Shown: positions 1 through 20,891 of the stretch, in pieces
Position numbering within the stretch: position 1 is the first letter of the stretch
How the letters are laid out: each line of letters opens with the position of its first letter
Assembly: GCA_913045895.1 (NCBI GenBank)
Contig: CAJWSQ010000021.1
Span: 1 to 20,891, forward strand
Reading direction: 5' to 3'
Source of the DNA: an uncultured Flavobacteriales bacterium
GTDB lineage: Bacteria > Bacteroidota > Bacteroidia > Flavobacteriales_G > Salibacteraceae
Length of the DNA stretch: 20,891 nt
Translations under genes and position numbers: made by a program
The notes under the pieces: model-generated
Seen by the model: the letters and a program-made list of their open reading frames with translations, nothing else
The model's database searches: none
Told to the model about the DNA's origin: nothing

Positions 1-2520
1 GCGCGATGCTTCTTCATAAGCAGATTTCAGTTTACTCTGGATATCATCTGACTTAACAGAATCGCCCATTTCTAGCAATTGCTTGGATAAATCGCGGACT
101 TTATCCACCATTAAGTCTGAAGCGTAATACGCGTTTATTTCCTGTACCGTTTTTAAGCTATTCAGTCTTTTTTGAATACCTGAAATAATACGCTCTGCAG
201 ATTGTTGCAGTGATAAACTCTTTTTATTTCTCGCTTCACTCAGATAGACTTTCTTTGATTCGAAAGCATTGTAAACCTCTTCTCGCTTCTCATTGATTTT
301 AGACAAGAAATTCTCAAACTCAGCAAAACGTCCTTCCAACTCTTCGAGCTGAACCATGAGCTTATTCAAATACTCATCGCATTTTTCAGGAGAATCACTG
401 ATATCCAAATAATTTGTCATCCCCTGGTTTACCAACTTCAATTGCGCATTGAACTCAGCCTCACCTTCTTTACCCATCAACTCTTTGCGCTTTTTCTTTA
501 ACGCGGCATTGATGCGGTTGAATTTGGAGTAAATACCAGAAATGGAATCGATAATTCGAGTGGTGTGAGTGGCATCTTCTATTTTGAGATTACTCACAAT
601 CTCAATGAGCATTTCCAATTCTTTGGAAACCTTGAGGATATCTTCTTCGAGCTTTTTAGCTTCTACAACTTTAGCCAACTGATCTACCGAAGCACTTAAT
701 TTCTCTACACGAACTTCGTAGGGCTGTAGCGCTTCTTTTTTCAGTAAAAACTTGACAGTTTGTTGCGAAACTTGCTCAGTAATCTCAATCAGTTGCTTTT
801 CGTATCCGTCTATTTTTTCGAGATCGGAATACCTTAAATCTTTGAGTGAAATGATTTCACCCCTAGCAGTTCTTAACCTTCCTAAACGATCAACAAAATC
901 TTGAATACTAGCCGATTCCCCTCGTTTTGCAAGCGATATAATTTCATCACTCTTTGCAAAAACCTCGTTCGATCTTTCCCTAGTATTCTTTTTAATTCGA
1001 ACAACCTTTTCGTATTCTTCAATTGCCGAAGAAGCTGCATTTTTAATCTCAGTTAAAGGCTGTTTAATCTGATACGCTTCTTCATGATTGAGCCAGTGAT
1101 AAGCATCAATAACATCAGTTGCAACCTTTACTAAATCGATATACAAATTGGCATAACTATCTTCTTTGTTAATCAACTTAATGAGCTCTTGGCACTCAGC
1201 CATAGCACGCACAACCTCTTTATTTCCGAGCTTGTATAAGTATGATTGATTCTCAACTTCAATAGTCTTGTTTGGAGAATAGAATGGCGTTTGCCAGATT
1301 TGAAGTACGTGATGCTTTTTTTGTTCCTCTTCACTTTTGAAGAACACCATTTCACCGTCATCAAAAATGGAATAACCATTACATATAATTGGCGTTGCTA
1401 CTTCTTGCTCAATGATGTTGTAAGAAAGTAAATTATACACCCCTGTTGCCGGCTGATAGAAAACATACATGAAATCTTCACCATTGGGAGATGGAATACG
1501 TTTCTCAAACAACATATTTTCTAACTGGATATCAAACAGCTTAACCTCACCAGTTTGAATGTAATATCCTTTCGCAAATATTATCCCTTGATCATCGGGC
1601 AATAAAACACAGCTATCCTCTAAAGCATCTATTCGAACAGCCTGTTGAATCTTTTCATTGTAAACGAAATAGCGGAATTGCTTTTCTTGATATGGCTTGA
1701 TTTTTAAGGCGATTAAATTCCCAATGATGGCAAAATAAATTTCTGCGTCATCAAGTGTTTGATCCGGATCCTCAACCTTTTCGCTGTAAATACCCTTTCC
1801 AGTATCTGTATTATCTTCAACCTTTATGGTTAGGTCGCCTTCAGTGGTTTCAACAAACACACGGTCTTGAATGGAAAAGTGTGGATGTTTTCCATTGCGC
1901 TGCATATCGCGCGTTACCTTTTGCCATTGAAACTCATGCTGATTTGGGAAACGAAACTCATGATCGCTGCGGTTATCCACATAAACCAACTCGCCATCAT
2001 TAATTGCCCACTTGAATGTTTTGATATCCTCGGTGGTTTTACCCACCTGAAAAACCATAAAAATGAACTGACCTATCTCGGCAAATTTGACAAATCGAGT
2101 TTCTCGGTAATACTTATATAGATTAGCAAAATCAGCAACAAAAGCTTCATTCTTCAAGAAAGAAGCCGTTATTTTCTGAAAAGTATTTGACTGATTGTCA
2201 TATGAGTAACAACTTATCACATCAGAAACCAGGGTTTCTGACTTAAGCCCCATATGCACATTATAGCCAAATAAAAATCGATTATTTCCAAGGGAAATAA
2301 TATCTCTAGCTAAGCAGTTATTCTCAGTAGTGATTCGTTCTGTTGAAACCAGTTTTGTTTCAATAGAACCAAAAACTTCTTTACGTGCTTCGTTGAGTTT
2401 ATTTAGTCGATTTCTAAGCTCTCCACCATGCTTTTGCAAACGCTCACGAATTATTTCATACGTGCCGCTTTCAAGAGAGATGTTGCTTGATTGCTCTGAT
2501 TGTTCTTGCTCCATTGACAT
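1..2520 (-). CDS. Large uncharacterised protein, 5' part (840 codons in window). ATG is at 2518-2520 and the 3' end lies beyond window position 1. It has an N-terminal globular region and a C-terminal heptad-rich coiled-coil region, and no P-loop was seen. It is the last gene of the pspA/flotillin cluster.
   Basis: On the reverse strand the frame ending at 2520 is open for the full 2520 nt with no stop, which is very unlikely by chance in AT-rich DNA. The translation begins MSMEQEQSEQSSNISLESGTYEIIRERLQKHGGELRNRL and continues ...VFYQPATGVYNLLSYNIIEQEVATPIICNGYSIFDDGEMVFF.... Its C-terminal half is rich in E, K and L with heptad character. It is absent from the supplied ORF track, presumably because no stop codon falls inside the window. 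No recognisable catalytic motif (no GxxxxGK[ST]). Confidence 0.65.
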   Translation of the reverse strand, partial: MSMEQEQSEQSSNISLESGTYEIIRERLQKHGGELRNRLNKLNEARKEVFGSIETKLVSTERITTENNCLARDIISLGNNRFLFGYNVHMGLKSETLVSDVISCYSYDNQSNTFQKITASFLKNEAFVADFANLYKYYRETRFVKFAEIGQFIFMVFQVGKTTEDIKTFKWAINDGELVYVDNRSDHEFRFPNQHEFQWQKVTRDMQRNGKHPHFSIQDRVFVETTEGDLTIKVEDNTDTGKGIYSEKVEDPDQTLDDAEIYFAIIGNLIALKIKPYQEKQFRYFVYNEKIQQAVRIDALEDSCVLLPDDQGIIFAKGYYIQTGEVKLFDIQLENMLFEKRIPSPNGEDFMYVFYQPATGVYNLLSYNIIEQEVATPIICNGYSIFDDGEMVFFKSEEEQKKHHVLQIWQTPFYSPNKTIEVENQSYLYKLGNKEVVRAMAECQELIKLINKEDSYANLYIDLVKVATDVIDAYHWLNHEEAYQIKQPLTEIKNAASSAIEEYEKVVRIKKNTRERSNEVFAKSDEIISLAKRGESASIQDFVDRLGRLRTARGEIISLKDLRYSDLEKIDGYEKQLIEITEQVSQQTVKFLLKKEALQPYEVRVEKLSASVDQLAKVVEAKKLEEDILKVSKELEMLIEIVSNLKIEDATHTTRIIDSISGIYSKFNRINAALKKKRKELMGKEGEAEFNAQLKLVNQGMTNYLDISDSPEKCDEYLNKLMVQLEELEGRFAEFENFLSKINEKREEVYNAFESKKVYLSEARNKKSLSLQQSAERIISGIQKRLNSLKTVQEINAYYASDLMVDKVRDLSKQLLEMGDSVKSDDIQSKLKSAYEEASR

Positions 2521-2619
2521 GTTAGATGGAATAAAATAATTGGACTCAAGTGAAGATCTGAGTCTGAAATAAGTGAGAAAGACTTTTTCAAGCCTTCCTC
2601 ACACAATGGAATTTATCAA

Positions 2620-4800
2620 TTATTCAGTGATTCCTAGATCACTTGGTTTTGCTCCTCCTAAACCAGCATTATTAGCTAGATATAGAATTTGTTGCAATAC
2701 ACTTTGTTTAGATGGGTCGTTGGTTTGAGTCATCATTTTCGACACCAAAGCCGCGATTGATAGATTCTTTAAATCTTCAGAATCAATCTTAGATTCAGCA
2801 AAAATTGAACGTAATTGATCTACCAACGTAGCTCCGTTCGGATCATCCAAAAGTTGGGTTTTAACCTTGGTAAAGATTTCGCTGTTATTTACAGTTCTAT
2901 CAAGAGTTTTACCAGTAGTAATTGCCCCAACAATTTTATCGAAGAATACAGATTCACCACCAACGATATCAATCTTAGCCGATTCAAGCGCACTTGATAA
3001 CACTTCTGCTTGAGCATCAGCAATTGATTTTTGGATGTTGATTTGAGCCAATTCAACTTCTTTCTCTTTCTCCAATCTAAGTTTAAATTCTTCGTGTTCT
3101 TTACCAACACCGTCCAGTTTCTTCATCGCTTCAGCTTTACGGTCGATACCTTCTGCCTCTGCATTGAATAACTCTCTGTTTACGTTAGCCTCTGCCAATC
3201 CTTTTTCTTTATCAGCTTCTGCTTTTCTCAGAATCACCTCAGCCTCTGCTAAACCTTTCGATTTTTCAACCTCTGCTCTAGCATTACCAATTCTCAATTC
3301 AGCTTCTGCTTCAGCATGAGATTTAGCCTCAATACCTTTAGCTTCTGCTAATGCCTGATCTTCAAGAACTGAAGCTTCAGCTTCCCCTTCTTTCTCTCTC
3401 GCTTCGGCTTTAGCCTGCATTACTTTAGCCTCAGCTAAACCAGATGCCGCAAATTTAGAAGCCTCGGCATCAGCCAATACTTTAATTGCTTCTGCACGTT
3501 GAATAGACGATTGCTGTTCAGCATCAGCATCAATAATTTTTTGTTTAGCCACAAATTCAGCAGCTTGTTTAGCAGCTTCTGCTTTTTTGATTTCTTGAAC
3601 CAATGCAGACTCTGCTTCTTGTTCAGCTTTAGTGAGAGCCACCTTCTTAGTACGATCGGCTTCAGCGTATGCTCGAGTATCTTTGATTCTTTCTTCTTCG
3701 TCAACTACAGTCTTTTCGATAGCAACACGTTCACGAATAACTTCTTGAATATTTTTCTTCTCAGTTTCAACAGATTTTTCTTTTTCAATCTGAGCCAGTG
3801 TAACTATTTTCTCACGCTCTGTAGCTTCAAGCGCTCTATCTTTTTCTACTCTTTCAGTTTCAATTGCTTCTGTACGCTCTTTATTTTTAGCAGCAACAAT
3901 AACCTGACGGAGCTTGTTCTCTTCAGCCACCATCACTTCTTCTTCAGTAGTAATGCGGGCTCTCTCAGATTTTAATCTTTCTTCTTGTTGCACTCGAAGA
4001 ATCTCTGCTCCTTCTCGAGCTTTTACGCTTTCAACCTCACGTCTTTGCTTTTCTTCACTTTCAGCCAATTGGCGCTCTAACTGCAAGATTGCTTCACGAG
4101 CCTCAACATCTTGTTGCTTGATTGTTTTTTCTTTATCACGCTGAATAAAGTTGGCTTTAACAGCCTCATTAGATGTGATTTCAGTAATTTTCTTGATACC
4201 TTCAGCATCTAAAATATTATTTGGATCAAGCGCACTTAAACGTGTTTGCTCTAAGAAATCGATTGCTGCATCATCCAACACATAACCGTTTAAGTCTGTA
4301 CCAATGATGTTGATGATTTCTTTTCTGAACTCATCCCTTTGATTGTATAAATCTACAAAGTCGAATTTCTTACCTACAGTTTTTAATGCTTCAGAAAACT
4401 TAGCATCAAACAACAATCTTAAAGACTCTTTGTCTGAAGCACGGCTACAACCTACCGATTGAGCCACTTTCTTAACATCTTCAACCATTTCATTTACACG
4501 AACAAAGAAGGCCACTTTAATATCAGCACGCATGTTGTCTTTACACACCAGGCCATCTTTACCTTCTCGTTCAATAGTTATGGTACTTAACGAGATATCC
4601 ATGATCTCTAAGCGGTGCAGTACCGGCACCACAATCATACCATTGAATGATACTTTAATACCACCAACTCCAGTACGAACCAAAGCTTGACCTTGAGACG
4701 CTTTGTGGTAAAAGCGGGCAACCATTGCCAGGATCCCAAGTACTAATACAACCCCAACAATAATGCTGGTGATCAGTGAATTTTGAAATAACGATTCCAT
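2620..4800 (-). CDS. Flotillin-like SPFH/band-7 family membrane protein (726 aa). It has an N-terminal transmembrane anchor, an SPFH domain and a ~400-aa Ala/Glu/Lys-rich coiled coil (EA-repeat region).
   Basis: The N-terminus (MESLFQNSLITSIIVGVVLVLGILAMVARFY) is a hydrophobic helix. It is followed by an SPFH-like core (GGIKVSFNGMIVVPVLHRLEIMDISL...DNMRADIKVAFFVRV...). A long AEAK/AEAE-rich coiled coil follows, as is typical of bacterial flotillins (YqiK/FloT-like). It lies next to an NfeD-like gene. Confidence 0.8.
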   Translation of the reverse strand: MESLFQNSLITSIIVGVVLVLGILAMVARFYHKASQGQALVRTGVGGIKVSFNGMIVVPVLHRLEIMDISLSTITIEREGKDGLVCKDNMRADIKVAFFVRVNEMVEDVKKVAQSVGCSRASDKESLRLLFDAKFSEALKTVGKKFDFVDLYNQRDEFRKEIINIIGTDLNGYVLDDAAIDFLEQTRLSALDPNNILDAEGIKKITEITSNEAVKANFIQRDKEKTIKQQDVEAREAILQLERQLAESEEKQRREVESVKAREGAEILRVQQEERLKSERARITTEEEVMVAEENKLRQVIVAAKNKERTEAIETERVEKDRALEATEREKIVTLAQIEKEKSVETEKKNIQEVIRERVAIEKTVVDEEERIKDTRAYAEADRTKKVALTKAEQEAESALVQEIKKAEAAKQAAEFVAKQKIIDADAEQQSSIQRAEAIKVLADAEASKFAASGLAEAKVMQAKAEAREKEGEAEASVLEDQALAEAKGIEAKSHAEAEAELRIGNARAEVEKSKGLAEAEVILRKAEADKEKGLAEANVNRELFNAEAEGIDRKAEAMKKLDGVGKEHEEFKLRLEKEKEVELAQINIQKSIADAQAEVLSSALESAKIDIVGGESVFFDKIVGAITTGKTLDRTVNNSEIFTKVKTQLLDDPNGATLVDQLRSIFAESKIDSEDLKNLSIAALVSKMMTQTNDPSKQSVLQQILYLANNAGLGGAKPSDLGITE

Positions 4801-4825
4801 TTTAGTTAGTTAATTGAGTATTTGA

Positions 4826-5488
4826 TTAATCAATCTGATTGTAGGGCTCTATCAAGTAAACTCCCTCTTCTTCAGAAAGCATTTGAATGAATAACACACG
4901 ATCTCCTTTAGACACTTTAACCCCTTCTCTCGTTTTAATATAAAACCTCAAAAAGGTTCCCATGTAATTAACCTCAGCCTGTCCCTTGCTAACATCATCA
5001 GCATGAAGAGTAACAACTCCCACTTTACCAATGATCTCTTTCTTTTTGCTGTCTTTATCAATATTCCCGAAGAACTTAACAAAAGGCCAAGTGAGAATTT
5101 TAGCTATAAACAAGCAAACAAAAAGTGTGGGTAAAAAAACAGCCAACCCGAGGAAGAAATTATGAATCCCTAAAACCCCATTGATATTGATTGTTATTAA
5201 CCAGAGCGGTATAACGAGAAAGCTCAACCAAATCATTAGCGGAACTTTTCCTAAGTTAAAGAATAGCAACACGTTGTTGATCCAGCTAACTCCAACAGAA
5301 GATGAGTTCACATCCATTTCTGCATCAGCATCAAGATCAATGTCTGCTTCGTAGTCTAAATCAAAATCTAAGAAATCTGTACCCAAAAAACCGAGTATCA
5401 CGATTACCCAATAAAATATGATAAAAACCAGCAAAGCTGTTGGAATTGCATTTGCCCAGTTAAATATGAAGTGTAGGAATTCAGTCAT
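4826..5488 (-). CDS. NfeD-like (YqiJ/YuaF-type) membrane protein. It has multiple transmembrane helices plus a C-terminal OB-fold beta domain and is the partner of the flotillin.
   Basis: The N-terminal two-thirds are hydrophobic helices with an acidic loop (DFDLDYEADIDLDADAEMD). The C-terminal soluble beta-rich segment is IIGKVGVVTLHADDVSKGQAEVNYMGTFLRFYIKTREGVKVSKGDRVLFIQM. It sits immediately upstream (25-bp gap) of the flotillin gene, which is the conserved NfeD-SPFH gene pair. Confidence 0.6.
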   Translation of the reverse strand: MTEFLHFIFNWANAIPTALLVFIIFYWVIVILGFLGTDFLDFDLDYEADIDLDADAEMDVNSSSVGVSWINNVLLFFNLGKVPLMIWLSFLVIPLWLITININGVLGIHNFFLGLAVFLPTLFVCLFIAKILTWPFVKFFGNIDKDSKKKEIIGKVGVVTLHADDVSKGQAEVNYMGTFLRFYIKTREGVKVSKGDRVLFIQMLSEEEGVYLIEPYNQID

Positions 5489-5496
5489 TGTTTTTA

Positions 5497-6228
5497 TTAT
5501 TCCGCATTACCTCCTTCAGGAGTAATACCTAATTTTTTCTTTAGTTCAGCTAATTCATCACCAGCTTTACTCGCACTTGCTCCTTCAAGAGCTTTGTTGA
5601 TTTCATCATCAACAGATCTACTTTCATTAGCAATCTCTCCGTAACTCTCAGCCAAAGCCTCTTCTTGAGCTACTTTTTCTTTCATGCGCTCCAACATTGA
5701 AACAGTACTTGATGAATCAATTTGAGCCATTTGTTTATTGATATTCTTTGTAGCCGAACTCACTTTTACGCGAGCTTTAAGCGTACGAAGCTCATTTTCA
5801 TATTGGCTAATTTGAGATCTCAATCGTTTGATATTTCCATCCATATTTTCAATAGACTCATCAAACTTCACTTTTTCAGATTTAGATCTTTCTAAGTGTT
5901 TCAAGTTTTCCTCTTTCTTAACCAAAGCTTCACTTGCTAAACGATCAGCTTCTTCAGCACTCAACTCACCTTTTTGAGCTTGTTGTAACAAAAGAATTGC
6001 TTTCTGTTCGTAATCTTTTGACTTATCCTCAAACAATTCAATATCATTTCTAGCTCTAATGCTCAGCGCCTTTACTTCGGCTAAAGCATGTAAGGCTTTG
6101 TCTAAATCTTCTTTCAAATCACGGATTCCTTGTTCCGTCATTTTTATAGGATCTTCTAACTTATCGACAGCAGAATTCGCTTCTGCCTTACCTATAGTAA
6201 ATAGTCTTCTTAGAATATTCATAATCAT
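5497..6228 (-). CDS. pspA: PspA/IM30 (phage shock protein A / Vipp1 / LiaH) family protein, 243 aa.
   Basis: The N-terminus (MIMNILRRLFTIGKAEANSAVDKLEDPIKMTEQGIRDLKEDL) matches the canonical PspA start (MGIFSRF...NALLDKAEDPeKM...). It is entirely coiled-coil and about 240 aa. Neighbours are 5-8 bp away, indicating an operon. Confidence 0.85.
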   Translation of the reverse strand: MIMNILRRLFTIGKAEANSAVDKLEDPIKMTEQGIRDLKEDLDKALHALAEVKALSIRARNDIELFEDKSKDYEQKAILLLQQAQKGELSAEEADRLASEALVKKEENLKHLERSKSEKVKFDESIENMDGNIKRLRSQISQYENELRTLKARVKVSSATKNINKQMAQIDSSSTVSMLERMKEKVAQEEALAESYGEIANESRSVDDEINKALEGASASKAGDELAELKKKLGITPEGGNAE

Positions 6229-6233
6229 AGATA

Positions 6234-6629
6234 TTAGTATTTTGAAAATGTGATTAGTTCGTCAGAGTACTCACTCAGTAATAGACTCAATGAATTGATT
6301 GAACCTTCCAATTCATTTTGATCTAAATTTTCTAACTGTAACGTGTCTCTAAATATGACTTTCTTACCCGTTTCATCAAGAGCAAATGCTCCATGTACGA
6401 TGTCACGATTTTTTATCAGGAGGTTTTTAAAAACATCATTGTTTCCTTCTTTCAACTCAAATAGAAATTGCTCCATGATTAGTATTGGCGAGGCACAAAC
6501 CACCACCAGATTTCGTATCCCTACAGACTCATCTTCAACTACAAATACTCCTTCGGATGCATCTTGATGCGAGATATTATACTCTAGGTCTAATAAAAAG
6601 GATTTTACCTTTTCAAAATGATCACTCAT
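6234..6629 (-). CDS. YbjN-like small cytoplasmic protein (putative sensory-transduction regulator / T3SS-chaperone-like fold), 131 aa. It is the first gene of the operon.
   Basis: A 131-aa acidic protein with alternating beta and helix pattern (GVFVVEDESVGIRNLVVVCASPILIMEQFLFELKE...). It lies directly upstream of pspA with a 5-bp gap. YbjN-family genes commonly partner PspA. The assignment is by composition and context only. Confidence 0.35.
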   Translation of the reverse strand: MSDHFEKVKSFLLDLEYNISHQDASEGVFVVEDESVGIRNLVVVCASPILIMEQFLFELKEGNNDVFKNLLIKNRDIVHGAFALDETGKKVIFRDTLQLENLDQNELEGSINSLSLLLSEYSDELITFSKY

Positions 6630-6679
6630 TATGCTTTAAGTTTATGGTTAATAATTACGTAGATTGTGGACTAAGTAAC

Positions 6680-6692
6680 AGCTTACAATATA
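6680..6692. promoter_or_regulatory. First copy of the 13-bp direct repeat AGCTTACAATATA (the second copy is at 6767-6779). It lies in the divergent intergenic region between the ybjN-pspA operon and the XRE-S24 gene and is a candidate operator.
   Basis: Exact 13/13 identity between 6680-6692 and 6767-6779, with the two copies' start positions 87 bp apart (74 bp between them). Confidence 0.4.
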
Positions 6693-6762
6693 GCACTTTT
6701 AGTTAGTGAGGGGAGAACACATTTTCCTTTCTTCTTTTTGCATGTTTGACAATTTAATTAGC

Positions 6763-6797
6763 TTTGAGCTTACAATATACTAAATATTTTAGTTTTG
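6763..6797 (+). promoter_or_regulatory. Candidate Bacteroidetes sigma-A promoter for the XRE-S24 gene. TTTG (-33) is at 6763-6766 and TAGTTTTG (-7, matching TAnnTTTG) at 6790-6797. The 13-bp element AGCTTACAATATA (6767-6779) lies exactly between them, where an operator would sit.
   Basis: There is an exact TAnnTTTG match 30 bp upstream of the ATG at 6828. A TTTG lies 23 nt upstream of it. The repeat element occupies the spacer. Confidence 0.45.
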
Positions 6798-6827
6798 CTA
6801 ATATTATTAGTAATTATTTTTTGAGAA

Positions 6828-7601
6828 ATGTCAAAAATCGGAAATAACATACGCAAGATAAGAAGCGTCAAAAACCTTAATCAGAGCGACTTTGCCGACT
6901 TATTCGAACTAAAAAGAGCAAGTATTGGAGCTTATGAAGAAGGTAGAGCTGAACCAAAAATCAACACGGTTATTGAAATAGCTAATTATTTTGGCATAAG
7001 CACAGATGATTTGCTTACAAAAGAGCTTTCCGTTAATGATTTATATCGGTTTGACATATTCAGGGAAGATTTAGCTAACGACACCAAACACAACCTGACT
7101 CCCTCTACTGTACCTGTTGACTTAGTACAGATTCCATATATATCAACCAATATTCGGAAGCAGTATTTAAAAGAAAGAAAACTCTCTGAAGTTAAGGATC
7201 AGATCACACTACCTATGAATAAGGGATTCAATTACATTGCTATTGAAATCACAGACAACTCCATGTTTTATAATGAATCAGGAATAAACACCAATGATAT
7301 ATTAATAGGTATTAAACCTGAAAAGCTATCTCCTTCAAATGTTCAAGTTGGTAAGGTTTACATTTTTGAAACAGATCAAGACATCCTCATTCGAGAGGTA
7401 AATCAGAAGAACTTATCATCTCTTGAACTCACACCTTTCAACCCCAATTACTATGCAACCTCTATTCCAGCGAAAGAAATAAAAGCCATTTGGCAACTAG
7501 AAAAGCTAATATCTAATAATATTAGCAATAGATCGGATTTAACGAAACAATTAGAAAACCTTGAGAGCGAAATCAGATTACTAAAACGTAACCTACAGTA
7601 A
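6828..7601 (+). CDS. XRE-family helix-turn-helix plus C-terminal S24 (LexA/CI-type) peptidase domain repressor, 257 aa, with an extra C-terminal coiled-coil tail.
   Basis: The N-terminal HTH_3 signature is IRKIRSVKNLNQSDFADLFELKRASIGAYEEGRAEPKINTVIEIANYFGISTDDLL. The S24 signature is IEITDNSMFYNESGINTNDILIGI (compare LexA GDSM...GI..GD, with the Ser nucleophile in DNSM), followed by a basic K in IREVNQKN. The heptad-like tail is KQLENLESEIRLLKRNLQ. Confidence 0.75.
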   Translation: MSKIGNNIRKIRSVKNLNQSDFADLFELKRASIGAYEEGRAEPKINTVIEIANYFGISTDDLLTKELSVNDLYRFDIFREDLANDTKHNLTPSTVPVDLVQIPYISTNIRKQYLKERKLSEVKDQITLPMNKGFNYIAIEITDNSMFYNESGINTNDILIGIKPEKLSPSNVQVGKVYIFETDQDILIREVNQKNLSSLELTPFNPNYYATSIPAKEIKAIWQLEKLISNNISNRSDLTKQLENLESEIRLLKRNLQ

Positions 7602-7603
7602 AT

Positions 7604-8296
7604 ATGGCTGATAAAATTAGTAGCCTTGTAAATGAGATAAATTCCTACTTATCAGACCGAGTATTATCTCGTCAAGAAAAAAGAGATTTAAAATCTATCA
7701 TTCAATCTATCTCATTGAATGAACATGATAAAACAGTTTTCTTATCAAAAGTTAGAGATTTACTTTTTGAAAATAAGTGGAACGCTTCGAGTGAACAACA
7801 AATTGAATGGTTCTATGAAATCTCTAAGTTGATTATAGCTACAGAAACAAATACTAACGAACACAACTCAAGTGCACGATTTAGCCCAGGAACTTCGTGT
7901 AGAGAAGCCATTTGTAATGCTATTCGATTCGCTAACAAAACCATAAGAATATGTGTTTTCACAATTAGTGATGATGATATCACAGAAGAAATAATCCGTG
8001 CACACAGATTGGGTAAAGACGTTAAAATAATAACTGACAACGATAAATCTTTTGATTTAGGATCTGACATTGAAGAAATGGAAAGAGCAGGCATTCCTGT
8101 AACTATGGATAATACTAGCGCTCACATGCATCATAAATTTGCGCTATTTGATAACAAAAAGTTGATTACAGGAAGTTACAACTGGACAAGATCGGCAGCA
8201 TCTCACAACCATGAAAATATAATTCTTACTCAAGACAAAACATTGGTTGAGGCGTTCATCCACGAGTTTAACACACTATGGAAAGAGTTGAATTAA
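7604..8296 (+). CDS. Phospholipase D-family single-HKD-domain protein (Nuc-like endonuclease/PLD nuclease superfamily), 230 aa, with a ~90-aa N-terminal extension of unknown function.
   Basis: A perfect HKD motif, HMHHKFALFDNKKLITGSYNWT (HxKxxxxD-x6-GSxN). The upstream beta-alpha segment (RICVFTISDDDITEEIIRAHRLGKDVKIITD) is typical of PLDc_2. Its start lies 3 bp after the stop of the XRE-S24 gene, indicating translational coupling. Confidence 0.8.
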   Translation: MADKISSLVNEINSYLSDRVLSRQEKRDLKSIIQSISLNEHDKTVFLSKVRDLLFENKWNASSEQQIEWFYEISKLIIATETNTNEHNSSARFSPGTSCREAICNAIRFANKTIRICVFTISDDDITEEIIRAHRLGKDVKIITDNDKSFDLGSDIEEMERAGIPVTMDNTSAHMHHKFALFDNKKLITGSYNWTRSAASHNHENIILTQDKTLVEAFIHEFNTLWKELN

Positions 8297-8347
8297 ACTC
8301 ATCCTAATCACCTATTTTCGCAAGCGCATTATAAGTCTTGCCGAACC

Positions 8348-10420
8348 ATGAAGTTTTTATTGAATACCCTATGCTTTTTACTCTGCATACAGCTTTGCTA
8401 TGCTCAACAAGATTTTTCTGATAAAACATACTTTCTAATTGATTCACTCAACCATTTTGAACTCAGTGGAGATGACAGCATACTTGTATTATCTAAAATA
8501 GAAAGCTATCACCAAGCAACTGAAGACACAAATAGACTCGCCATATTAGTAGAACTGGTAGAAGAATGCTGGAACGATGATGTATGGCCTCGGTATAATT
8601 CAGTGGTTTTATCGCAGGCAACGGATGCTTTAAATAAGATTGATAACCAAAAACTCCGCAACAAATACTTGCATTATCAGGGTGTAGCCTACGCCAATCA
8701 AGGTTACTTACACGATATTCAAAGTGATTTTGATATTGCTGAACAACACTATCTAAAAGCCTTAAAAGCATTTGAAGAAAGTGATGACGAGAAAGGCCAA
8801 GGCAAAATGCTTTACGCTATTGCACTCATTAATGAGGAACGAGGACGGGTACAAGTAGCCATTGATTATTTCAACAAATCACTCCGCCTAGCTGAGGCAA
8901 GTGGCGACTCCACTGGTTTGACTCATTTGTCTATGAGTTTGGGAGATATCCACTCAAGCTTGAGCAATAAAGAGGAAGCAATGGATCACTACAAACGTGC
9001 TTTACAGTTAGCTAAAGGCACTGGTGATAAACGCCTTGAAGGGTTTGCATCTACCACTTTAGCAACCATGTATTTATATCAGGAAGATTATGAACAAGCT
9101 CGCGAATTGAGTCTAAAAGGCATTCAACTTTTAGATGAAGCAAAAGCAGGAGCTGACAAAATAAACGGGTTGGATGTATTGGGTAGAATAGCTGCAAAAC
9201 AAGGTCAACTTGATTCTGCCGAGATGTACTTTACCGAAATCATTAGGTTGGCTGAAAATGCTAATCGACCACAAGATTTAGTACAAGGACTTTACTCACT
9301 TGCTCAAAATGATCTGAAGCGAGGTGATTTTACTAAAGCTGAAAAAAATGCAAAGGAAGCTTATCGTATCACTAAAGAGTTGGACTTAAAATATAAACTG
9401 AGCGATGCCGCTGGTTTACTGGCAGAGATTTACACGCAAACCAATAAGTATAAAGAAGCCAATAAATACTTGTTGGAGTTTAATAATCTGAAAGATACAC
9501 TCCGCAATGAAAACCTTAAAAACCAAGCTTTAAAGCAATCTATAGAATACGAGTACGAAAAACAAAAAGCTGTTGATGAAGCTGAGCATGAAGCCCAATT
9601 AGCAATTGCCGCTGCACGTGAATCCAGACAAAACATCATCATTTGGGCTGTTGCTGCAATCTTAGTTTTAATCAGCATTGCATTGGTGTTGAATTTCTTC
9701 CGTTTACGTACCATTCGAAAACAAAAAGAAGAACTGGATGAAGCATATCATCAACTGGAACTGAGTAAAAACGATAAAATTCTAGCCTCGAACTTGAAGG
9801 CACTTCAGGCGCAGATGAATCCACACTTTATTTTCAATGCGCTGAATTCCATCCAAACATTGGTGTTGCATGGAGACGTAGATAGCTCTTACGATTACAT
9901 CAACAAATTTGCGATGTTAATCAGAGAAACGCTCAATGCTTCTGAGCAAGAATTTATTCCGATTGAAAAAGAGATTGAATCGCTTGAAACGTATTTGAAT
10001 TTAGAAAAGCTAAGATTCAGAGAAGATTTCAATTATCAAATAAAAGCTCCAAATGAAGTTCCAGATAAGTACATCCCTCCTATGCTAATTCAACCGTTTA
10101 TTGAAAATGCACTGAAACATGGCCTTTTCCACAAAGAAACCGATCGTGAGCTGGATGTAAAAATCACTATTTCAGATACACTTACTTGTGTGATTGAAGA
10201 CAACGGAATTGGTAGAAAAGCATCTAAAAAAATCAATCAAAGTAGAAGTGCTAGTCACAAATCATATGCTATTAGCTCTATTAAAAAGCGCTTGGAAATG
10301 ATGCAAGAAAAACTCAAAACAACCATCGGTGTGAATTACGAAGATTTGGAAGAAAATGGCCAAGCTGTTGGAACAAGAGTCACCATCAGAATTCCAATTT
10401 ATGACCGTTCCTCAAATTAA
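8348..10420 (+). CDS. Sensor histidine kinase, LytS/YehU type (His_kinase plus HATPase), with signal peptide, large periplasmic TPR-repeat sensor domain and a single transmembrane helix. 690 aa.
   Basis: Signal peptide MKFLLNTLCFLLCIQLCYAQQ. TPR-like repeats (AIALINEERGRVQVAIDYFNKSLRLAE..., AMDHYKRALQLAK...). Transmembrane helix IIIWAVAAILVLISIALVLNFF. The His_kinase (PF06580-type) motif LKALQAQMNPHFIFNALNSIQ carries the phospho-accepting His. The ATPase-region motifs are PPMLIQPFIENALKHG and IEDNGIG. Confidence 0.85.
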   Translation: MKFLLNTLCFLLCIQLCYAQQDFSDKTYFLIDSLNHFELSGDDSILVLSKIESYHQATEDTNRLAILVELVEECWNDDVWPRYNSVVLSQATDALNKIDNQKLRNKYLHYQGVAYANQGYLHDIQSDFDIAEQHYLKALKAFEESDDEKGQGKMLYAIALINEERGRVQVAIDYFNKSLRLAEASGDSTGLTHLSMSLGDIHSSLSNKEEAMDHYKRALQLAKGTGDKRLEGFASTTLATMYLYQEDYEQARELSLKGIQLLDEAKAGADKINGLDVLGRIAAKQGQLDSAEMYFTEIIRLAENANRPQDLVQGLYSLAQNDLKRGDFTKAEKNAKEAYRITKELDLKYKLSDAAGLLAEIYTQTNKYKEANKYLLEFNNLKDTLRNENLKNQALKQSIEYEYEKQKAVDEAEHEAQLAIAAARESRQNIIIWAVAAILVLISIALVLNFFRLRTIRKQKEELDEAYHQLELSKNDKILASNLKALQAQMNPHFIFNALNSIQTLVLHGDVDSSYDYINKFAMLIRETLNASEQEFIPIEKEIESLETYLNLEKLRFREDFNYQIKAPNEVPDKYIPPMLIQPFIENALKHGLFHKETDRELDVKITISDTLTCVIEDNGIGRKASKKINQSRSASHKSYAISSIKKRLEMMQEKLKTTIGVNYEDLEENGQAVGTRVTIRIPIYDRSSN
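9540..10420 (+). repeat. About 0.88-kb direct repeat (copy 1), which pairs with 11690-12570 (copy 2). It encodes the TM helix plus the entire transmitter half of the two kinases. Nucleotide identity is about 85-90% by eye.
   Basis: The proteins are colinear and almost identical from KQSIEYEYEKQ.. to ..RVTIRIPIYD. The DNA aligns with scattered synonymous changes. Confidence 0.8.
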
Positions 10421-10496
10421 TTGTACGCTGTGTCAAGTAAAATTGAGTAATCGCCTCCTTCCTCTACTTTCGCCCGCATTAAAGCATTGCCAATTC

Positions 10497-12587
10497 ATGA
10501 AGTATCTCTTTAGCATTCTGTGTTTCCTGCTTAGCCTACAATTTTCCTTCGCGCAAAAAGATTTTTCAGACAAAGCCTACTTCTTGGTTGATTCGTTGAA
10601 TTTCATTGAGCTTTCAAAAAACGATTCTCTACTCATTCTTGAAACGGCAAAAAACTACCATGCAGCCAAGCACGATACCACCAAGCTCCAAATCCTTGAA
10701 AATCTGGTGGATGAATGCTGGAATGATGATGTTTGGCCGCGCTACAATCTGTTTATGCGAAATGAAGCCAAAAGACTGATTTCAACCGTTGATTCAGGAA
10801 GCGATGAATGGCGCAGGTATTTGTATTTTCTGGGAAGTGGAACCGGAGGAATCGGCTTCCAATTTGATGTAATTGGTCAAACAGATTCGGCCACTCATTA
10901 CTACCACGAAGCACTGGAGTATTTTATTAAAGGGAATCATACTGAAGGTGAAAGCCTTATTTACGATGCTCTTGCCATGATATATGAATTGAAGGGAGAC
11001 ATGCGTAAGGCGCTTGAATTCTATAACAAGGCTCTACAATTGGCAGAAAAAAATCACGACTCAATCGCAATAGCTAATGCAGCGGTTAGCTTGGGAGATT
11101 TACATGGTGAATTGAAGAATTATCAGCTGAGCCGAGAACTATACTTAGAAGCTATTGAAGCTGCACATGCTACCAATCAAAAACGTGTTGAAGGATTCAC
11201 TTACACCTCATTAGCAACCGACTATGTCGACAGAAATAAAACTGACAGCGCAAAAATCCTGACTAAGATCGGATTGAAAATCTTGGAAGATTCCGGAAAC
11301 GAAAATACCATGAGTAATGGATTTAACATGCTCGGAAATATTGCGCTTTTTGAAAAAAAACTTGACACCGCTCGATACTATTTCAATGAAATGGATCGGA
11401 TTGCCATAGCCAATCATCAGCCCGAGGATATGATTATAGCTCAGAGTAATCTTTACAGAGTTGAAAGAGCTTCTGGGAATTACGCGAAAGCTAAAATCCA
11501 CGCTCTAAACGGATATCGGGTAGCTAAGGCCAACGATTTCCCTGGCCTATTGAGCAGAACTTCTAAAGATTTGGCTCAAATTTACGCCCAACAAAACCAA
11601 AGCGATTCCGCCTATAAATATTTATTGGAATACTCCATTTTGAGTGATAGCATAGTAAACACCGAGCTTAAAAATGAAGCGATCAAACAATCGATAGAAT
11701 ACGAATACGAAAAACAACAGGCAATTGATGAGGCTGAACACGAAGCCGAAATGGCTATTGCTGCTGCACGTGAATCTAGGCAAAACATTATCATTTGGGC
11801 AGTTGCCGCAATCTTAGTTTTAATCAGCATTGCATTGGTGATGAATTTCTTCCGTTTACGCACCATTCGAAAACAAAAAGAAGCGTTAGATGAAGCATAT
11901 CATCAACTGGAATTGAGTAAAAACGATAAGATTCTTGCATCGAATTTAAAGGCACTTCAGGCACAAATGAATCCGCATTTTATTTTCAATGCGTTAAATT
12001 CCATCCAAACATTGGTGTTGCATGGAGATGTAGATAGCTCTTACGATTACATCAATAAATTCGCGATGTTGATCAGAGAAACGCTCAATGCTTCTGAACA
12101 AGAATTTATTCCGATAGAAAAAGAAATTGAATCACTTCAAACGTATTTGAAATTAGAGAAGCTTCGGTTTAGAGATGACTTCAATTATGAGATCAACACG
12201 CCAGATCGCATTCCAAACAAGTACATCCCTCCTATGCTGATTCAGCCATTTATTGAAAACGCACTGAAACATGGTCTTTTCCACAAAGAAACCGATCGTG
12301 AGTTGGATGTAAAAATCACTATTTCAGATACACTTATTTGTGTGATTGAAGATAACGGAATTGGTAGAGAAGCATCTAAAAAAATCAATCAAAGTCGCAA
12401 TGCAGATCACAAATCATACGCCATTGGCTCAATTAAAAAGCGATTGGAAATGATGCAAGAAAAACTCAAAACAACCATCGGTGTGAATTACGAAGACTTG
12501 GAAGAAAATGGTACCGCAGTCGGAACACGAGTTACCATTAGAATTCCGATTTACGACAGTTCGTCAAATAAAACCAACGCTGCGTAA
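10497..12587 (+). CDS. Paralogous TPR-sensor histidine kinase (LytS/His_kinase type), 696 aa. The C-terminal ~295 aa are near-identical to the upstream kinase, and the TPR sensor domain is divergent.
   Basis: The ORF-track entry 10356..12587 overlaps the upstream gene. The in-frame ATG at 10497 gives the start MKYLFSILCFLLSLQFSFAQKDFSDKAYFLVDSLN, homologous to the HK1 start MKFLL...YAQQDFSDKTYFLIDSLN. It has the same TM helix, H-box (MNPHFIFNALNSIQ) and ATPase motifs. Confidence 0.85.
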   Translation: MKYLFSILCFLLSLQFSFAQKDFSDKAYFLVDSLNFIELSKNDSLLILETAKNYHAAKHDTTKLQILENLVDECWNDDVWPRYNLFMRNEAKRLISTVDSGSDEWRRYLYFLGSGTGGIGFQFDVIGQTDSATHYYHEALEYFIKGNHTEGESLIYDALAMIYELKGDMRKALEFYNKALQLAEKNHDSIAIANAAVSLGDLHGELKNYQLSRELYLEAIEAAHATNQKRVEGFTYTSLATDYVDRNKTDSAKILTKIGLKILEDSGNENTMSNGFNMLGNIALFEKKLDTARYYFNEMDRIAIANHQPEDMIIAQSNLYRVERASGNYAKAKIHALNGYRVAKANDFPGLLSRTSKDLAQIYAQQNQSDSAYKYLLEYSILSDSIVNTELKNEAIKQSIEYEYEKQQAIDEAEHEAEMAIAAARESRQNIIIWAVAAILVLISIALVMNFFRLRTIRKQKEALDEAYHQLELSKNDKILASNLKALQAQMNPHFIFNALNSIQTLVLHGDVDSSYDYINKFAMLIRETLNASEQEFIPIEKEIESLQTYLKLEKLRFRDDFNYEINTPDRIPNKYIPPMLIQPFIENALKHGLFHKETDRELDVKITISDTLICVIEDNGIGREASKKINQSRNADHKSYAIGSIKKRLEMMQEKLKTTIGVNYEDLEENGTAVGTRVTIRIPIYDSSSNKTNAA

Positions 12588-12622
12588 AGTAAATTTGCAC
12601 AACCAGTTACTAGTAATTTGAT

Positions 12623-13363
12623 TTGAACTCCATGAATAAAATACGCGCAATAATAGTTGATGATGAAGCCAGTGCACGCGAAAACTTGGCACTACTCATT
12701 AATCGATTCTGCCCCAATATTGAGGTGCTTTCATCATTCAATTTATTGAAAAAGGCGGTTGATTATTTACAAAATAACGAGGTTGATGTAGTTTTTTTGG
12801 ATGTTGAAATGCCCGAACATGCTGGTTATGAAATCGTGGACTTTTTTGATGAAATCAATTTCGATATCGTGTTTTGTACAGCTTACGATAAGTACGCCAT
12901 CAAGGCATTTGAAATCTCTGCAATTGATTATTTACTGAAACCAGTAGACATCACACGTTTAAAACAGGCCGCTGAGAAACTTCAGGAGAAACAACTTTTC
13001 AGAATCACCCAAGAACAAGTCAATCAAATAAATAGCTCGTTTAGAAACACCATAAAAGTAATGGATCGTGGTGAGCGTGTTCTGCTAAACAAAACAGATA
13101 TTATTGCTATTGAAGGTCAATCTGCTTACAGTAAAATTTACACCCTCGATAAAAACTACACCGCCAGTAAAAACATTGCGCAACTGGAAGAAGAATTGGT
13201 GAATGATTCGTTTTTCTACCGCAGTCAAAAATCGTGGATTGTAAACCTCAACTACATTGACAAAGTCAATAAAACCGATAAAATAATCCATCTCCAACAA
13301 GGTATTGATGCTAAAGTATCGCGCCAAAAGTCAAAAGAATTTTACGAGTTAATCAACTTGTAA
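12623..13363 (+). CDS. LytTR-family response regulator (REC receiver plus LytTR DNA-binding domain), 246 aa.
   Basis: REC signature: KIRAIIVDDEASARENLALLI...VDVVFLDVEMPEHAGYEIV...IVFCTAYDKYAIKAFEISAIDYLLKP. LytTR signature: VLLNKTDIIAIEGQSAYSKIYT...ELVNDSFFYRSQKSWIVNLNYIDKV. It lies 35 bp after the second kinase. Confidence 0.9.
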   Translation: MNSMNKIRAIIVDDEASARENLALLINRFCPNIEVLSSFNLLKKAVDYLQNNEVDVVFLDVEMPEHAGYEIVDFFDEINFDIVFCTAYDKYAIKAFEISAIDYLLKPVDITRLKQAAEKLQEKQLFRITQEQVNQINSSFRNTIKVMDRGERVLLNKTDIIAIEGQSAYSKIYTLDKNYTASKNIAQLEEELVNDSFFYRSQKSWIVNLNYIDKVNKTDKIIHLQQGIDAKVSRQKSKEFYELINL

Positions 13364-13366
13364 AAG

Positions 13367-13399
13367 CACTTCCTCAAATAAAAATCACACTTCCTCAAA
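13367..13399 (+). promoter_or_regulatory. Pair of direct repeats cACTTCCTCAAA (13367-13378 and 13388-13399) with 21-bp periodicity (12-bp repeat plus 9-bp spacer). This is a candidate LytTR response-regulator binding site just upstream of a TAGGTTTG -7 box (13428-13435).
   Basis: Two perfect copies of CACTTCCTCAAA start exactly 21 bp apart. LytTR regulators (the AgrA/ComE/PlnC paradigm) bind 9-10-bp direct repeats with a 12-bp spacer. The same arrangement recurs upstream of the next two genes. A TAnnTTTG match lies about 30 bp downstream. Confidence 0.55.
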
Positions 13400-13469
13400 G
13401 CTATTTTTCTTCGATTGAAAGGGACTCTAGGTTTGCTTGATCTTATTCAAACAAACAACATACCTTATC

Positions 13470-15002
13470 ATGAAAAGAATTTTACTCAGCCTGGCTTTAG
13501 CAAGTAGCAGTTTATTGAGCATTCAAGCACAATCAACCATTTACGTAAACGATGATGCTACTGGAAACAACGATGGATCTTCTTGGGCAAACGCATACAA
13601 CGATTTAAACGAAGCGTTGACGAACAGCTCTACAAATGATGAAATCTGGATTGCAGAAGGATTTTATACCAGAACATCTTCTACCGAAACTTTTAGAGTT
13701 GATAACGATGTTAGAATTTACGGTGGTTTTAGCGGAAATGAAACGGACAAAGACCAACGAAACATAAAAGCAAATCCTACGGTTGTTAGTGGAGATGTAA
13801 GTTGGAACGACCAAGGTATTGTTAGCAGTTCAAACAGCTATATGCAAGACAATGCCGAGCACGTATTTGAAGTACATAGCACCAACAGAGCCGTTTTTGA
13901 TGGACTTATTATTGAACACGCTTTTAGTACAACAGCAGCAGGTGGTGGAATTTATGTGTACTCTCAATCGATGAACAATTTGGAAATTTCAAACTGTATT
14001 ATCAGAGAGAATGTGTCTGCCAACAGAGCCGGAGTTCTTTTCTATTCAGAAGTTCCAGCGGCATTTTTGATGTACAACAACATTATTGAAAAGAATGTGA
14101 ATGCAGATTTCAACTCTGCTTATACCGTTGAATACAGAATTACTGGAAACAGCCACGTTTATTCAGAAGTACACATGGTGAACAACCTGTTTAACGACAA
14201 CATTACAGAAGCATTTGGTATGGGTGGAACTTGCGGAAGGTTTACCATCACACCTGGAGGTTGCGAGATAGACATTTTCCTAATCAATAACACTTTCATC
14301 AATAATGCTCAAGGCAGCAACATACCTGGCTTATTCGCTTATGAGTCTCATGGAGCTTCAAGCTACTTCTACCCTCACATCAGCAACAATATCTTCTACA
14401 ACAATTATGAAGCAACAGACATCTTTAGAGTTTCAAATGGAAGTGCTAATACATTAGTTATCTTCCCAGAAGATTCTCATAACAATATTCAAGATTTTCC
14501 TGATCTACAAGGGTTAACCAATACGCAAATCATTAACGCTACGCCTTTTGTAGATTTTGTAAATGGAGATTACAGACCAATTGCAGCTTACGAAACTGGT
14601 GGAAATCCAGCCATGTACAGCAATTCAAATTTGATAGATGTATTTGCCGATCAAATGTATCCAGAGTTAGATTTAGCAGGAAATCCAAGATTTAATACTC
14701 AAGGAGAAATAGCTATTGGAGCTAGTCAGGCAGGTCCAAATACTTTGAGTGTAGATGATTTGAAAGAAACTGCCAATTTGAGCATCTTCCCCAATCCAGC
14801 TGACAACATCATTACCATAAAACATGAGTTAACTGGTAACTTAGACATTTCGATTTACACGTTAACTGGAGCTCAGGTTTCTAACACCGTTCTTTCTGAT
14901 AATTTAAACACGATTGATGTTTCTAATTTACCAACTGGCTACTACATTTTGAAAGCTAAATCAGGCAATCAAGAACACGTAGAAAAACTCATTATAAAAT
15001 AA
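13470..15002 (+). CDS. Secreted T9SS cargo protein (510 aa from the ATG). It has a signal peptide, a conserved N-terminal beta-helix-family motif, a parallel beta-helix-like repeat region and a Por-secretion-system C-terminal sorting domain. Paralog 1 of 3.
   Basis: The ORF track starts at a TTG (13437). The ATG at 13470 gives MKRILLSLALASSSLLSIQAQ, a typical signal peptide. The motif IYVNDDATGNNDGSSWANAYNDLNEAL...IWIAEGFYT...YGGFSGNET is shared with the next two genes. The C-terminal domain is FPNPADNIITIKHEL...GYYILKAKSGNQEHVEKLIIK. Confidence 0.8.
   Translation: MKRILLSLALASSSLLSIQAQSTIYVNDDATGNNDGSSWANAYNDLNEALTNSSTNDEIWIAEGFYTRTSSTETFRVDNDVRIYGGFSGNETDKDQRNIKANPTVVSGDVSWNDQGIVSSSNSYMQDNAEHVFEVHSTNRAVFDGLIIEHAFSTTAAGGGIYVYSQSMNNLEISNCIIRENVSANRAGVLFYSEVPAAFLMYNNIIEKNVNADFNSAYTVEYRITGNSHVYSEVHMVNNLFNDNITEAFGMGGTCGRFTITPGGCEIDIFLINNTFINNAQGSNIPGLFAYESHGASSYFYPHISNNIFYNNYEATDIFRVSNGSANTLVIFPEDSHNNIQDFPDLQGLTNTQIINATPFVDFVNGDYRPIAAYETGGNPAMYSNSNLIDVFADQMYPELDLAGNPRFNTQGEIAIGASQAGPNTLSVDDLKETANLSIFPNPADNIITIKHELTGNLDISIYTLTGAQVSNTVLSDNLNTIDVSNLPTGYYILKAKSGNQEHVEKLIIK
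14781..14999 (+). repeat. About 220-bp T9SS C-terminal-domain-coding repeat, copy 1 of 4. The other copies are at 16880-17098, 18948-19166 and 20568-20786.
   Basis: The four 73-aa C-terminal domains are over 75% identical. The DNA of copies 3 and 4 is the most similar. Confidence 0.7.
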
Positions 15003-15030
15003 CATCTAAACGATTCATGTTTGAATAATC

Positions 15031-15070
15031 AAAGGCTCGGTATCTCTTGATATTGGATCTTTGTGTTTTT
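15031..15070 (+). terminator. Degenerate rho-independent terminator-like hairpin plus T-tract after paralog 1 (AGGCTCGGTATC..GATATTGGATCTTTGTGTTTTT).
   Basis: An imperfect stem with several G-U pairs followed by TTTGTGTTTTT. It is homologous to the cleaner terminators after paralogs 2 and 3. Confidence 0.4.
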
Positions 15071-15079
15071 ATAAAATGT

Positions 15080-15111
15080 ACTTCCTCAAATAAAAATTGC
15101 ACTTCCTCAAA
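15080..15111 (+). promoter_or_regulatory. Second instance of the ACTTCCTCAAA direct-repeat pair (cores 15080-15090 and 15101-15111, 21 bp apart), with a TACGTTTG -7 box at 15140-15147.
   Basis: It has the same 21-bp periodicity and the same position relative to the TAnnTTTG box as at 13367-13399. Confidence 0.55.
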
Positions 15112-15196
15112 GTTATTTCTTTAAGCGTTTTTGAGCCGCTACGTTTGCGGCATCTTATTCAAACAAACAACATTAATTCAAATGAAACACAGAGCT

Positions 15197-17101
15197 ATGA
15201 AAAAAGCTTTACTCAGTTTAGCCTTGGCTACTGGCGCTATGTTTAGCGCAAAAGCACAAACTATTATTTACGTTGATGCAGATGCAACAGGAAGCAACAA
15301 CGGTTCTACATGGGCAAGTGCCTACACCAATTTAGCAAATGCACTAGATAATAACGGTGTTACAGGTGCACAGATTTGGATTGCTGAAGGAACCTACACT
15401 CCTTATTATTCTAACTCCTCTTTCAATATTAGACATGGCGAAAAACTATATGGTGGTTTTAACGGTACTGAAACTTCGATTTCGCAAAGAAATCCAGCAC
15501 AAAACATAACCATCTTAAGTGGTGATGTTTACGATGACGATTCTTTAGGCAATTACTATAACAATGCTAAAAGAATTATTAATGTAGATCCATATGACCC
15601 AAATAACACATTGAATGGTGAAGAAGTGGTTCTATTAGATGGGCTTACTATTTCAGACGCTTACAGTACAAGTACTGCTGGAGGTGGGCTTGGAACTGAT
15701 TATCCCGGAGTATACCAAAAGGGTATTAGAATTTACAACTGCATCTTCGAAAACAACACCAATCGTTATCAGTCTGCGTTTAACTTCTATACGAGTTATG
15801 CTGATCCGGTTCTTGAAGTTTCGAATTCAATCTTCAGAAACAATCATGCATTAGAAGCATACACAGTAGAGTTTAGAGTTACTAACACTACCGGAGTTGA
15901 GTATCATGCAACATTCACAAACAACCTATTCGAAAACAATACAACAGTTGACTCTGTAACCGCAGGCGGTGGTGTAGCAGGTAGATTTGCAAACTTCTCT
16001 TTTACTACGTTTGAAATTCAATTGACCAACAACACATTCATTGGAAACAGCAACAATAATGGCAACTTCAATAAATGTCTATTTGTTTCAGAAAAAGGTA
16101 GTTCTGCAAATGCCGATATCATCATGGATTTCGACAACAACCTGTTTTATGACAATGTCAATTTACACAACATTGTAATGGACAATAACGCTATCTGGAC
16201 CACCAAATACATTGGTGCAAATTGTAAGAATAACGGTGGCGACTGGAACCAATTAAACAGCTTTGTTGGAAGCCTTATTAGTCCGAATGATCCTTTTGAA
16301 GATTACGCTGCAGGCGACTTAAGACCAACAACAAGTTACTCTACACAAGGTGATACAGCTTCTTATCTTTCTACTTGGACAGATTACGATTTAGCGGGCG
16401 AAGACCGTATGGATTATGTAAATGGCACAATCGCTGTTGGAGCTTACCAAAGAGGTGTAGTTTGCCAAAATACAACTGCAACCATCAATGCTGAAGTATG
16501 TGAATATTATGAATCTCCGAGCGGTGATGAAGACTGGACAGTTTCCGGAACTTATGTAGATACTATTCCTAATTCGTGTGGCATGGATAGCATCATTACG
16601 GTAAATCTCACCGTGATAGTTGACTGGGGAGTTACCATTTCAAACAATGGAACCACACTTACCGCGAATCAGGACAATGCCACTTACCAATGGTACAGCT
16701 GCAACGAGCCTAAAGGGCCTGTAGATAGCGCTACAAGCCAATCATTTACGCCAACCACTCCGGGTATTTATGCTGTGGAAATCACTTTTGACAGTTGCGA
16801 AGTTTTTTCAGATTGCTTTGAAGTTGACAGCGTTGCAGCTCCTTTAGGAATTTCAGATGTAAGTTCAGCAGCTAACTTTCACATTTATCCTAATCCGGCA
16901 AATGACATCATCACCGTAAAACACGAGTTGAATAGCAACATTCAAGTTTCTATTTACACGTTAACTGGAGCACAAGTATCAAACACCATTGTTTCAGGTA
17001 ACTCTAACACAATTGATGTTTCTACTCTACCTGCTGGTTACTACATTTTGAAAGCAAAATCTGGTGATTTAGAACACGTAGAAAAACTCATTATTCAATA
17101 A
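15197..17101 (+). CDS. Secreted T9SS cargo protein, paralog 2 (634 aa from the ATG at 15197; an alternative ATG is at 15182). It has a signal peptide, the beta-helix-family N-terminal motif, a Cys-containing middle module and the T9SS C-terminal domain.
   Basis: Start MKKALLSLALATGAMFSAKAQ, homologous to the MKRILLSL starts of the other paralogs. The ORF-track start at 15131 is a TTG inside the promoter cassette. Motif IIYVDADATGSNNGSTWASAYTNLANAL...IWIAEGTYTP...YGGFNGTET. C-terminal domain FHIYPNPANDIITVKHEL...YYILKAKSGDLEHVEKLIIQ. Confidence 0.8.
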   Translation: MKKALLSLALATGAMFSAKAQTIIYVDADATGSNNGSTWASAYTNLANALDNNGVTGAQIWIAEGTYTPYYSNSSFNIRHGEKLYGGFNGTETSISQRNPAQNITILSGDVYDDDSLGNYYNNAKRIINVDPYDPNNTLNGEEVVLLDGLTISDAYSTSTAGGGLGTDYPGVYQKGIRIYNCIFENNTNRYQSAFNFYTSYADPVLEVSNSIFRNNHALEAYTVEFRVTNTTGVEYHATFTNNLFENNTTVDSVTAGGGVAGRFANFSFTTFEIQLTNNTFIGNSNNNGNFNKCLFVSEKGSSANADIIMDFDNNLFYDNVNLHNIVMDNNAIWTTKYIGANCKNNGGDWNQLNSFVGSLISPNDPFEDYAAGDLRPTTSYSTQGDTASYLSTWTDYDLAGEDRMDYVNGTIAVGAYQRGVVCQNTTATINAEVCEYYESPSGDEDWTVSGTYVDTIPNSCGMDSIITVNLTVIVDWGVTISNNGTTLTANQDNATYQWYSCNEPKGPVDSATSQSFTPTTPGIYAVEITFDSCEVFSDCFEVDSVAAPLGISDVSSAANFHIYPNPANDIITVKHELNSNIQVSIYTLTGAQVSNTIVSGNSNTIDVSTLPAGYYILKAKSGDLEHVEKLIIQ

Positions 17102-17133
17102 CCCACAAACTATTTATGTTTGAATAATCAGAG

Positions 17134-17170
17134 GCTCGATACTGAAAAGTATCGGGCTTTTGTGTTTTGT
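17134..17170 (+). terminator. Rho-independent terminator: GCTCGATACT-gaaa-AGTATCGGGC followed by TTTTGTGTTTTG.
   Basis: A 10-bp stem (one G-U pair), a 4-nt loop and a T-rich tract immediately after the stop codon of paralog 2. Confidence 0.65.
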
Positions 17171-17178
17171 AGAAATGC

Positions 17179-17210
17179 ACTTCCTCAAATAATAATTACA
17201 CTTCCTCAAA
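17179..17210 (+). promoter_or_regulatory. Third instance of the ACTTCCTCAAA direct-repeat pair (cores 17179-17189 and 17200-17210, 21 bp apart), with a TACGTTTG -7 box at 17239-17246.
   Basis: Identical architecture to the two upstream cassettes. The conserved downstream stretch is CGTTTGCGnCATCTTATTCAAACAAACAACATTAA. Confidence 0.55.
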
Positions 17211-17294
17211 GCTATTTCGCAGCGCGTGTTTGAGCCTCTACGTTTGCGCCATCTTATTCAAACAAACAACATTAACACTAAGAAAAAAAGGAAC

Positions 17295-19169
17295 ATGAAA
17301 CGAATTTTACTCAGCTTAGTATTATTGGCAACAAACTTTGTTGCAGCTAATGCGCAAACTGTAATTTACGTTGATGCAGATGCAACTGGAAACAACGATG
17401 GATCTTCATGGGCAAATGCATACACCAGTCCAAAAACAGCTTTAGATAGCAATACAGTTATCGGTGCAGAGGTTTGGATTGCTGAAGGCACGTATACACC
17501 GCCCGGAATTAATGATTATTTTATACTTCGCTTAGGTGAAAAATTATATGGTGGTTTTGATGGTACAGAAACAACTAGAGATCAAAGAGATCCTGAAGCG
17601 CATGTAACCATTCTAAGTGGTGATATTGATGGTGATGATGCTAGCGGAAATTACAGTAACAACGCCTATAAACTTGTTTATGTAGAAACAAATACACCGG
17701 GAGTTCCAGATGAAGTATTAATTGTAGACGGAATTACTTTTTATGGTGCTTACAGTACTTGGGGATCTGGTGCTGCTTTTGGAGCTAATCAAGGTATTAT
17801 TGGTAGCAAAGAACTTCGCATCAACAATTGCACATTTGACCAAAACGTTTGCTATTATGCCCCTGCTTTCAATTTTAGATCTGCTGCAGATTCTCAATTG
17901 GTAACTGTTACAAATTGCATTTTCAGCAACAATAGATACTTAACTGGCTATGTTTTTGAACTAGTAGTGGCAACTCAAACAAGTGGTTCAAAACAGGCTA
18001 TAATCGCCAATAATCTATTCATAGATAATTACAAATTTTCTACTTCAACATTCAACAGCGTTGCATTTATTGATATTAACACACCTAGCACATATTCTGT
18101 GCAATTCACCAACAACACTTTTGTAATTGATTCAACTGTTGCCAATGGATCAACCATGCCTGGAATCATAAAAGTGCGAAGTAGTCAAGTTAATGGTGAT
18201 GTAGTTTTGGATTTTGATAACAACCTTTTCTACACGGCTGATAGTACCAACTTTACCTTGGTGCAAGATATTGGATCATTTCCTTCTACGTCATATACCA
18301 ACAGCAGTAACACAAACAACGGTGGTAACTGGTCTGGTTTAAGTGTATTAAGTAATAGTGTAATTGATACGGTAAATTCTCCGTTTTTAGATTTCGCTAA
18401 TGGTGATTACAGACCAACAACTACTTACAATATACAAGGAGATGTAAACTCATACGACACCAACTGGTCTGCATTTGATTTAGCAGGCGAAAGTAGAGTA
18501 AACCCATACAGTGGTTCAATTGCAATTGGTGCCTACGAATATGTTTCATGTATGCCAACATCAGCTACAATCCTTCAAGTAGCTTGTTTGGAATATACTT
18601 CACCAAGTGGAAAAGTTTGGAATGCTACAGGAACTTATTTTGACACCATTCAAAATGCTTGTGGGTTAGACAGTCTAATGAGATTCGAAATCTTGATTGC
18701 ACTTAACCCTACTGTAACTGTTGCACCAAGCGGTACAGTATTGATGGCAAATCAAGGTTTAGCAACTTACCAATGGTATGACTGCGCAACCAATCAACCT
18801 ATTTCAGGAGCTACAGACCAAACATTTCAACCAACCCAAACAGGCGATTATGCTGTAGAAGTAACCTTAGATAGCTGCACAGCTCTTTCTGATTGTCACA
18901 ATGTAGTGGTTACAGGAGTAAATGATTTGAAGAAAGCCTCTAACTTGAATATCTATCCCAACCCTGCCGATAACATCATTACCGTAAAACATGAATTATC
19001 TAGCAACCTTGAAGTTTCTATTTATACAGTGACTGGAGCTCAAGTTTCAAGCACTATCGTTTCAGGCAACACAAACACCATTGATGTTTCTGCTCTACCT
19101 GCAGGTTATTACATATTAAAAGCTAAAGCAGGAAATTTAGAACACGTTGAAAAACTGATTATTCAATAG
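17295..19169 (+). CDS. Secreted T9SS cargo protein, paralog 3 (624 aa from the ATG at 17295). It has the same N-terminal beta-helix-family motif, Cys-containing module and T9SS C-terminal domain.
   Basis: Start MKRILLSLVLLATNFVAANAQ. Motif VIYVDADATGNNDGSSWANAYTSPKTAL...VWIAEGTYTP...YGGFDGTETTRDQR. It shares CxEYxSPSG..W..SGTYxDTIxNxCGxDS and ATYQWYxC...G.YAVE.T.DSC..SDC modules with paralog 2. C-terminal domain LNIYPNPADNIITVKHEL... Confidence 0.8.
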   Translation: MKRILLSLVLLATNFVAANAQTVIYVDADATGNNDGSSWANAYTSPKTALDSNTVIGAEVWIAEGTYTPPGINDYFILRLGEKLYGGFDGTETTRDQRDPEAHVTILSGDIDGDDASGNYSNNAYKLVYVETNTPGVPDEVLIVDGITFYGAYSTWGSGAAFGANQGIIGSKELRINNCTFDQNVCYYAPAFNFRSAADSQLVTVTNCIFSNNRYLTGYVFELVVATQTSGSKQAIIANNLFIDNYKFSTSTFNSVAFIDINTPSTYSVQFTNNTFVIDSTVANGSTMPGIIKVRSSQVNGDVVLDFDNNLFYTADSTNFTLVQDIGSFPSTSYTNSSNTNNGGNWSGLSVLSNSVIDTVNSPFLDFANGDYRPTTTYNIQGDVNSYDTNWSAFDLAGESRVNPYSGSIAIGAYEYVSCMPTSATILQVACLEYTSPSGKVWNATGTYFDTIQNACGLDSLMRFEILIALNPTVTVAPSGTVLMANQGLATYQWYDCATNQPISGATDQTFQPTQTGDYAVEVTLDSCTALSDCHNVVVTGVNDLKKASNLNIYPNPADNIITVKHELSSNLEVSIYTVTGAQVSSTIVSGNTNTIDVSALPAGYYILKAKAGNLEHVEKLIIQ

Positions 19170-19202
19170 TTACAATATCCAATTTCATGTTTATCATAAA
19201 AA

Positions 19203-19238
19203 GCTCGGTATCAACAGATATCGGGCTTTTGTGTTTTT
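19203..19238 (+). terminator. Rho-independent terminator: GCTCGGTATC-aaca-GATATCGGGC followed by TTTTGTGTTTTT.
   Basis: A 10-bp stem (two G-U pairs) and a T-tract directly after paralog 3. Confidence 0.6.
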
Positions 19239-19319
19239 AAAAAAGGCATCCAACTTATGTATTAACCAACTTTTACTACCTCATTTTGCGTCTCATTAAA
19301 AAACTAACAATAATCCAAA

Positions 19320-20789
19320 ATGAGAAAAATTTTACTCTTAGTCTTTTCTGTATGTTCAATTGCGCAGGCACAAGTTTTTAATTGGAGTTCAGAAGTAGAC
19401 CCATCGTACAACAATGTTTCTGTTCACACGACTTCGCCATCAGGTGAAGTATACCTTAGTAAGCACACCAAAAACCCTTCTCCATCGTATTACGGAACAA
19501 ACGACATAGTTAAATACGATACTGCTGGAAATGAACAATGGCAATATTCTATTGGTGGAAATGCTCGGGTTCAAACCATGTTGTATCATGAAGGTACTCT
19601 TTTTTTTAGCGGAGTTTTTAGAGATTCTTTAAGATTCAACGATTCCTTAATCACCATCTCATCATTTCTTGATTTAAGCTTTATTGTATCAATTGATAGC
19701 GATGGCAACTTCAATTGGTTAACCACTCCATGGACAACAAAACGAGCTATCTATAATCTCAAGCAATATGACCAAACGCTTTATGCTGTTACAATTGGAT
19801 CTGGCTGGGGGTCAGAATCAATCGCTGAATTTGACTTAAACGGTAATTTACAGAATGAAGAAACTTTTAGTGGTGCCGTATCCATTTCAGATTTTGTTTT
19901 TGATGATTCAGATAATATCTACATCAGTGGCTACTGCAATTCGGGCGCTACTTTTGGTAATCTAACCATTCCTAATACAGGGTCTAGTTACAATTCATTT
20001 ATTCTAAAAACAGATGCCAATTTCAATCCTATTTGGTTAGATGCTGGTCCGCATATCACGTTCGATTTTGAGCCTAAAGTCTACATGGTTGATGATACAC
20101 TTTATTATTTCCATGCCCGTAAAACACCAACTCACGGAGCAACTCCATACATCTTTAAATATACTCAACAAGGTGATTTAGCTGATTCTATCTCATTCAG
20201 AAATTCTTGGTCACCGTATTATGAACATGGATGGACAAAACATAATGGTGAAGACGTTATCGTTATGCTAGAGCTCAAAATTGCAGCTGAATTTGGTGGT
20301 TTTCCGCTCTACTTTTTAGATAAAAACCTATCCATACTCAGAGCTGATACGTTAAGCAGTCTACATATATCTTACACTCATTTTAGTGCATCTGATGAAG
20401 CTATTTGCATTACTGGCAAAGCCAATTACGGTATCACATATAATAGTGACACGCTGCTTTCATTTAATGGTGGAGATGGAAATGGTATCATTCACTTCAG
20501 CTACGACCAAGACACTACAGGGAATCACTTAAGCACTGAACTAATCTCAAGCAACGATTTACCTGTTCGTCTTTACCCCAATCCAGCCGATGATATCATT
20601 ACTATTCAACATGAGCTATCAAGCAACCTAGAGGTTTCGATATACACAGTAACTGGAGCTCAGGTTTCAAGCACCATTATTTCAGGAAACTCAAAAACCA
20701 TTGATGTTTCTACTCTACCGGCCGGTTATTACATTTTAAAAGCTAAGGCAGGCGATTTAGAACACGTTGAAAAACTGATTATTCAATAA
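19320..20789 (+). CDS. Secreted T9SS cargo protein (489 aa) with a signal peptide, a repetitive beta-propeller-like (SBBP-like) body and the T9SS C-terminal domain. It is unrelated in its body to the three upstream paralogs.
   Basis: Signal peptide MRKILLLVFSVCSIAQAQ. A repeated motif (..DxxGNxxW..; SDNIYISGYCNSGATFGNLTI) suggests beta-propeller blades. The C-terminal domain LYPNPADDIITIQHELSSNLEVSIYTVTGAQVSS...YYILKAKAGDLEHVEKLIIQ is nearly identical to that of paralog 3. Confidence 0.75.
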   Translation: MRKILLLVFSVCSIAQAQVFNWSSEVDPSYNNVSVHTTSPSGEVYLSKHTKNPSPSYYGTNDIVKYDTAGNEQWQYSIGGNARVQTMLYHEGTLFFSGVFRDSLRFNDSLITISSFLDLSFIVSIDSDGNFNWLTTPWTTKRAIYNLKQYDQTLYAVTIGSGWGSESIAEFDLNGNLQNEETFSGAVSISDFVFDDSDNIYISGYCNSGATFGNLTIPNTGSSYNSFILKTDANFNPIWLDAGPHITFDFEPKVYMVDDTLYYFHARKTPTHGATPYIFKYTQQGDLADSISFRNSWSPYYEHGWTKHNGEDVIVMLELKIAAEFGGFPLYFLDKNLSILRADTLSSLHISYTHFSASDEAICITGKANYGITYNSDTLLSFNGGDGNGIIHFSYDQDTTGNHLSTELISSNDLPVRLYPNPADDIITIQHELSSNLEVSIYTVTGAQVSSTIISGNSKTIDVSTLPAGYYILKAKAGDLEHVEKLIIQ

Positions 20790-20810
20790 TCCTATTATAC
20801 AATTCATGTA

Positions 20811-20845
20811 AGGCTTGATATCACTTGATGTCAGGCCTTTTATTT
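20811..20845 (+). terminator. Rho-independent terminator: AGGCTTGATATCA ... TGATGTCAGGCCT stem followed by TTTTATTTTT.
   Basis: A ~12-13-bp stem with two G-U pairs directly after the stop at 20789, followed by a T-tract. Confidence 0.55.
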
Positions 20846-20891
20846 TTACTGAGAATTAGAAAAGGTGATTACATTGTTGTTATCAAAATGT

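Follow-up and report, generated by a model that had tools for sequence, protein, structure and literature searches.

Two points are unsettled in bacteria: the function of flotillins and the disassembly of PspA/ESCRT-III-like polymers. The locus analyzed here, at one end of a 20,891-nt stretch (the window) from an uncultured marine Flavobacteriales genome, raises the question of what a very large gene does directly downstream of genes for PspA, an NfeD-like protein and a flotillin. The original prediction saw in its product a protein without recognisable motif, which could not be placed in a family and which might act as a scaffold or partner of the flotillin/PspA membrane-remodelling machinery.

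Gene content and order of the operon

Five genes follow one another on the minus strand with intergenic gaps of 5, 8, 25 and 99 bp, and the ORF coordinates confirm the layout as first read (Table 1). A regulator gene and a phospholipase D-superfamily (PLD) gene diverge from them on the plus strand, and around them the window carries two-component and T9SS genes rather than genes for defence. The gene identities and homology assignments in the operon are close to certain, and we consider it fairly probable that the region represents one instance of a conserved envelope-maintenance operon.

Table 1. Position of the operon, its regulatory elements and the divergent genes in the window.
Feature	Position	Strand	Remarks
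AAA+ ATPase, N-terminal part (DUF3686/DUF7902)	1..2520	-	Starts at ATG 2520; open for 840 codons, as far as base 1
Helical rod of the ATPase	1..1242	-	Residues 427-840, containing DUF7902; all-helical models, pLDDT ~85
Beta-propeller of the ATPase	1291..2355	-	Residues 56-410, behind a long helix at residues 18-50
Spacer between flotillin and ATPase genes, two stem-loops	2521..2619	-	99 nt; terminator-like by scan and fold
Giant YqiK-type flotillin	2620..4800	-	726 aa
YqiJ/YuaF-type (NfeD2-like) membrane protein	4826..5488	-	220 aa
PspA/IM30 protein (bacterial ESCRT-III superfamily)	5497..6228	-	243 aa
CesT/Tir-like chaperone (YbjN clan)	6234..6629	-	131 aa; first gene of the operon
Divergent regulatory region	6630..6827	.	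Palindromes and direct repeat
XRE-type HTH regulator with degenerate S24 domain and C-terminal helix	6828..7601	+	HTH_19, Peptidase_S24
Single-HKD phospholipase D-superfamily protein (Nuc/NucT/DrmC-like)	7604..8296	+	PLDc_2

The first gene, 5 nt upstream of pspA, encodes a PspA-linked CesT/Tir-like protein that covers 130 of the 131 positions of the Pfam profile CesT_Tir_1 (PF22550; E 8.4e-57, 191 bits). Its earlier description as YbjN-like is borne out by a weaker match to YbjN (E 1.3e-5, 25.9 bits, cut-off 22). PspA is a full-length family member above the curated cut-off, its residues 4-232 aligning with positions 1-217 of 220 of PspA_IM30 (PF04012; E 2.2e-40, 139 bits, cut-off 33.9), and it is 56-80% identical to its orthologs in other Bacteroidota.

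The NfeD-like protein consists of an N-terminal transmembrane (TM) segment, an acidic, D-rich linker, further TM segments and a small C-terminal beta domain. Its ortholog profile matches E. coli YqiJ (hhalign, 96%, E 4e-9, 180 columns) and the soluble domain of YuaF (2K14, E 0.015). Pfam YqiJ_N is recovered in 11 of 20 orthologs and Pfam NfeD in just two of the 20. The protein is likely homologous to the YqiJ/YuaF subgroup, the window protein alone lying under the curated thresholds (YqiJ_N, E 0.004, 17.8 bits, cut-off 23).

The flotillin, whose start lies 25 nt beyond the YqiJ-like gene, combines a TM segment, an SPFH/Band-7 domain, about 330 residues of E/A/K-rich coiled coil and a globular C-terminal tail. 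When residues 1-249 are scanned alone, Band_7 is found at residues 33-236, behind the N-terminal membrane anchor (E 3e-12, 47.4 bits, cut-off 23.6), which makes the protein a member of the SPFH/Band-7 superfamily. Profile comparison with E. coli YqiK (hhalign, 99.9%, E 1e-32, 34% identity over 218 columns), together with the YqiJ-like neighbour, assigns it to the YqiK/FloT (SPFH2) type. The full-length protein had no Pfam match, Band_7 included, until its N-terminus was isolated, presumably owing to the compositional bias of the coiled coil. Likewise, the coiled-coil and C-terminal parts did not match the Pfam Flotillin C-terminal domain, here or in three orthologs, and neither phmmer nor profile searches with the flotillin retrieved any PDB entry; low-complexity filtering may explain both absences. 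Thus, the PspA, NfeD-like and SPFH/flotillin identities first proposed hold, by Pfam for PspA and Band_7 and by profile comparison for YqiJ and YqiK, and their interpretation as a functional module is supported in its YqiJK form.

The large gene encodes the front of a probable AAA+ ATPase

The 840-aa product of the large gene contains, in order from its N-terminus, DUF3686 (E 1e-189, 631 bits, residues 34-475) and DUF7902 (E 8e-29, 100 bits, residues 596-680, nt 481-735), which shows that the absence of motifs reported earlier was mistaken. The protein can also be placed, since Pfam defines a family with DUF3686, DUF7902 and an AAA domain, of which it would be the front half. The ORF is cut by the contig end and the AAA+ module would lie past base 1. 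Extension of the ORF, which had been proposed, was attempted with a TARA Oceans contig carrying an identical flotillin, which ends at about the same point, and the full ORF was not gained; for this reason the AAA+ part was taken from orthologs. The closest full-length one (L001) is 79% identical, with 1633 residues and an AAA domain at 1276-1399. From orthologs 51-79% identical, we infer that the window product corresponds to the N-terminal 840 residues of an AAA+ ATPase of about 1630.

The 72 full-length orthologs (1611-1906 aa) each end in a highly conserved AAA+ core (82% mean column identity), which keeps its Walker, sensor-1 and arginine residues: at least 98% of the sequences carry AGNPYTE together with SPPGYGKTT (Walker A) and DDIQH (Walker B), and IPDMLxNRxD is largely conserved. 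This part matches Pfam AAA/AAA_5. Its nearest solved relatives are the protein-remodelling ATPases p97/Cdc48, VAT and NSF; as the similarity is limited to the P-loop segment, any clade assignment remains soft.

Structure prediction gave a propeller (AlphaFold2, mean pLDDT 85.9) followed by the rod. The C-terminal half, described earlier as a long coiled coil, was modelled as antiparallel helical bundles and not as a simple coiled coil. Foldseek searches of the propeller half against the PDB returned generic propellers only (Elp1, WD40, prolyl oligopeptidase, CyRPA), and those of the rod a weak likeness to the spectrin and alpha-actinin rods and the dynein tail, with nothing at E <= 1e-3; neither provided a functional clue. 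Sequence searches of the PDB with the 840-aa fragment retrieved nothing useful.

Conservation of the flotillin-ATPase association

More than 480 homologs of the large ATPase were found, and 599 genome loci were confirmed by tblastn. Enough upstream DNA to be informative was available for 66 loci. In 64 of these 66, a flotillin gene lies directly upstream of the ATPase gene on the same strand, so that the conservation check set beforehand for the link between the two genes was strongly positive. The adjacency extends over at least six phyla (Bacteroidota, Planctomycetota, Verrucomicrobiota, Desulfobacterota, Kiritimatiellota and Omnitrophota), and the ATPase is found without a neighbouring flotillin in two genomes (L031 and L056). 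The gap between both genes has a median of 171 nt, is at most 200 nt in 36 of 69 loci and falls to 0-30 nt in the tightest. Inserts occur between the two genes in about 30 loci; they are mutually unrelated, and a conserved sixth gene at this place was rejected. Between phyla, flotillin (~50% identity) and ATPase (~53%) diverge at equal rates, as would be expected of co-evolving partners. No relative was retrieved from the 2.9 million viral contigs of IMG/VR, and a phage or prophage origin was rejected on this ground.

The CesT and PspA genes have a narrower distribution, being present in 29 of the 59 loci with at least 6 kb of upstream sequence, all from Bacteroidota. This pair and the divergent HTH/S24-like regulator are additions restricted to that phylum; outside it, the NfeD-flotillin-ATPase triad occurs without an adjacent PspA, which suggests that PspA need not be the substrate of the ATPase.

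The spacer between both genes folds at -30.6 kcal/mol (z -5.28). Its first stem-loop has a 13-bp stem (2602..2573) followed by TTATTT, and its second a 7-bp stem (2564..2543) followed by CAATTATTTT; the hairpin first noticed at 2573-2611 is thus real. In L001, L004, L005 and L074, the same position is occupied by stable hairpins whose sequences are unrelated and whose U tracts are all poor, and the spacer shrinks to just 9-29 nt in L013, L034 and L066. The structure is a candidate for a partial or weak terminator or for an attenuator.

Divergent regulator, candidate operators and PLD gene

The regulator (HTH_19, E 2.6e-12; Peptidase_S24, E 7.5e-8) probably represses the operon; wherever CesT-PspA is present (29 loci), its gene is transcribed away from that of CesT. 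Two perfect palindromes, CTAAW-N3-WTTAG, at 6780-6792 and 6798-6810 overlap the predicted promoter as candidate operators, and a third operator-like copy (7513-7525) lies about 80 nt upstream of the PLD gene start, giving three occurrences in the window against 0.18 expected. Orthologous regions carry palindromes at the same positions with lineage-specific compensating changes: Flavobacteriales have GCTAA..TTAGC and Hymenobacter has GCTCAAA..TTTGAGC. On the minus strand, TATATTGTAAGC occurs as a direct repeat (6779..6768 and 6692..6681) and is similar to TAnnTTTG, the -7 box of Bacteroidota. Short ORFs of this 5' region, in the window and in L001, are conserved as DNA but not in reading frame, and a leader peptide is thus unsupported.

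Alignment with LexA of E. coli and CI of lambda indicates that the regulator lacks the Ser-Lys dyad of the self-cleaving LexA/CI/UmuD repressors. At the position of the catalytic Lys, the window protein and most orthologs have Arg, and none has Lys; at that of the catalytic Ser, the window protein keeps Ser, but Ala or Glu stands there in most orthologs. On these residues, the regulator is a pseudo-protease, and SOS/LexA-type induction of the operon was rejected because the dyad is degenerate. As the regulator presumably cannot cleave itself like LexA, repression would have to be relieved by a signal other than RecA-stimulated cleavage.

The PLD gene starts 2 nt after the regulator gene. Its product belongs to the PLD/HKD superfamily by its match to PLDc_2 (E 8e-31, 107 bits) and by the motif HKFALFD (HxK(x)4D) visible in the translation, and it also matches NucT and DrmC models. 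A homolog was detected in 11 of 80 loci in varied arrangements: it adjoins the HTH gene in eight Bacteroidota, lies directly upstream of NfeD in two Pirellulaceae and follows the ATPase in L061.

Relation to described systems

The operon type is already known. Ravi et al. (2024; mSystems 9:e00847-23, PMC11237479) described the same architecture by comparative genomics, with Dokdonia donghaensis ANH61663.1 as prototype, and suggested ATP-dependent membrane remodelling and chaperone-like assembly. Their operon shares with ours CesT/Tir-PspA, YqiJ/YuaF, Band-7/flotillin and a beta-propeller/coiled-coil AAA+ ATPase in identical order, the divergent cHTH and protease-like regulator and an optional PLD (HKD) gene, noted in some such operons; a shortened NfeD-flotillin-(ATPase) version is the more widespread in their analysis as well. 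We see no essential difference, the window carrying the ortholog from another Flavobacteriales genome. Our analysis adds the DUF3686/DUF7902 link, quantified conservation, the dead S24 dyad, the candidate operators and the inter-cistronic hairpin. Literature searches retrieved no experimental work on any member of the operon.

The YqiJ-YqiK pair of E. coli and YuaF-FloT of B. subtilis (NfeD2 and SPFH2) are homologous gene pairs that keep this order, a short gap between them. YqiK has 553 residues, the greater length of the present flotillin being due to an expanded coiled coil, and "giant SPFH2b" proteins have been described (PMC2636767). In contrast to the window operon, no PspA, CesT or AAA+ genes adjoin the E. 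coli locus. In B. subtilis pspA-ydjGHI, PspA is likewise encoded together with an SPFH protein, which recruits it to the membrane (PMC8581546). Nevertheless, that protein, YdjI, is soluble and not a flotillin, the window operon lacks YdjG and YdjH, with their zinc-ribbon and TPM domains, and the B. subtilis operon has neither an AAA+ ATPase nor a CesT-like protein.

The likeness to ESCRT-III/Vps4 (archaeal CdvB-CdvC) and to HflK/C-FtsH is one of analogy only: a polymer-forming membrane scaffold, of the ESCRT-III superfamily for PspA and of the SPFH superfamily for flotillin, is encoded with an AAA+ ATPase. The Pfam scan of the 840 residues detected no MIT domain, Foldseek of the helical half neither an MIT-like nor another known ESCRT-III-binding module, and the AAA similarity is generic, which does not identify the protein as a Vps4-type disassemblase. 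It differs from Vps4 and FtsH in that its single AAA+ module follows a propeller and a helical region of about 800 residues; no protease domain was detected, and homology to the two is limited to the generic AAA P-loop region.

Possible roles of the ATPase

Its place beside flotillin in many phyla and its exceptionally conserved AAA+ core make the ATPase an obvious candidate for the component that consumes energy and is so far missing. The likeliest role, to which we give a probability of about 40%, would be ATP-driven remodelling of the flotillin/PspA membrane scaffold. NfeD and flotillin would build a membrane-anchored SPFH assembly, and the CesT-like chaperone would keep PspA soluble or assembly-competent until its recruitment there, where it would seal or stabilise damaged membrane. 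The ATPase would bind one of the polymers through its propeller and rod and spend ATP on remodelling, extracting or recycling subunits, much as Vps4 does with ESCRT-III and as FtsH acts within cages of HflK/C. The hairpin that follows flotillin would most likely cut read-through, leaving the scaffold in excess over the enzyme; the spacer stem-loops could also stop most transcription, which counts against this reading. For a passive role as the scaffold first proposed nothing was found in support, the family being one of AAA+ ATPases. As a tentative extension, the triad might form an autonomous machine, driven by ATP, for the assembly, disassembly or recycling of flotillin cages and, within Bacteroidota, of PspA polymers as well. 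If so, it would be a bacterial counterpart of Vps4/ESCRT-III or FtsH-in-HflK/C, built on a propeller/rod AAA+ ATPase without characterised homolog (>50% identity, at least 599 species-level genomes, at least six phyla). It would also give enzymatic access to the dynamics of bacterial flotillins for the first time and bear on how PspA-type polymers are remodelled without Vps4.

A quality-control function appears unlikely, though several observations are compatible with it. Like FtsH within HflK/C cages or the m-AAA protease in its pairing with prohibitin, the ATPase would not act on the scaffold itself but would unfold or extract client membrane proteins gathered in the flotillin microdomain, PspA only patching the membrane. 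The pairing of SPFH proteins with AAA+ ATPases is an established theme (HflK/C-FtsH; PMC2636767), most phyla have the triad without PspA, substrate-threading unfoldases are the closest AAA relatives of known structure, and the propeller and rod could be platforms for clients or adaptors. Nevertheless, no protease domain was found in the ATPase or a conserved neighbour, the NfeD partner is of the protease-less YqiJ type, and no TM segment was noted by eye in the ATPase, unlike in FtsH.

We regard as rather improbable a defence module triggered by phage or stress, with the phage-repressor-like HTH/S24 regulator in control of the PLD nuclease and membrane-acting effectors. Dynamin-like systems offer a precedent for membrane-protective defence, the regulator is similar to CI/LexA and to HTH models of CapH or control proteins, and the PLD protein, which recurs with the cluster, matches the DrmC, DpdK and Mokosh PLD models. 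However, PLD is detected in few loci, and PADLOC 2.0 gave no specific match for the five operon proteins or the full-length ATPase ortholog, only weak coiled-coil matches for PspA (LmuB, E 0.0016; JetC, E 0.0045) and weak generic AAA matches for the ortholog (mad8, E 2.5e-4; IetA). Moreover, the triad keeps more than 50% identity and stable synteny between phyla, whereas defence genes are typically patchy and fast-evolving; the ATPase family is absent from viral contigs, and the window neighbours belong to other systems.

Finally, that the protein is a DNA-repair ATPase on its own transcript, merely adjacent to the flotillin operon, is disfavoured and highly improbable: the Pfam description of DUF3686, the GenBank/NCBI product name "DNA repair ATPase", a weak RuvB_N P-loop match and the terminator-like hairpin speak for it, but no nuclease, helicase or DNA-binding domain was detected in the ATPase, the RuvB similarity covers the P-loop only and scores below p97-type matches, repair genes do not recur in the neighbourhoods, and so widespread and tight an adjacency to flotillin cannot be coincidence. 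The name is probably misleading and looks like a legacy annotation without support; no paper on DUF3686 was found in the literature. Cultured carriers of the system include Dokdonia donghaensis, Aquimarina latercula, Zunongwangia pacifica and Hymenobacter species.

The large gene encodes the front half of an AAA+ ATPase

The large open reading frame closing the operon had been described in the original prediction as having no recognisable motif, which is incorrect, as two Pfam families match it: residues 34-475 correspond to DUF3686 ("ATPase involved in DNA repair"; E 1e-189) and residues 596-680 to DUF7902 (E 8e-29). More than 480 homologs from many phyla are present in the protein database, with 51-67% identity across all 840 residues, and mostly carry the label "DNA repair ATPase" or "AAA family ATPase". 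Among the matches listed in the genome scan described below, the nearest relative of the large gene belongs to the Flavobacteriales MAG UBA6049 (79% amino-acid identity). The full-length orthologs (n = 72) have 1611-1906 aa and one AAA+ module each, at about residue 1280. This module, with a mean column identity of 82% across phyla, is conserved better than any other part of the protein. The motifs SPPGYGKTT (Walker A), DDIQH (Walker B), and AGNPYTE are kept in at least 98% of these orthologs, and IPDMLxNRxD is largely conserved. The nearest solved relatives of the module by sequence are the protein-remodelling AAA ATPases p97/Cdc48/VAT/NSF/Rix7, the alignment being confined to the P-loop segment. 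Together, the Pfam matches and the architecture of the full-length orthologs indicate that the window holds the N-terminal, non-catalytic half of an AAA+ ATPase of ~1630 aa. The truncation corresponds to an assembly end, because a TARA Oceans contig encoding an identical flotillin stops at about the same point.

The AlphaFold2 model of the 840-aa fragment, obtained with 20 homologs, has a mean pLDDT of 85.9 and predicts a long helix, a beta-propeller, and an all-helical region (see table). For the first half, Foldseek searches retrieved generic propellers only. For the helical half, they gave only weak resemblance to spectrin, alpha-actinin rods, and dynein tails; no hit reached E <= 1e-3, and none was MIT-like.

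Table. Coordinates of the features discussed (bases of the window unless a locus, named by its L handle, or residues are indicated)
Feature	Position	Strand	Remarks
CesT/Tir-like chaperone (gene 1)	6629..6234	-	131 aa; PF22550, E 8e-57
PspA/IM30 (gene 2)	6228..5497	-	243 aa; E 2e-40
NfeD-like (gene 3)	5488..4826	-	220 aa; profile match to E. coli YqiJ
YqiK-type flotillin (gene 4)	4800..2620	-	726 aa; Band_7 on N-terminus; profile match to YqiK
AAA+ ATPase, large ORF (gene 5)	ATG 2520 to base 1	-	840 codons, frame still open
ATPase fragment, long helix	residues 18-50		AlphaFold2 model
ATPase fragment, beta-propeller	residues 56-410		AlphaFold2 model
ATPase fragment, all-helical region	residues 427-840		AlphaFold2 model
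Direct repeat TATATTGTAAGC	6768-6779; 6681-6692	-	latter copy 87 nt closer to the CesT gene
C-rich element CTCCCCTCAC	6700-6730		between the two TATATTGTAAGC copies
Palindromes CTAAW-N3-WTTAG, perfect	6780-6792; 6798-6810		within the 198-bp divergent region
HTH/S24-like regulator	6828-7601		XRE-type HTH + S24-like domain
Palindrome CTAATAATATTAG, perfect, operator-like	7513-7525		within the regulator gene, at its 3' end
PLD-superfamily gene	7604-8296		starts 2 nt after the regulator gene
Two tandem paralogous TPR + LytS-type histidine kinases, then LytTR response regulator	8348-13363		kinases 61% identical
Four consecutive T9SS C-terminal sorting-domain protein genes	13437-20789		
DUF559-like insert, Hymenobacter	L020 9521-9943; L021 9521-9943; L024 9341-9898; L038 9373-9912		by-eye reading
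Polyamine-type block	L002 15012-19241; L004 14928-19024; L007 15025-19137; L027 7084-10886; L034 15482-19022	same as ATPase	

Flotillin and ATPase genes are linked across phyla

A scan for ATPase loci, taking one genome per species, gave at least 599 confirmed loci, the best 80 of which were examined by searching their six-frame ORFs with the proteins of the window. Among the 66 of these 80 loci having at least 3 kb upstream, a flotillin gene lies directly upstream of the ATPase gene on the same strand in 64, and an NfeD-like gene is also present in 61. The linked loci among these 80 come from at least six phyla (Bacteroidota, Planctomycetota, Verrucomicrobiota, Desulfobacterota, Kiritimatiellota, and Omnitrophota), and the exceptions are one locus with the ATPase alone (L031) and one with a disrupted ATPase and no flotillin (L056). 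Because these 80 are the loci most similar to the query, more distant family members may differ. Between phyla, identity is ~50% for the flotillin, ~53% for the ATPase, and ~28% for NfeD. The CesT-PspA pair with the divergent HTH/S24-like gene was found in 29 of the 59 loci with enough sequence (again among the best 80 of at least 599), all 29 being from Bacteroidota. The conservation of the neighbourhood thus decisively upholds the proposed link of the large gene to flotillin, whereas the idea of a scaffold that could not be placed is not borne out, since DUF3686/DUF7902 and the AAA+ orthologs identify an enzyme of a known family.

In the best 80 of at least 599 loci, the flotillin and ATPase genes are separated by a median of 171 nt and by as little as 0-30 nt, and the wider gaps contain small genes unrelated to one another. 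In Hymenobacter, reading of the sequence by eye shows a small DUF559/endonuclease-type-looking gene inserted at this junction, and other lineages carry unrelated small inserts there; therefore, the spacer seems tolerant of insertions. Folding of the 99-nt spacer of the window gives two stem-loops (-30.6 kcal/mol, z -5.3), the first with a 13-bp stem followed by TTATTT. Stable hairpins, with unrelated sequences and poor U tracts, are also located directly after the flotillin stop codon in the nearest full-length ortholog locus (L001) and in L004, L005, and L074, while the spacer measures merely 9-29 nt in L013, L034, and L066. We infer that the hairpin is a partial terminator, an attenuator, or an mRNA-stabilising element, which would make the scaffold protein more abundant than the enzyme.

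The upstream genes and the published operon

The intergenic gaps of 5, 8, 25, and 99 bp previously reported agree with the ORF calls on the minus strand, and the YbjN-like label of gene 1 is correct at the clan level, the YbjN model passing alongside PF22550. The NfeD-like protein alone matches YqiJ_N just weakly, a domain matched by 11 of 20 orthologs; the profile of these orthologs (n = 20) aligns with E. coli YqiJ (hhalign 96%, E 4e-9) and marginally with the NfeD-type domain solved for B. subtilis YuaF (E 0.015). The full-length gene 4 protein has no Pfam match, and Band_7 is recovered (E 3e-12) when residues 1-249 are scanned alone. Its ortholog profile matches E. coli YqiK (99.9% probability, E 1e-32, 34% identity), and these comparisons make it a YqiK-type flotillin whose coiled coil is expanded. 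Proteins of this kind, called "giant SPFH2", were already described in 2009 (Hinderhofer et al., 2009; PMC2636767). Neither the Pfam Flotillin domain nor the solved flotillins match the gene 4 protein by sequence, for which its composition is the probable reason.

By its gene content, the operon type of the window is already published, with a proposed function: the neighbourhood of Dokdonia donghaensis ANH61663.1, with a divergent "cHTH+Protease" gene, has the same architecture (Ravi et al., 2024, supplementary table; PMC11237479). These authors also reported PLD in some operons and a wider distribution of abbreviated operons. Our literature search for the ATPase family did not retrieve any experimental paper.

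The best-supported reading casts the operon as a membrane-maintenance module whose AAA+ ATPase would power remodelling of the flotillin/NfeD assembly, of PspA polymers, or of both. In a closely competing reading, by analogy with FtsH within HflK/C, the ATPase would extract client membrane proteins held in the flotillin domain. A role in defence is weakly supported, as specific PADLOC matches were not found, the ATPase family is absent from the viral contigs searched, and the cluster shows very high conservation and stable synteny. Weaker still is a DNA-repair ATPase, as neither domain content nor gene context backs the database name. The system stays an attractive target for experiments.

The divergent region and its regulator

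The window contains three matches to CTAAW-N3-WTTAG, where chance predicts 0.18. The third operator-like palindrome, CTAATAATATTAG, precedes the PLD start codon by ~80 nt and may be a separate control point for this gene. Orthologous divergent regions have palindromes at the same positions with lineage-specific sequences (GCTAA...TTAGC in Flavobacteriales, GCTCAAA...TTTGAGC in Hymenobacter), a change that co-evolution of the operator with the HTH protein would produce. Just downstream, and slightly overlapped by the palindromes, is a TATATTG box resembling the Bacteroidota -7 element (consensus TAnnTTTG). The presence of two -7-like boxes in the TATATTGTAAGC repeat suggests tandem promoters. 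Relatives keep an element similar to the C-rich one, CCACCTCC, as DNA and in no reading frame.

The S24 domain of the regulator was aligned with the LexA and lambda CI sequences. In this alignment, the catalytic Lys position is Arg in the window regulator and most orthologs, and Lys in none. The catalytic Ser is retained in the window regulator and replaced by Ala or Glu in most orthologs. The domain is followed by a conserved C-terminal helix (RLxxLE). The S24 domain thus appears to be a pseudo-protease, and LexA-style self-cleavage is unlikely because of the degenerate catalytic positions.

Other neighbouring genes

A PLD homolog accompanies the cluster in 11 of the best 80 of at least 599 loci, in three different arrangements. 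Because the two listed histidine kinase ORFs share 65 nt, the true start of the second is probably an ATG further in, such as 10497. The T9SS sorting domains of the four downstream proteins mark the window as DNA of a Bacteroidota genome. Three of these four proteins are whole-length paralogs (33-48% identity), the sorting domains being 66-85% identical, and the four genes may be under the control of the neighbouring two-component system.

Several Flavobacteriales/Cytophagales relatives have a conserved polyamine-type block 3' of the ATPase gene, absent from the closest relative, L001. As annotated from sequence reading and by reference to an operon class in Ravi et al. (PMC11237479), it encodes a ~185-aa protein, a lipoprotein, a multi-TM protein, and a 7TM-spermidine-synthase-like protein, with a small AdoMet-decarboxylase-like protein in L002, L004, and L034. 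The two PspA operon classes of these authors seem to be fused at such loci.

Follow-up and report, generated by a model that had tools for sequence, protein, structure and literature searches.

The CesT/Tir-PspA-band-7/flotillin-YqiJ operon class was published by Ravi et al. in 2024 (PMC11237479). As described in the sections of PMC11237479 and PMC10948618 consulted here, this class and the P. aeruginosa bac cluster (PA3732-PA3729) have features that recur in the locus studied below, namely a dyad of CesT/YbjN-like protein and PspA, followed by a small and a large membrane protein, and an occasional PLD partner. The section of PMC11237479 on CesT/Tir-PspA-band-7 operons does not mention a regulator of the kind reported here. 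In the literature searched, including the consulted sections of these two papers, no dedicated regulator was reported for the Bacteroidota operons of this class, and no description was found of the regulator, its operator or the leader open reading frame (ORF) analysed below.

The window, that is, the whole stretch of 20,891 nucleotides from an uncultured Flavobacteriales bacterium, contains a minus-strand operon (2620..6629) composed of ybjN/CesT_Tir (6234-6629; CesT_Tir_1, 8.4e-57), pspA (5497-6228; PspA_IM30, 2.2e-40), a gene for a 220-aa protein (4826-5488) and a gene for a 726-aa protein (2620-4800). Judged by its sequence, this operon appears to belong to the published class, with a CesT/Tir-like gene followed by pspA. 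The 220-aa protein gave only a sub-threshold YqiJ_N match (E=0.0039, 17.8 bits against a cutoff of 23). The 726-aa protein had no match to any family in Pfam, NCBIfam, PADLOC or PDB sequence searches and thus differs from the class, as far as the consulted section defines it, in giving no band-7/flotillin sequence match. The labels 'flotillin' and 'nfeD', which the earlier note had attached to this operon, found no confirmation in sequence searches of Pfam, NCBIfam and PDB and rest on analogy with the published operon class. The Pseudomonas bac cluster differs in promoter type and regulator, and it has a sigma54 site.

Divergently from this operon, a plus-strand regulator gene (6828..7601) encodes a 257-aa protein with an XRE-type helix-turn-helix (HTH), an S24-like domain of LexA/CI fold and a C-terminal helix. 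It is directly followed by a PLD (PLDc_2) gene (7604..8296). Genome and metagenome collections were scanned with the regulator protein as query, which yielded 89 loci from more than 500 relatives, and look-ups of close homologs added the loci L093, L094, L096 and L097. The nearest named relatives were Crocinitomicaceae and Cryomorphaceae metagenome-assembled genomes. Homologs are also present in cultured relatives, for instance P0060 in Sanyastnella coralliicola and P0049 in Cryomorphaceae bacterium 1068. Upstream sequence was available for 83 Bacteroidota-type loci; 74 of these had the divergent ybjN-pspA arrangement, in most cases together with the other two operon genes, whereas PLD stood behind the regulator in a handful of lineages only, indicating that the regulator and the psp operon form a conserved unit in which PLD is a passenger. 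The earlier note had proposed that one repressor links the PLD nuclease with the membrane-stress operon. The link between the regulator and the psp operon stands, through the palindromes described below instead of the 13-bp repeats that the note had invoked, while the part concerning PLD does not extend beyond a few lineages.

PADLOC recognised no defence system in the window and returned only generic HTH and PLD similarities. L096 and L097 (3776-6783) have, after the PLD gene that stands behind the regulator, a gene for a 909-aa AAA_11/AAA_12 (Upf1/DNA2-like) helicase, which suggests that the PLD passenger can belong to a larger nuclease-helicase module. Further downstream in the window are two paralogous ORFs for TPR plus LytS-type histidine kinases (8348-10420 and 10356-12587), a LytTR response regulator (12623-13363) and proteins with T9SS tails, which points to Bacteroidota. 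As the two kinase ORFs overlap by 65 nt as listed, the second one probably starts further downstream. In L094, the same kinase/LytTR pair is encoded directly behind the regulator.

The regulator was modelled with a pLDDT of 87. Its N-terminus matched Pfam HTH_19 (2.6e-12) and HTH_3 (8.6e-10) as well as HTH structures in the PDB, with helices predicted over residues 3-64, and the Pfam Peptidase_S24 match scored 32.5 bits (cutoff 23.3). The top Foldseek matches of the model were LexA, lambda CI and 186 CI, with E-values of about 1e-6 and a TM-score of about 0.7 to LexA C-domains. This repressor had been called cleavable in the earlier note. In both the MAFFT and the hhalign alignments, however, LexA Lys156 was aligned with Arg, and the register of the Ser loop was ambiguous, with S at the catalytic position by MAFFT and F by hhalign. 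Among the 66 family members, only 2 had Lys and 11 had Ser at the catalytic positions, and the cleavage dipeptides Ala-Gly and Cys-Gly were absent from the entire 257 residues. The Lys-to-Arg replacement, a family keeping neither Ser nor Lys, and the missing dipeptides leave LexA-type self-cleavage unsupported, and the term was abandoned. By sequence comparison, the S24-like domain (residues 131-228) is a probable pseudo-protease, and it more likely serves oligomerisation or signal input. An extra C-terminal helix (residues 237-256) was confidently predicted, and in the model it could mediate higher-order oligomerisation.

The intergenic region between ybjN and the regulator gene is 198 bp long with a G+C content of 26%. 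An exact search of the window found the 13-mer AGCTTACAATATA at 6680-6692 and 6767-6779, both on the plus strand and 87 bp apart, and found no third copy in the 20.9 kb. The distal copy, which reads TATATTGTAAGCT on the minus strand, is located 7 nt past the stop codon of the leader ORF, in the spacer before ybjN, and 51 bp from the ybjN ATG (6629, minus strand). The proximal copy occupies the slot from a TAnnTTTG match, TAGCTTTG, to the core of a palindrome designated O1. The earlier note had been correct on both copies, on the TTTG at 6763-6766, on TAGTTTTG at 6790-6797 and on the distances between them. When the intergenic region was dinucleotide-shuffled, an exact 13-mer direct repeat occurred in 23 of 5000 shuffles. 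When the whole window was shuffled, 33 of 300 shuffles had one or more such repeats within 200 bp, and the real window contains three. Locally, chance alone is therefore an improbable explanation of the repeat, which by itself is nonetheless suggestive rather than decisive. No inverted repeat was found inside the 13-mer, so that dyad symmetry is absent, and the copies are 87 bp apart, as compared to half-sites one helical turn apart.

The other two exact 13-mer direct repeats lie elsewhere in the window. TCAGCTTCTGCTT, at 3212-3224 and 3299-3311, likewise has a spacing of 87 bp; it is within the gene for the 726-aa protein and probably reflects a 29-residue protein repeat. AAAAGAATTTTAC, at 13333-13345 and 13473-13485 (140 bp apart), extends from the last part of the LytTR gene into the first part of the T9SS-tailed gene behind it.

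Comparison with relatives revealed how recent the 13-bp identity appears to be. L093 has 97% protein identity with the window and 96.8% nucleotide identity over 5.2 kb. Their intergenic regions differ at seven positions, three of which (6769, 6770 and 6772) are all in the proximal 13-mer, where L093 reads AGTATGCAATATA; the differences spare the cores of the three palindromes O1, O2 and O3, and 6630-6768 is wholly unchanged. Across the 97 loci examined, the 13-mer occurred twice only in contigs of the same strain. These contigs (L090-L092, with identical contigs from TARA Oceans metagenomes) have identical sequences and are thus uninformative on variation. In alignments of the window's clade, the length of the proximal slot between TAGnTTT(G/A) and the O1 core was conserved. 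Its 5ʹ half had no consensus across 46 loci, and its last 8 nt at the 3ʹ end had the consensus C-W-A-A-n-n-T-A. The distal copy was conserved as G-Y-T-Y-A-C-A-A-(T/G)-A-T-A in L093, L096, L097, L094, L010 and L012.

As the G found at position 6 of the 13-mer in L093 is also present in L001, L094 and L014, the state of the window is derived. Clustering of 3 of 6 substitutions within 4 bp has a probability of P=0.009, and extension of the longest direct repeat from 9 to at least 13 by random substitutions has a probability of P=0.00025, from which we infer a single templated patch. The 13-bp identity would then be a recent, strain-specific change of three bases that made the proximal copy match the distal one, possibly through a short conversion that used the distal copy as its source and the common CAATATA as its anchor. 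Alternatively, selection for identity could account for a non-random patch, leaving the 13-mer some function in the strain of the window. The proposal that the 13-mer is the operator was not borne out, since the 5ʹ half is not conserved, the exact repeat is missing even in the 96.8%-identical L093, and the conserved sites are O1 and O2. An exact repeat in a single sequence had marked the right region and the wrong bases, which a close relative and family-wide footprinting corrected.

Two candidate operators lie next to the proximal copy. O1, with the core CTAAATATTTTAG (6780..6792), is conserved in position and sequence across the family, and O2 (CTAATATTATTAG, 6798..6810) is a perfect 6+1+6 palindrome; both are the same in L093. 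A weak and uncertain O3-like site, ACAATTTAATTAG (6749..6761), matches the core at 6 of its 8 positions, as against 7 in five relatives, and the right arm of the site overlaps TAGCTTTG. The centres of O1 and O2, at about -42 to -43 and at -24 from the regulator ATG, are fixed in the window's clade. Of 72 non-redundant homologous intergenic regions, 56 contained CWAA-N5-TTWG, where shuffles predict 3.0 (maximum 8), and 39 contained GCWAA-N5-TTWGC, where they predict 0.2; because the compared loci share ancestry, these shuffle statistics, and those for the leaders below, overstate independence. Pairs of sites 18-22 bp apart were present in 46 of 76 regions and a perfect single site in a further 23, which together make 69 of 76. 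The symmetric position matrix reads T-(G/A)-C-W-A-A-N5-T-T-W-G-(C/T)-A. Its half-site centres are 10 bp apart (one helical turn), which suits a dimeric HTH protein. Three loci without ybjN likewise have the palindrome in front of the regulator gene, with which it travels, indicating that it belongs to the regulator. In a clade with short intergenic regions, there was a single palindrome with a perfect leftward -7 box 19-20 bp away. Conserved, symmetric and position-locked to the regulator gene, O1 and O2 show the traits expected of operators as far as sequence can tell. The autoregulation claimed in the earlier note is very likely on account of these promoter-region sites, although the site is not the 13-mer.

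Beyond O1 and O2, the sole other exact copy of CTAA-N5-TTAG in the 20.9 kb is an intragenic palindrome, CTAATAATATTAG (7513..7525; with flanks TCTAATAATATTAGC, 7512-7526), in the regulator coding sequence at the codons S-N-N-I-S and 91 bp before the PLD ATG. It was nearly invariant in nucleotides across regulators of only 48-62% identity, with PLD present or absent. It could be an intragenic operator or the result of a conserved peptide plus codon usage. Specificity of this palindrome for PLD-bearing loci was considered and rejected, as L012 and L094 carry it without PLD. A group of paralogs (L038, L045, L047, L050 and L056) has only the HTH domain in common with the regulator (about 60% identity over 80 residues) and neighbours a gene for a 605-aa secreted protein instead of ybjN. 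The palindrome is absent from this group, which presumably uses a different operator.

All promoters discussed here were assigned by position. Promoters of F. johnsoniae have the box TAHHTTTG, in which the two middle positions almost never carry G, and their -33 element is weak (PMC6847099). The -7 box that the earlier note had assigned to the regulator, TAGTTTTG (6790..6797, plus strand), ends 30 bp before the ATG at 6828, and the G at its third position comes from the O1 arm TTAG. The TTTG at 6763-6766 is the tail of the second TAnnTTTG match, TAGCTTTG (6759..6766, plus strand), which also has G at an H position and is separated from TAGTTTTG by a 23-bp spacer. Both perfect TAnnTTTG matches in the window thus carry a disfavoured G that comes from TTAG operator arms. 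Among 37 relatives, TAnnTTT(G/A) was found at the TAGCTTTG offset in 17 and a perfect box at the TAGTTTTG position in just 4. Family-wide, G-bearing boxes clustered at these two offsets, and perfect H-compliant TAHHTTTG boxes clustered 11-15 nt before the regulator ATG in 13 relatives. With conservation in only 4 of 37 and a G where F. johnsoniae promoters almost never have one, TAGTTTTG was given up as the -7 box of the regulator. The candidate is now TATTTTTT (6815..6822, plus strand), a -7-like box with 5 of 6 positions that is equivalent in position to the perfect boxes of relatives. If it is used, O2 would lie in the promoter spacer and the regulator mRNA would be nearly leaderless.

A degenerate leftward -7-like box of 8 nt, TATATTGT (6772..6779, minus strand), directly adjoins O1 and has 4 of the 6 invariant positions of TAHHTTTG. 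In other clades, the corresponding 8 nt are perfect leftward -7 boxes, for example TATATTTG and TACATTTG, and the distance from the box to the leader ATG is conserved among relatives. The 3ʹ half of the proximal 13-mer (TATATTG on the minus strand) therefore seems to fill the slot of a leftward -7 element. No minus-strand box with at least 5 of 6 positions was found in the intergenic region of the window. In the alignment, the distal copy coincides with TAT(A/C)TTG, an element conserved in the clade that keeps its nucleotides both where it lies within the leader ORF and where it follows that ORF; it may be a second promoter or an RNA element.

Between the two 13-mer copies is a short minus-strand ORF, MQKEERKMCSPLTN (6699..6743; ATG 6743-6741, TAA 6701-6699), which ends in SPLTN and has no Pro-Pro. 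In 23 of 45 long intergenic regions, a short minus-strand ORF with Pro-Pro was present, against a shuffle mean of 0.66 (maximum 3) and a single case on the plus strand, and Pro-Pro-stop endings were found in 12 of 45 regions against a shuffle mean of 0.04. CCNCCN was in frame within Pro-Pro short ORFs in 29 of 36 occurrences. Close relatives differ in the wobble positions of the Pro codons, and each of the three stop codons is used. Examples are MKNTKRKPP* and MVIRKQRKPP*, and leader homologs were located in L010-L012, L014, L025, L029, L037, L057, L061, L066, L067, L073, L082, L085, L094, L096 and L097. At the level of the family, a short ORF with Pro-Pro at or near its stop has the sequence characteristics of a proline-dependent leader peptide, and by alignment the window's leader is a homolog of the Pro-Pro(-stop) leaders of relatives that has lost its Pro-Pro. 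This leader was not found described in the literature searched. A distance of 30-36 nt separates the leader ATG from the palindrome core closest to it, which fits a leftward start beside O1. The conserved CATG and the G-rich (GGAGG) block between the 13-mer copies are accounted for by the minus-strand ATG and the proline codons of the leader.

We found no conserved RNA structure on either strand of the G-rich block (6693-6747), and an Rfam search of 6560-6900 returned one spurious sub-threshold match only. We also considered and rejected an attenuator hairpin in the stretch from the leader to ybjN, with a mean z of -0.37 and only 3 of 23 values below -1.64. As a conserved RNA structure after the leader is absent, such an attenuator is unsupported.

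The reading that we consider probable is that 6630-6827 is a shared control region in which the regulator binds O1 and O2, not the 13-mers, and represses both divergent units. Other readings were weighed against it. The two 13-mer copies could be tandem leftward core promoters of the ybjN operon, of which P1 abuts O1 and includes the leader in its transcript, and P2, about 50 nt before ybjN, bypasses the leader. In favour of this, TATATTG is the minus-strand reading of both copies, perfect leftward TAHHTTTG boxes occur in relatives both beside O1 and 22-53 nt before the ybjN ATG, and the distal element keeps its nucleotides inside or after the leader ORF. Nevertheless, both boxes of the window are one T short of TTTG and match only 4 of the 6 invariant positions, the distal box has no -33-like TTG upstream, the distal boxes of other clades are at different distances, which makes their homology unclear, and the window has too few promoters for the -7 grammar of this organism to be learned. 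We regard tandem promoters as rather doubtful on this balance. Another reading takes the palindromes as promoter elements only, that is, as back-to-back -33-like TTWG elements of divergent promoters, or as sites of another protein. In the short-intergenic clade, 19-20 bp separate the left arm from the leftward -7 box, as would be expected of a -33 element, and TTTG arms are common. However, the fixed N5 and the symmetric flanks (G/A-C ... G-C/T) exceed a TTTG element, F. johnsoniae promoters have a weak -33 element (PMC6847099) and the arms in the window's clade are TTAG. In addition, the sites accompany the regulator gene in contexts without ybjN, and an exact copy lies within the regulator coding sequence, so this reading is unlikely.

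The model of the earlier note, in which the 13-mers are direct-repeat operators of the XRE-S24 protein, one in its own -33/-7 spacer and one facing ybjN, draws on the local improbability of the repeat (23 of 5000 shuffles), on its placement in the shared control region and on the non-random three-base patch, which selection for a second site could explain. We now consider it very improbable. The repeat is missing from L093 and every other relative, and the 13-mer offers neither a consensus in the 5ʹ half of the slot nor dyad symmetry, with copies 87 bp apart. The highly conserved HTH co-occurs with the symmetric palindrome in 69 of 76 loci, and the TAGTTTTG box on which the model relies is poorly conserved and carries a disfavoured G. 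LytTR regulators recognise direct repeats of about 9 bp separated by about 12 bp. The 13-mers might thus be sites of another factor such as the LytTR response regulator at 12623-13363, whose module with TPR-histidine kinases stands behind the regulator in the window and in L094. The spacing of 87 bp is far from about 12 bp, the repeat is not conserved in L094 or L093 and the kinase/LytTR neighbourhood is rare among the loci, which makes this assignment extremely unlikely.

In the preferred reading of a shared control region with O1 and O2 as operators, the two divergent units would be the regulator gene, with PLD riding behind it, and the CesT/YbjN-PspA membrane-stress operon. Regulator dimers would most likely bind O1 (6780-6792) and O2 (6798-6810), and may also bind the weak O3 and the intragenic site. 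We infer that O1 and O2 are flanked by two core promoters, a rightward one just before the regulator ATG and a leftward one that abuts O1, so that occupancy of the sites would repress both. The leftward transcript would carry the leader ORF (6743-6699) first and then ybjN. Some observations count against this reading: the spacing of O1 and O2 is not constant among relatives (18 to 22 bp), the leftward box of the window is poor (4 of 6), and its leader has no Pro-Pro.

Going further, it is tentatively possible that the Bacteroidota CesT/YbjN-PspA operon is under an undescribed two-layer device, a pseudo-protease repressor with shared operators and a Pro-Pro-stop leader, of which the window would have kept layer one intact and let layer two decay. 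In layer one, the dead S24 domain of the LexA/CI-fold repressor would sense a signal or bind a partner, in place of self-cleavage. Pro-Pro and termination after Pro are slow steps of translation. In layer two, slow termination at the Pro-Pro-stop of the leader would tune the expression of the operon.

The short ORF upstream of ybjN resembles regulatory leader peptides with a C-terminal proline, such as TnaC, Pro-Pro-stop upstream ORFs of the CMV gp48 uORF2 type and EF-P-dependent polyproline pauses. In common with these, it is a short ORF in front of the gene, and in relatives it conserves nothing but Pro-Pro(-Pro) at or near the stop, although stalling is putative here. Unlike those systems, there is no conserved terminator or hairpin after the leader, and the copy in the window has no Pro-Pro. 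If functional, the Pro-Pro-stop leader would be a new example of proline-dependent translational control on an envelope-stress system.

The regulator itself is comparable to lambda CI, phage 186 CI and LexA in combining an N-terminal HTH with a C-terminal oligomerisation domain of S24 fold, and, as in those systems, paired palindromes about two helical turns apart overlap core promoters, which are putative here. As the regulator gene adjoins its own candidate operators, it is probably autoregulated. It differs from them in its extra C-terminal helix and in the absence of the Ser-Lys dyad and the Ala-Gly site, the last two of which make RecA-type self-cleavage unlikely. The partner is also different, being a chromosomal membrane-stress operon and not lytic or SOS genes.

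Known Psp regulators are PspF in Proteobacteria, ClgR in Actinobacteria and LiaRS in Firmicutes. The regulator described here, a probable repressor, differs from them in being neither a sigma54 enhancer-binding protein nor a two-component system. It is like them in being a dedicated regulator encoded beside pspA, and, as in pspF-pspABC according to the consulted sections of PMC11237479, it is divergent from the psp genes with a common promoter region. The conserved divergent pairing and the defined palindromes thus provide a concrete, testable candidate for both the regulator and its operator.

What the first reader, a model, noticed from the sequence alone, without database searches (positions are those of the whole stretch)
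8348..12587. Tandem sensor kinases with near-identical transmitter halves and divergent TPR sensor domains
Over their last ~295 residues (TM helix, H-box and ATPase domain) the two kinases are ~90% identical at the protein level. At the nucleotide level 9540-10420 and 11690-12570 are ~85-90% identical. Their ~430-aa periplasmic TPR domains are only distantly related. This pattern suggests either recent duplication followed by rapid sensor diversification, or gene conversion that homogenises the regulator-facing half. Homogenisation would keep both sensors specific for the single downstream LytTR regulator. Two inputs would then drive one output. The 0.9-kb direct repeats are also a substrate for deletion or fusion that would create a hybrid sensor.
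Basis: seen in the sequence. Interest (0 to 1): 0.5.

Follow-up and report, generated by a model that had tools for sequence, protein, structure and literature searches.

The report
Tandem sensor kinases with homogenised transmitter halves
Two neighbouring sensor kinase genes of an uncultured marine Bacteroidota bacterium have very old, very different sensor halves. Their signalling halves were copied onto each other much later, so both probably signal to the same single regulator, and related strains carry the fused one-kinase gene that recombination between these repeats would produce.

Summary
K1 (8348-10420) and K2 (true start 10497, to 12587) are head-to-tail 2152-nt paralogous units. Nucleotide mismatch drops from 51% to 12% at one sharp breakpoint (9515 / 11667), and the repeat ends at 10445 / 12597.

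Synonymous sites are saturated in the TPR sensors but give dS of about 0.5-0.6 in the transmitters. Recent duplication followed by fast sensor divergence is therefore rejected.

Each sensor type (S1, S2) has its own orthologues at 61-71% identity in other species, where it occurs as the only kinase. All transmitters of the window group form one clade in which the paralogues interleave. This points to domain-restricted homogenisation, most likely gene conversion, of ancient tandem paralogues.

A sister strain (L088) shows a 542-nt perfectly identical tract inside the repeat. That tract could be an assembly artefact.

Two related strains (L081, L097) carry one hybrid kinase: S1 sensor, T1-like 5' end, T2-like 3' end. 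This is the product expected from T1 x T2 unequal crossover.

An 84-aa run around the phospho-accepting His493 is identical in K1 and K2. There is a single LytTR regulator, and conserved paired boxes sit upstream of three T9SS cargo genes. Two inputs feeding one output is an inference; it has not been tested.

This is a new variant of known kinds and moderately interesting.

The parts
8294..10445 (+). Tandem unit 1 (2152 nt): leader, K1 and 25 nt past its stop codon
   Evidence: Start-to-start spacing is a constant 2152 nt for three repeat families. The ~50-nt leaders upstream of K1 and K2 align.
10446..12597 (+). Tandem unit 2 (2152 nt): leader and K2
   Evidence: Same evidence as unit 1. The repeat ends at 12597, after which sequence unique to the region upstream of the regulator begins.
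8348..10420 (+). K1, a TPR sensor histidine kinase of 690 aa. Layout: signal peptide, TPR sensor S1, one TM helix, His_kinase (PF06580), HATPase_c.
   Evidence: Pfam: TPR_12 1e-23; His_kinase 1.9e-23; HATPase_c 25.6 bits, just under the 26.4 cutoff. Hydropathy shows an N-terminal signal and one TM helix at aa 430-451.
10497..12587 (+). K2, the paralogous TPR sensor histidine kinase of 696 aa with sensor S2
   Evidence: Pfam. Gene calls of 696 aa in L085-L088. Alignment with K1.
8408..9514 (+). S1 periplasmic TPR sensor (K1 aa 21-389)
   Evidence: 37% aa identity to S2, with synonymous sites saturated. Orthologues at 89-94% (L081, L097, L088) and 68-71% (L084, P0002). Omega about 0.11 between orthologues.
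10557..11666 (+). S2 periplasmic TPR sensor (K2 aa 21-390)
   Evidence: Orthologues at 89% (L088) and 61-65% (L089, L091, L092, each the only kinase at its locus). Omega 0.10.
9515..10445 (+). T1, homogenised repeat copy 1: juxtamembrane helix, TM helix, DHp/His_kinase, ATPase, truncated tail and 25 nt beyond
   Evidence: Breakpoint chi-square 353 at 9515. Blastn 87.9% over 933 nt. dS 0.52-0.60, omega 0.07. The K1 stop codon is an AAA to TAA change that removes the KTNAA tail kept by K2 and L081.
11667..12597 (+). T2, homogenised repeat copy 2, adjacent to the regulator gene
   Evidence: Same evidence as T1. T2 with the downstream region is 92.5% identical to L081, against 87.6% for K1.
9734..9985 (+). 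84-aa run (K1 aa 463-546) identical in K1 and K2. It spans the phospho-accepting His493 (codon 9824-9826) and the DHp helices.
   Evidence: dN 0.007 and dS 0.51 for aa 421-540.
9991..10085 (+). Divergent island in T1. It is probably an unconverted relic of the ancestral S1-linked transmitter.
   Evidence: 19-26% nt divergence from every other window-group transmitter. It shares E570, D573 and K624 with the S1-type kinases L084 and P0002. This is suggestive only.
10086..10251 (+). Candidate conversion tract specific to the window lineage (partner at 12238-12403)
   Evidence: T1/T2 divergence is 7.2% here, against 11-17% to all orthologues. Permutation test for the longest concordant run gives p = 0.018. 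This is modest support.
12632..13363 (+). The only response regulator in the window (receiver plus LytTR DNA-binding domain, 243 aa)
   Evidence: Pfam: Response_reg 1e-18, LytTR 1e-17. NCBIfam nearest families are BtsR and LytR, below their cutoffs. Gene calls of 243 aa in relatives.
13368..13399 (+). Paired direct-repeat box ACTTCCTCAAA-N10-ACTTCCTCAAA (21-bp period) upstream of cargo gene 1
   Evidence: Three perfect matches in the window against 0 expected. Conserved in L081, L097, L088, L084, L089, L091 and L092. A TAnnTTTG element lies about 29 nt downstream.
15080..15111 (+). The same paired box upstream of cargo gene 2
17179..17210 (+). The same paired box upstream of cargo gene 3
13470..19169 (+). 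Three paralogous T9SS cargo genes (13470-15002, 15182-17101, 17295-19169), each preceded by the paired box
   Evidence: Por_Secre_tail in Pfam and TIGR04183. Gene calls in L085. Pairwise identities.
19320..20789 (+). Fourth T9SS cargo gene. Its body is unrelated to the other three, its sorting domain is the same, and it has no paired box.
7604..8296 (+). PLD-like gene directly upstream of unit 1. It serves as a polarity marker.
   Evidence: PLDc_2 8e-31. The single-kinase strains L081 and L097 keep only a 27-codon remnant that joins the gene's N- and C-termini.

Best explanation
K1 and K2 are ancient tandem paralogues. Each is a single-pass sensor kinase with a periplasmic TPR sensor and a PF06580-type transmitter.

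The sensor halves S1 and S2 have diverged to 37% identity. Each is kept under purifying selection as a separate lineage, and each is also found as the only kinase in other species.

The 931-nt 3' halves (juxtamembrane helix, TM helix, DHp with His493, ATPase) were homogenised by non-reciprocal homologous recombination, that is, gene conversion. The donor was probably the regulator-adjacent copy T2. The last full-length event happened shortly before the window, L088 and L081 lineages split. Shorter tracts followed.

Strong purifying selection then kept the DHp identical. Both kinases are therefore predicted to phosphorylate the single LytTR regulator encoded just downstream. That regulator is predicted to bind the paired 11-nt boxes (21-bp period) upstream of three T9SS cargo genes. 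This would give two inputs and one output.

The same repeats are recombination substrates. A T1 x T2 unequal crossover deleted the 3' part of T1, all of S2 and the 5' part of T2 in the L081/L097 lineage, leaving one hybrid S1 kinase.

Shown: the repeat, the breakpoint, the dS discontinuity, the tree incongruence, the hybrid structure and the conserved boxes.

Inferred: the direction of conversion, phosphotransfer from both kinases, and regulator binding to the boxes.
For: 1. Sharp breakpoint at 9515 / 11667 (chi-square 353), with mismatch 51% to the left and 12% to the right.

2. Synonymous sites are saturated in the sensors (pS 0.83-0.97; third-position identity 0.32 against 0.27 expected). 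In the transmitters dS is 0.52-0.60.

3. The transmitter is not intrinsically slow. Between orthologues, sensor and transmitter aa identities are similar (S 0.63-0.78, T 0.72-0.77). Orthologous transmitter dS (0.63-0.76) is at least as high as in the flanking sensor (0.19-0.64) and the regulator gene (0.29-0.47).

4. The sensor tree gives deep S1, S2 and S3 clades. The transmitter tree puts all window-group transmitters in one clade (100% bootstrap) with paralogues interleaved, sister to the transmitters of S2-type kinases (99.5%).

5. L088 has a 542-nt perfectly identical T1/T2 tract flanked by 15-16% divergence (permutation p = 0.0002). The tract is T2-like.

6. The window-lineage tract 10086-10251 is 7% divergent between paralogues and 11-17% divergent from orthologues. 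The T1 island 9991-10085 keeps residues typical of S1-type transmitters.

7. In the L081/L097 single kinase, the 5' 195 nt is closest to T1_L088 (0.07-0.11). The 3' 194 nt and the downstream region are closest to T2_L088 (0.057; 0.04-0.09).

8. Polarity of the deletion:
- L088 (tandem) is closer to L081/L097 than to the window (S1 dS 0.19 against 0.28; T2-to-cargo region about 92-93% against 89.5% over the whole contig).
- L081/L097 carry a PLD remnant.
- No S2 sequence from such a strain exists in the protein collection.

9. An 84-aa identical run lies around His493, and differences cluster in loops of the ATPase domain.

10. The window holds one LytTR regulator gene. The paired boxes occur three times in the window against 0 expected and are conserved in seven related loci with either sensor type.
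Against: - The main homogenisation is old (dS about 0.5-0.6). Much of the protein identity therefore reflects purifying selection and does not require continuing conversion.
- The clearest recent tract (L088) comes from a single short-read metagenome scaffold. An assembler could have collapsed two similar repeat copies.
- The tract specific to the window lineage is only modestly significant (p = 0.018).
- The hybrid orthology pattern in L081/L097 is symmetrical. Integration of a circular [T-S2-T] segment into a single ancestral kinase would produce the same pattern.
- All data are metagenomic. No other regions of the genome are available, so other kinases or regulators elsewhere could be partners.
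- No biochemical data exist.
Confidence: 0.75

Rival explanations
1. A single cassette-acquisition event, with no continuing conversion. The ancestor had one kinase. A segment carrying the other sensor, flanked by transmitter sequence from a related strain (about 85% identical), integrated by one homologous crossover within the transmitter. That produced S1-T-S2-T in one step. On this view L081 and L097 keep the ancestral single state.
For: The flanks of T1 and T2 keep orthology with the 5' and 3' parts of the single L081/L097 transmitter. Integration predicts this pattern just as deletion does. Overall T1/T2 dS (0.5-0.6) fits a single event near the radiation of the strains. Single-kinase cassettes with either sensor are the rule in other species.
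Against: The tandem strains are paraphyletic: L088 is nearer to L081/L097 than to the window. L081/L097 show an independent deletion scar in the PLD gene next door. The two units are whole-gene, head-to-tail repeats with homologous leaders. T1 in the window keeps an island with S1-lineage residues. L088 and the window show different internal tracts.
Confidence: 0.15
2. Recent whole-gene tandem duplication followed by very fast, possibly positively selected, divergence of the sensor half.
For: The units are colinear and head-to-tail with only one 1-codon indel.
Against: Synonymous sites in the sensors are saturated, while transmitter dS is about 0.5. S1 and S2 each have separate orthologues at 61-71% in other species. 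Both sensors evolve under purifying selection between strains (omega about 0.1).
Confidence: 0.02
3. No recombination at all. The transmitter is simply far more constrained, or mutates more slowly, than the sensor.
For: The transmitter has low omega (0.07, and 0.014 over the DHp).
Against: Constraint on the protein cannot preserve third-codon positions (0.75 against 0.32 identity). Between orthologues, transmitter dS is as high as or higher than that of the flanking genes, and transmitter aa identity is similar to sensor identity. The change happens within a few codons. Five other neighbouring TPR-kinase pairs in other genomes show only 37-55% transmitter identity.
Confidence: 0.02
4. An assembly or binning artefact created the tandem arrangement or the single hybrid.
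For: All sequences come from short-read metagenomes, and repeats of about 88% identity are hard to assemble.
Against: The tandem form is reproduced at 99.99-100% in four assemblies from different projects. The single form appears in four assemblies made with different tools. No orphan S2 sequence from a single-kinase strain exists in the protein collection. Only the 542-nt L088 tract remains exposed to this objection.
Confidence: 0.03

Closest known systems
LytS/LytR and BtsS(YehU)/BtsR-type two-component systems (PF06580 His_kinase plus HATPase_c kinase paired with a receiver-LytTR regulator)
   Same: The transmitter type is the same (PF06580 hit at 1e-23, NPHF histidine motif). The regulator has the same architecture, and its nearest NCBIfam families are BtsR and LytR. 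The kinase gene lies directly upstream of the regulator gene.
   Different: The sensor is a periplasmic TPR solenoid of about 370 aa after a signal peptide, with a single TM helix. It is not the 5TM LytS-type membrane sensor. NCBIfam scores are far below the equivalog cutoffs. Two kinases share one regulator.
Staphylococcal agr (AgrC/AgrA) and streptococcal ComD/BlpH pherotype loci (recalled from established knowledge, not tested here)
   Same: A LytTR regulator binds paired direct repeats with a period of about 21 bp. The kinase has a highly divergent sensor half and a conserved transmitter half, with an abrupt boundary between them.
   Different: In those systems the divergent sensors are alleles in different strains. 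Here they are two genes in tandem in one genome. The sensors here are TPR domains, not polytopic membrane domains. No peptide signal gene is evident.
Branched many-to-one phosphorelays (KinA-E to Spo0F in Bacillus; LuxN/LuxQ/CqsS to LuxU in Vibrio) (established knowledge)
   Same: Several sensors with different input domains converge on one receiver.
   Different: In those systems the kinases are dispersed and their transmitters are not near-identical at DNA level. Convergence here is only inferred from the identical DHp.
Concerted evolution of bacterial paralogues by gene conversion (tufA/tufB and rRNA operons as recalled examples; survey in PMC6053082)
   Same: Paralogues are kept similar by non-reciprocal recombination. 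Discrete tracts are visible, and paralogues are closer to each other than to orthologues (as in L088).
   Different: Here conversion is confined to one functional half of a multidomain signalling protein and stops at a domain boundary. The word 'kinase' does not occur in the text of the prokaryote-wide survey of 26 genes. Literature searches found no case of tandem histidine kinases.
Porphyromonas gingivalis FimS (sensor kinase with periplasmic TPR motifs)
   Same: It is the best-scoring named NCBIfam family for both kinases. It has a periplasmic TPR sensor and belongs to Bacteroidota.
   Different: Scores are 68-78 bits against a cutoff of 600, and the match covers only the TPR region. These kinases are not FimS orthologues.

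Membership tests
PF06580-type (LytS/YehU-like) histidine kinase | His_kinase (PF06580) domain above the Pfam gathering score | tested here: met
   K1 83.0 bits and K2 83.8 bits, against a cutoff of 25.2
PF06580-type (LytS/YehU-like) histidine kinase | GHKL ATPase domain (HATPase_c) C-terminal to the His_kinase domain | tested here: inconclusive
   K1 25.6 bits and K2 21.6 bits, against a cutoff of 26.4. The match to the solved histidine kinase 6swj covers aa 487-626. N-box-like and G-box-like motifs (ENALKHG, EDNGIG) are visible in the alignment.
LytS proper | N-terminal 5TM LytS-type membrane sensor domain | tested here: not met
   Pfam found no such hit. Hydropathy shows only a signal peptide and one TM helix.
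LytTR response regulator | Receiver domain and LytTR DNA-binding domain, both above the gathering score | tested here: met
   Response_reg 67.9 bits (cutoff 30.2) and LytTR 64.5 bits (cutoff 22.6)
LytTR regulon architecture | Paired direct repeats of 9-11 nt with a period of about 21 bp, just upstream of the target promoters | tested here: met
   ACTTCCTCAAA-N10-ACTTCCTCAAA occurs three times against 0 expected. It is conserved upstream of cargo genes in seven related loci. Binding by this regulator was not tested.
Concerted evolution by gene conversion | Discontinuity in synonymous divergence with a sharp boundary inside the gene | tested here: met
   pS falls from 0.83 to 0.38 at 9515
Concerted evolution by gene conversion | Phylogenetic incongruence between the converted and unconverted parts | tested here: met
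   Sensor tree against transmitter tree, with 99.5-100% bootstrap on the conflicting nodes
Concerted evolution by gene conversion | Paralogues within a genome are closer than orthologues between genomes | tested here: inconclusive
   In L088 the paralogue dS is 0.22, against 0.63-0.76 for orthologues. That result depends on one scaffold. In the window the paralogue dS is 0.60, against 0.63-0.76, which is marginal.
Many-to-one (branched) two-component pathway | Both kinases phosphorylate the same regulator | not testable with these tools
   Inferred from the 84-aa identical DHp and the single regulator gene in the 20.9-kb window
FimS (NF053520) | Score above the NCBIfam equivalog cutoff | tested here: not met
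   68 and 78 bits, against a cutoff of 600
T9SS type A cargo | C-terminal Por_Secre_tail sorting domain | tested here: met
   All four downstream proteins score 54-60 bits, against cutoffs of 23-27

The most novel reading that the evidence does not exclude
The homogenised transmitter repeat may act as a recombination hinge for interchangeable sensor cassettes. A conserved backbone (transmitter, LytTR regulator, paired boxes, T9SS cargo) would carry sensor types S1, S2 or S3 as exchangeable specificity modules across a clade. Populations would gain or lose a sensor by RecA-dependent crossover within the hinge, moving between the tandem form and the single hybrid. This would resemble agr or pherotype specificity groups, but organised in tandem within one genome. 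Because TPR domains commonly bind peptides, it could be a periplasmic peptide-sensing system that controls secreted surface proteins.
Probability: 0.12. Interest if true: 0.75.

Novelty: new variant of a known kind. Interest (0 to 1): 0.48.

Why it matters
The usual view of duplicated two-component systems is that paralogues diverge at the kinase-regulator interface so that the pathways stay insulated from each other. This locus shows the opposite.

The interface half of two very old paralogues has been homogenised at DNA level and then frozen by selection. The input halves have been kept different. This gives a natural, sequence-level example of how a cell can add a second input to an existing output without evolving a new partner specificity.

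It also shows the cost. The repeats are a deletion hotspot, and they have already produced a functional-looking hybrid kinase in related strains.

In addition, the locus defines a compact regulon that can be tested directly: one LytTR regulator, a perfect paired box, and three T9SS cargo genes. It belongs to an uncultured marine Bacteroidota lineage, where very few regulatory circuits are known.

Tried and rejected
- The scan of GTDB genomes with K1 was swamped by the generic NPHF-type pattern. It returned only distant kinases (26-52% identity) and no close relative.
- The metagenome scan with the S2 sensor added nothing beyond L089.
- The protein search with the S2 sensor alone returned no hit even though P0005 contains the query. 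I treat this as a tool miss. I repeated the search with full-length K2, which showed that no further S2-type proteins above 70% identity exist in the collection.
- Sigma-70 promoter and terminator scans of 6600-13600 were at chance level and are not suited to Bacteroidota promoters.
- The resemblance between the 3' ends of K1 and K2 and the LytTR box pair (family D3) is not supported. Single-box matches with two mismatches occur at the chance rate (12 found, 10.7 expected).
- I counted sites where T1 and T2 of the window agree against all other strains (14 sites) as a possible test for conversion in the window lineage. I rejected this test. A single mutation on T2 in the sister clade, followed by the L088 tract, would give the same pattern. 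The clustering of these sites was also not significant (p = 0.09).
- Five other neighbouring TPR-kinase pairs (L006, L007, L040, L050, L074) were checked for the same pattern. None shows it (37-55% transmitter identity).
- Literature searches found no description of this system and none of gene conversion between tandem histidine kinases. The library does not cover all journals.

Full report
**Anatomy**

The window comes from an uncultured marine Bacteroidota bacterium. GC content is about 37%, T9SS cargo genes are present, and the closest contigs are TARA and other marine metagenome scaffolds.

K1 is 8348-10420 (690 aa). K2 ends at 12587, but its real start is the ATG at 10497 (696 aa), not the ORF-list start at 10356. 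The evidence is the homology of its signal peptide with that of K1 and the 696-aa gene calls in four assemblies.

Both proteins share one layout:
- a signal peptide;
- a TPR region of about 370 aa;
- a juxtamembrane helix;
- one TM helix (aa 430-451);
- a PF06580 His_kinase domain with His493 in an NPHF motif;
- a weak HATPase_c match.

The genes are whole-unit, head-to-tail repeats of 2152 nt (8294-10445 and 10446-12597). The ~50-nt leaders are homologous, and only one 1-codon indel separates the two coding regions.

One receiver-LytTR regulator gene (12632-13363) follows, then four genes with T9SS sorting domains.

**Checking the observation**

It is confirmed.
- The last 300 aa are 92% identical. 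Blastn gives 87.9% over 933 nt for 9515-10445 against 11667-12597. The sensors are 37% identical.
- A maximum chi-square scan places one breakpoint at 9515 / 11667 (chi-square 353). Mismatch is 0.513 to the left and 0.118 to the right.
- The repeat runs 25 nt past the K1 stop codon. That stop is an AAA to TAA change which removes a KTNAA tail still present in K2 and in relatives.
- The window is reproduced at 99.99-100% in three other assemblies.

**Duplication or homogenisation?**

Synonymous sites decide this question.
- In the sensors pS is 0.83-0.97. Third-position identity is 0.32, against 0.27 expected from composition. These sites are saturated.
- In the transmitters dS is 0.52-0.60, with omega 0.07 overall and 0.014 over aa 421-540.

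The two halves therefore have very different ages. That rejects a recent duplication followed by fast sensor divergence.

The transmitter is not a slow region. Between orthologues, sensor and transmitter aa identities are similar (S 0.63-0.78, T 0.72-0.77). Orthologous transmitter dS (0.63-0.76) is at least as high as in the flanking sensor (0.19-0.64) and the regulator gene (0.29-0.47).

**Relatives**

The module of kinase, LytTR regulator and T9SS cargo is conserved in related contigs, and the sensor varies.
- L081, L082, L083, L097 and the more distant L084/P0002 carry only an S1-type kinase.
- L089, L090, L091 and L092 carry only an S2-type kinase.
- P0010 has a third sensor type.
- Only the window population and L088 (89.5% nt identity to the window) carry S1 and S2 in tandem.

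Neighbour-joining trees with bootstrap give deep S1 and S2 clades for the sensor, as deep as the outgroups. For the transmitter they give one tight clade containing all window-group copies (100%), with paralogues interleaved. That clade is sister to the transmitters of S2-type kinases (99.5%) and excludes the S1-type L084/P0002. The transmitter now attached to S1 in this group is therefore of S2-linked descent.

**Mosaic inside the repeat**

I aligned six transmitter sequences at nucleotide level.
- At the two flanks, orthology is retained. Over 9515-9709 the T1 copies group together. Over 10252-10445 the T2 copies group together.
- All 17 sites that support orthology lie in those flanks.
- In the middle, L088 has a 542-nt run of perfect T1/T2 identity (9710-10251 in window coordinates) between flanks that differ by 15-16% (permutation p = 0.0002). 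The tract is T2-like.
- In the window, 10086-10251 is 7% divergent between paralogues but 11-17% divergent from every orthologue (p = 0.018).
- The T1 island 9991-10085 is 19-26% divergent from all other copies. It shares three residues with S1-type transmitters of L084/P0002, so it may be a relic that escaped conversion.

One caveat applies. The L088 tract rests on a single short-read scaffold and could reflect a collapse of the two copies by the assembler. The older full-length homogenisation does not depend on it.

**The hybrid**

In L081 and L097 the single kinase has the following structure:
- an S1 sensor;
- a 5' transmitter segment closest to T1_L088 (0.07-0.11);
- a 3' segment closest to T2_L088 (0.057), with the downstream region also closest to T2_L088 (0.04-0.09);
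- the full KTNAA tail.

This is the product expected from unequal crossover between T1 and T2. Integration of an excised circle into a single ancestral kinase would give the same pattern, so polarity needs other evidence. Three points favour deletion:
- L088 (tandem) is nearer to L081/L097 than to the window. S1 dS is 0.19 against 0.28, and the T2-to-cargo region is about 92-93% identical against 89.5% for the whole contig.
- L081 and L097 carry a 27-codon scar of the PLD gene that is intact in the window.
- No orphan S2 sequence from such strains exists in the protein collection.

I therefore favour deletion, with the integration scenario at about 0.15.

**Function (inferred)**

K1 and K2 share an 84-aa identical run (aa 463-546) around His493. 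Their 25 substitutions lie in the juxtamembrane helix and in loops of the ATPase domain. Both sensors are under purifying selection between strains (omega about 0.1).

The window holds one regulator gene. Upstream of three cargo genes lies a perfect ACTTCCTCAAA-N10-ACTTCCTCAAA pair with a 21-bp period. It occurs three times against 0 expected. It sits about 29 nt upstream of a TAnnTTTG element and is conserved in seven related loci whichever sensor they carry. This is the classic LytTR site architecture, as recalled from established knowledge of AgrA, ComE and related regulators.

The most likely circuit is that two different periplasmic TPR inputs feed one regulator, which controls three T9SS cargo genes. 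Neither phosphotransfer nor DNA binding has been tested.

**Comparison and novelty**

The parts belong to known families, namely a PF06580 kinase, a LytTR regulator and T9SS cargo, and gene conversion is a known process.

What I could not find described is conversion restricted to the transmitter half of tandem kinases that keep anciently diverged sensors, together with its natural deletion hybrid (the library is incomplete). Five other neighbouring TPR-kinase pairs do not show the pattern.

I rate it a new variant of a known kind, with interest of about 0.5.

Noticed in passing
window 13368-13399, 15080-15111, 17179-17210: Perfect paired direct repeats ACTTCCTCAAA-N10-ACTTCCTCAAA (21-bp period) lie upstream of three of the four T9SS cargo genes. 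Each is followed about 29 nt later by a Bacteroidota-type TAnnTTTG element and a conserved leader. They are conserved in seven related loci and are candidate binding sites for the LytTR regulator.
   Followed up: yes
window 13470-20789 (last ~225 nt of each of the four cargo genes): The cargo paralogues are 33-48% identical in their bodies, and the fourth has an unrelated body. Their T9SS C-terminal sorting domains are 66-85% identical, with third-position identity of 0.53-0.64. This is a second case of domain-restricted similarity in the same locus.
   Followed up: partly
L081 9890-9970; L097 5890-5970; window 7604-8296: The single-kinase strains keep a 27-codon remnant of the PLD-like gene. 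It joins the gene's N-terminus (MADKI...) to its C-terminus (...LWKELN) in frame. The gene is intact in the window.
   Followed up: yes
window 15040-15075, 17140-17175, 19205-19245: G+C-rich hairpins followed by T runs (GGCTCGGTATC...GATATCGGGCTTTTGTGTTTT) follow each cargo gene. Each cargo gene therefore looks like its own transcription unit, with its own terminator and its own regulator-dependent promoter.
   Followed up: no
window 1-7102 versus L081 2261-9389: The left flank (DUF3686/AAA gene, a 726-aa coiled-coil protein, PspA, a YbjN-like gene, an HTH-S24 repressor) is only 77% identical to L081. The region from the kinase through the regulator to the cargo genes is 88-92% identical. The locus therefore has a mosaic history between strains.
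   Followed up: no
window 10405-10436 and 12557-12588: The 3' ends of K1 and K2 weakly resemble the paired LytTR box (72%). This would place a site upstream of K2 and of the regulator gene, but single-box matches at this level occur at the chance rate.
   Followed up: partly
window 6828-7601 and 7604-8296: An HTH-plus-Peptidase_S24 (LexA/CI-like) repressor gene is directly followed, 2 nt later, by a PLD-like nuclease or phospholipase-family gene. The pair sits just upstream of the kinase array. Its function is unknown.
   Followed up: no

Follow-up and report, generated by a model that had tools for sequence, protein, structure and literature searches.

The window, that is, the whole 20,891-nt stretch of DNA analysed (37% GC), contains two sensor histidine kinase genes, a response regulator gene and, directly after them, four genes whose products carry a type IX secretion system (T9SS) C-terminal domain, all on the + strand. 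The remaining genes encode PspA, YbjN, HTH-S24, PLD and unannotated proteins. According to Pfam and its translation, kinase 1 (8348..10420) comprises a signal peptide, a periplasmic TPR region of ~400 aa, one transmembrane helix and the His_kinase (PF06580) and HATPase_c domains, and kinase 2 (10497..12587, Pfam; the ATG at 10497 assigned from its signal peptide) is a paralog of it. The PF06580 match has an E-value of ~1e-23 in both proteins and the HATPase_c match is weak (E=1.8e-5 and 3.4e-4); no Pfam match to the 5TM-Lyt multi-pass sensor domain is found in either kinase, with the signal peptide, TPR region and single transmembrane helix present instead. Both kinases are 61% identical overall, being ~40% for the TPR sensor halves and ~95% for the transmembrane and transmitter halves, which is consistent with the earlier proposal that two sensors would feed one regulator.

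The regulator (12632..13363; alternative TTG start at 12623) is composed of a receiver (PF00072, E=1.1e-18) and a LytTR domain (PF04397, E=1.1e-17), both over the gathering scores, and the nearest NCBIfam models, BtsR and LytR, are both under cutoff. Thus, Pfam supports the arrangement described in the initial annotation, with a LytTR regulator gene beside the first repeat site and two TPR and His_kinase (PF06580) genes before it. Among named orthologs, that of Owenweeksia hongkongensis ranks first (74%). The TTG-start version has no exact match on record, and a search using the ATG-start version as query retrieved 2823 homologs at E<=1e-20, PF06580-paired LytTR regulators being very numerous in Bacteroidota. 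The stop codon at 13363 is located 3 nt ahead of the first of the repeats described below, for which this protein is the proposed binder. Its predicted phosphoacceptor is Asp57, counted from the ATG at 12632.

Cargo gene 1 (13470..15002, 510 aa) encodes a signal peptide and, between it and a C-terminal domain of the type A T9SS class, a right-handed parallel beta-helix. Cargo genes 2 (15182..17101, 639 aa; ATG at 15182, alternative ATG at 15197) and 3 (17295..19169, 624 aa) encode beta-helix paralogs that likewise carry a T9SS C-terminal domain. For gene 2, the passenger domain shows an identity of 35% to that of gene 1 and 43% to that of gene 3. Their identification as beta-helix T9SS cargo, already made from the sequence, is borne out by Pfam, the AF2 fold and the Foldseek matches. 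Por_Secre_tail is matched in all four downstream genes (PF18962, E=1e-15 to 2e-16; also TIGR04183), and the modelled C-terminal domain superposes on the substrate C-terminal domains bound to the T9SS (8glk_D, target-normalised TM-score of 0.87; Foldseek). The AF2 model of cargo gene 1 (pLDDT 90.1) displays regular three-strand coils, and its top PDB matches by Foldseek are Rhombotarget A, pectate lyase Pel9A and the RbmB lyase, with modest E-values of 1e-4 to 2e-3; PF13229 is present in distant sequence homologs of the cargo. The name "adhesin-like" would be a guess, the modelled fold being equally like polysaccharide lyases and tailspikes. A terminator-like hairpin with a T-rich tail (15031..15062, + strand, folding energy of -9.8 kcal/mol) follows cargo gene 1, and it is homologous to the intrinsic terminator-like hairpins after gene 2 (17129..17162, + strand) and gene 3 (19199..19230, + strand).

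The motif ACTTCCTCAAA occurs in six exact copies that form three pairs, located at 13368-13378/13389-13399, 15080-15090/15101-15111 and 17179-17189/17200-17210, with a start-to-start distance of 21 bp in all three, as had been proposed for the region before each of the three cargo genes. Allowing up to one mismatch, seven matches are found in the window, compared with 0.81 expected, a count reached in none of 100 shuffles; the seventh is a solitary copy with one mismatch at 9298, within a kinase gene. The repeat unit can be lengthened to a 12-mer, (C/T)ACTTCCTCAAA, with starts at 13367/13388, 15079/15100 and 17178/17199. It can be described either as a 12-mer with a 9-nt spacer or as a 9-nt core, TTCCTCAAA, with a 12-nt spacer. 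The predicted operators, all on the + strand, would be operator 1 (13367..13399, CACTTCCTCAAA at 13367-13378 and 13388-13399 separated by 9 nt), operator 2 (15079..15111, TACTTCCTCAAA at 15079-15090 and CACTTCCTCAAA at 15100-15111) and operator 3 (17178..17210, CACTTCCTCAAA at 17178-17189 and 17199-17210). A position-weight scan of the window for repeat pairs recovers these three sites and nothing more, also when the threshold is set low, and under that setting there is no pair ahead of the kinase or regulator genes. Repeats are also absent from the fourth intergenic region (19170-19319). The gene that follows it (19320..20789, 489 aa) has a passenger unrelated to those of the other three and provides an internal comparison, outside the predicted regulon, because it has no repeats upstream. 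The absence of repeats before this gene had been pointed out in the initial annotation and stands, whereas the "near-identical" C-terminal domain attributed to it does not, the identity being 68-84%.

Each repeat pair is followed by a promoter of the Bacteroidota type. The flavobacterial sigma-A element TAnnTTTG corresponds to positions -12 to -5 (PMC9723704), and the promoter positions given here are taken from that consensus, the transcription starts being predicted and none mapped. TAnnTTTG -7 boxes are located at 13428-13435, 15140-15147 and 17239-17246, and the gap between the promoter-proximal repeat and this box is exactly 28 nt in the three cases. In the initial annotation a distance of 28-30 bp was assigned to the distal repeat, when the proximal one is meant. 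In cargo gene 1, the core promoter (13400..13435, + strand) contains a conserved GCTATTT, TTTT at 13404-13407 (-36 to -33), a 20-nt spacer and the -7 box TAGGTTTG at 13428-13435, and transcription is predicted to start at ~13440. For genes 2 and 3, the -7 box is TACGTTTG (15140..15147 and 17239..17246, + strand), 28 nt past operators 2 and 3, respectively, and transcription is predicted to start at ~15152 and ~17251. The proximal repeat ends 4 nt short of the TTT(C/T) at -36 to -33, an imperfect -33 element in which TTTC or TTTT is found in place of TTTG. A scan of the window with the sigma-70 consensus was uninformative, as expected for Bacteroidota (27 matches compared with 28.6 in shuffles), and an Rfam search of the whole window matched no RNA family.

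With these assignments, the repeats would occupy approximately -73 to -62 and -52 to -41, and this predicted placement just 5' of a weak -33 element is an activator geometry. For example, AgrA binds direct repeats immediately 5' of promoters with suboptimal core elements (PMC4227749). On the other hand, the LytTR regulator could bind the repeats as a repressor or roadblock, limiting read-through from the kinase-regulator genes or occluding an UP-like element. There is no terminator between the regulator stop codon (13363) and operator 1, and repression by a LytTR protein is exemplified by AgrA at bsaA (PMC4227749). However, the sites at -73 to -41 are wholly 5' of the core promoter, a stereospecific contact with RNA polymerase is suggested by the strictly invariant 28-nt gap that separates them from the -7 box, and the imperfection of the -33 element also speaks against repression. 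Moreover, operators 2 and 3 are preceded by strong terminators, so no read-through would exist there to be blocked. Repression at these sites is thus regarded as improbable.

The three promoters of the window, together with the adjoining C-terminal-domain and terminator sequences, seem to derive from a single cassette that was copied and possibly homogenised, so the agreement among them counts as one event. In an alternative explanation, the repeats would have no function and would simply be part of an intergenic cassette duplicated with the cargo genes. Intergenic regions 2 and 3 are indeed alike over their full length, including the terminator and the 5' UTR, and the C-terminal domains appear homogenised. 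Nonetheless, single-copy orthologous loci of other genera retain the repeats and their spacing with flanks and spacers randomised, the internal 21-bp duplication is itself kept, and diverged versions with identical geometry are present before an unrelated gene. Recent horizontal copying of orthologous promoters is also disfavored, their spacers being only ~34% identical. A functionless duplicate is, based on this comparison, very improbable.

The comparison across lineages is the decisive evidence. Genes for the histidine kinase, the LytTR regulator and the T9SS cargo follow one another in this order in the window, L002 (Owenweeksia), L003, L004, L055 (Acidiluteibacter), L202, L203 and L197. 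These eight independent lineages, among them Owenweeksia hongkongensis, Acidiluteibacter ferrifornacis and one MAG of the Crocinitomicaceae, have regulators that are 54-98% identical to that of the window. In all of them both repeats, the 21-bp period and the 28-nt gap to the -7 box are retained, always beside an orthologous LytTR regulator. The mean pairwise identity among the eight is 0.86 for the distal 12-mer, 0.85 for the proximal 12-mer, 0.77 for the 8 nt past the proximal repeat (with the -33-like TTT) and 0.81 for the -7 box, and it is 0.50 for the inter-repeat spacer, 0.34 for the 20-nt promoter spacer and 0.41 for the downstream sequence; a comparison of six lineages gives the same pattern. 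No indels are observed in the inter-repeat or promoter spacers among the promoters of these eight lineages. Conservation in orthologous intergenic regions had been named as a check in the initial annotation, and the outcome favors its reading: the repeats are kept there at the 21-bp spacing and 28 nt from the -7 box, with the intervening sequence randomised. In L004, the site is located ~260 bp past the regulator gene, yet 28 nt from the -7 box, and it is present again before a second cargo gene, which indicates that the site follows the promoter and not the regulator stop codon. Also, in L003 and L004 a gene for a 195-aa LRR lipoprotein, which is not a T9SS substrate, is preceded by diverged repeats (CACTTACTCAAT/CAGTAACTCAAA and CATTTACTCAAA/CAGTTACTCAAA), with TAGGTTTG or TAAGTTTG at the identical offset. 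Since this layout is kept beside the same regulator in eight lineages, the repeats are very probably the site of that regulator.

The putative operator sequence drifts along with the divergence of the regulator. LytTR domains that are at least 66% identical to that of the window are accompanied by CACTTCCTCAAA-type repeats and those of ~46% identity by CCATTcCTCAA variants, and in Brumimicrobium an unrelated repeat, GTYGTTYAGCAATT, is found with a 20-bp period. Only weak repeats, with a 20-bp period, are present in L199 and L201, and no convincing repeat pair of this geometry is found in L198 (regulator 52% identical). Genes with a T9SS C-terminal domain are located directly downstream at every locus whose regulator is at least 49% identical, and the reverse search from cargo orthologs likewise reached His_kinase and LytTR pairs. 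A metagenome scan with the regulator gave one close locus, the Acidiluteibacter-like L125, where a candidate repeat pair precedes the regulator gene itself, and 71 distant LytTR regulators (23-47% identical), only two of which have a T9SS gene nearby. Moreover, genome contigs were scanned with STTCCTCAAA-N11-STTCCTCAAA, which matched at least 118 stretches, the known Owenweeksia site not being among the matches listed. Tandem repeats of 21 bp in coding sequence, such as those of Prevotellamassilia, Nostoc, Tenacibaculum and Ignavibacteria, make up most of the matches listed, and among all the matches listed TAnnTTTG is present at the right offset only in the regulator-adjacent L055 and L071.

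These data also bear on whether the repeats could be a genuine conserved site of another transcription factor, the LytTR system controlling something else. A candidate would be the HTH_XRE/Peptidase_S24 protein encoded in the window (6828-7601), and an S24 gene is also nearby in L003. However, synteny of the S24 gene is not kept from locus to locus, and XRE and LexA-type proteins bind palindromes, unlike the direct repeats described here. Moreover, in all lineages examined the site is found only beside orthologs of the LytTR regulator, its sequence shifts along with the divergence of the LytTR domain, and direct repeats with a 21-bp period are a LytTR signature (PMC4847170). Another factor acting at the repeats is, in this light, unlikely. 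Published LytTR sites consist of two repeats of 9-11 nt with spacers of 11-13 nt (PMC4847170), in agreement with the direct-repeat geometry recognised in the earlier reading, and the 21-bp period of the three window promoters and of all orthologs whose regulator shows an identity of 54% or more falls within the ~20-22 bp expected for this family.

Taken together, the repeat pairs are probably the operator of the LytTR regulator encoded directly upstream (12632-13363), an assignment that we infer from linkage, co-variation and the geometry typical of the family. In the proposed mechanism, the two LytS/PF06580-type membrane kinases would sense differing periplasmic inputs through their differing TPR domains, and their transmitters are almost identical. 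Both would phosphorylate the single regulator. The phosphorylated dimer would then bind, head to tail, to the pair of 12-bp direct repeats (consensus CACTTCCTCAAA) that begin 21 bp, equivalent to two helical turns, from each other. From approximately -73 to -62 and -52 to -41 of Bacteroidota sigma-A promoters in which the -7 box (TAnnTTTG) is good and the -33 element imperfect (TTTC/TTTT for TTTG), the regulator would recruit or stabilise RNA polymerase. The outcome would be that three separately terminated beta-helix genes are turned on and their products exported via the T9SS. What the analysis shows is the motif with its precise geometry, kept across the lineages and constantly linked to the regulator gene, together with the protein families and the modelled fold of the cargo. 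In this scheme, activation rather than repression, the signalling of both kinases to the regulator and the nature of the signals are what we infer. The three-gene regulon is a prediction, and in relatives the same putative operator also precedes the LRR lipoprotein gene and, once, the regulator gene.

A broader and rather doubtful proposal is that, within the marine Flavobacteriales, a clade formed by Owenweeksia, Acidiluteibacter, Crocinitomicaceae and Brumimicrobium-like lineages has one family of lyase-like beta-helix T9SS proteins firmly tied to a dedicated LytTR two-component system, whose periplasmic TPR sensors would detect the substrate or product of the secreted protein, or the periplasmic build-up of cargo. 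If true, T9SS cargo would be under a circuit that senses substrate or feeds back from secretion, much as hybrid two-component systems do in polysaccharide utilisation loci, and the duplicated sensor half of the kinase would bring further inputs to one output.

The kind of system is already known, a LytS/LytTR pair with a direct-repeat operator in an unstudied setting, and is not mechanistically surprising. In our literature search, no paper was found that defines the operator of a Bacteroidota PF06580-paired LytTR regulator or that ties such a regulator to T9SS cargo. The locus would offer a first handle on the signal-dependent control of individual T9SS cargo genes, not of the machinery, and it bears on how LytTR activators would dock at the unusual Bacteroidota -33/-7 promoter. 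It provides a putative operator defined by sequence, with a geometry precise to a single base, whose natural variants are suited for specificity studies, together with an operator-free T9SS gene as internal control and two relatives with named strain genomes, Owenweeksia hongkongensis DSM 17368 (complete genome CP003156.1) and Acidiluteibacter ferrifornacis S-15.

A further two-component system with a connection to T9SS biology in Bacteroidota is PorY/PorX/SigP of Porphyromonas gingivalis (cited in PMC9723704). In that case, an ECF sigma factor mediates the effect of PorX/PorY on the genes of the secretion machinery, whereas the LytTR regulator of the window would have a few cargo genes as its direct targets. 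FimS of P. gingivalis also has a periplasmic TPR sensor and controls cell-surface proteins, a control that for the window kinases is predicted; the TPR region of kinase 1 matches the NCBIfam FimS model weakly (E=6e-19, far under cutoff). However, the FimS transmitter is of a different type and its partner FimR is not known to be a LytTR protein.

With AgrA, ComE, PlnC and BlpR, the window system has in common two direct repeats with a ~21-bp period before suboptimal promoters, as well as the sharing of the site by several promoters, and regulators of this type bind as dimers and activate transcription (PMC4227749, PMC4847170). On the other hand, the Gram-positive Agr, Com, Pln and Blp systems make use of HPK10-type kinases (AgrC, ComD), of peptide pheromones that have exporters of their own and of positive autoregulation, and none of these is found in the window, where there is no pheromone gene, ABC/C39 exporter or AgrB-like protein. 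Also, unlike the autoregulated Agr, Com and Pln, its kinase and regulator genes have no repeat pair upstream.

Finally, Escherichia coli YpdA/YpdB and BtsS/BtsR (YehU/YehT) share with the window system the kinase family (PF06580) and the receiver-LytTR architecture, and BtsR is the best NCBIfam match of the regulator (E=6e-36, under cutoff). YpdB and BtsR also recognise a direct repeat of ~10 nt with a spacer of 11-13 nt before a single adjacent or nearby target, the YpdB repeat being GGCATTTCAT (PMC4847170), and a peptide pheromone is absent in these systems as well as in the window. However, the YpdA and BtsS sensors are of the 5TM-Lyt/GAF membrane type, whereas those of the window consist of a periplasmic TPR region and one transmembrane helix, with two kinases per regulator. 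Moreover, the repeat sequence is unrelated, the window promoter is of the Bacteroidota -33/-7 type, and while the targets of YpdB and BtsR are transporters, those predicted for the window regulator are beta-helix proteins secreted by the T9SS.

Six exact copies of ACTTCCTCAAA are present in the window (starts at 13368, 13389, 15080, 15101, 17179, and 17200), arranged as three pairs before cargo genes 1 to 3, and the period is 21 bp start to start in all three, as the initial annotation had described. When one mismatch is allowed, seven matches are obtained where 0.81 would be expected, and in 100 shuffles the count never reached seven. One base added on the upstream side extends the repeat to the 12-mer (C/T)ACTTCCTCAAA. 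Moreover, the gap between repeat pair and TAnnTTTG (-7 box) is exactly 28 nt in every case, the box being TAGGTTTG for cargo gene 1 (13428-13435) and TACGTTTG for cargo genes 2 (15140-15147) and 3 (17239-17246). The intergenic region before the fourth T9SS gene (19170-19319) is free of repeats, in agreement with the earlier description, and a position-weight scan of both strands, low threshold included, found no further pair in the window.

Pfam domains match the genes originally assigned to the locus. Two sensor kinases (kinase 1, 8348-10420; kinase 2, 10497-12587), both with TPR, His_kinase (PF06580), and HATPase domains, precede a regulator with receiver and LytTR domains (12632-13363) and four Por_Secre_tail (T9SS type A) proteins (13470-15002, 15182-17101, 17295-19169, and 19320-20789). 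Alignment of the kinases gives 61% identity overall, with ~40% for the periplasmic TPR half and ~95% for the remainder, which begins with the transmembrane helix and extends to the C-terminus. This sharp split suggests two inputs feeding one output, and the chimeric similarity would point to gene conversion of the transmitter half or, alternatively, to a recent duplication after which the sensors diverged fast. Only one kinase is encoded at most orthologous loci; in L005, a relative with a 98%-identical regulator, a second gene cut by the contig end occupies the place of kinase 1. Further upstream lies a minus-strand cluster (1-6629) with an ORF of >866 aa running past the left end of the window, 726-aa and 220-aa proteins that match no Pfam family, PspA/IM30 (5497-6228), and YbjN/CesT_Tir_1 (6234-6629). 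The plus strand carries a repressor-like HTH_XRE and Peptidase_S24 gene (6828-7601), followed by a PLD-like gene (7604-8296) that is separated from kinase 1 by only 51 nt.

The AF2 model of cargo 1 (pLDDT 90.1) shows a right-handed beta-helix and a beta-sandwich C-terminal domain, and Foldseek matches this last domain to those of T9SS substrates, which bears out the proposed T9SS beta-helix nature of the cargo. The other Foldseek matches, of modest E-values, are Rhombotarget A, the pectate lyase Pel9A, the RbmB lyase, and phage tailspikes, and distant sequence homologs carry Beta_helix and PMP-repeat domains. The cargo may be an adhesin or a glycan-active enzyme.

The three promoters of the window are paralogs. 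Intergenic regions 2 and 3 can be aligned end to end, through both the terminator hairpin and a 21-nt 5'-UTR block, and the C-terminal domains of the four adjacent genes (14775-15002, 16874-17101, 18942-19169, and 20562-20789) show 68-84% identity at the protein level and 76-82% at the DNA level, whereas identity is only 33-43% among the cargo passenger domains and the passenger of gene 4 is unrelated. Because of this difference, the unit of C-terminal domain, terminator, and promoter seems to have been copied or homogenized; the C-terminal domain seems homogenized locally, possibly with the terminator-promoter cassette along with it. The three identical repeat pairs therefore count as one event, and orthologs were needed to test the alternative, raised in the initial annotation, that they are merely part of a duplicated cassette. 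The 21-nt block, TCTTATTCAAACAAACAACAT, is identical at 13441-13461, 15153-15173, and 17252-17272, starting at the predicted transcription start of the three cargo genes; it is partly retained in L004 (as caattattcaaacaaataacac) and L071 and absent from Owenweeksia, L003, and L055. This block may act as a leader or in translation initiation, or be a mere part of the copied cassette.

Loci from relatives were retrieved by three independent routes (regulator homologs, DNA motif, and cargo homologs), and the order kinase, LytTR regulator, T9SS C-terminal-domain gene(s) is found in every locus with a regulator at least 49% identical. The nearest named regulator is that of Owenweeksia hongkongensis (L002, 74% identity), with the pair CACTTCCTCAAA / TAGTTCCTCAAA. 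The exact pair is present in L005, L202 (75%), L055 and L125 (Acidiluteibacter ferrifornacis, 77%), at three promoters of L071 (Crocinitomicaceae MAG SAT99), and at one of the two promoters of L004 (70%), the other carrying CACTTCCTCAAA / CAGTTCGTCAAA. Variant pairs are found in L003 (72%; CACTTACTCAAA / CACTTCCTCAAA), L203 (68%; CATTTGCTCAAT / CATTTACTCAAA), and L197 (54%; TCATTCCTCAAA / CCATTGCTCAAG). In all of these loci the period is 21 bp and, counted from the first base of the distal 12-mer, the -7 box (with one mismatch in L197 and L203) begins at +61. Among eight independent lineages (the window, L002, L003, L004, L055, L197, L202, and L203), mean pairwise identity is 0.86 for the distal 12-mer, 0.85 for the proximal one, 0.77 for the 8 nt after it (GCTATTTC), and 0.81 for the -7 box, against 0.50 for the inter-repeat spacer, 0.34 for the 20-nt promoter spacer, and 0.41 for the downstream segment. 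The region is a clean phylogenetic footprint of invariant lengths. Conservation of repeats and spacing in orthologous loci had been set beforehand as a check on the initial annotation, and both were kept in all eight lineages while the spacers drifted. Also, in L004 the site lies ~260 bp past the regulator stop codon with an unchanged distance to the -7 box, and it is therefore part of the cargo promoter, not of the regulator 3' end.

In L003 and L004, a gene for a 195-aa LRR lipoprotein (7271-7858 and 15247-15834; proteins 74% identical to each other), which is no paralog of the cargo, lies 3' of the cargo genes. Its promoters carry diverged pairs (7171-7203 and 15136-15168) with the 21-bp period and 28 nt before TAGGTTTG or TAAGTTTG, and this gene is likely an additional regulon member in these relatives; the window shows no homolog of it. 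In the Acidiluteibacter-like L125 (4926-4994), CCATTCCTAAAA / CCATTCCTAAAG, 21 bp apart with TTTATTTG at +61, overlap the kinase gene end directly upstream of the regulator gene, so their position suggests that the regulator may autoregulate, in that lineage only; the window has no equivalent pair before its regulator gene. A lone half-site, CAGTTCGTCAAA, lies within the 3' end of the kinase 2 gene (12557-12568) and has the same sequence as the proximal repeat at the second promoter of L004; 3' of this half-site, TAAATTTG (12590-12597) is placed 25-34 nt upstream of the regulator start codon. Together they may form an own promoter for the regulator gene, with a geometry unlike the operator. 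In L199, 20-bp-period repeats precede a T9SS cargo gene and one other gene. In Brumimicrobium salinarum (L200, PJNI01000003.1), a repeat of unrelated sequence, GTYGTTYAGCAATT, occurs with a 20-bp period (3276-3309; GTCGTTTAGCAATT / GTTGTTCAGCAATT) between a kinase-regulator pair (a 930-aa His_kinase and a LytTR regulator) and a divergent three-gene operon encoding a 363-aa protein of unknown family, a Laminin_G_3 T9SS protein, and, last, the cargo ortholog. The operator sequence thus shifts alongside LytTR-domain divergence, and more distant systems retain the theme and not the repeat sequence.

The -33 consensus is TTTG, and the conserved TTT(C/T) at predicted positions -36 to -33 corresponds to an imperfect -33 element. 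The flavobacterial sigma-A box TAnnTTTG spans -12 to -5 (PMC9723704), which predicts transcription starts at ~13440, 15152, and 17251 and repeats at -73 to -62 and -52 to -41. LytTR sites consist of two repeats of 9-11 nt with 11-13 nt between them (PMC4847170), and AgrA binds direct repeats placed right before promoters whose core elements are suboptimal (PMC4227749). The window site, with a 9-nt core (TTCCTCAAA) and a 12-nt spacer, matches both descriptions, and a phosphorylation-dependent activator dimer would therefore be the most likely mechanism. In this mechanism, a regulator dimer would bind the repeats head to tail once phosphorylated and activate three monocistronic cargo genes. Terminator-like hairpins follow each T9SS gene (15031-15062, 17129-17162, 19199-19230, and 20810-20839); none lies between the regulator gene and operator 1, and transcription may therefore partly read through into cargo gene 1. 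The repeats are very probably a functional cis-element, the adjacent LytTR regulator is quite likely the protein that would bind them, and the full model is fairly likely.

No match to a known RNA element was found in the window. An Agr/Com-type quorum-sensing module was rejected, since such systems comprise pheromone, exporter, and autoregulatory site, none of which is present in the window. A full-text literature search found no published description of LytTR control of T9SS cargo, the matches being genome descriptions that name both terms. LytS, YehU, and YpdA have a multi-pass 5TM-Lyt sensor; in contrast, the window kinase lacks it and is thus a structural variant inside this family. The mechanism corresponds to canonical LytTR control, and the novelty lies in the phylum, promoter type, TPR sensors, and target class.
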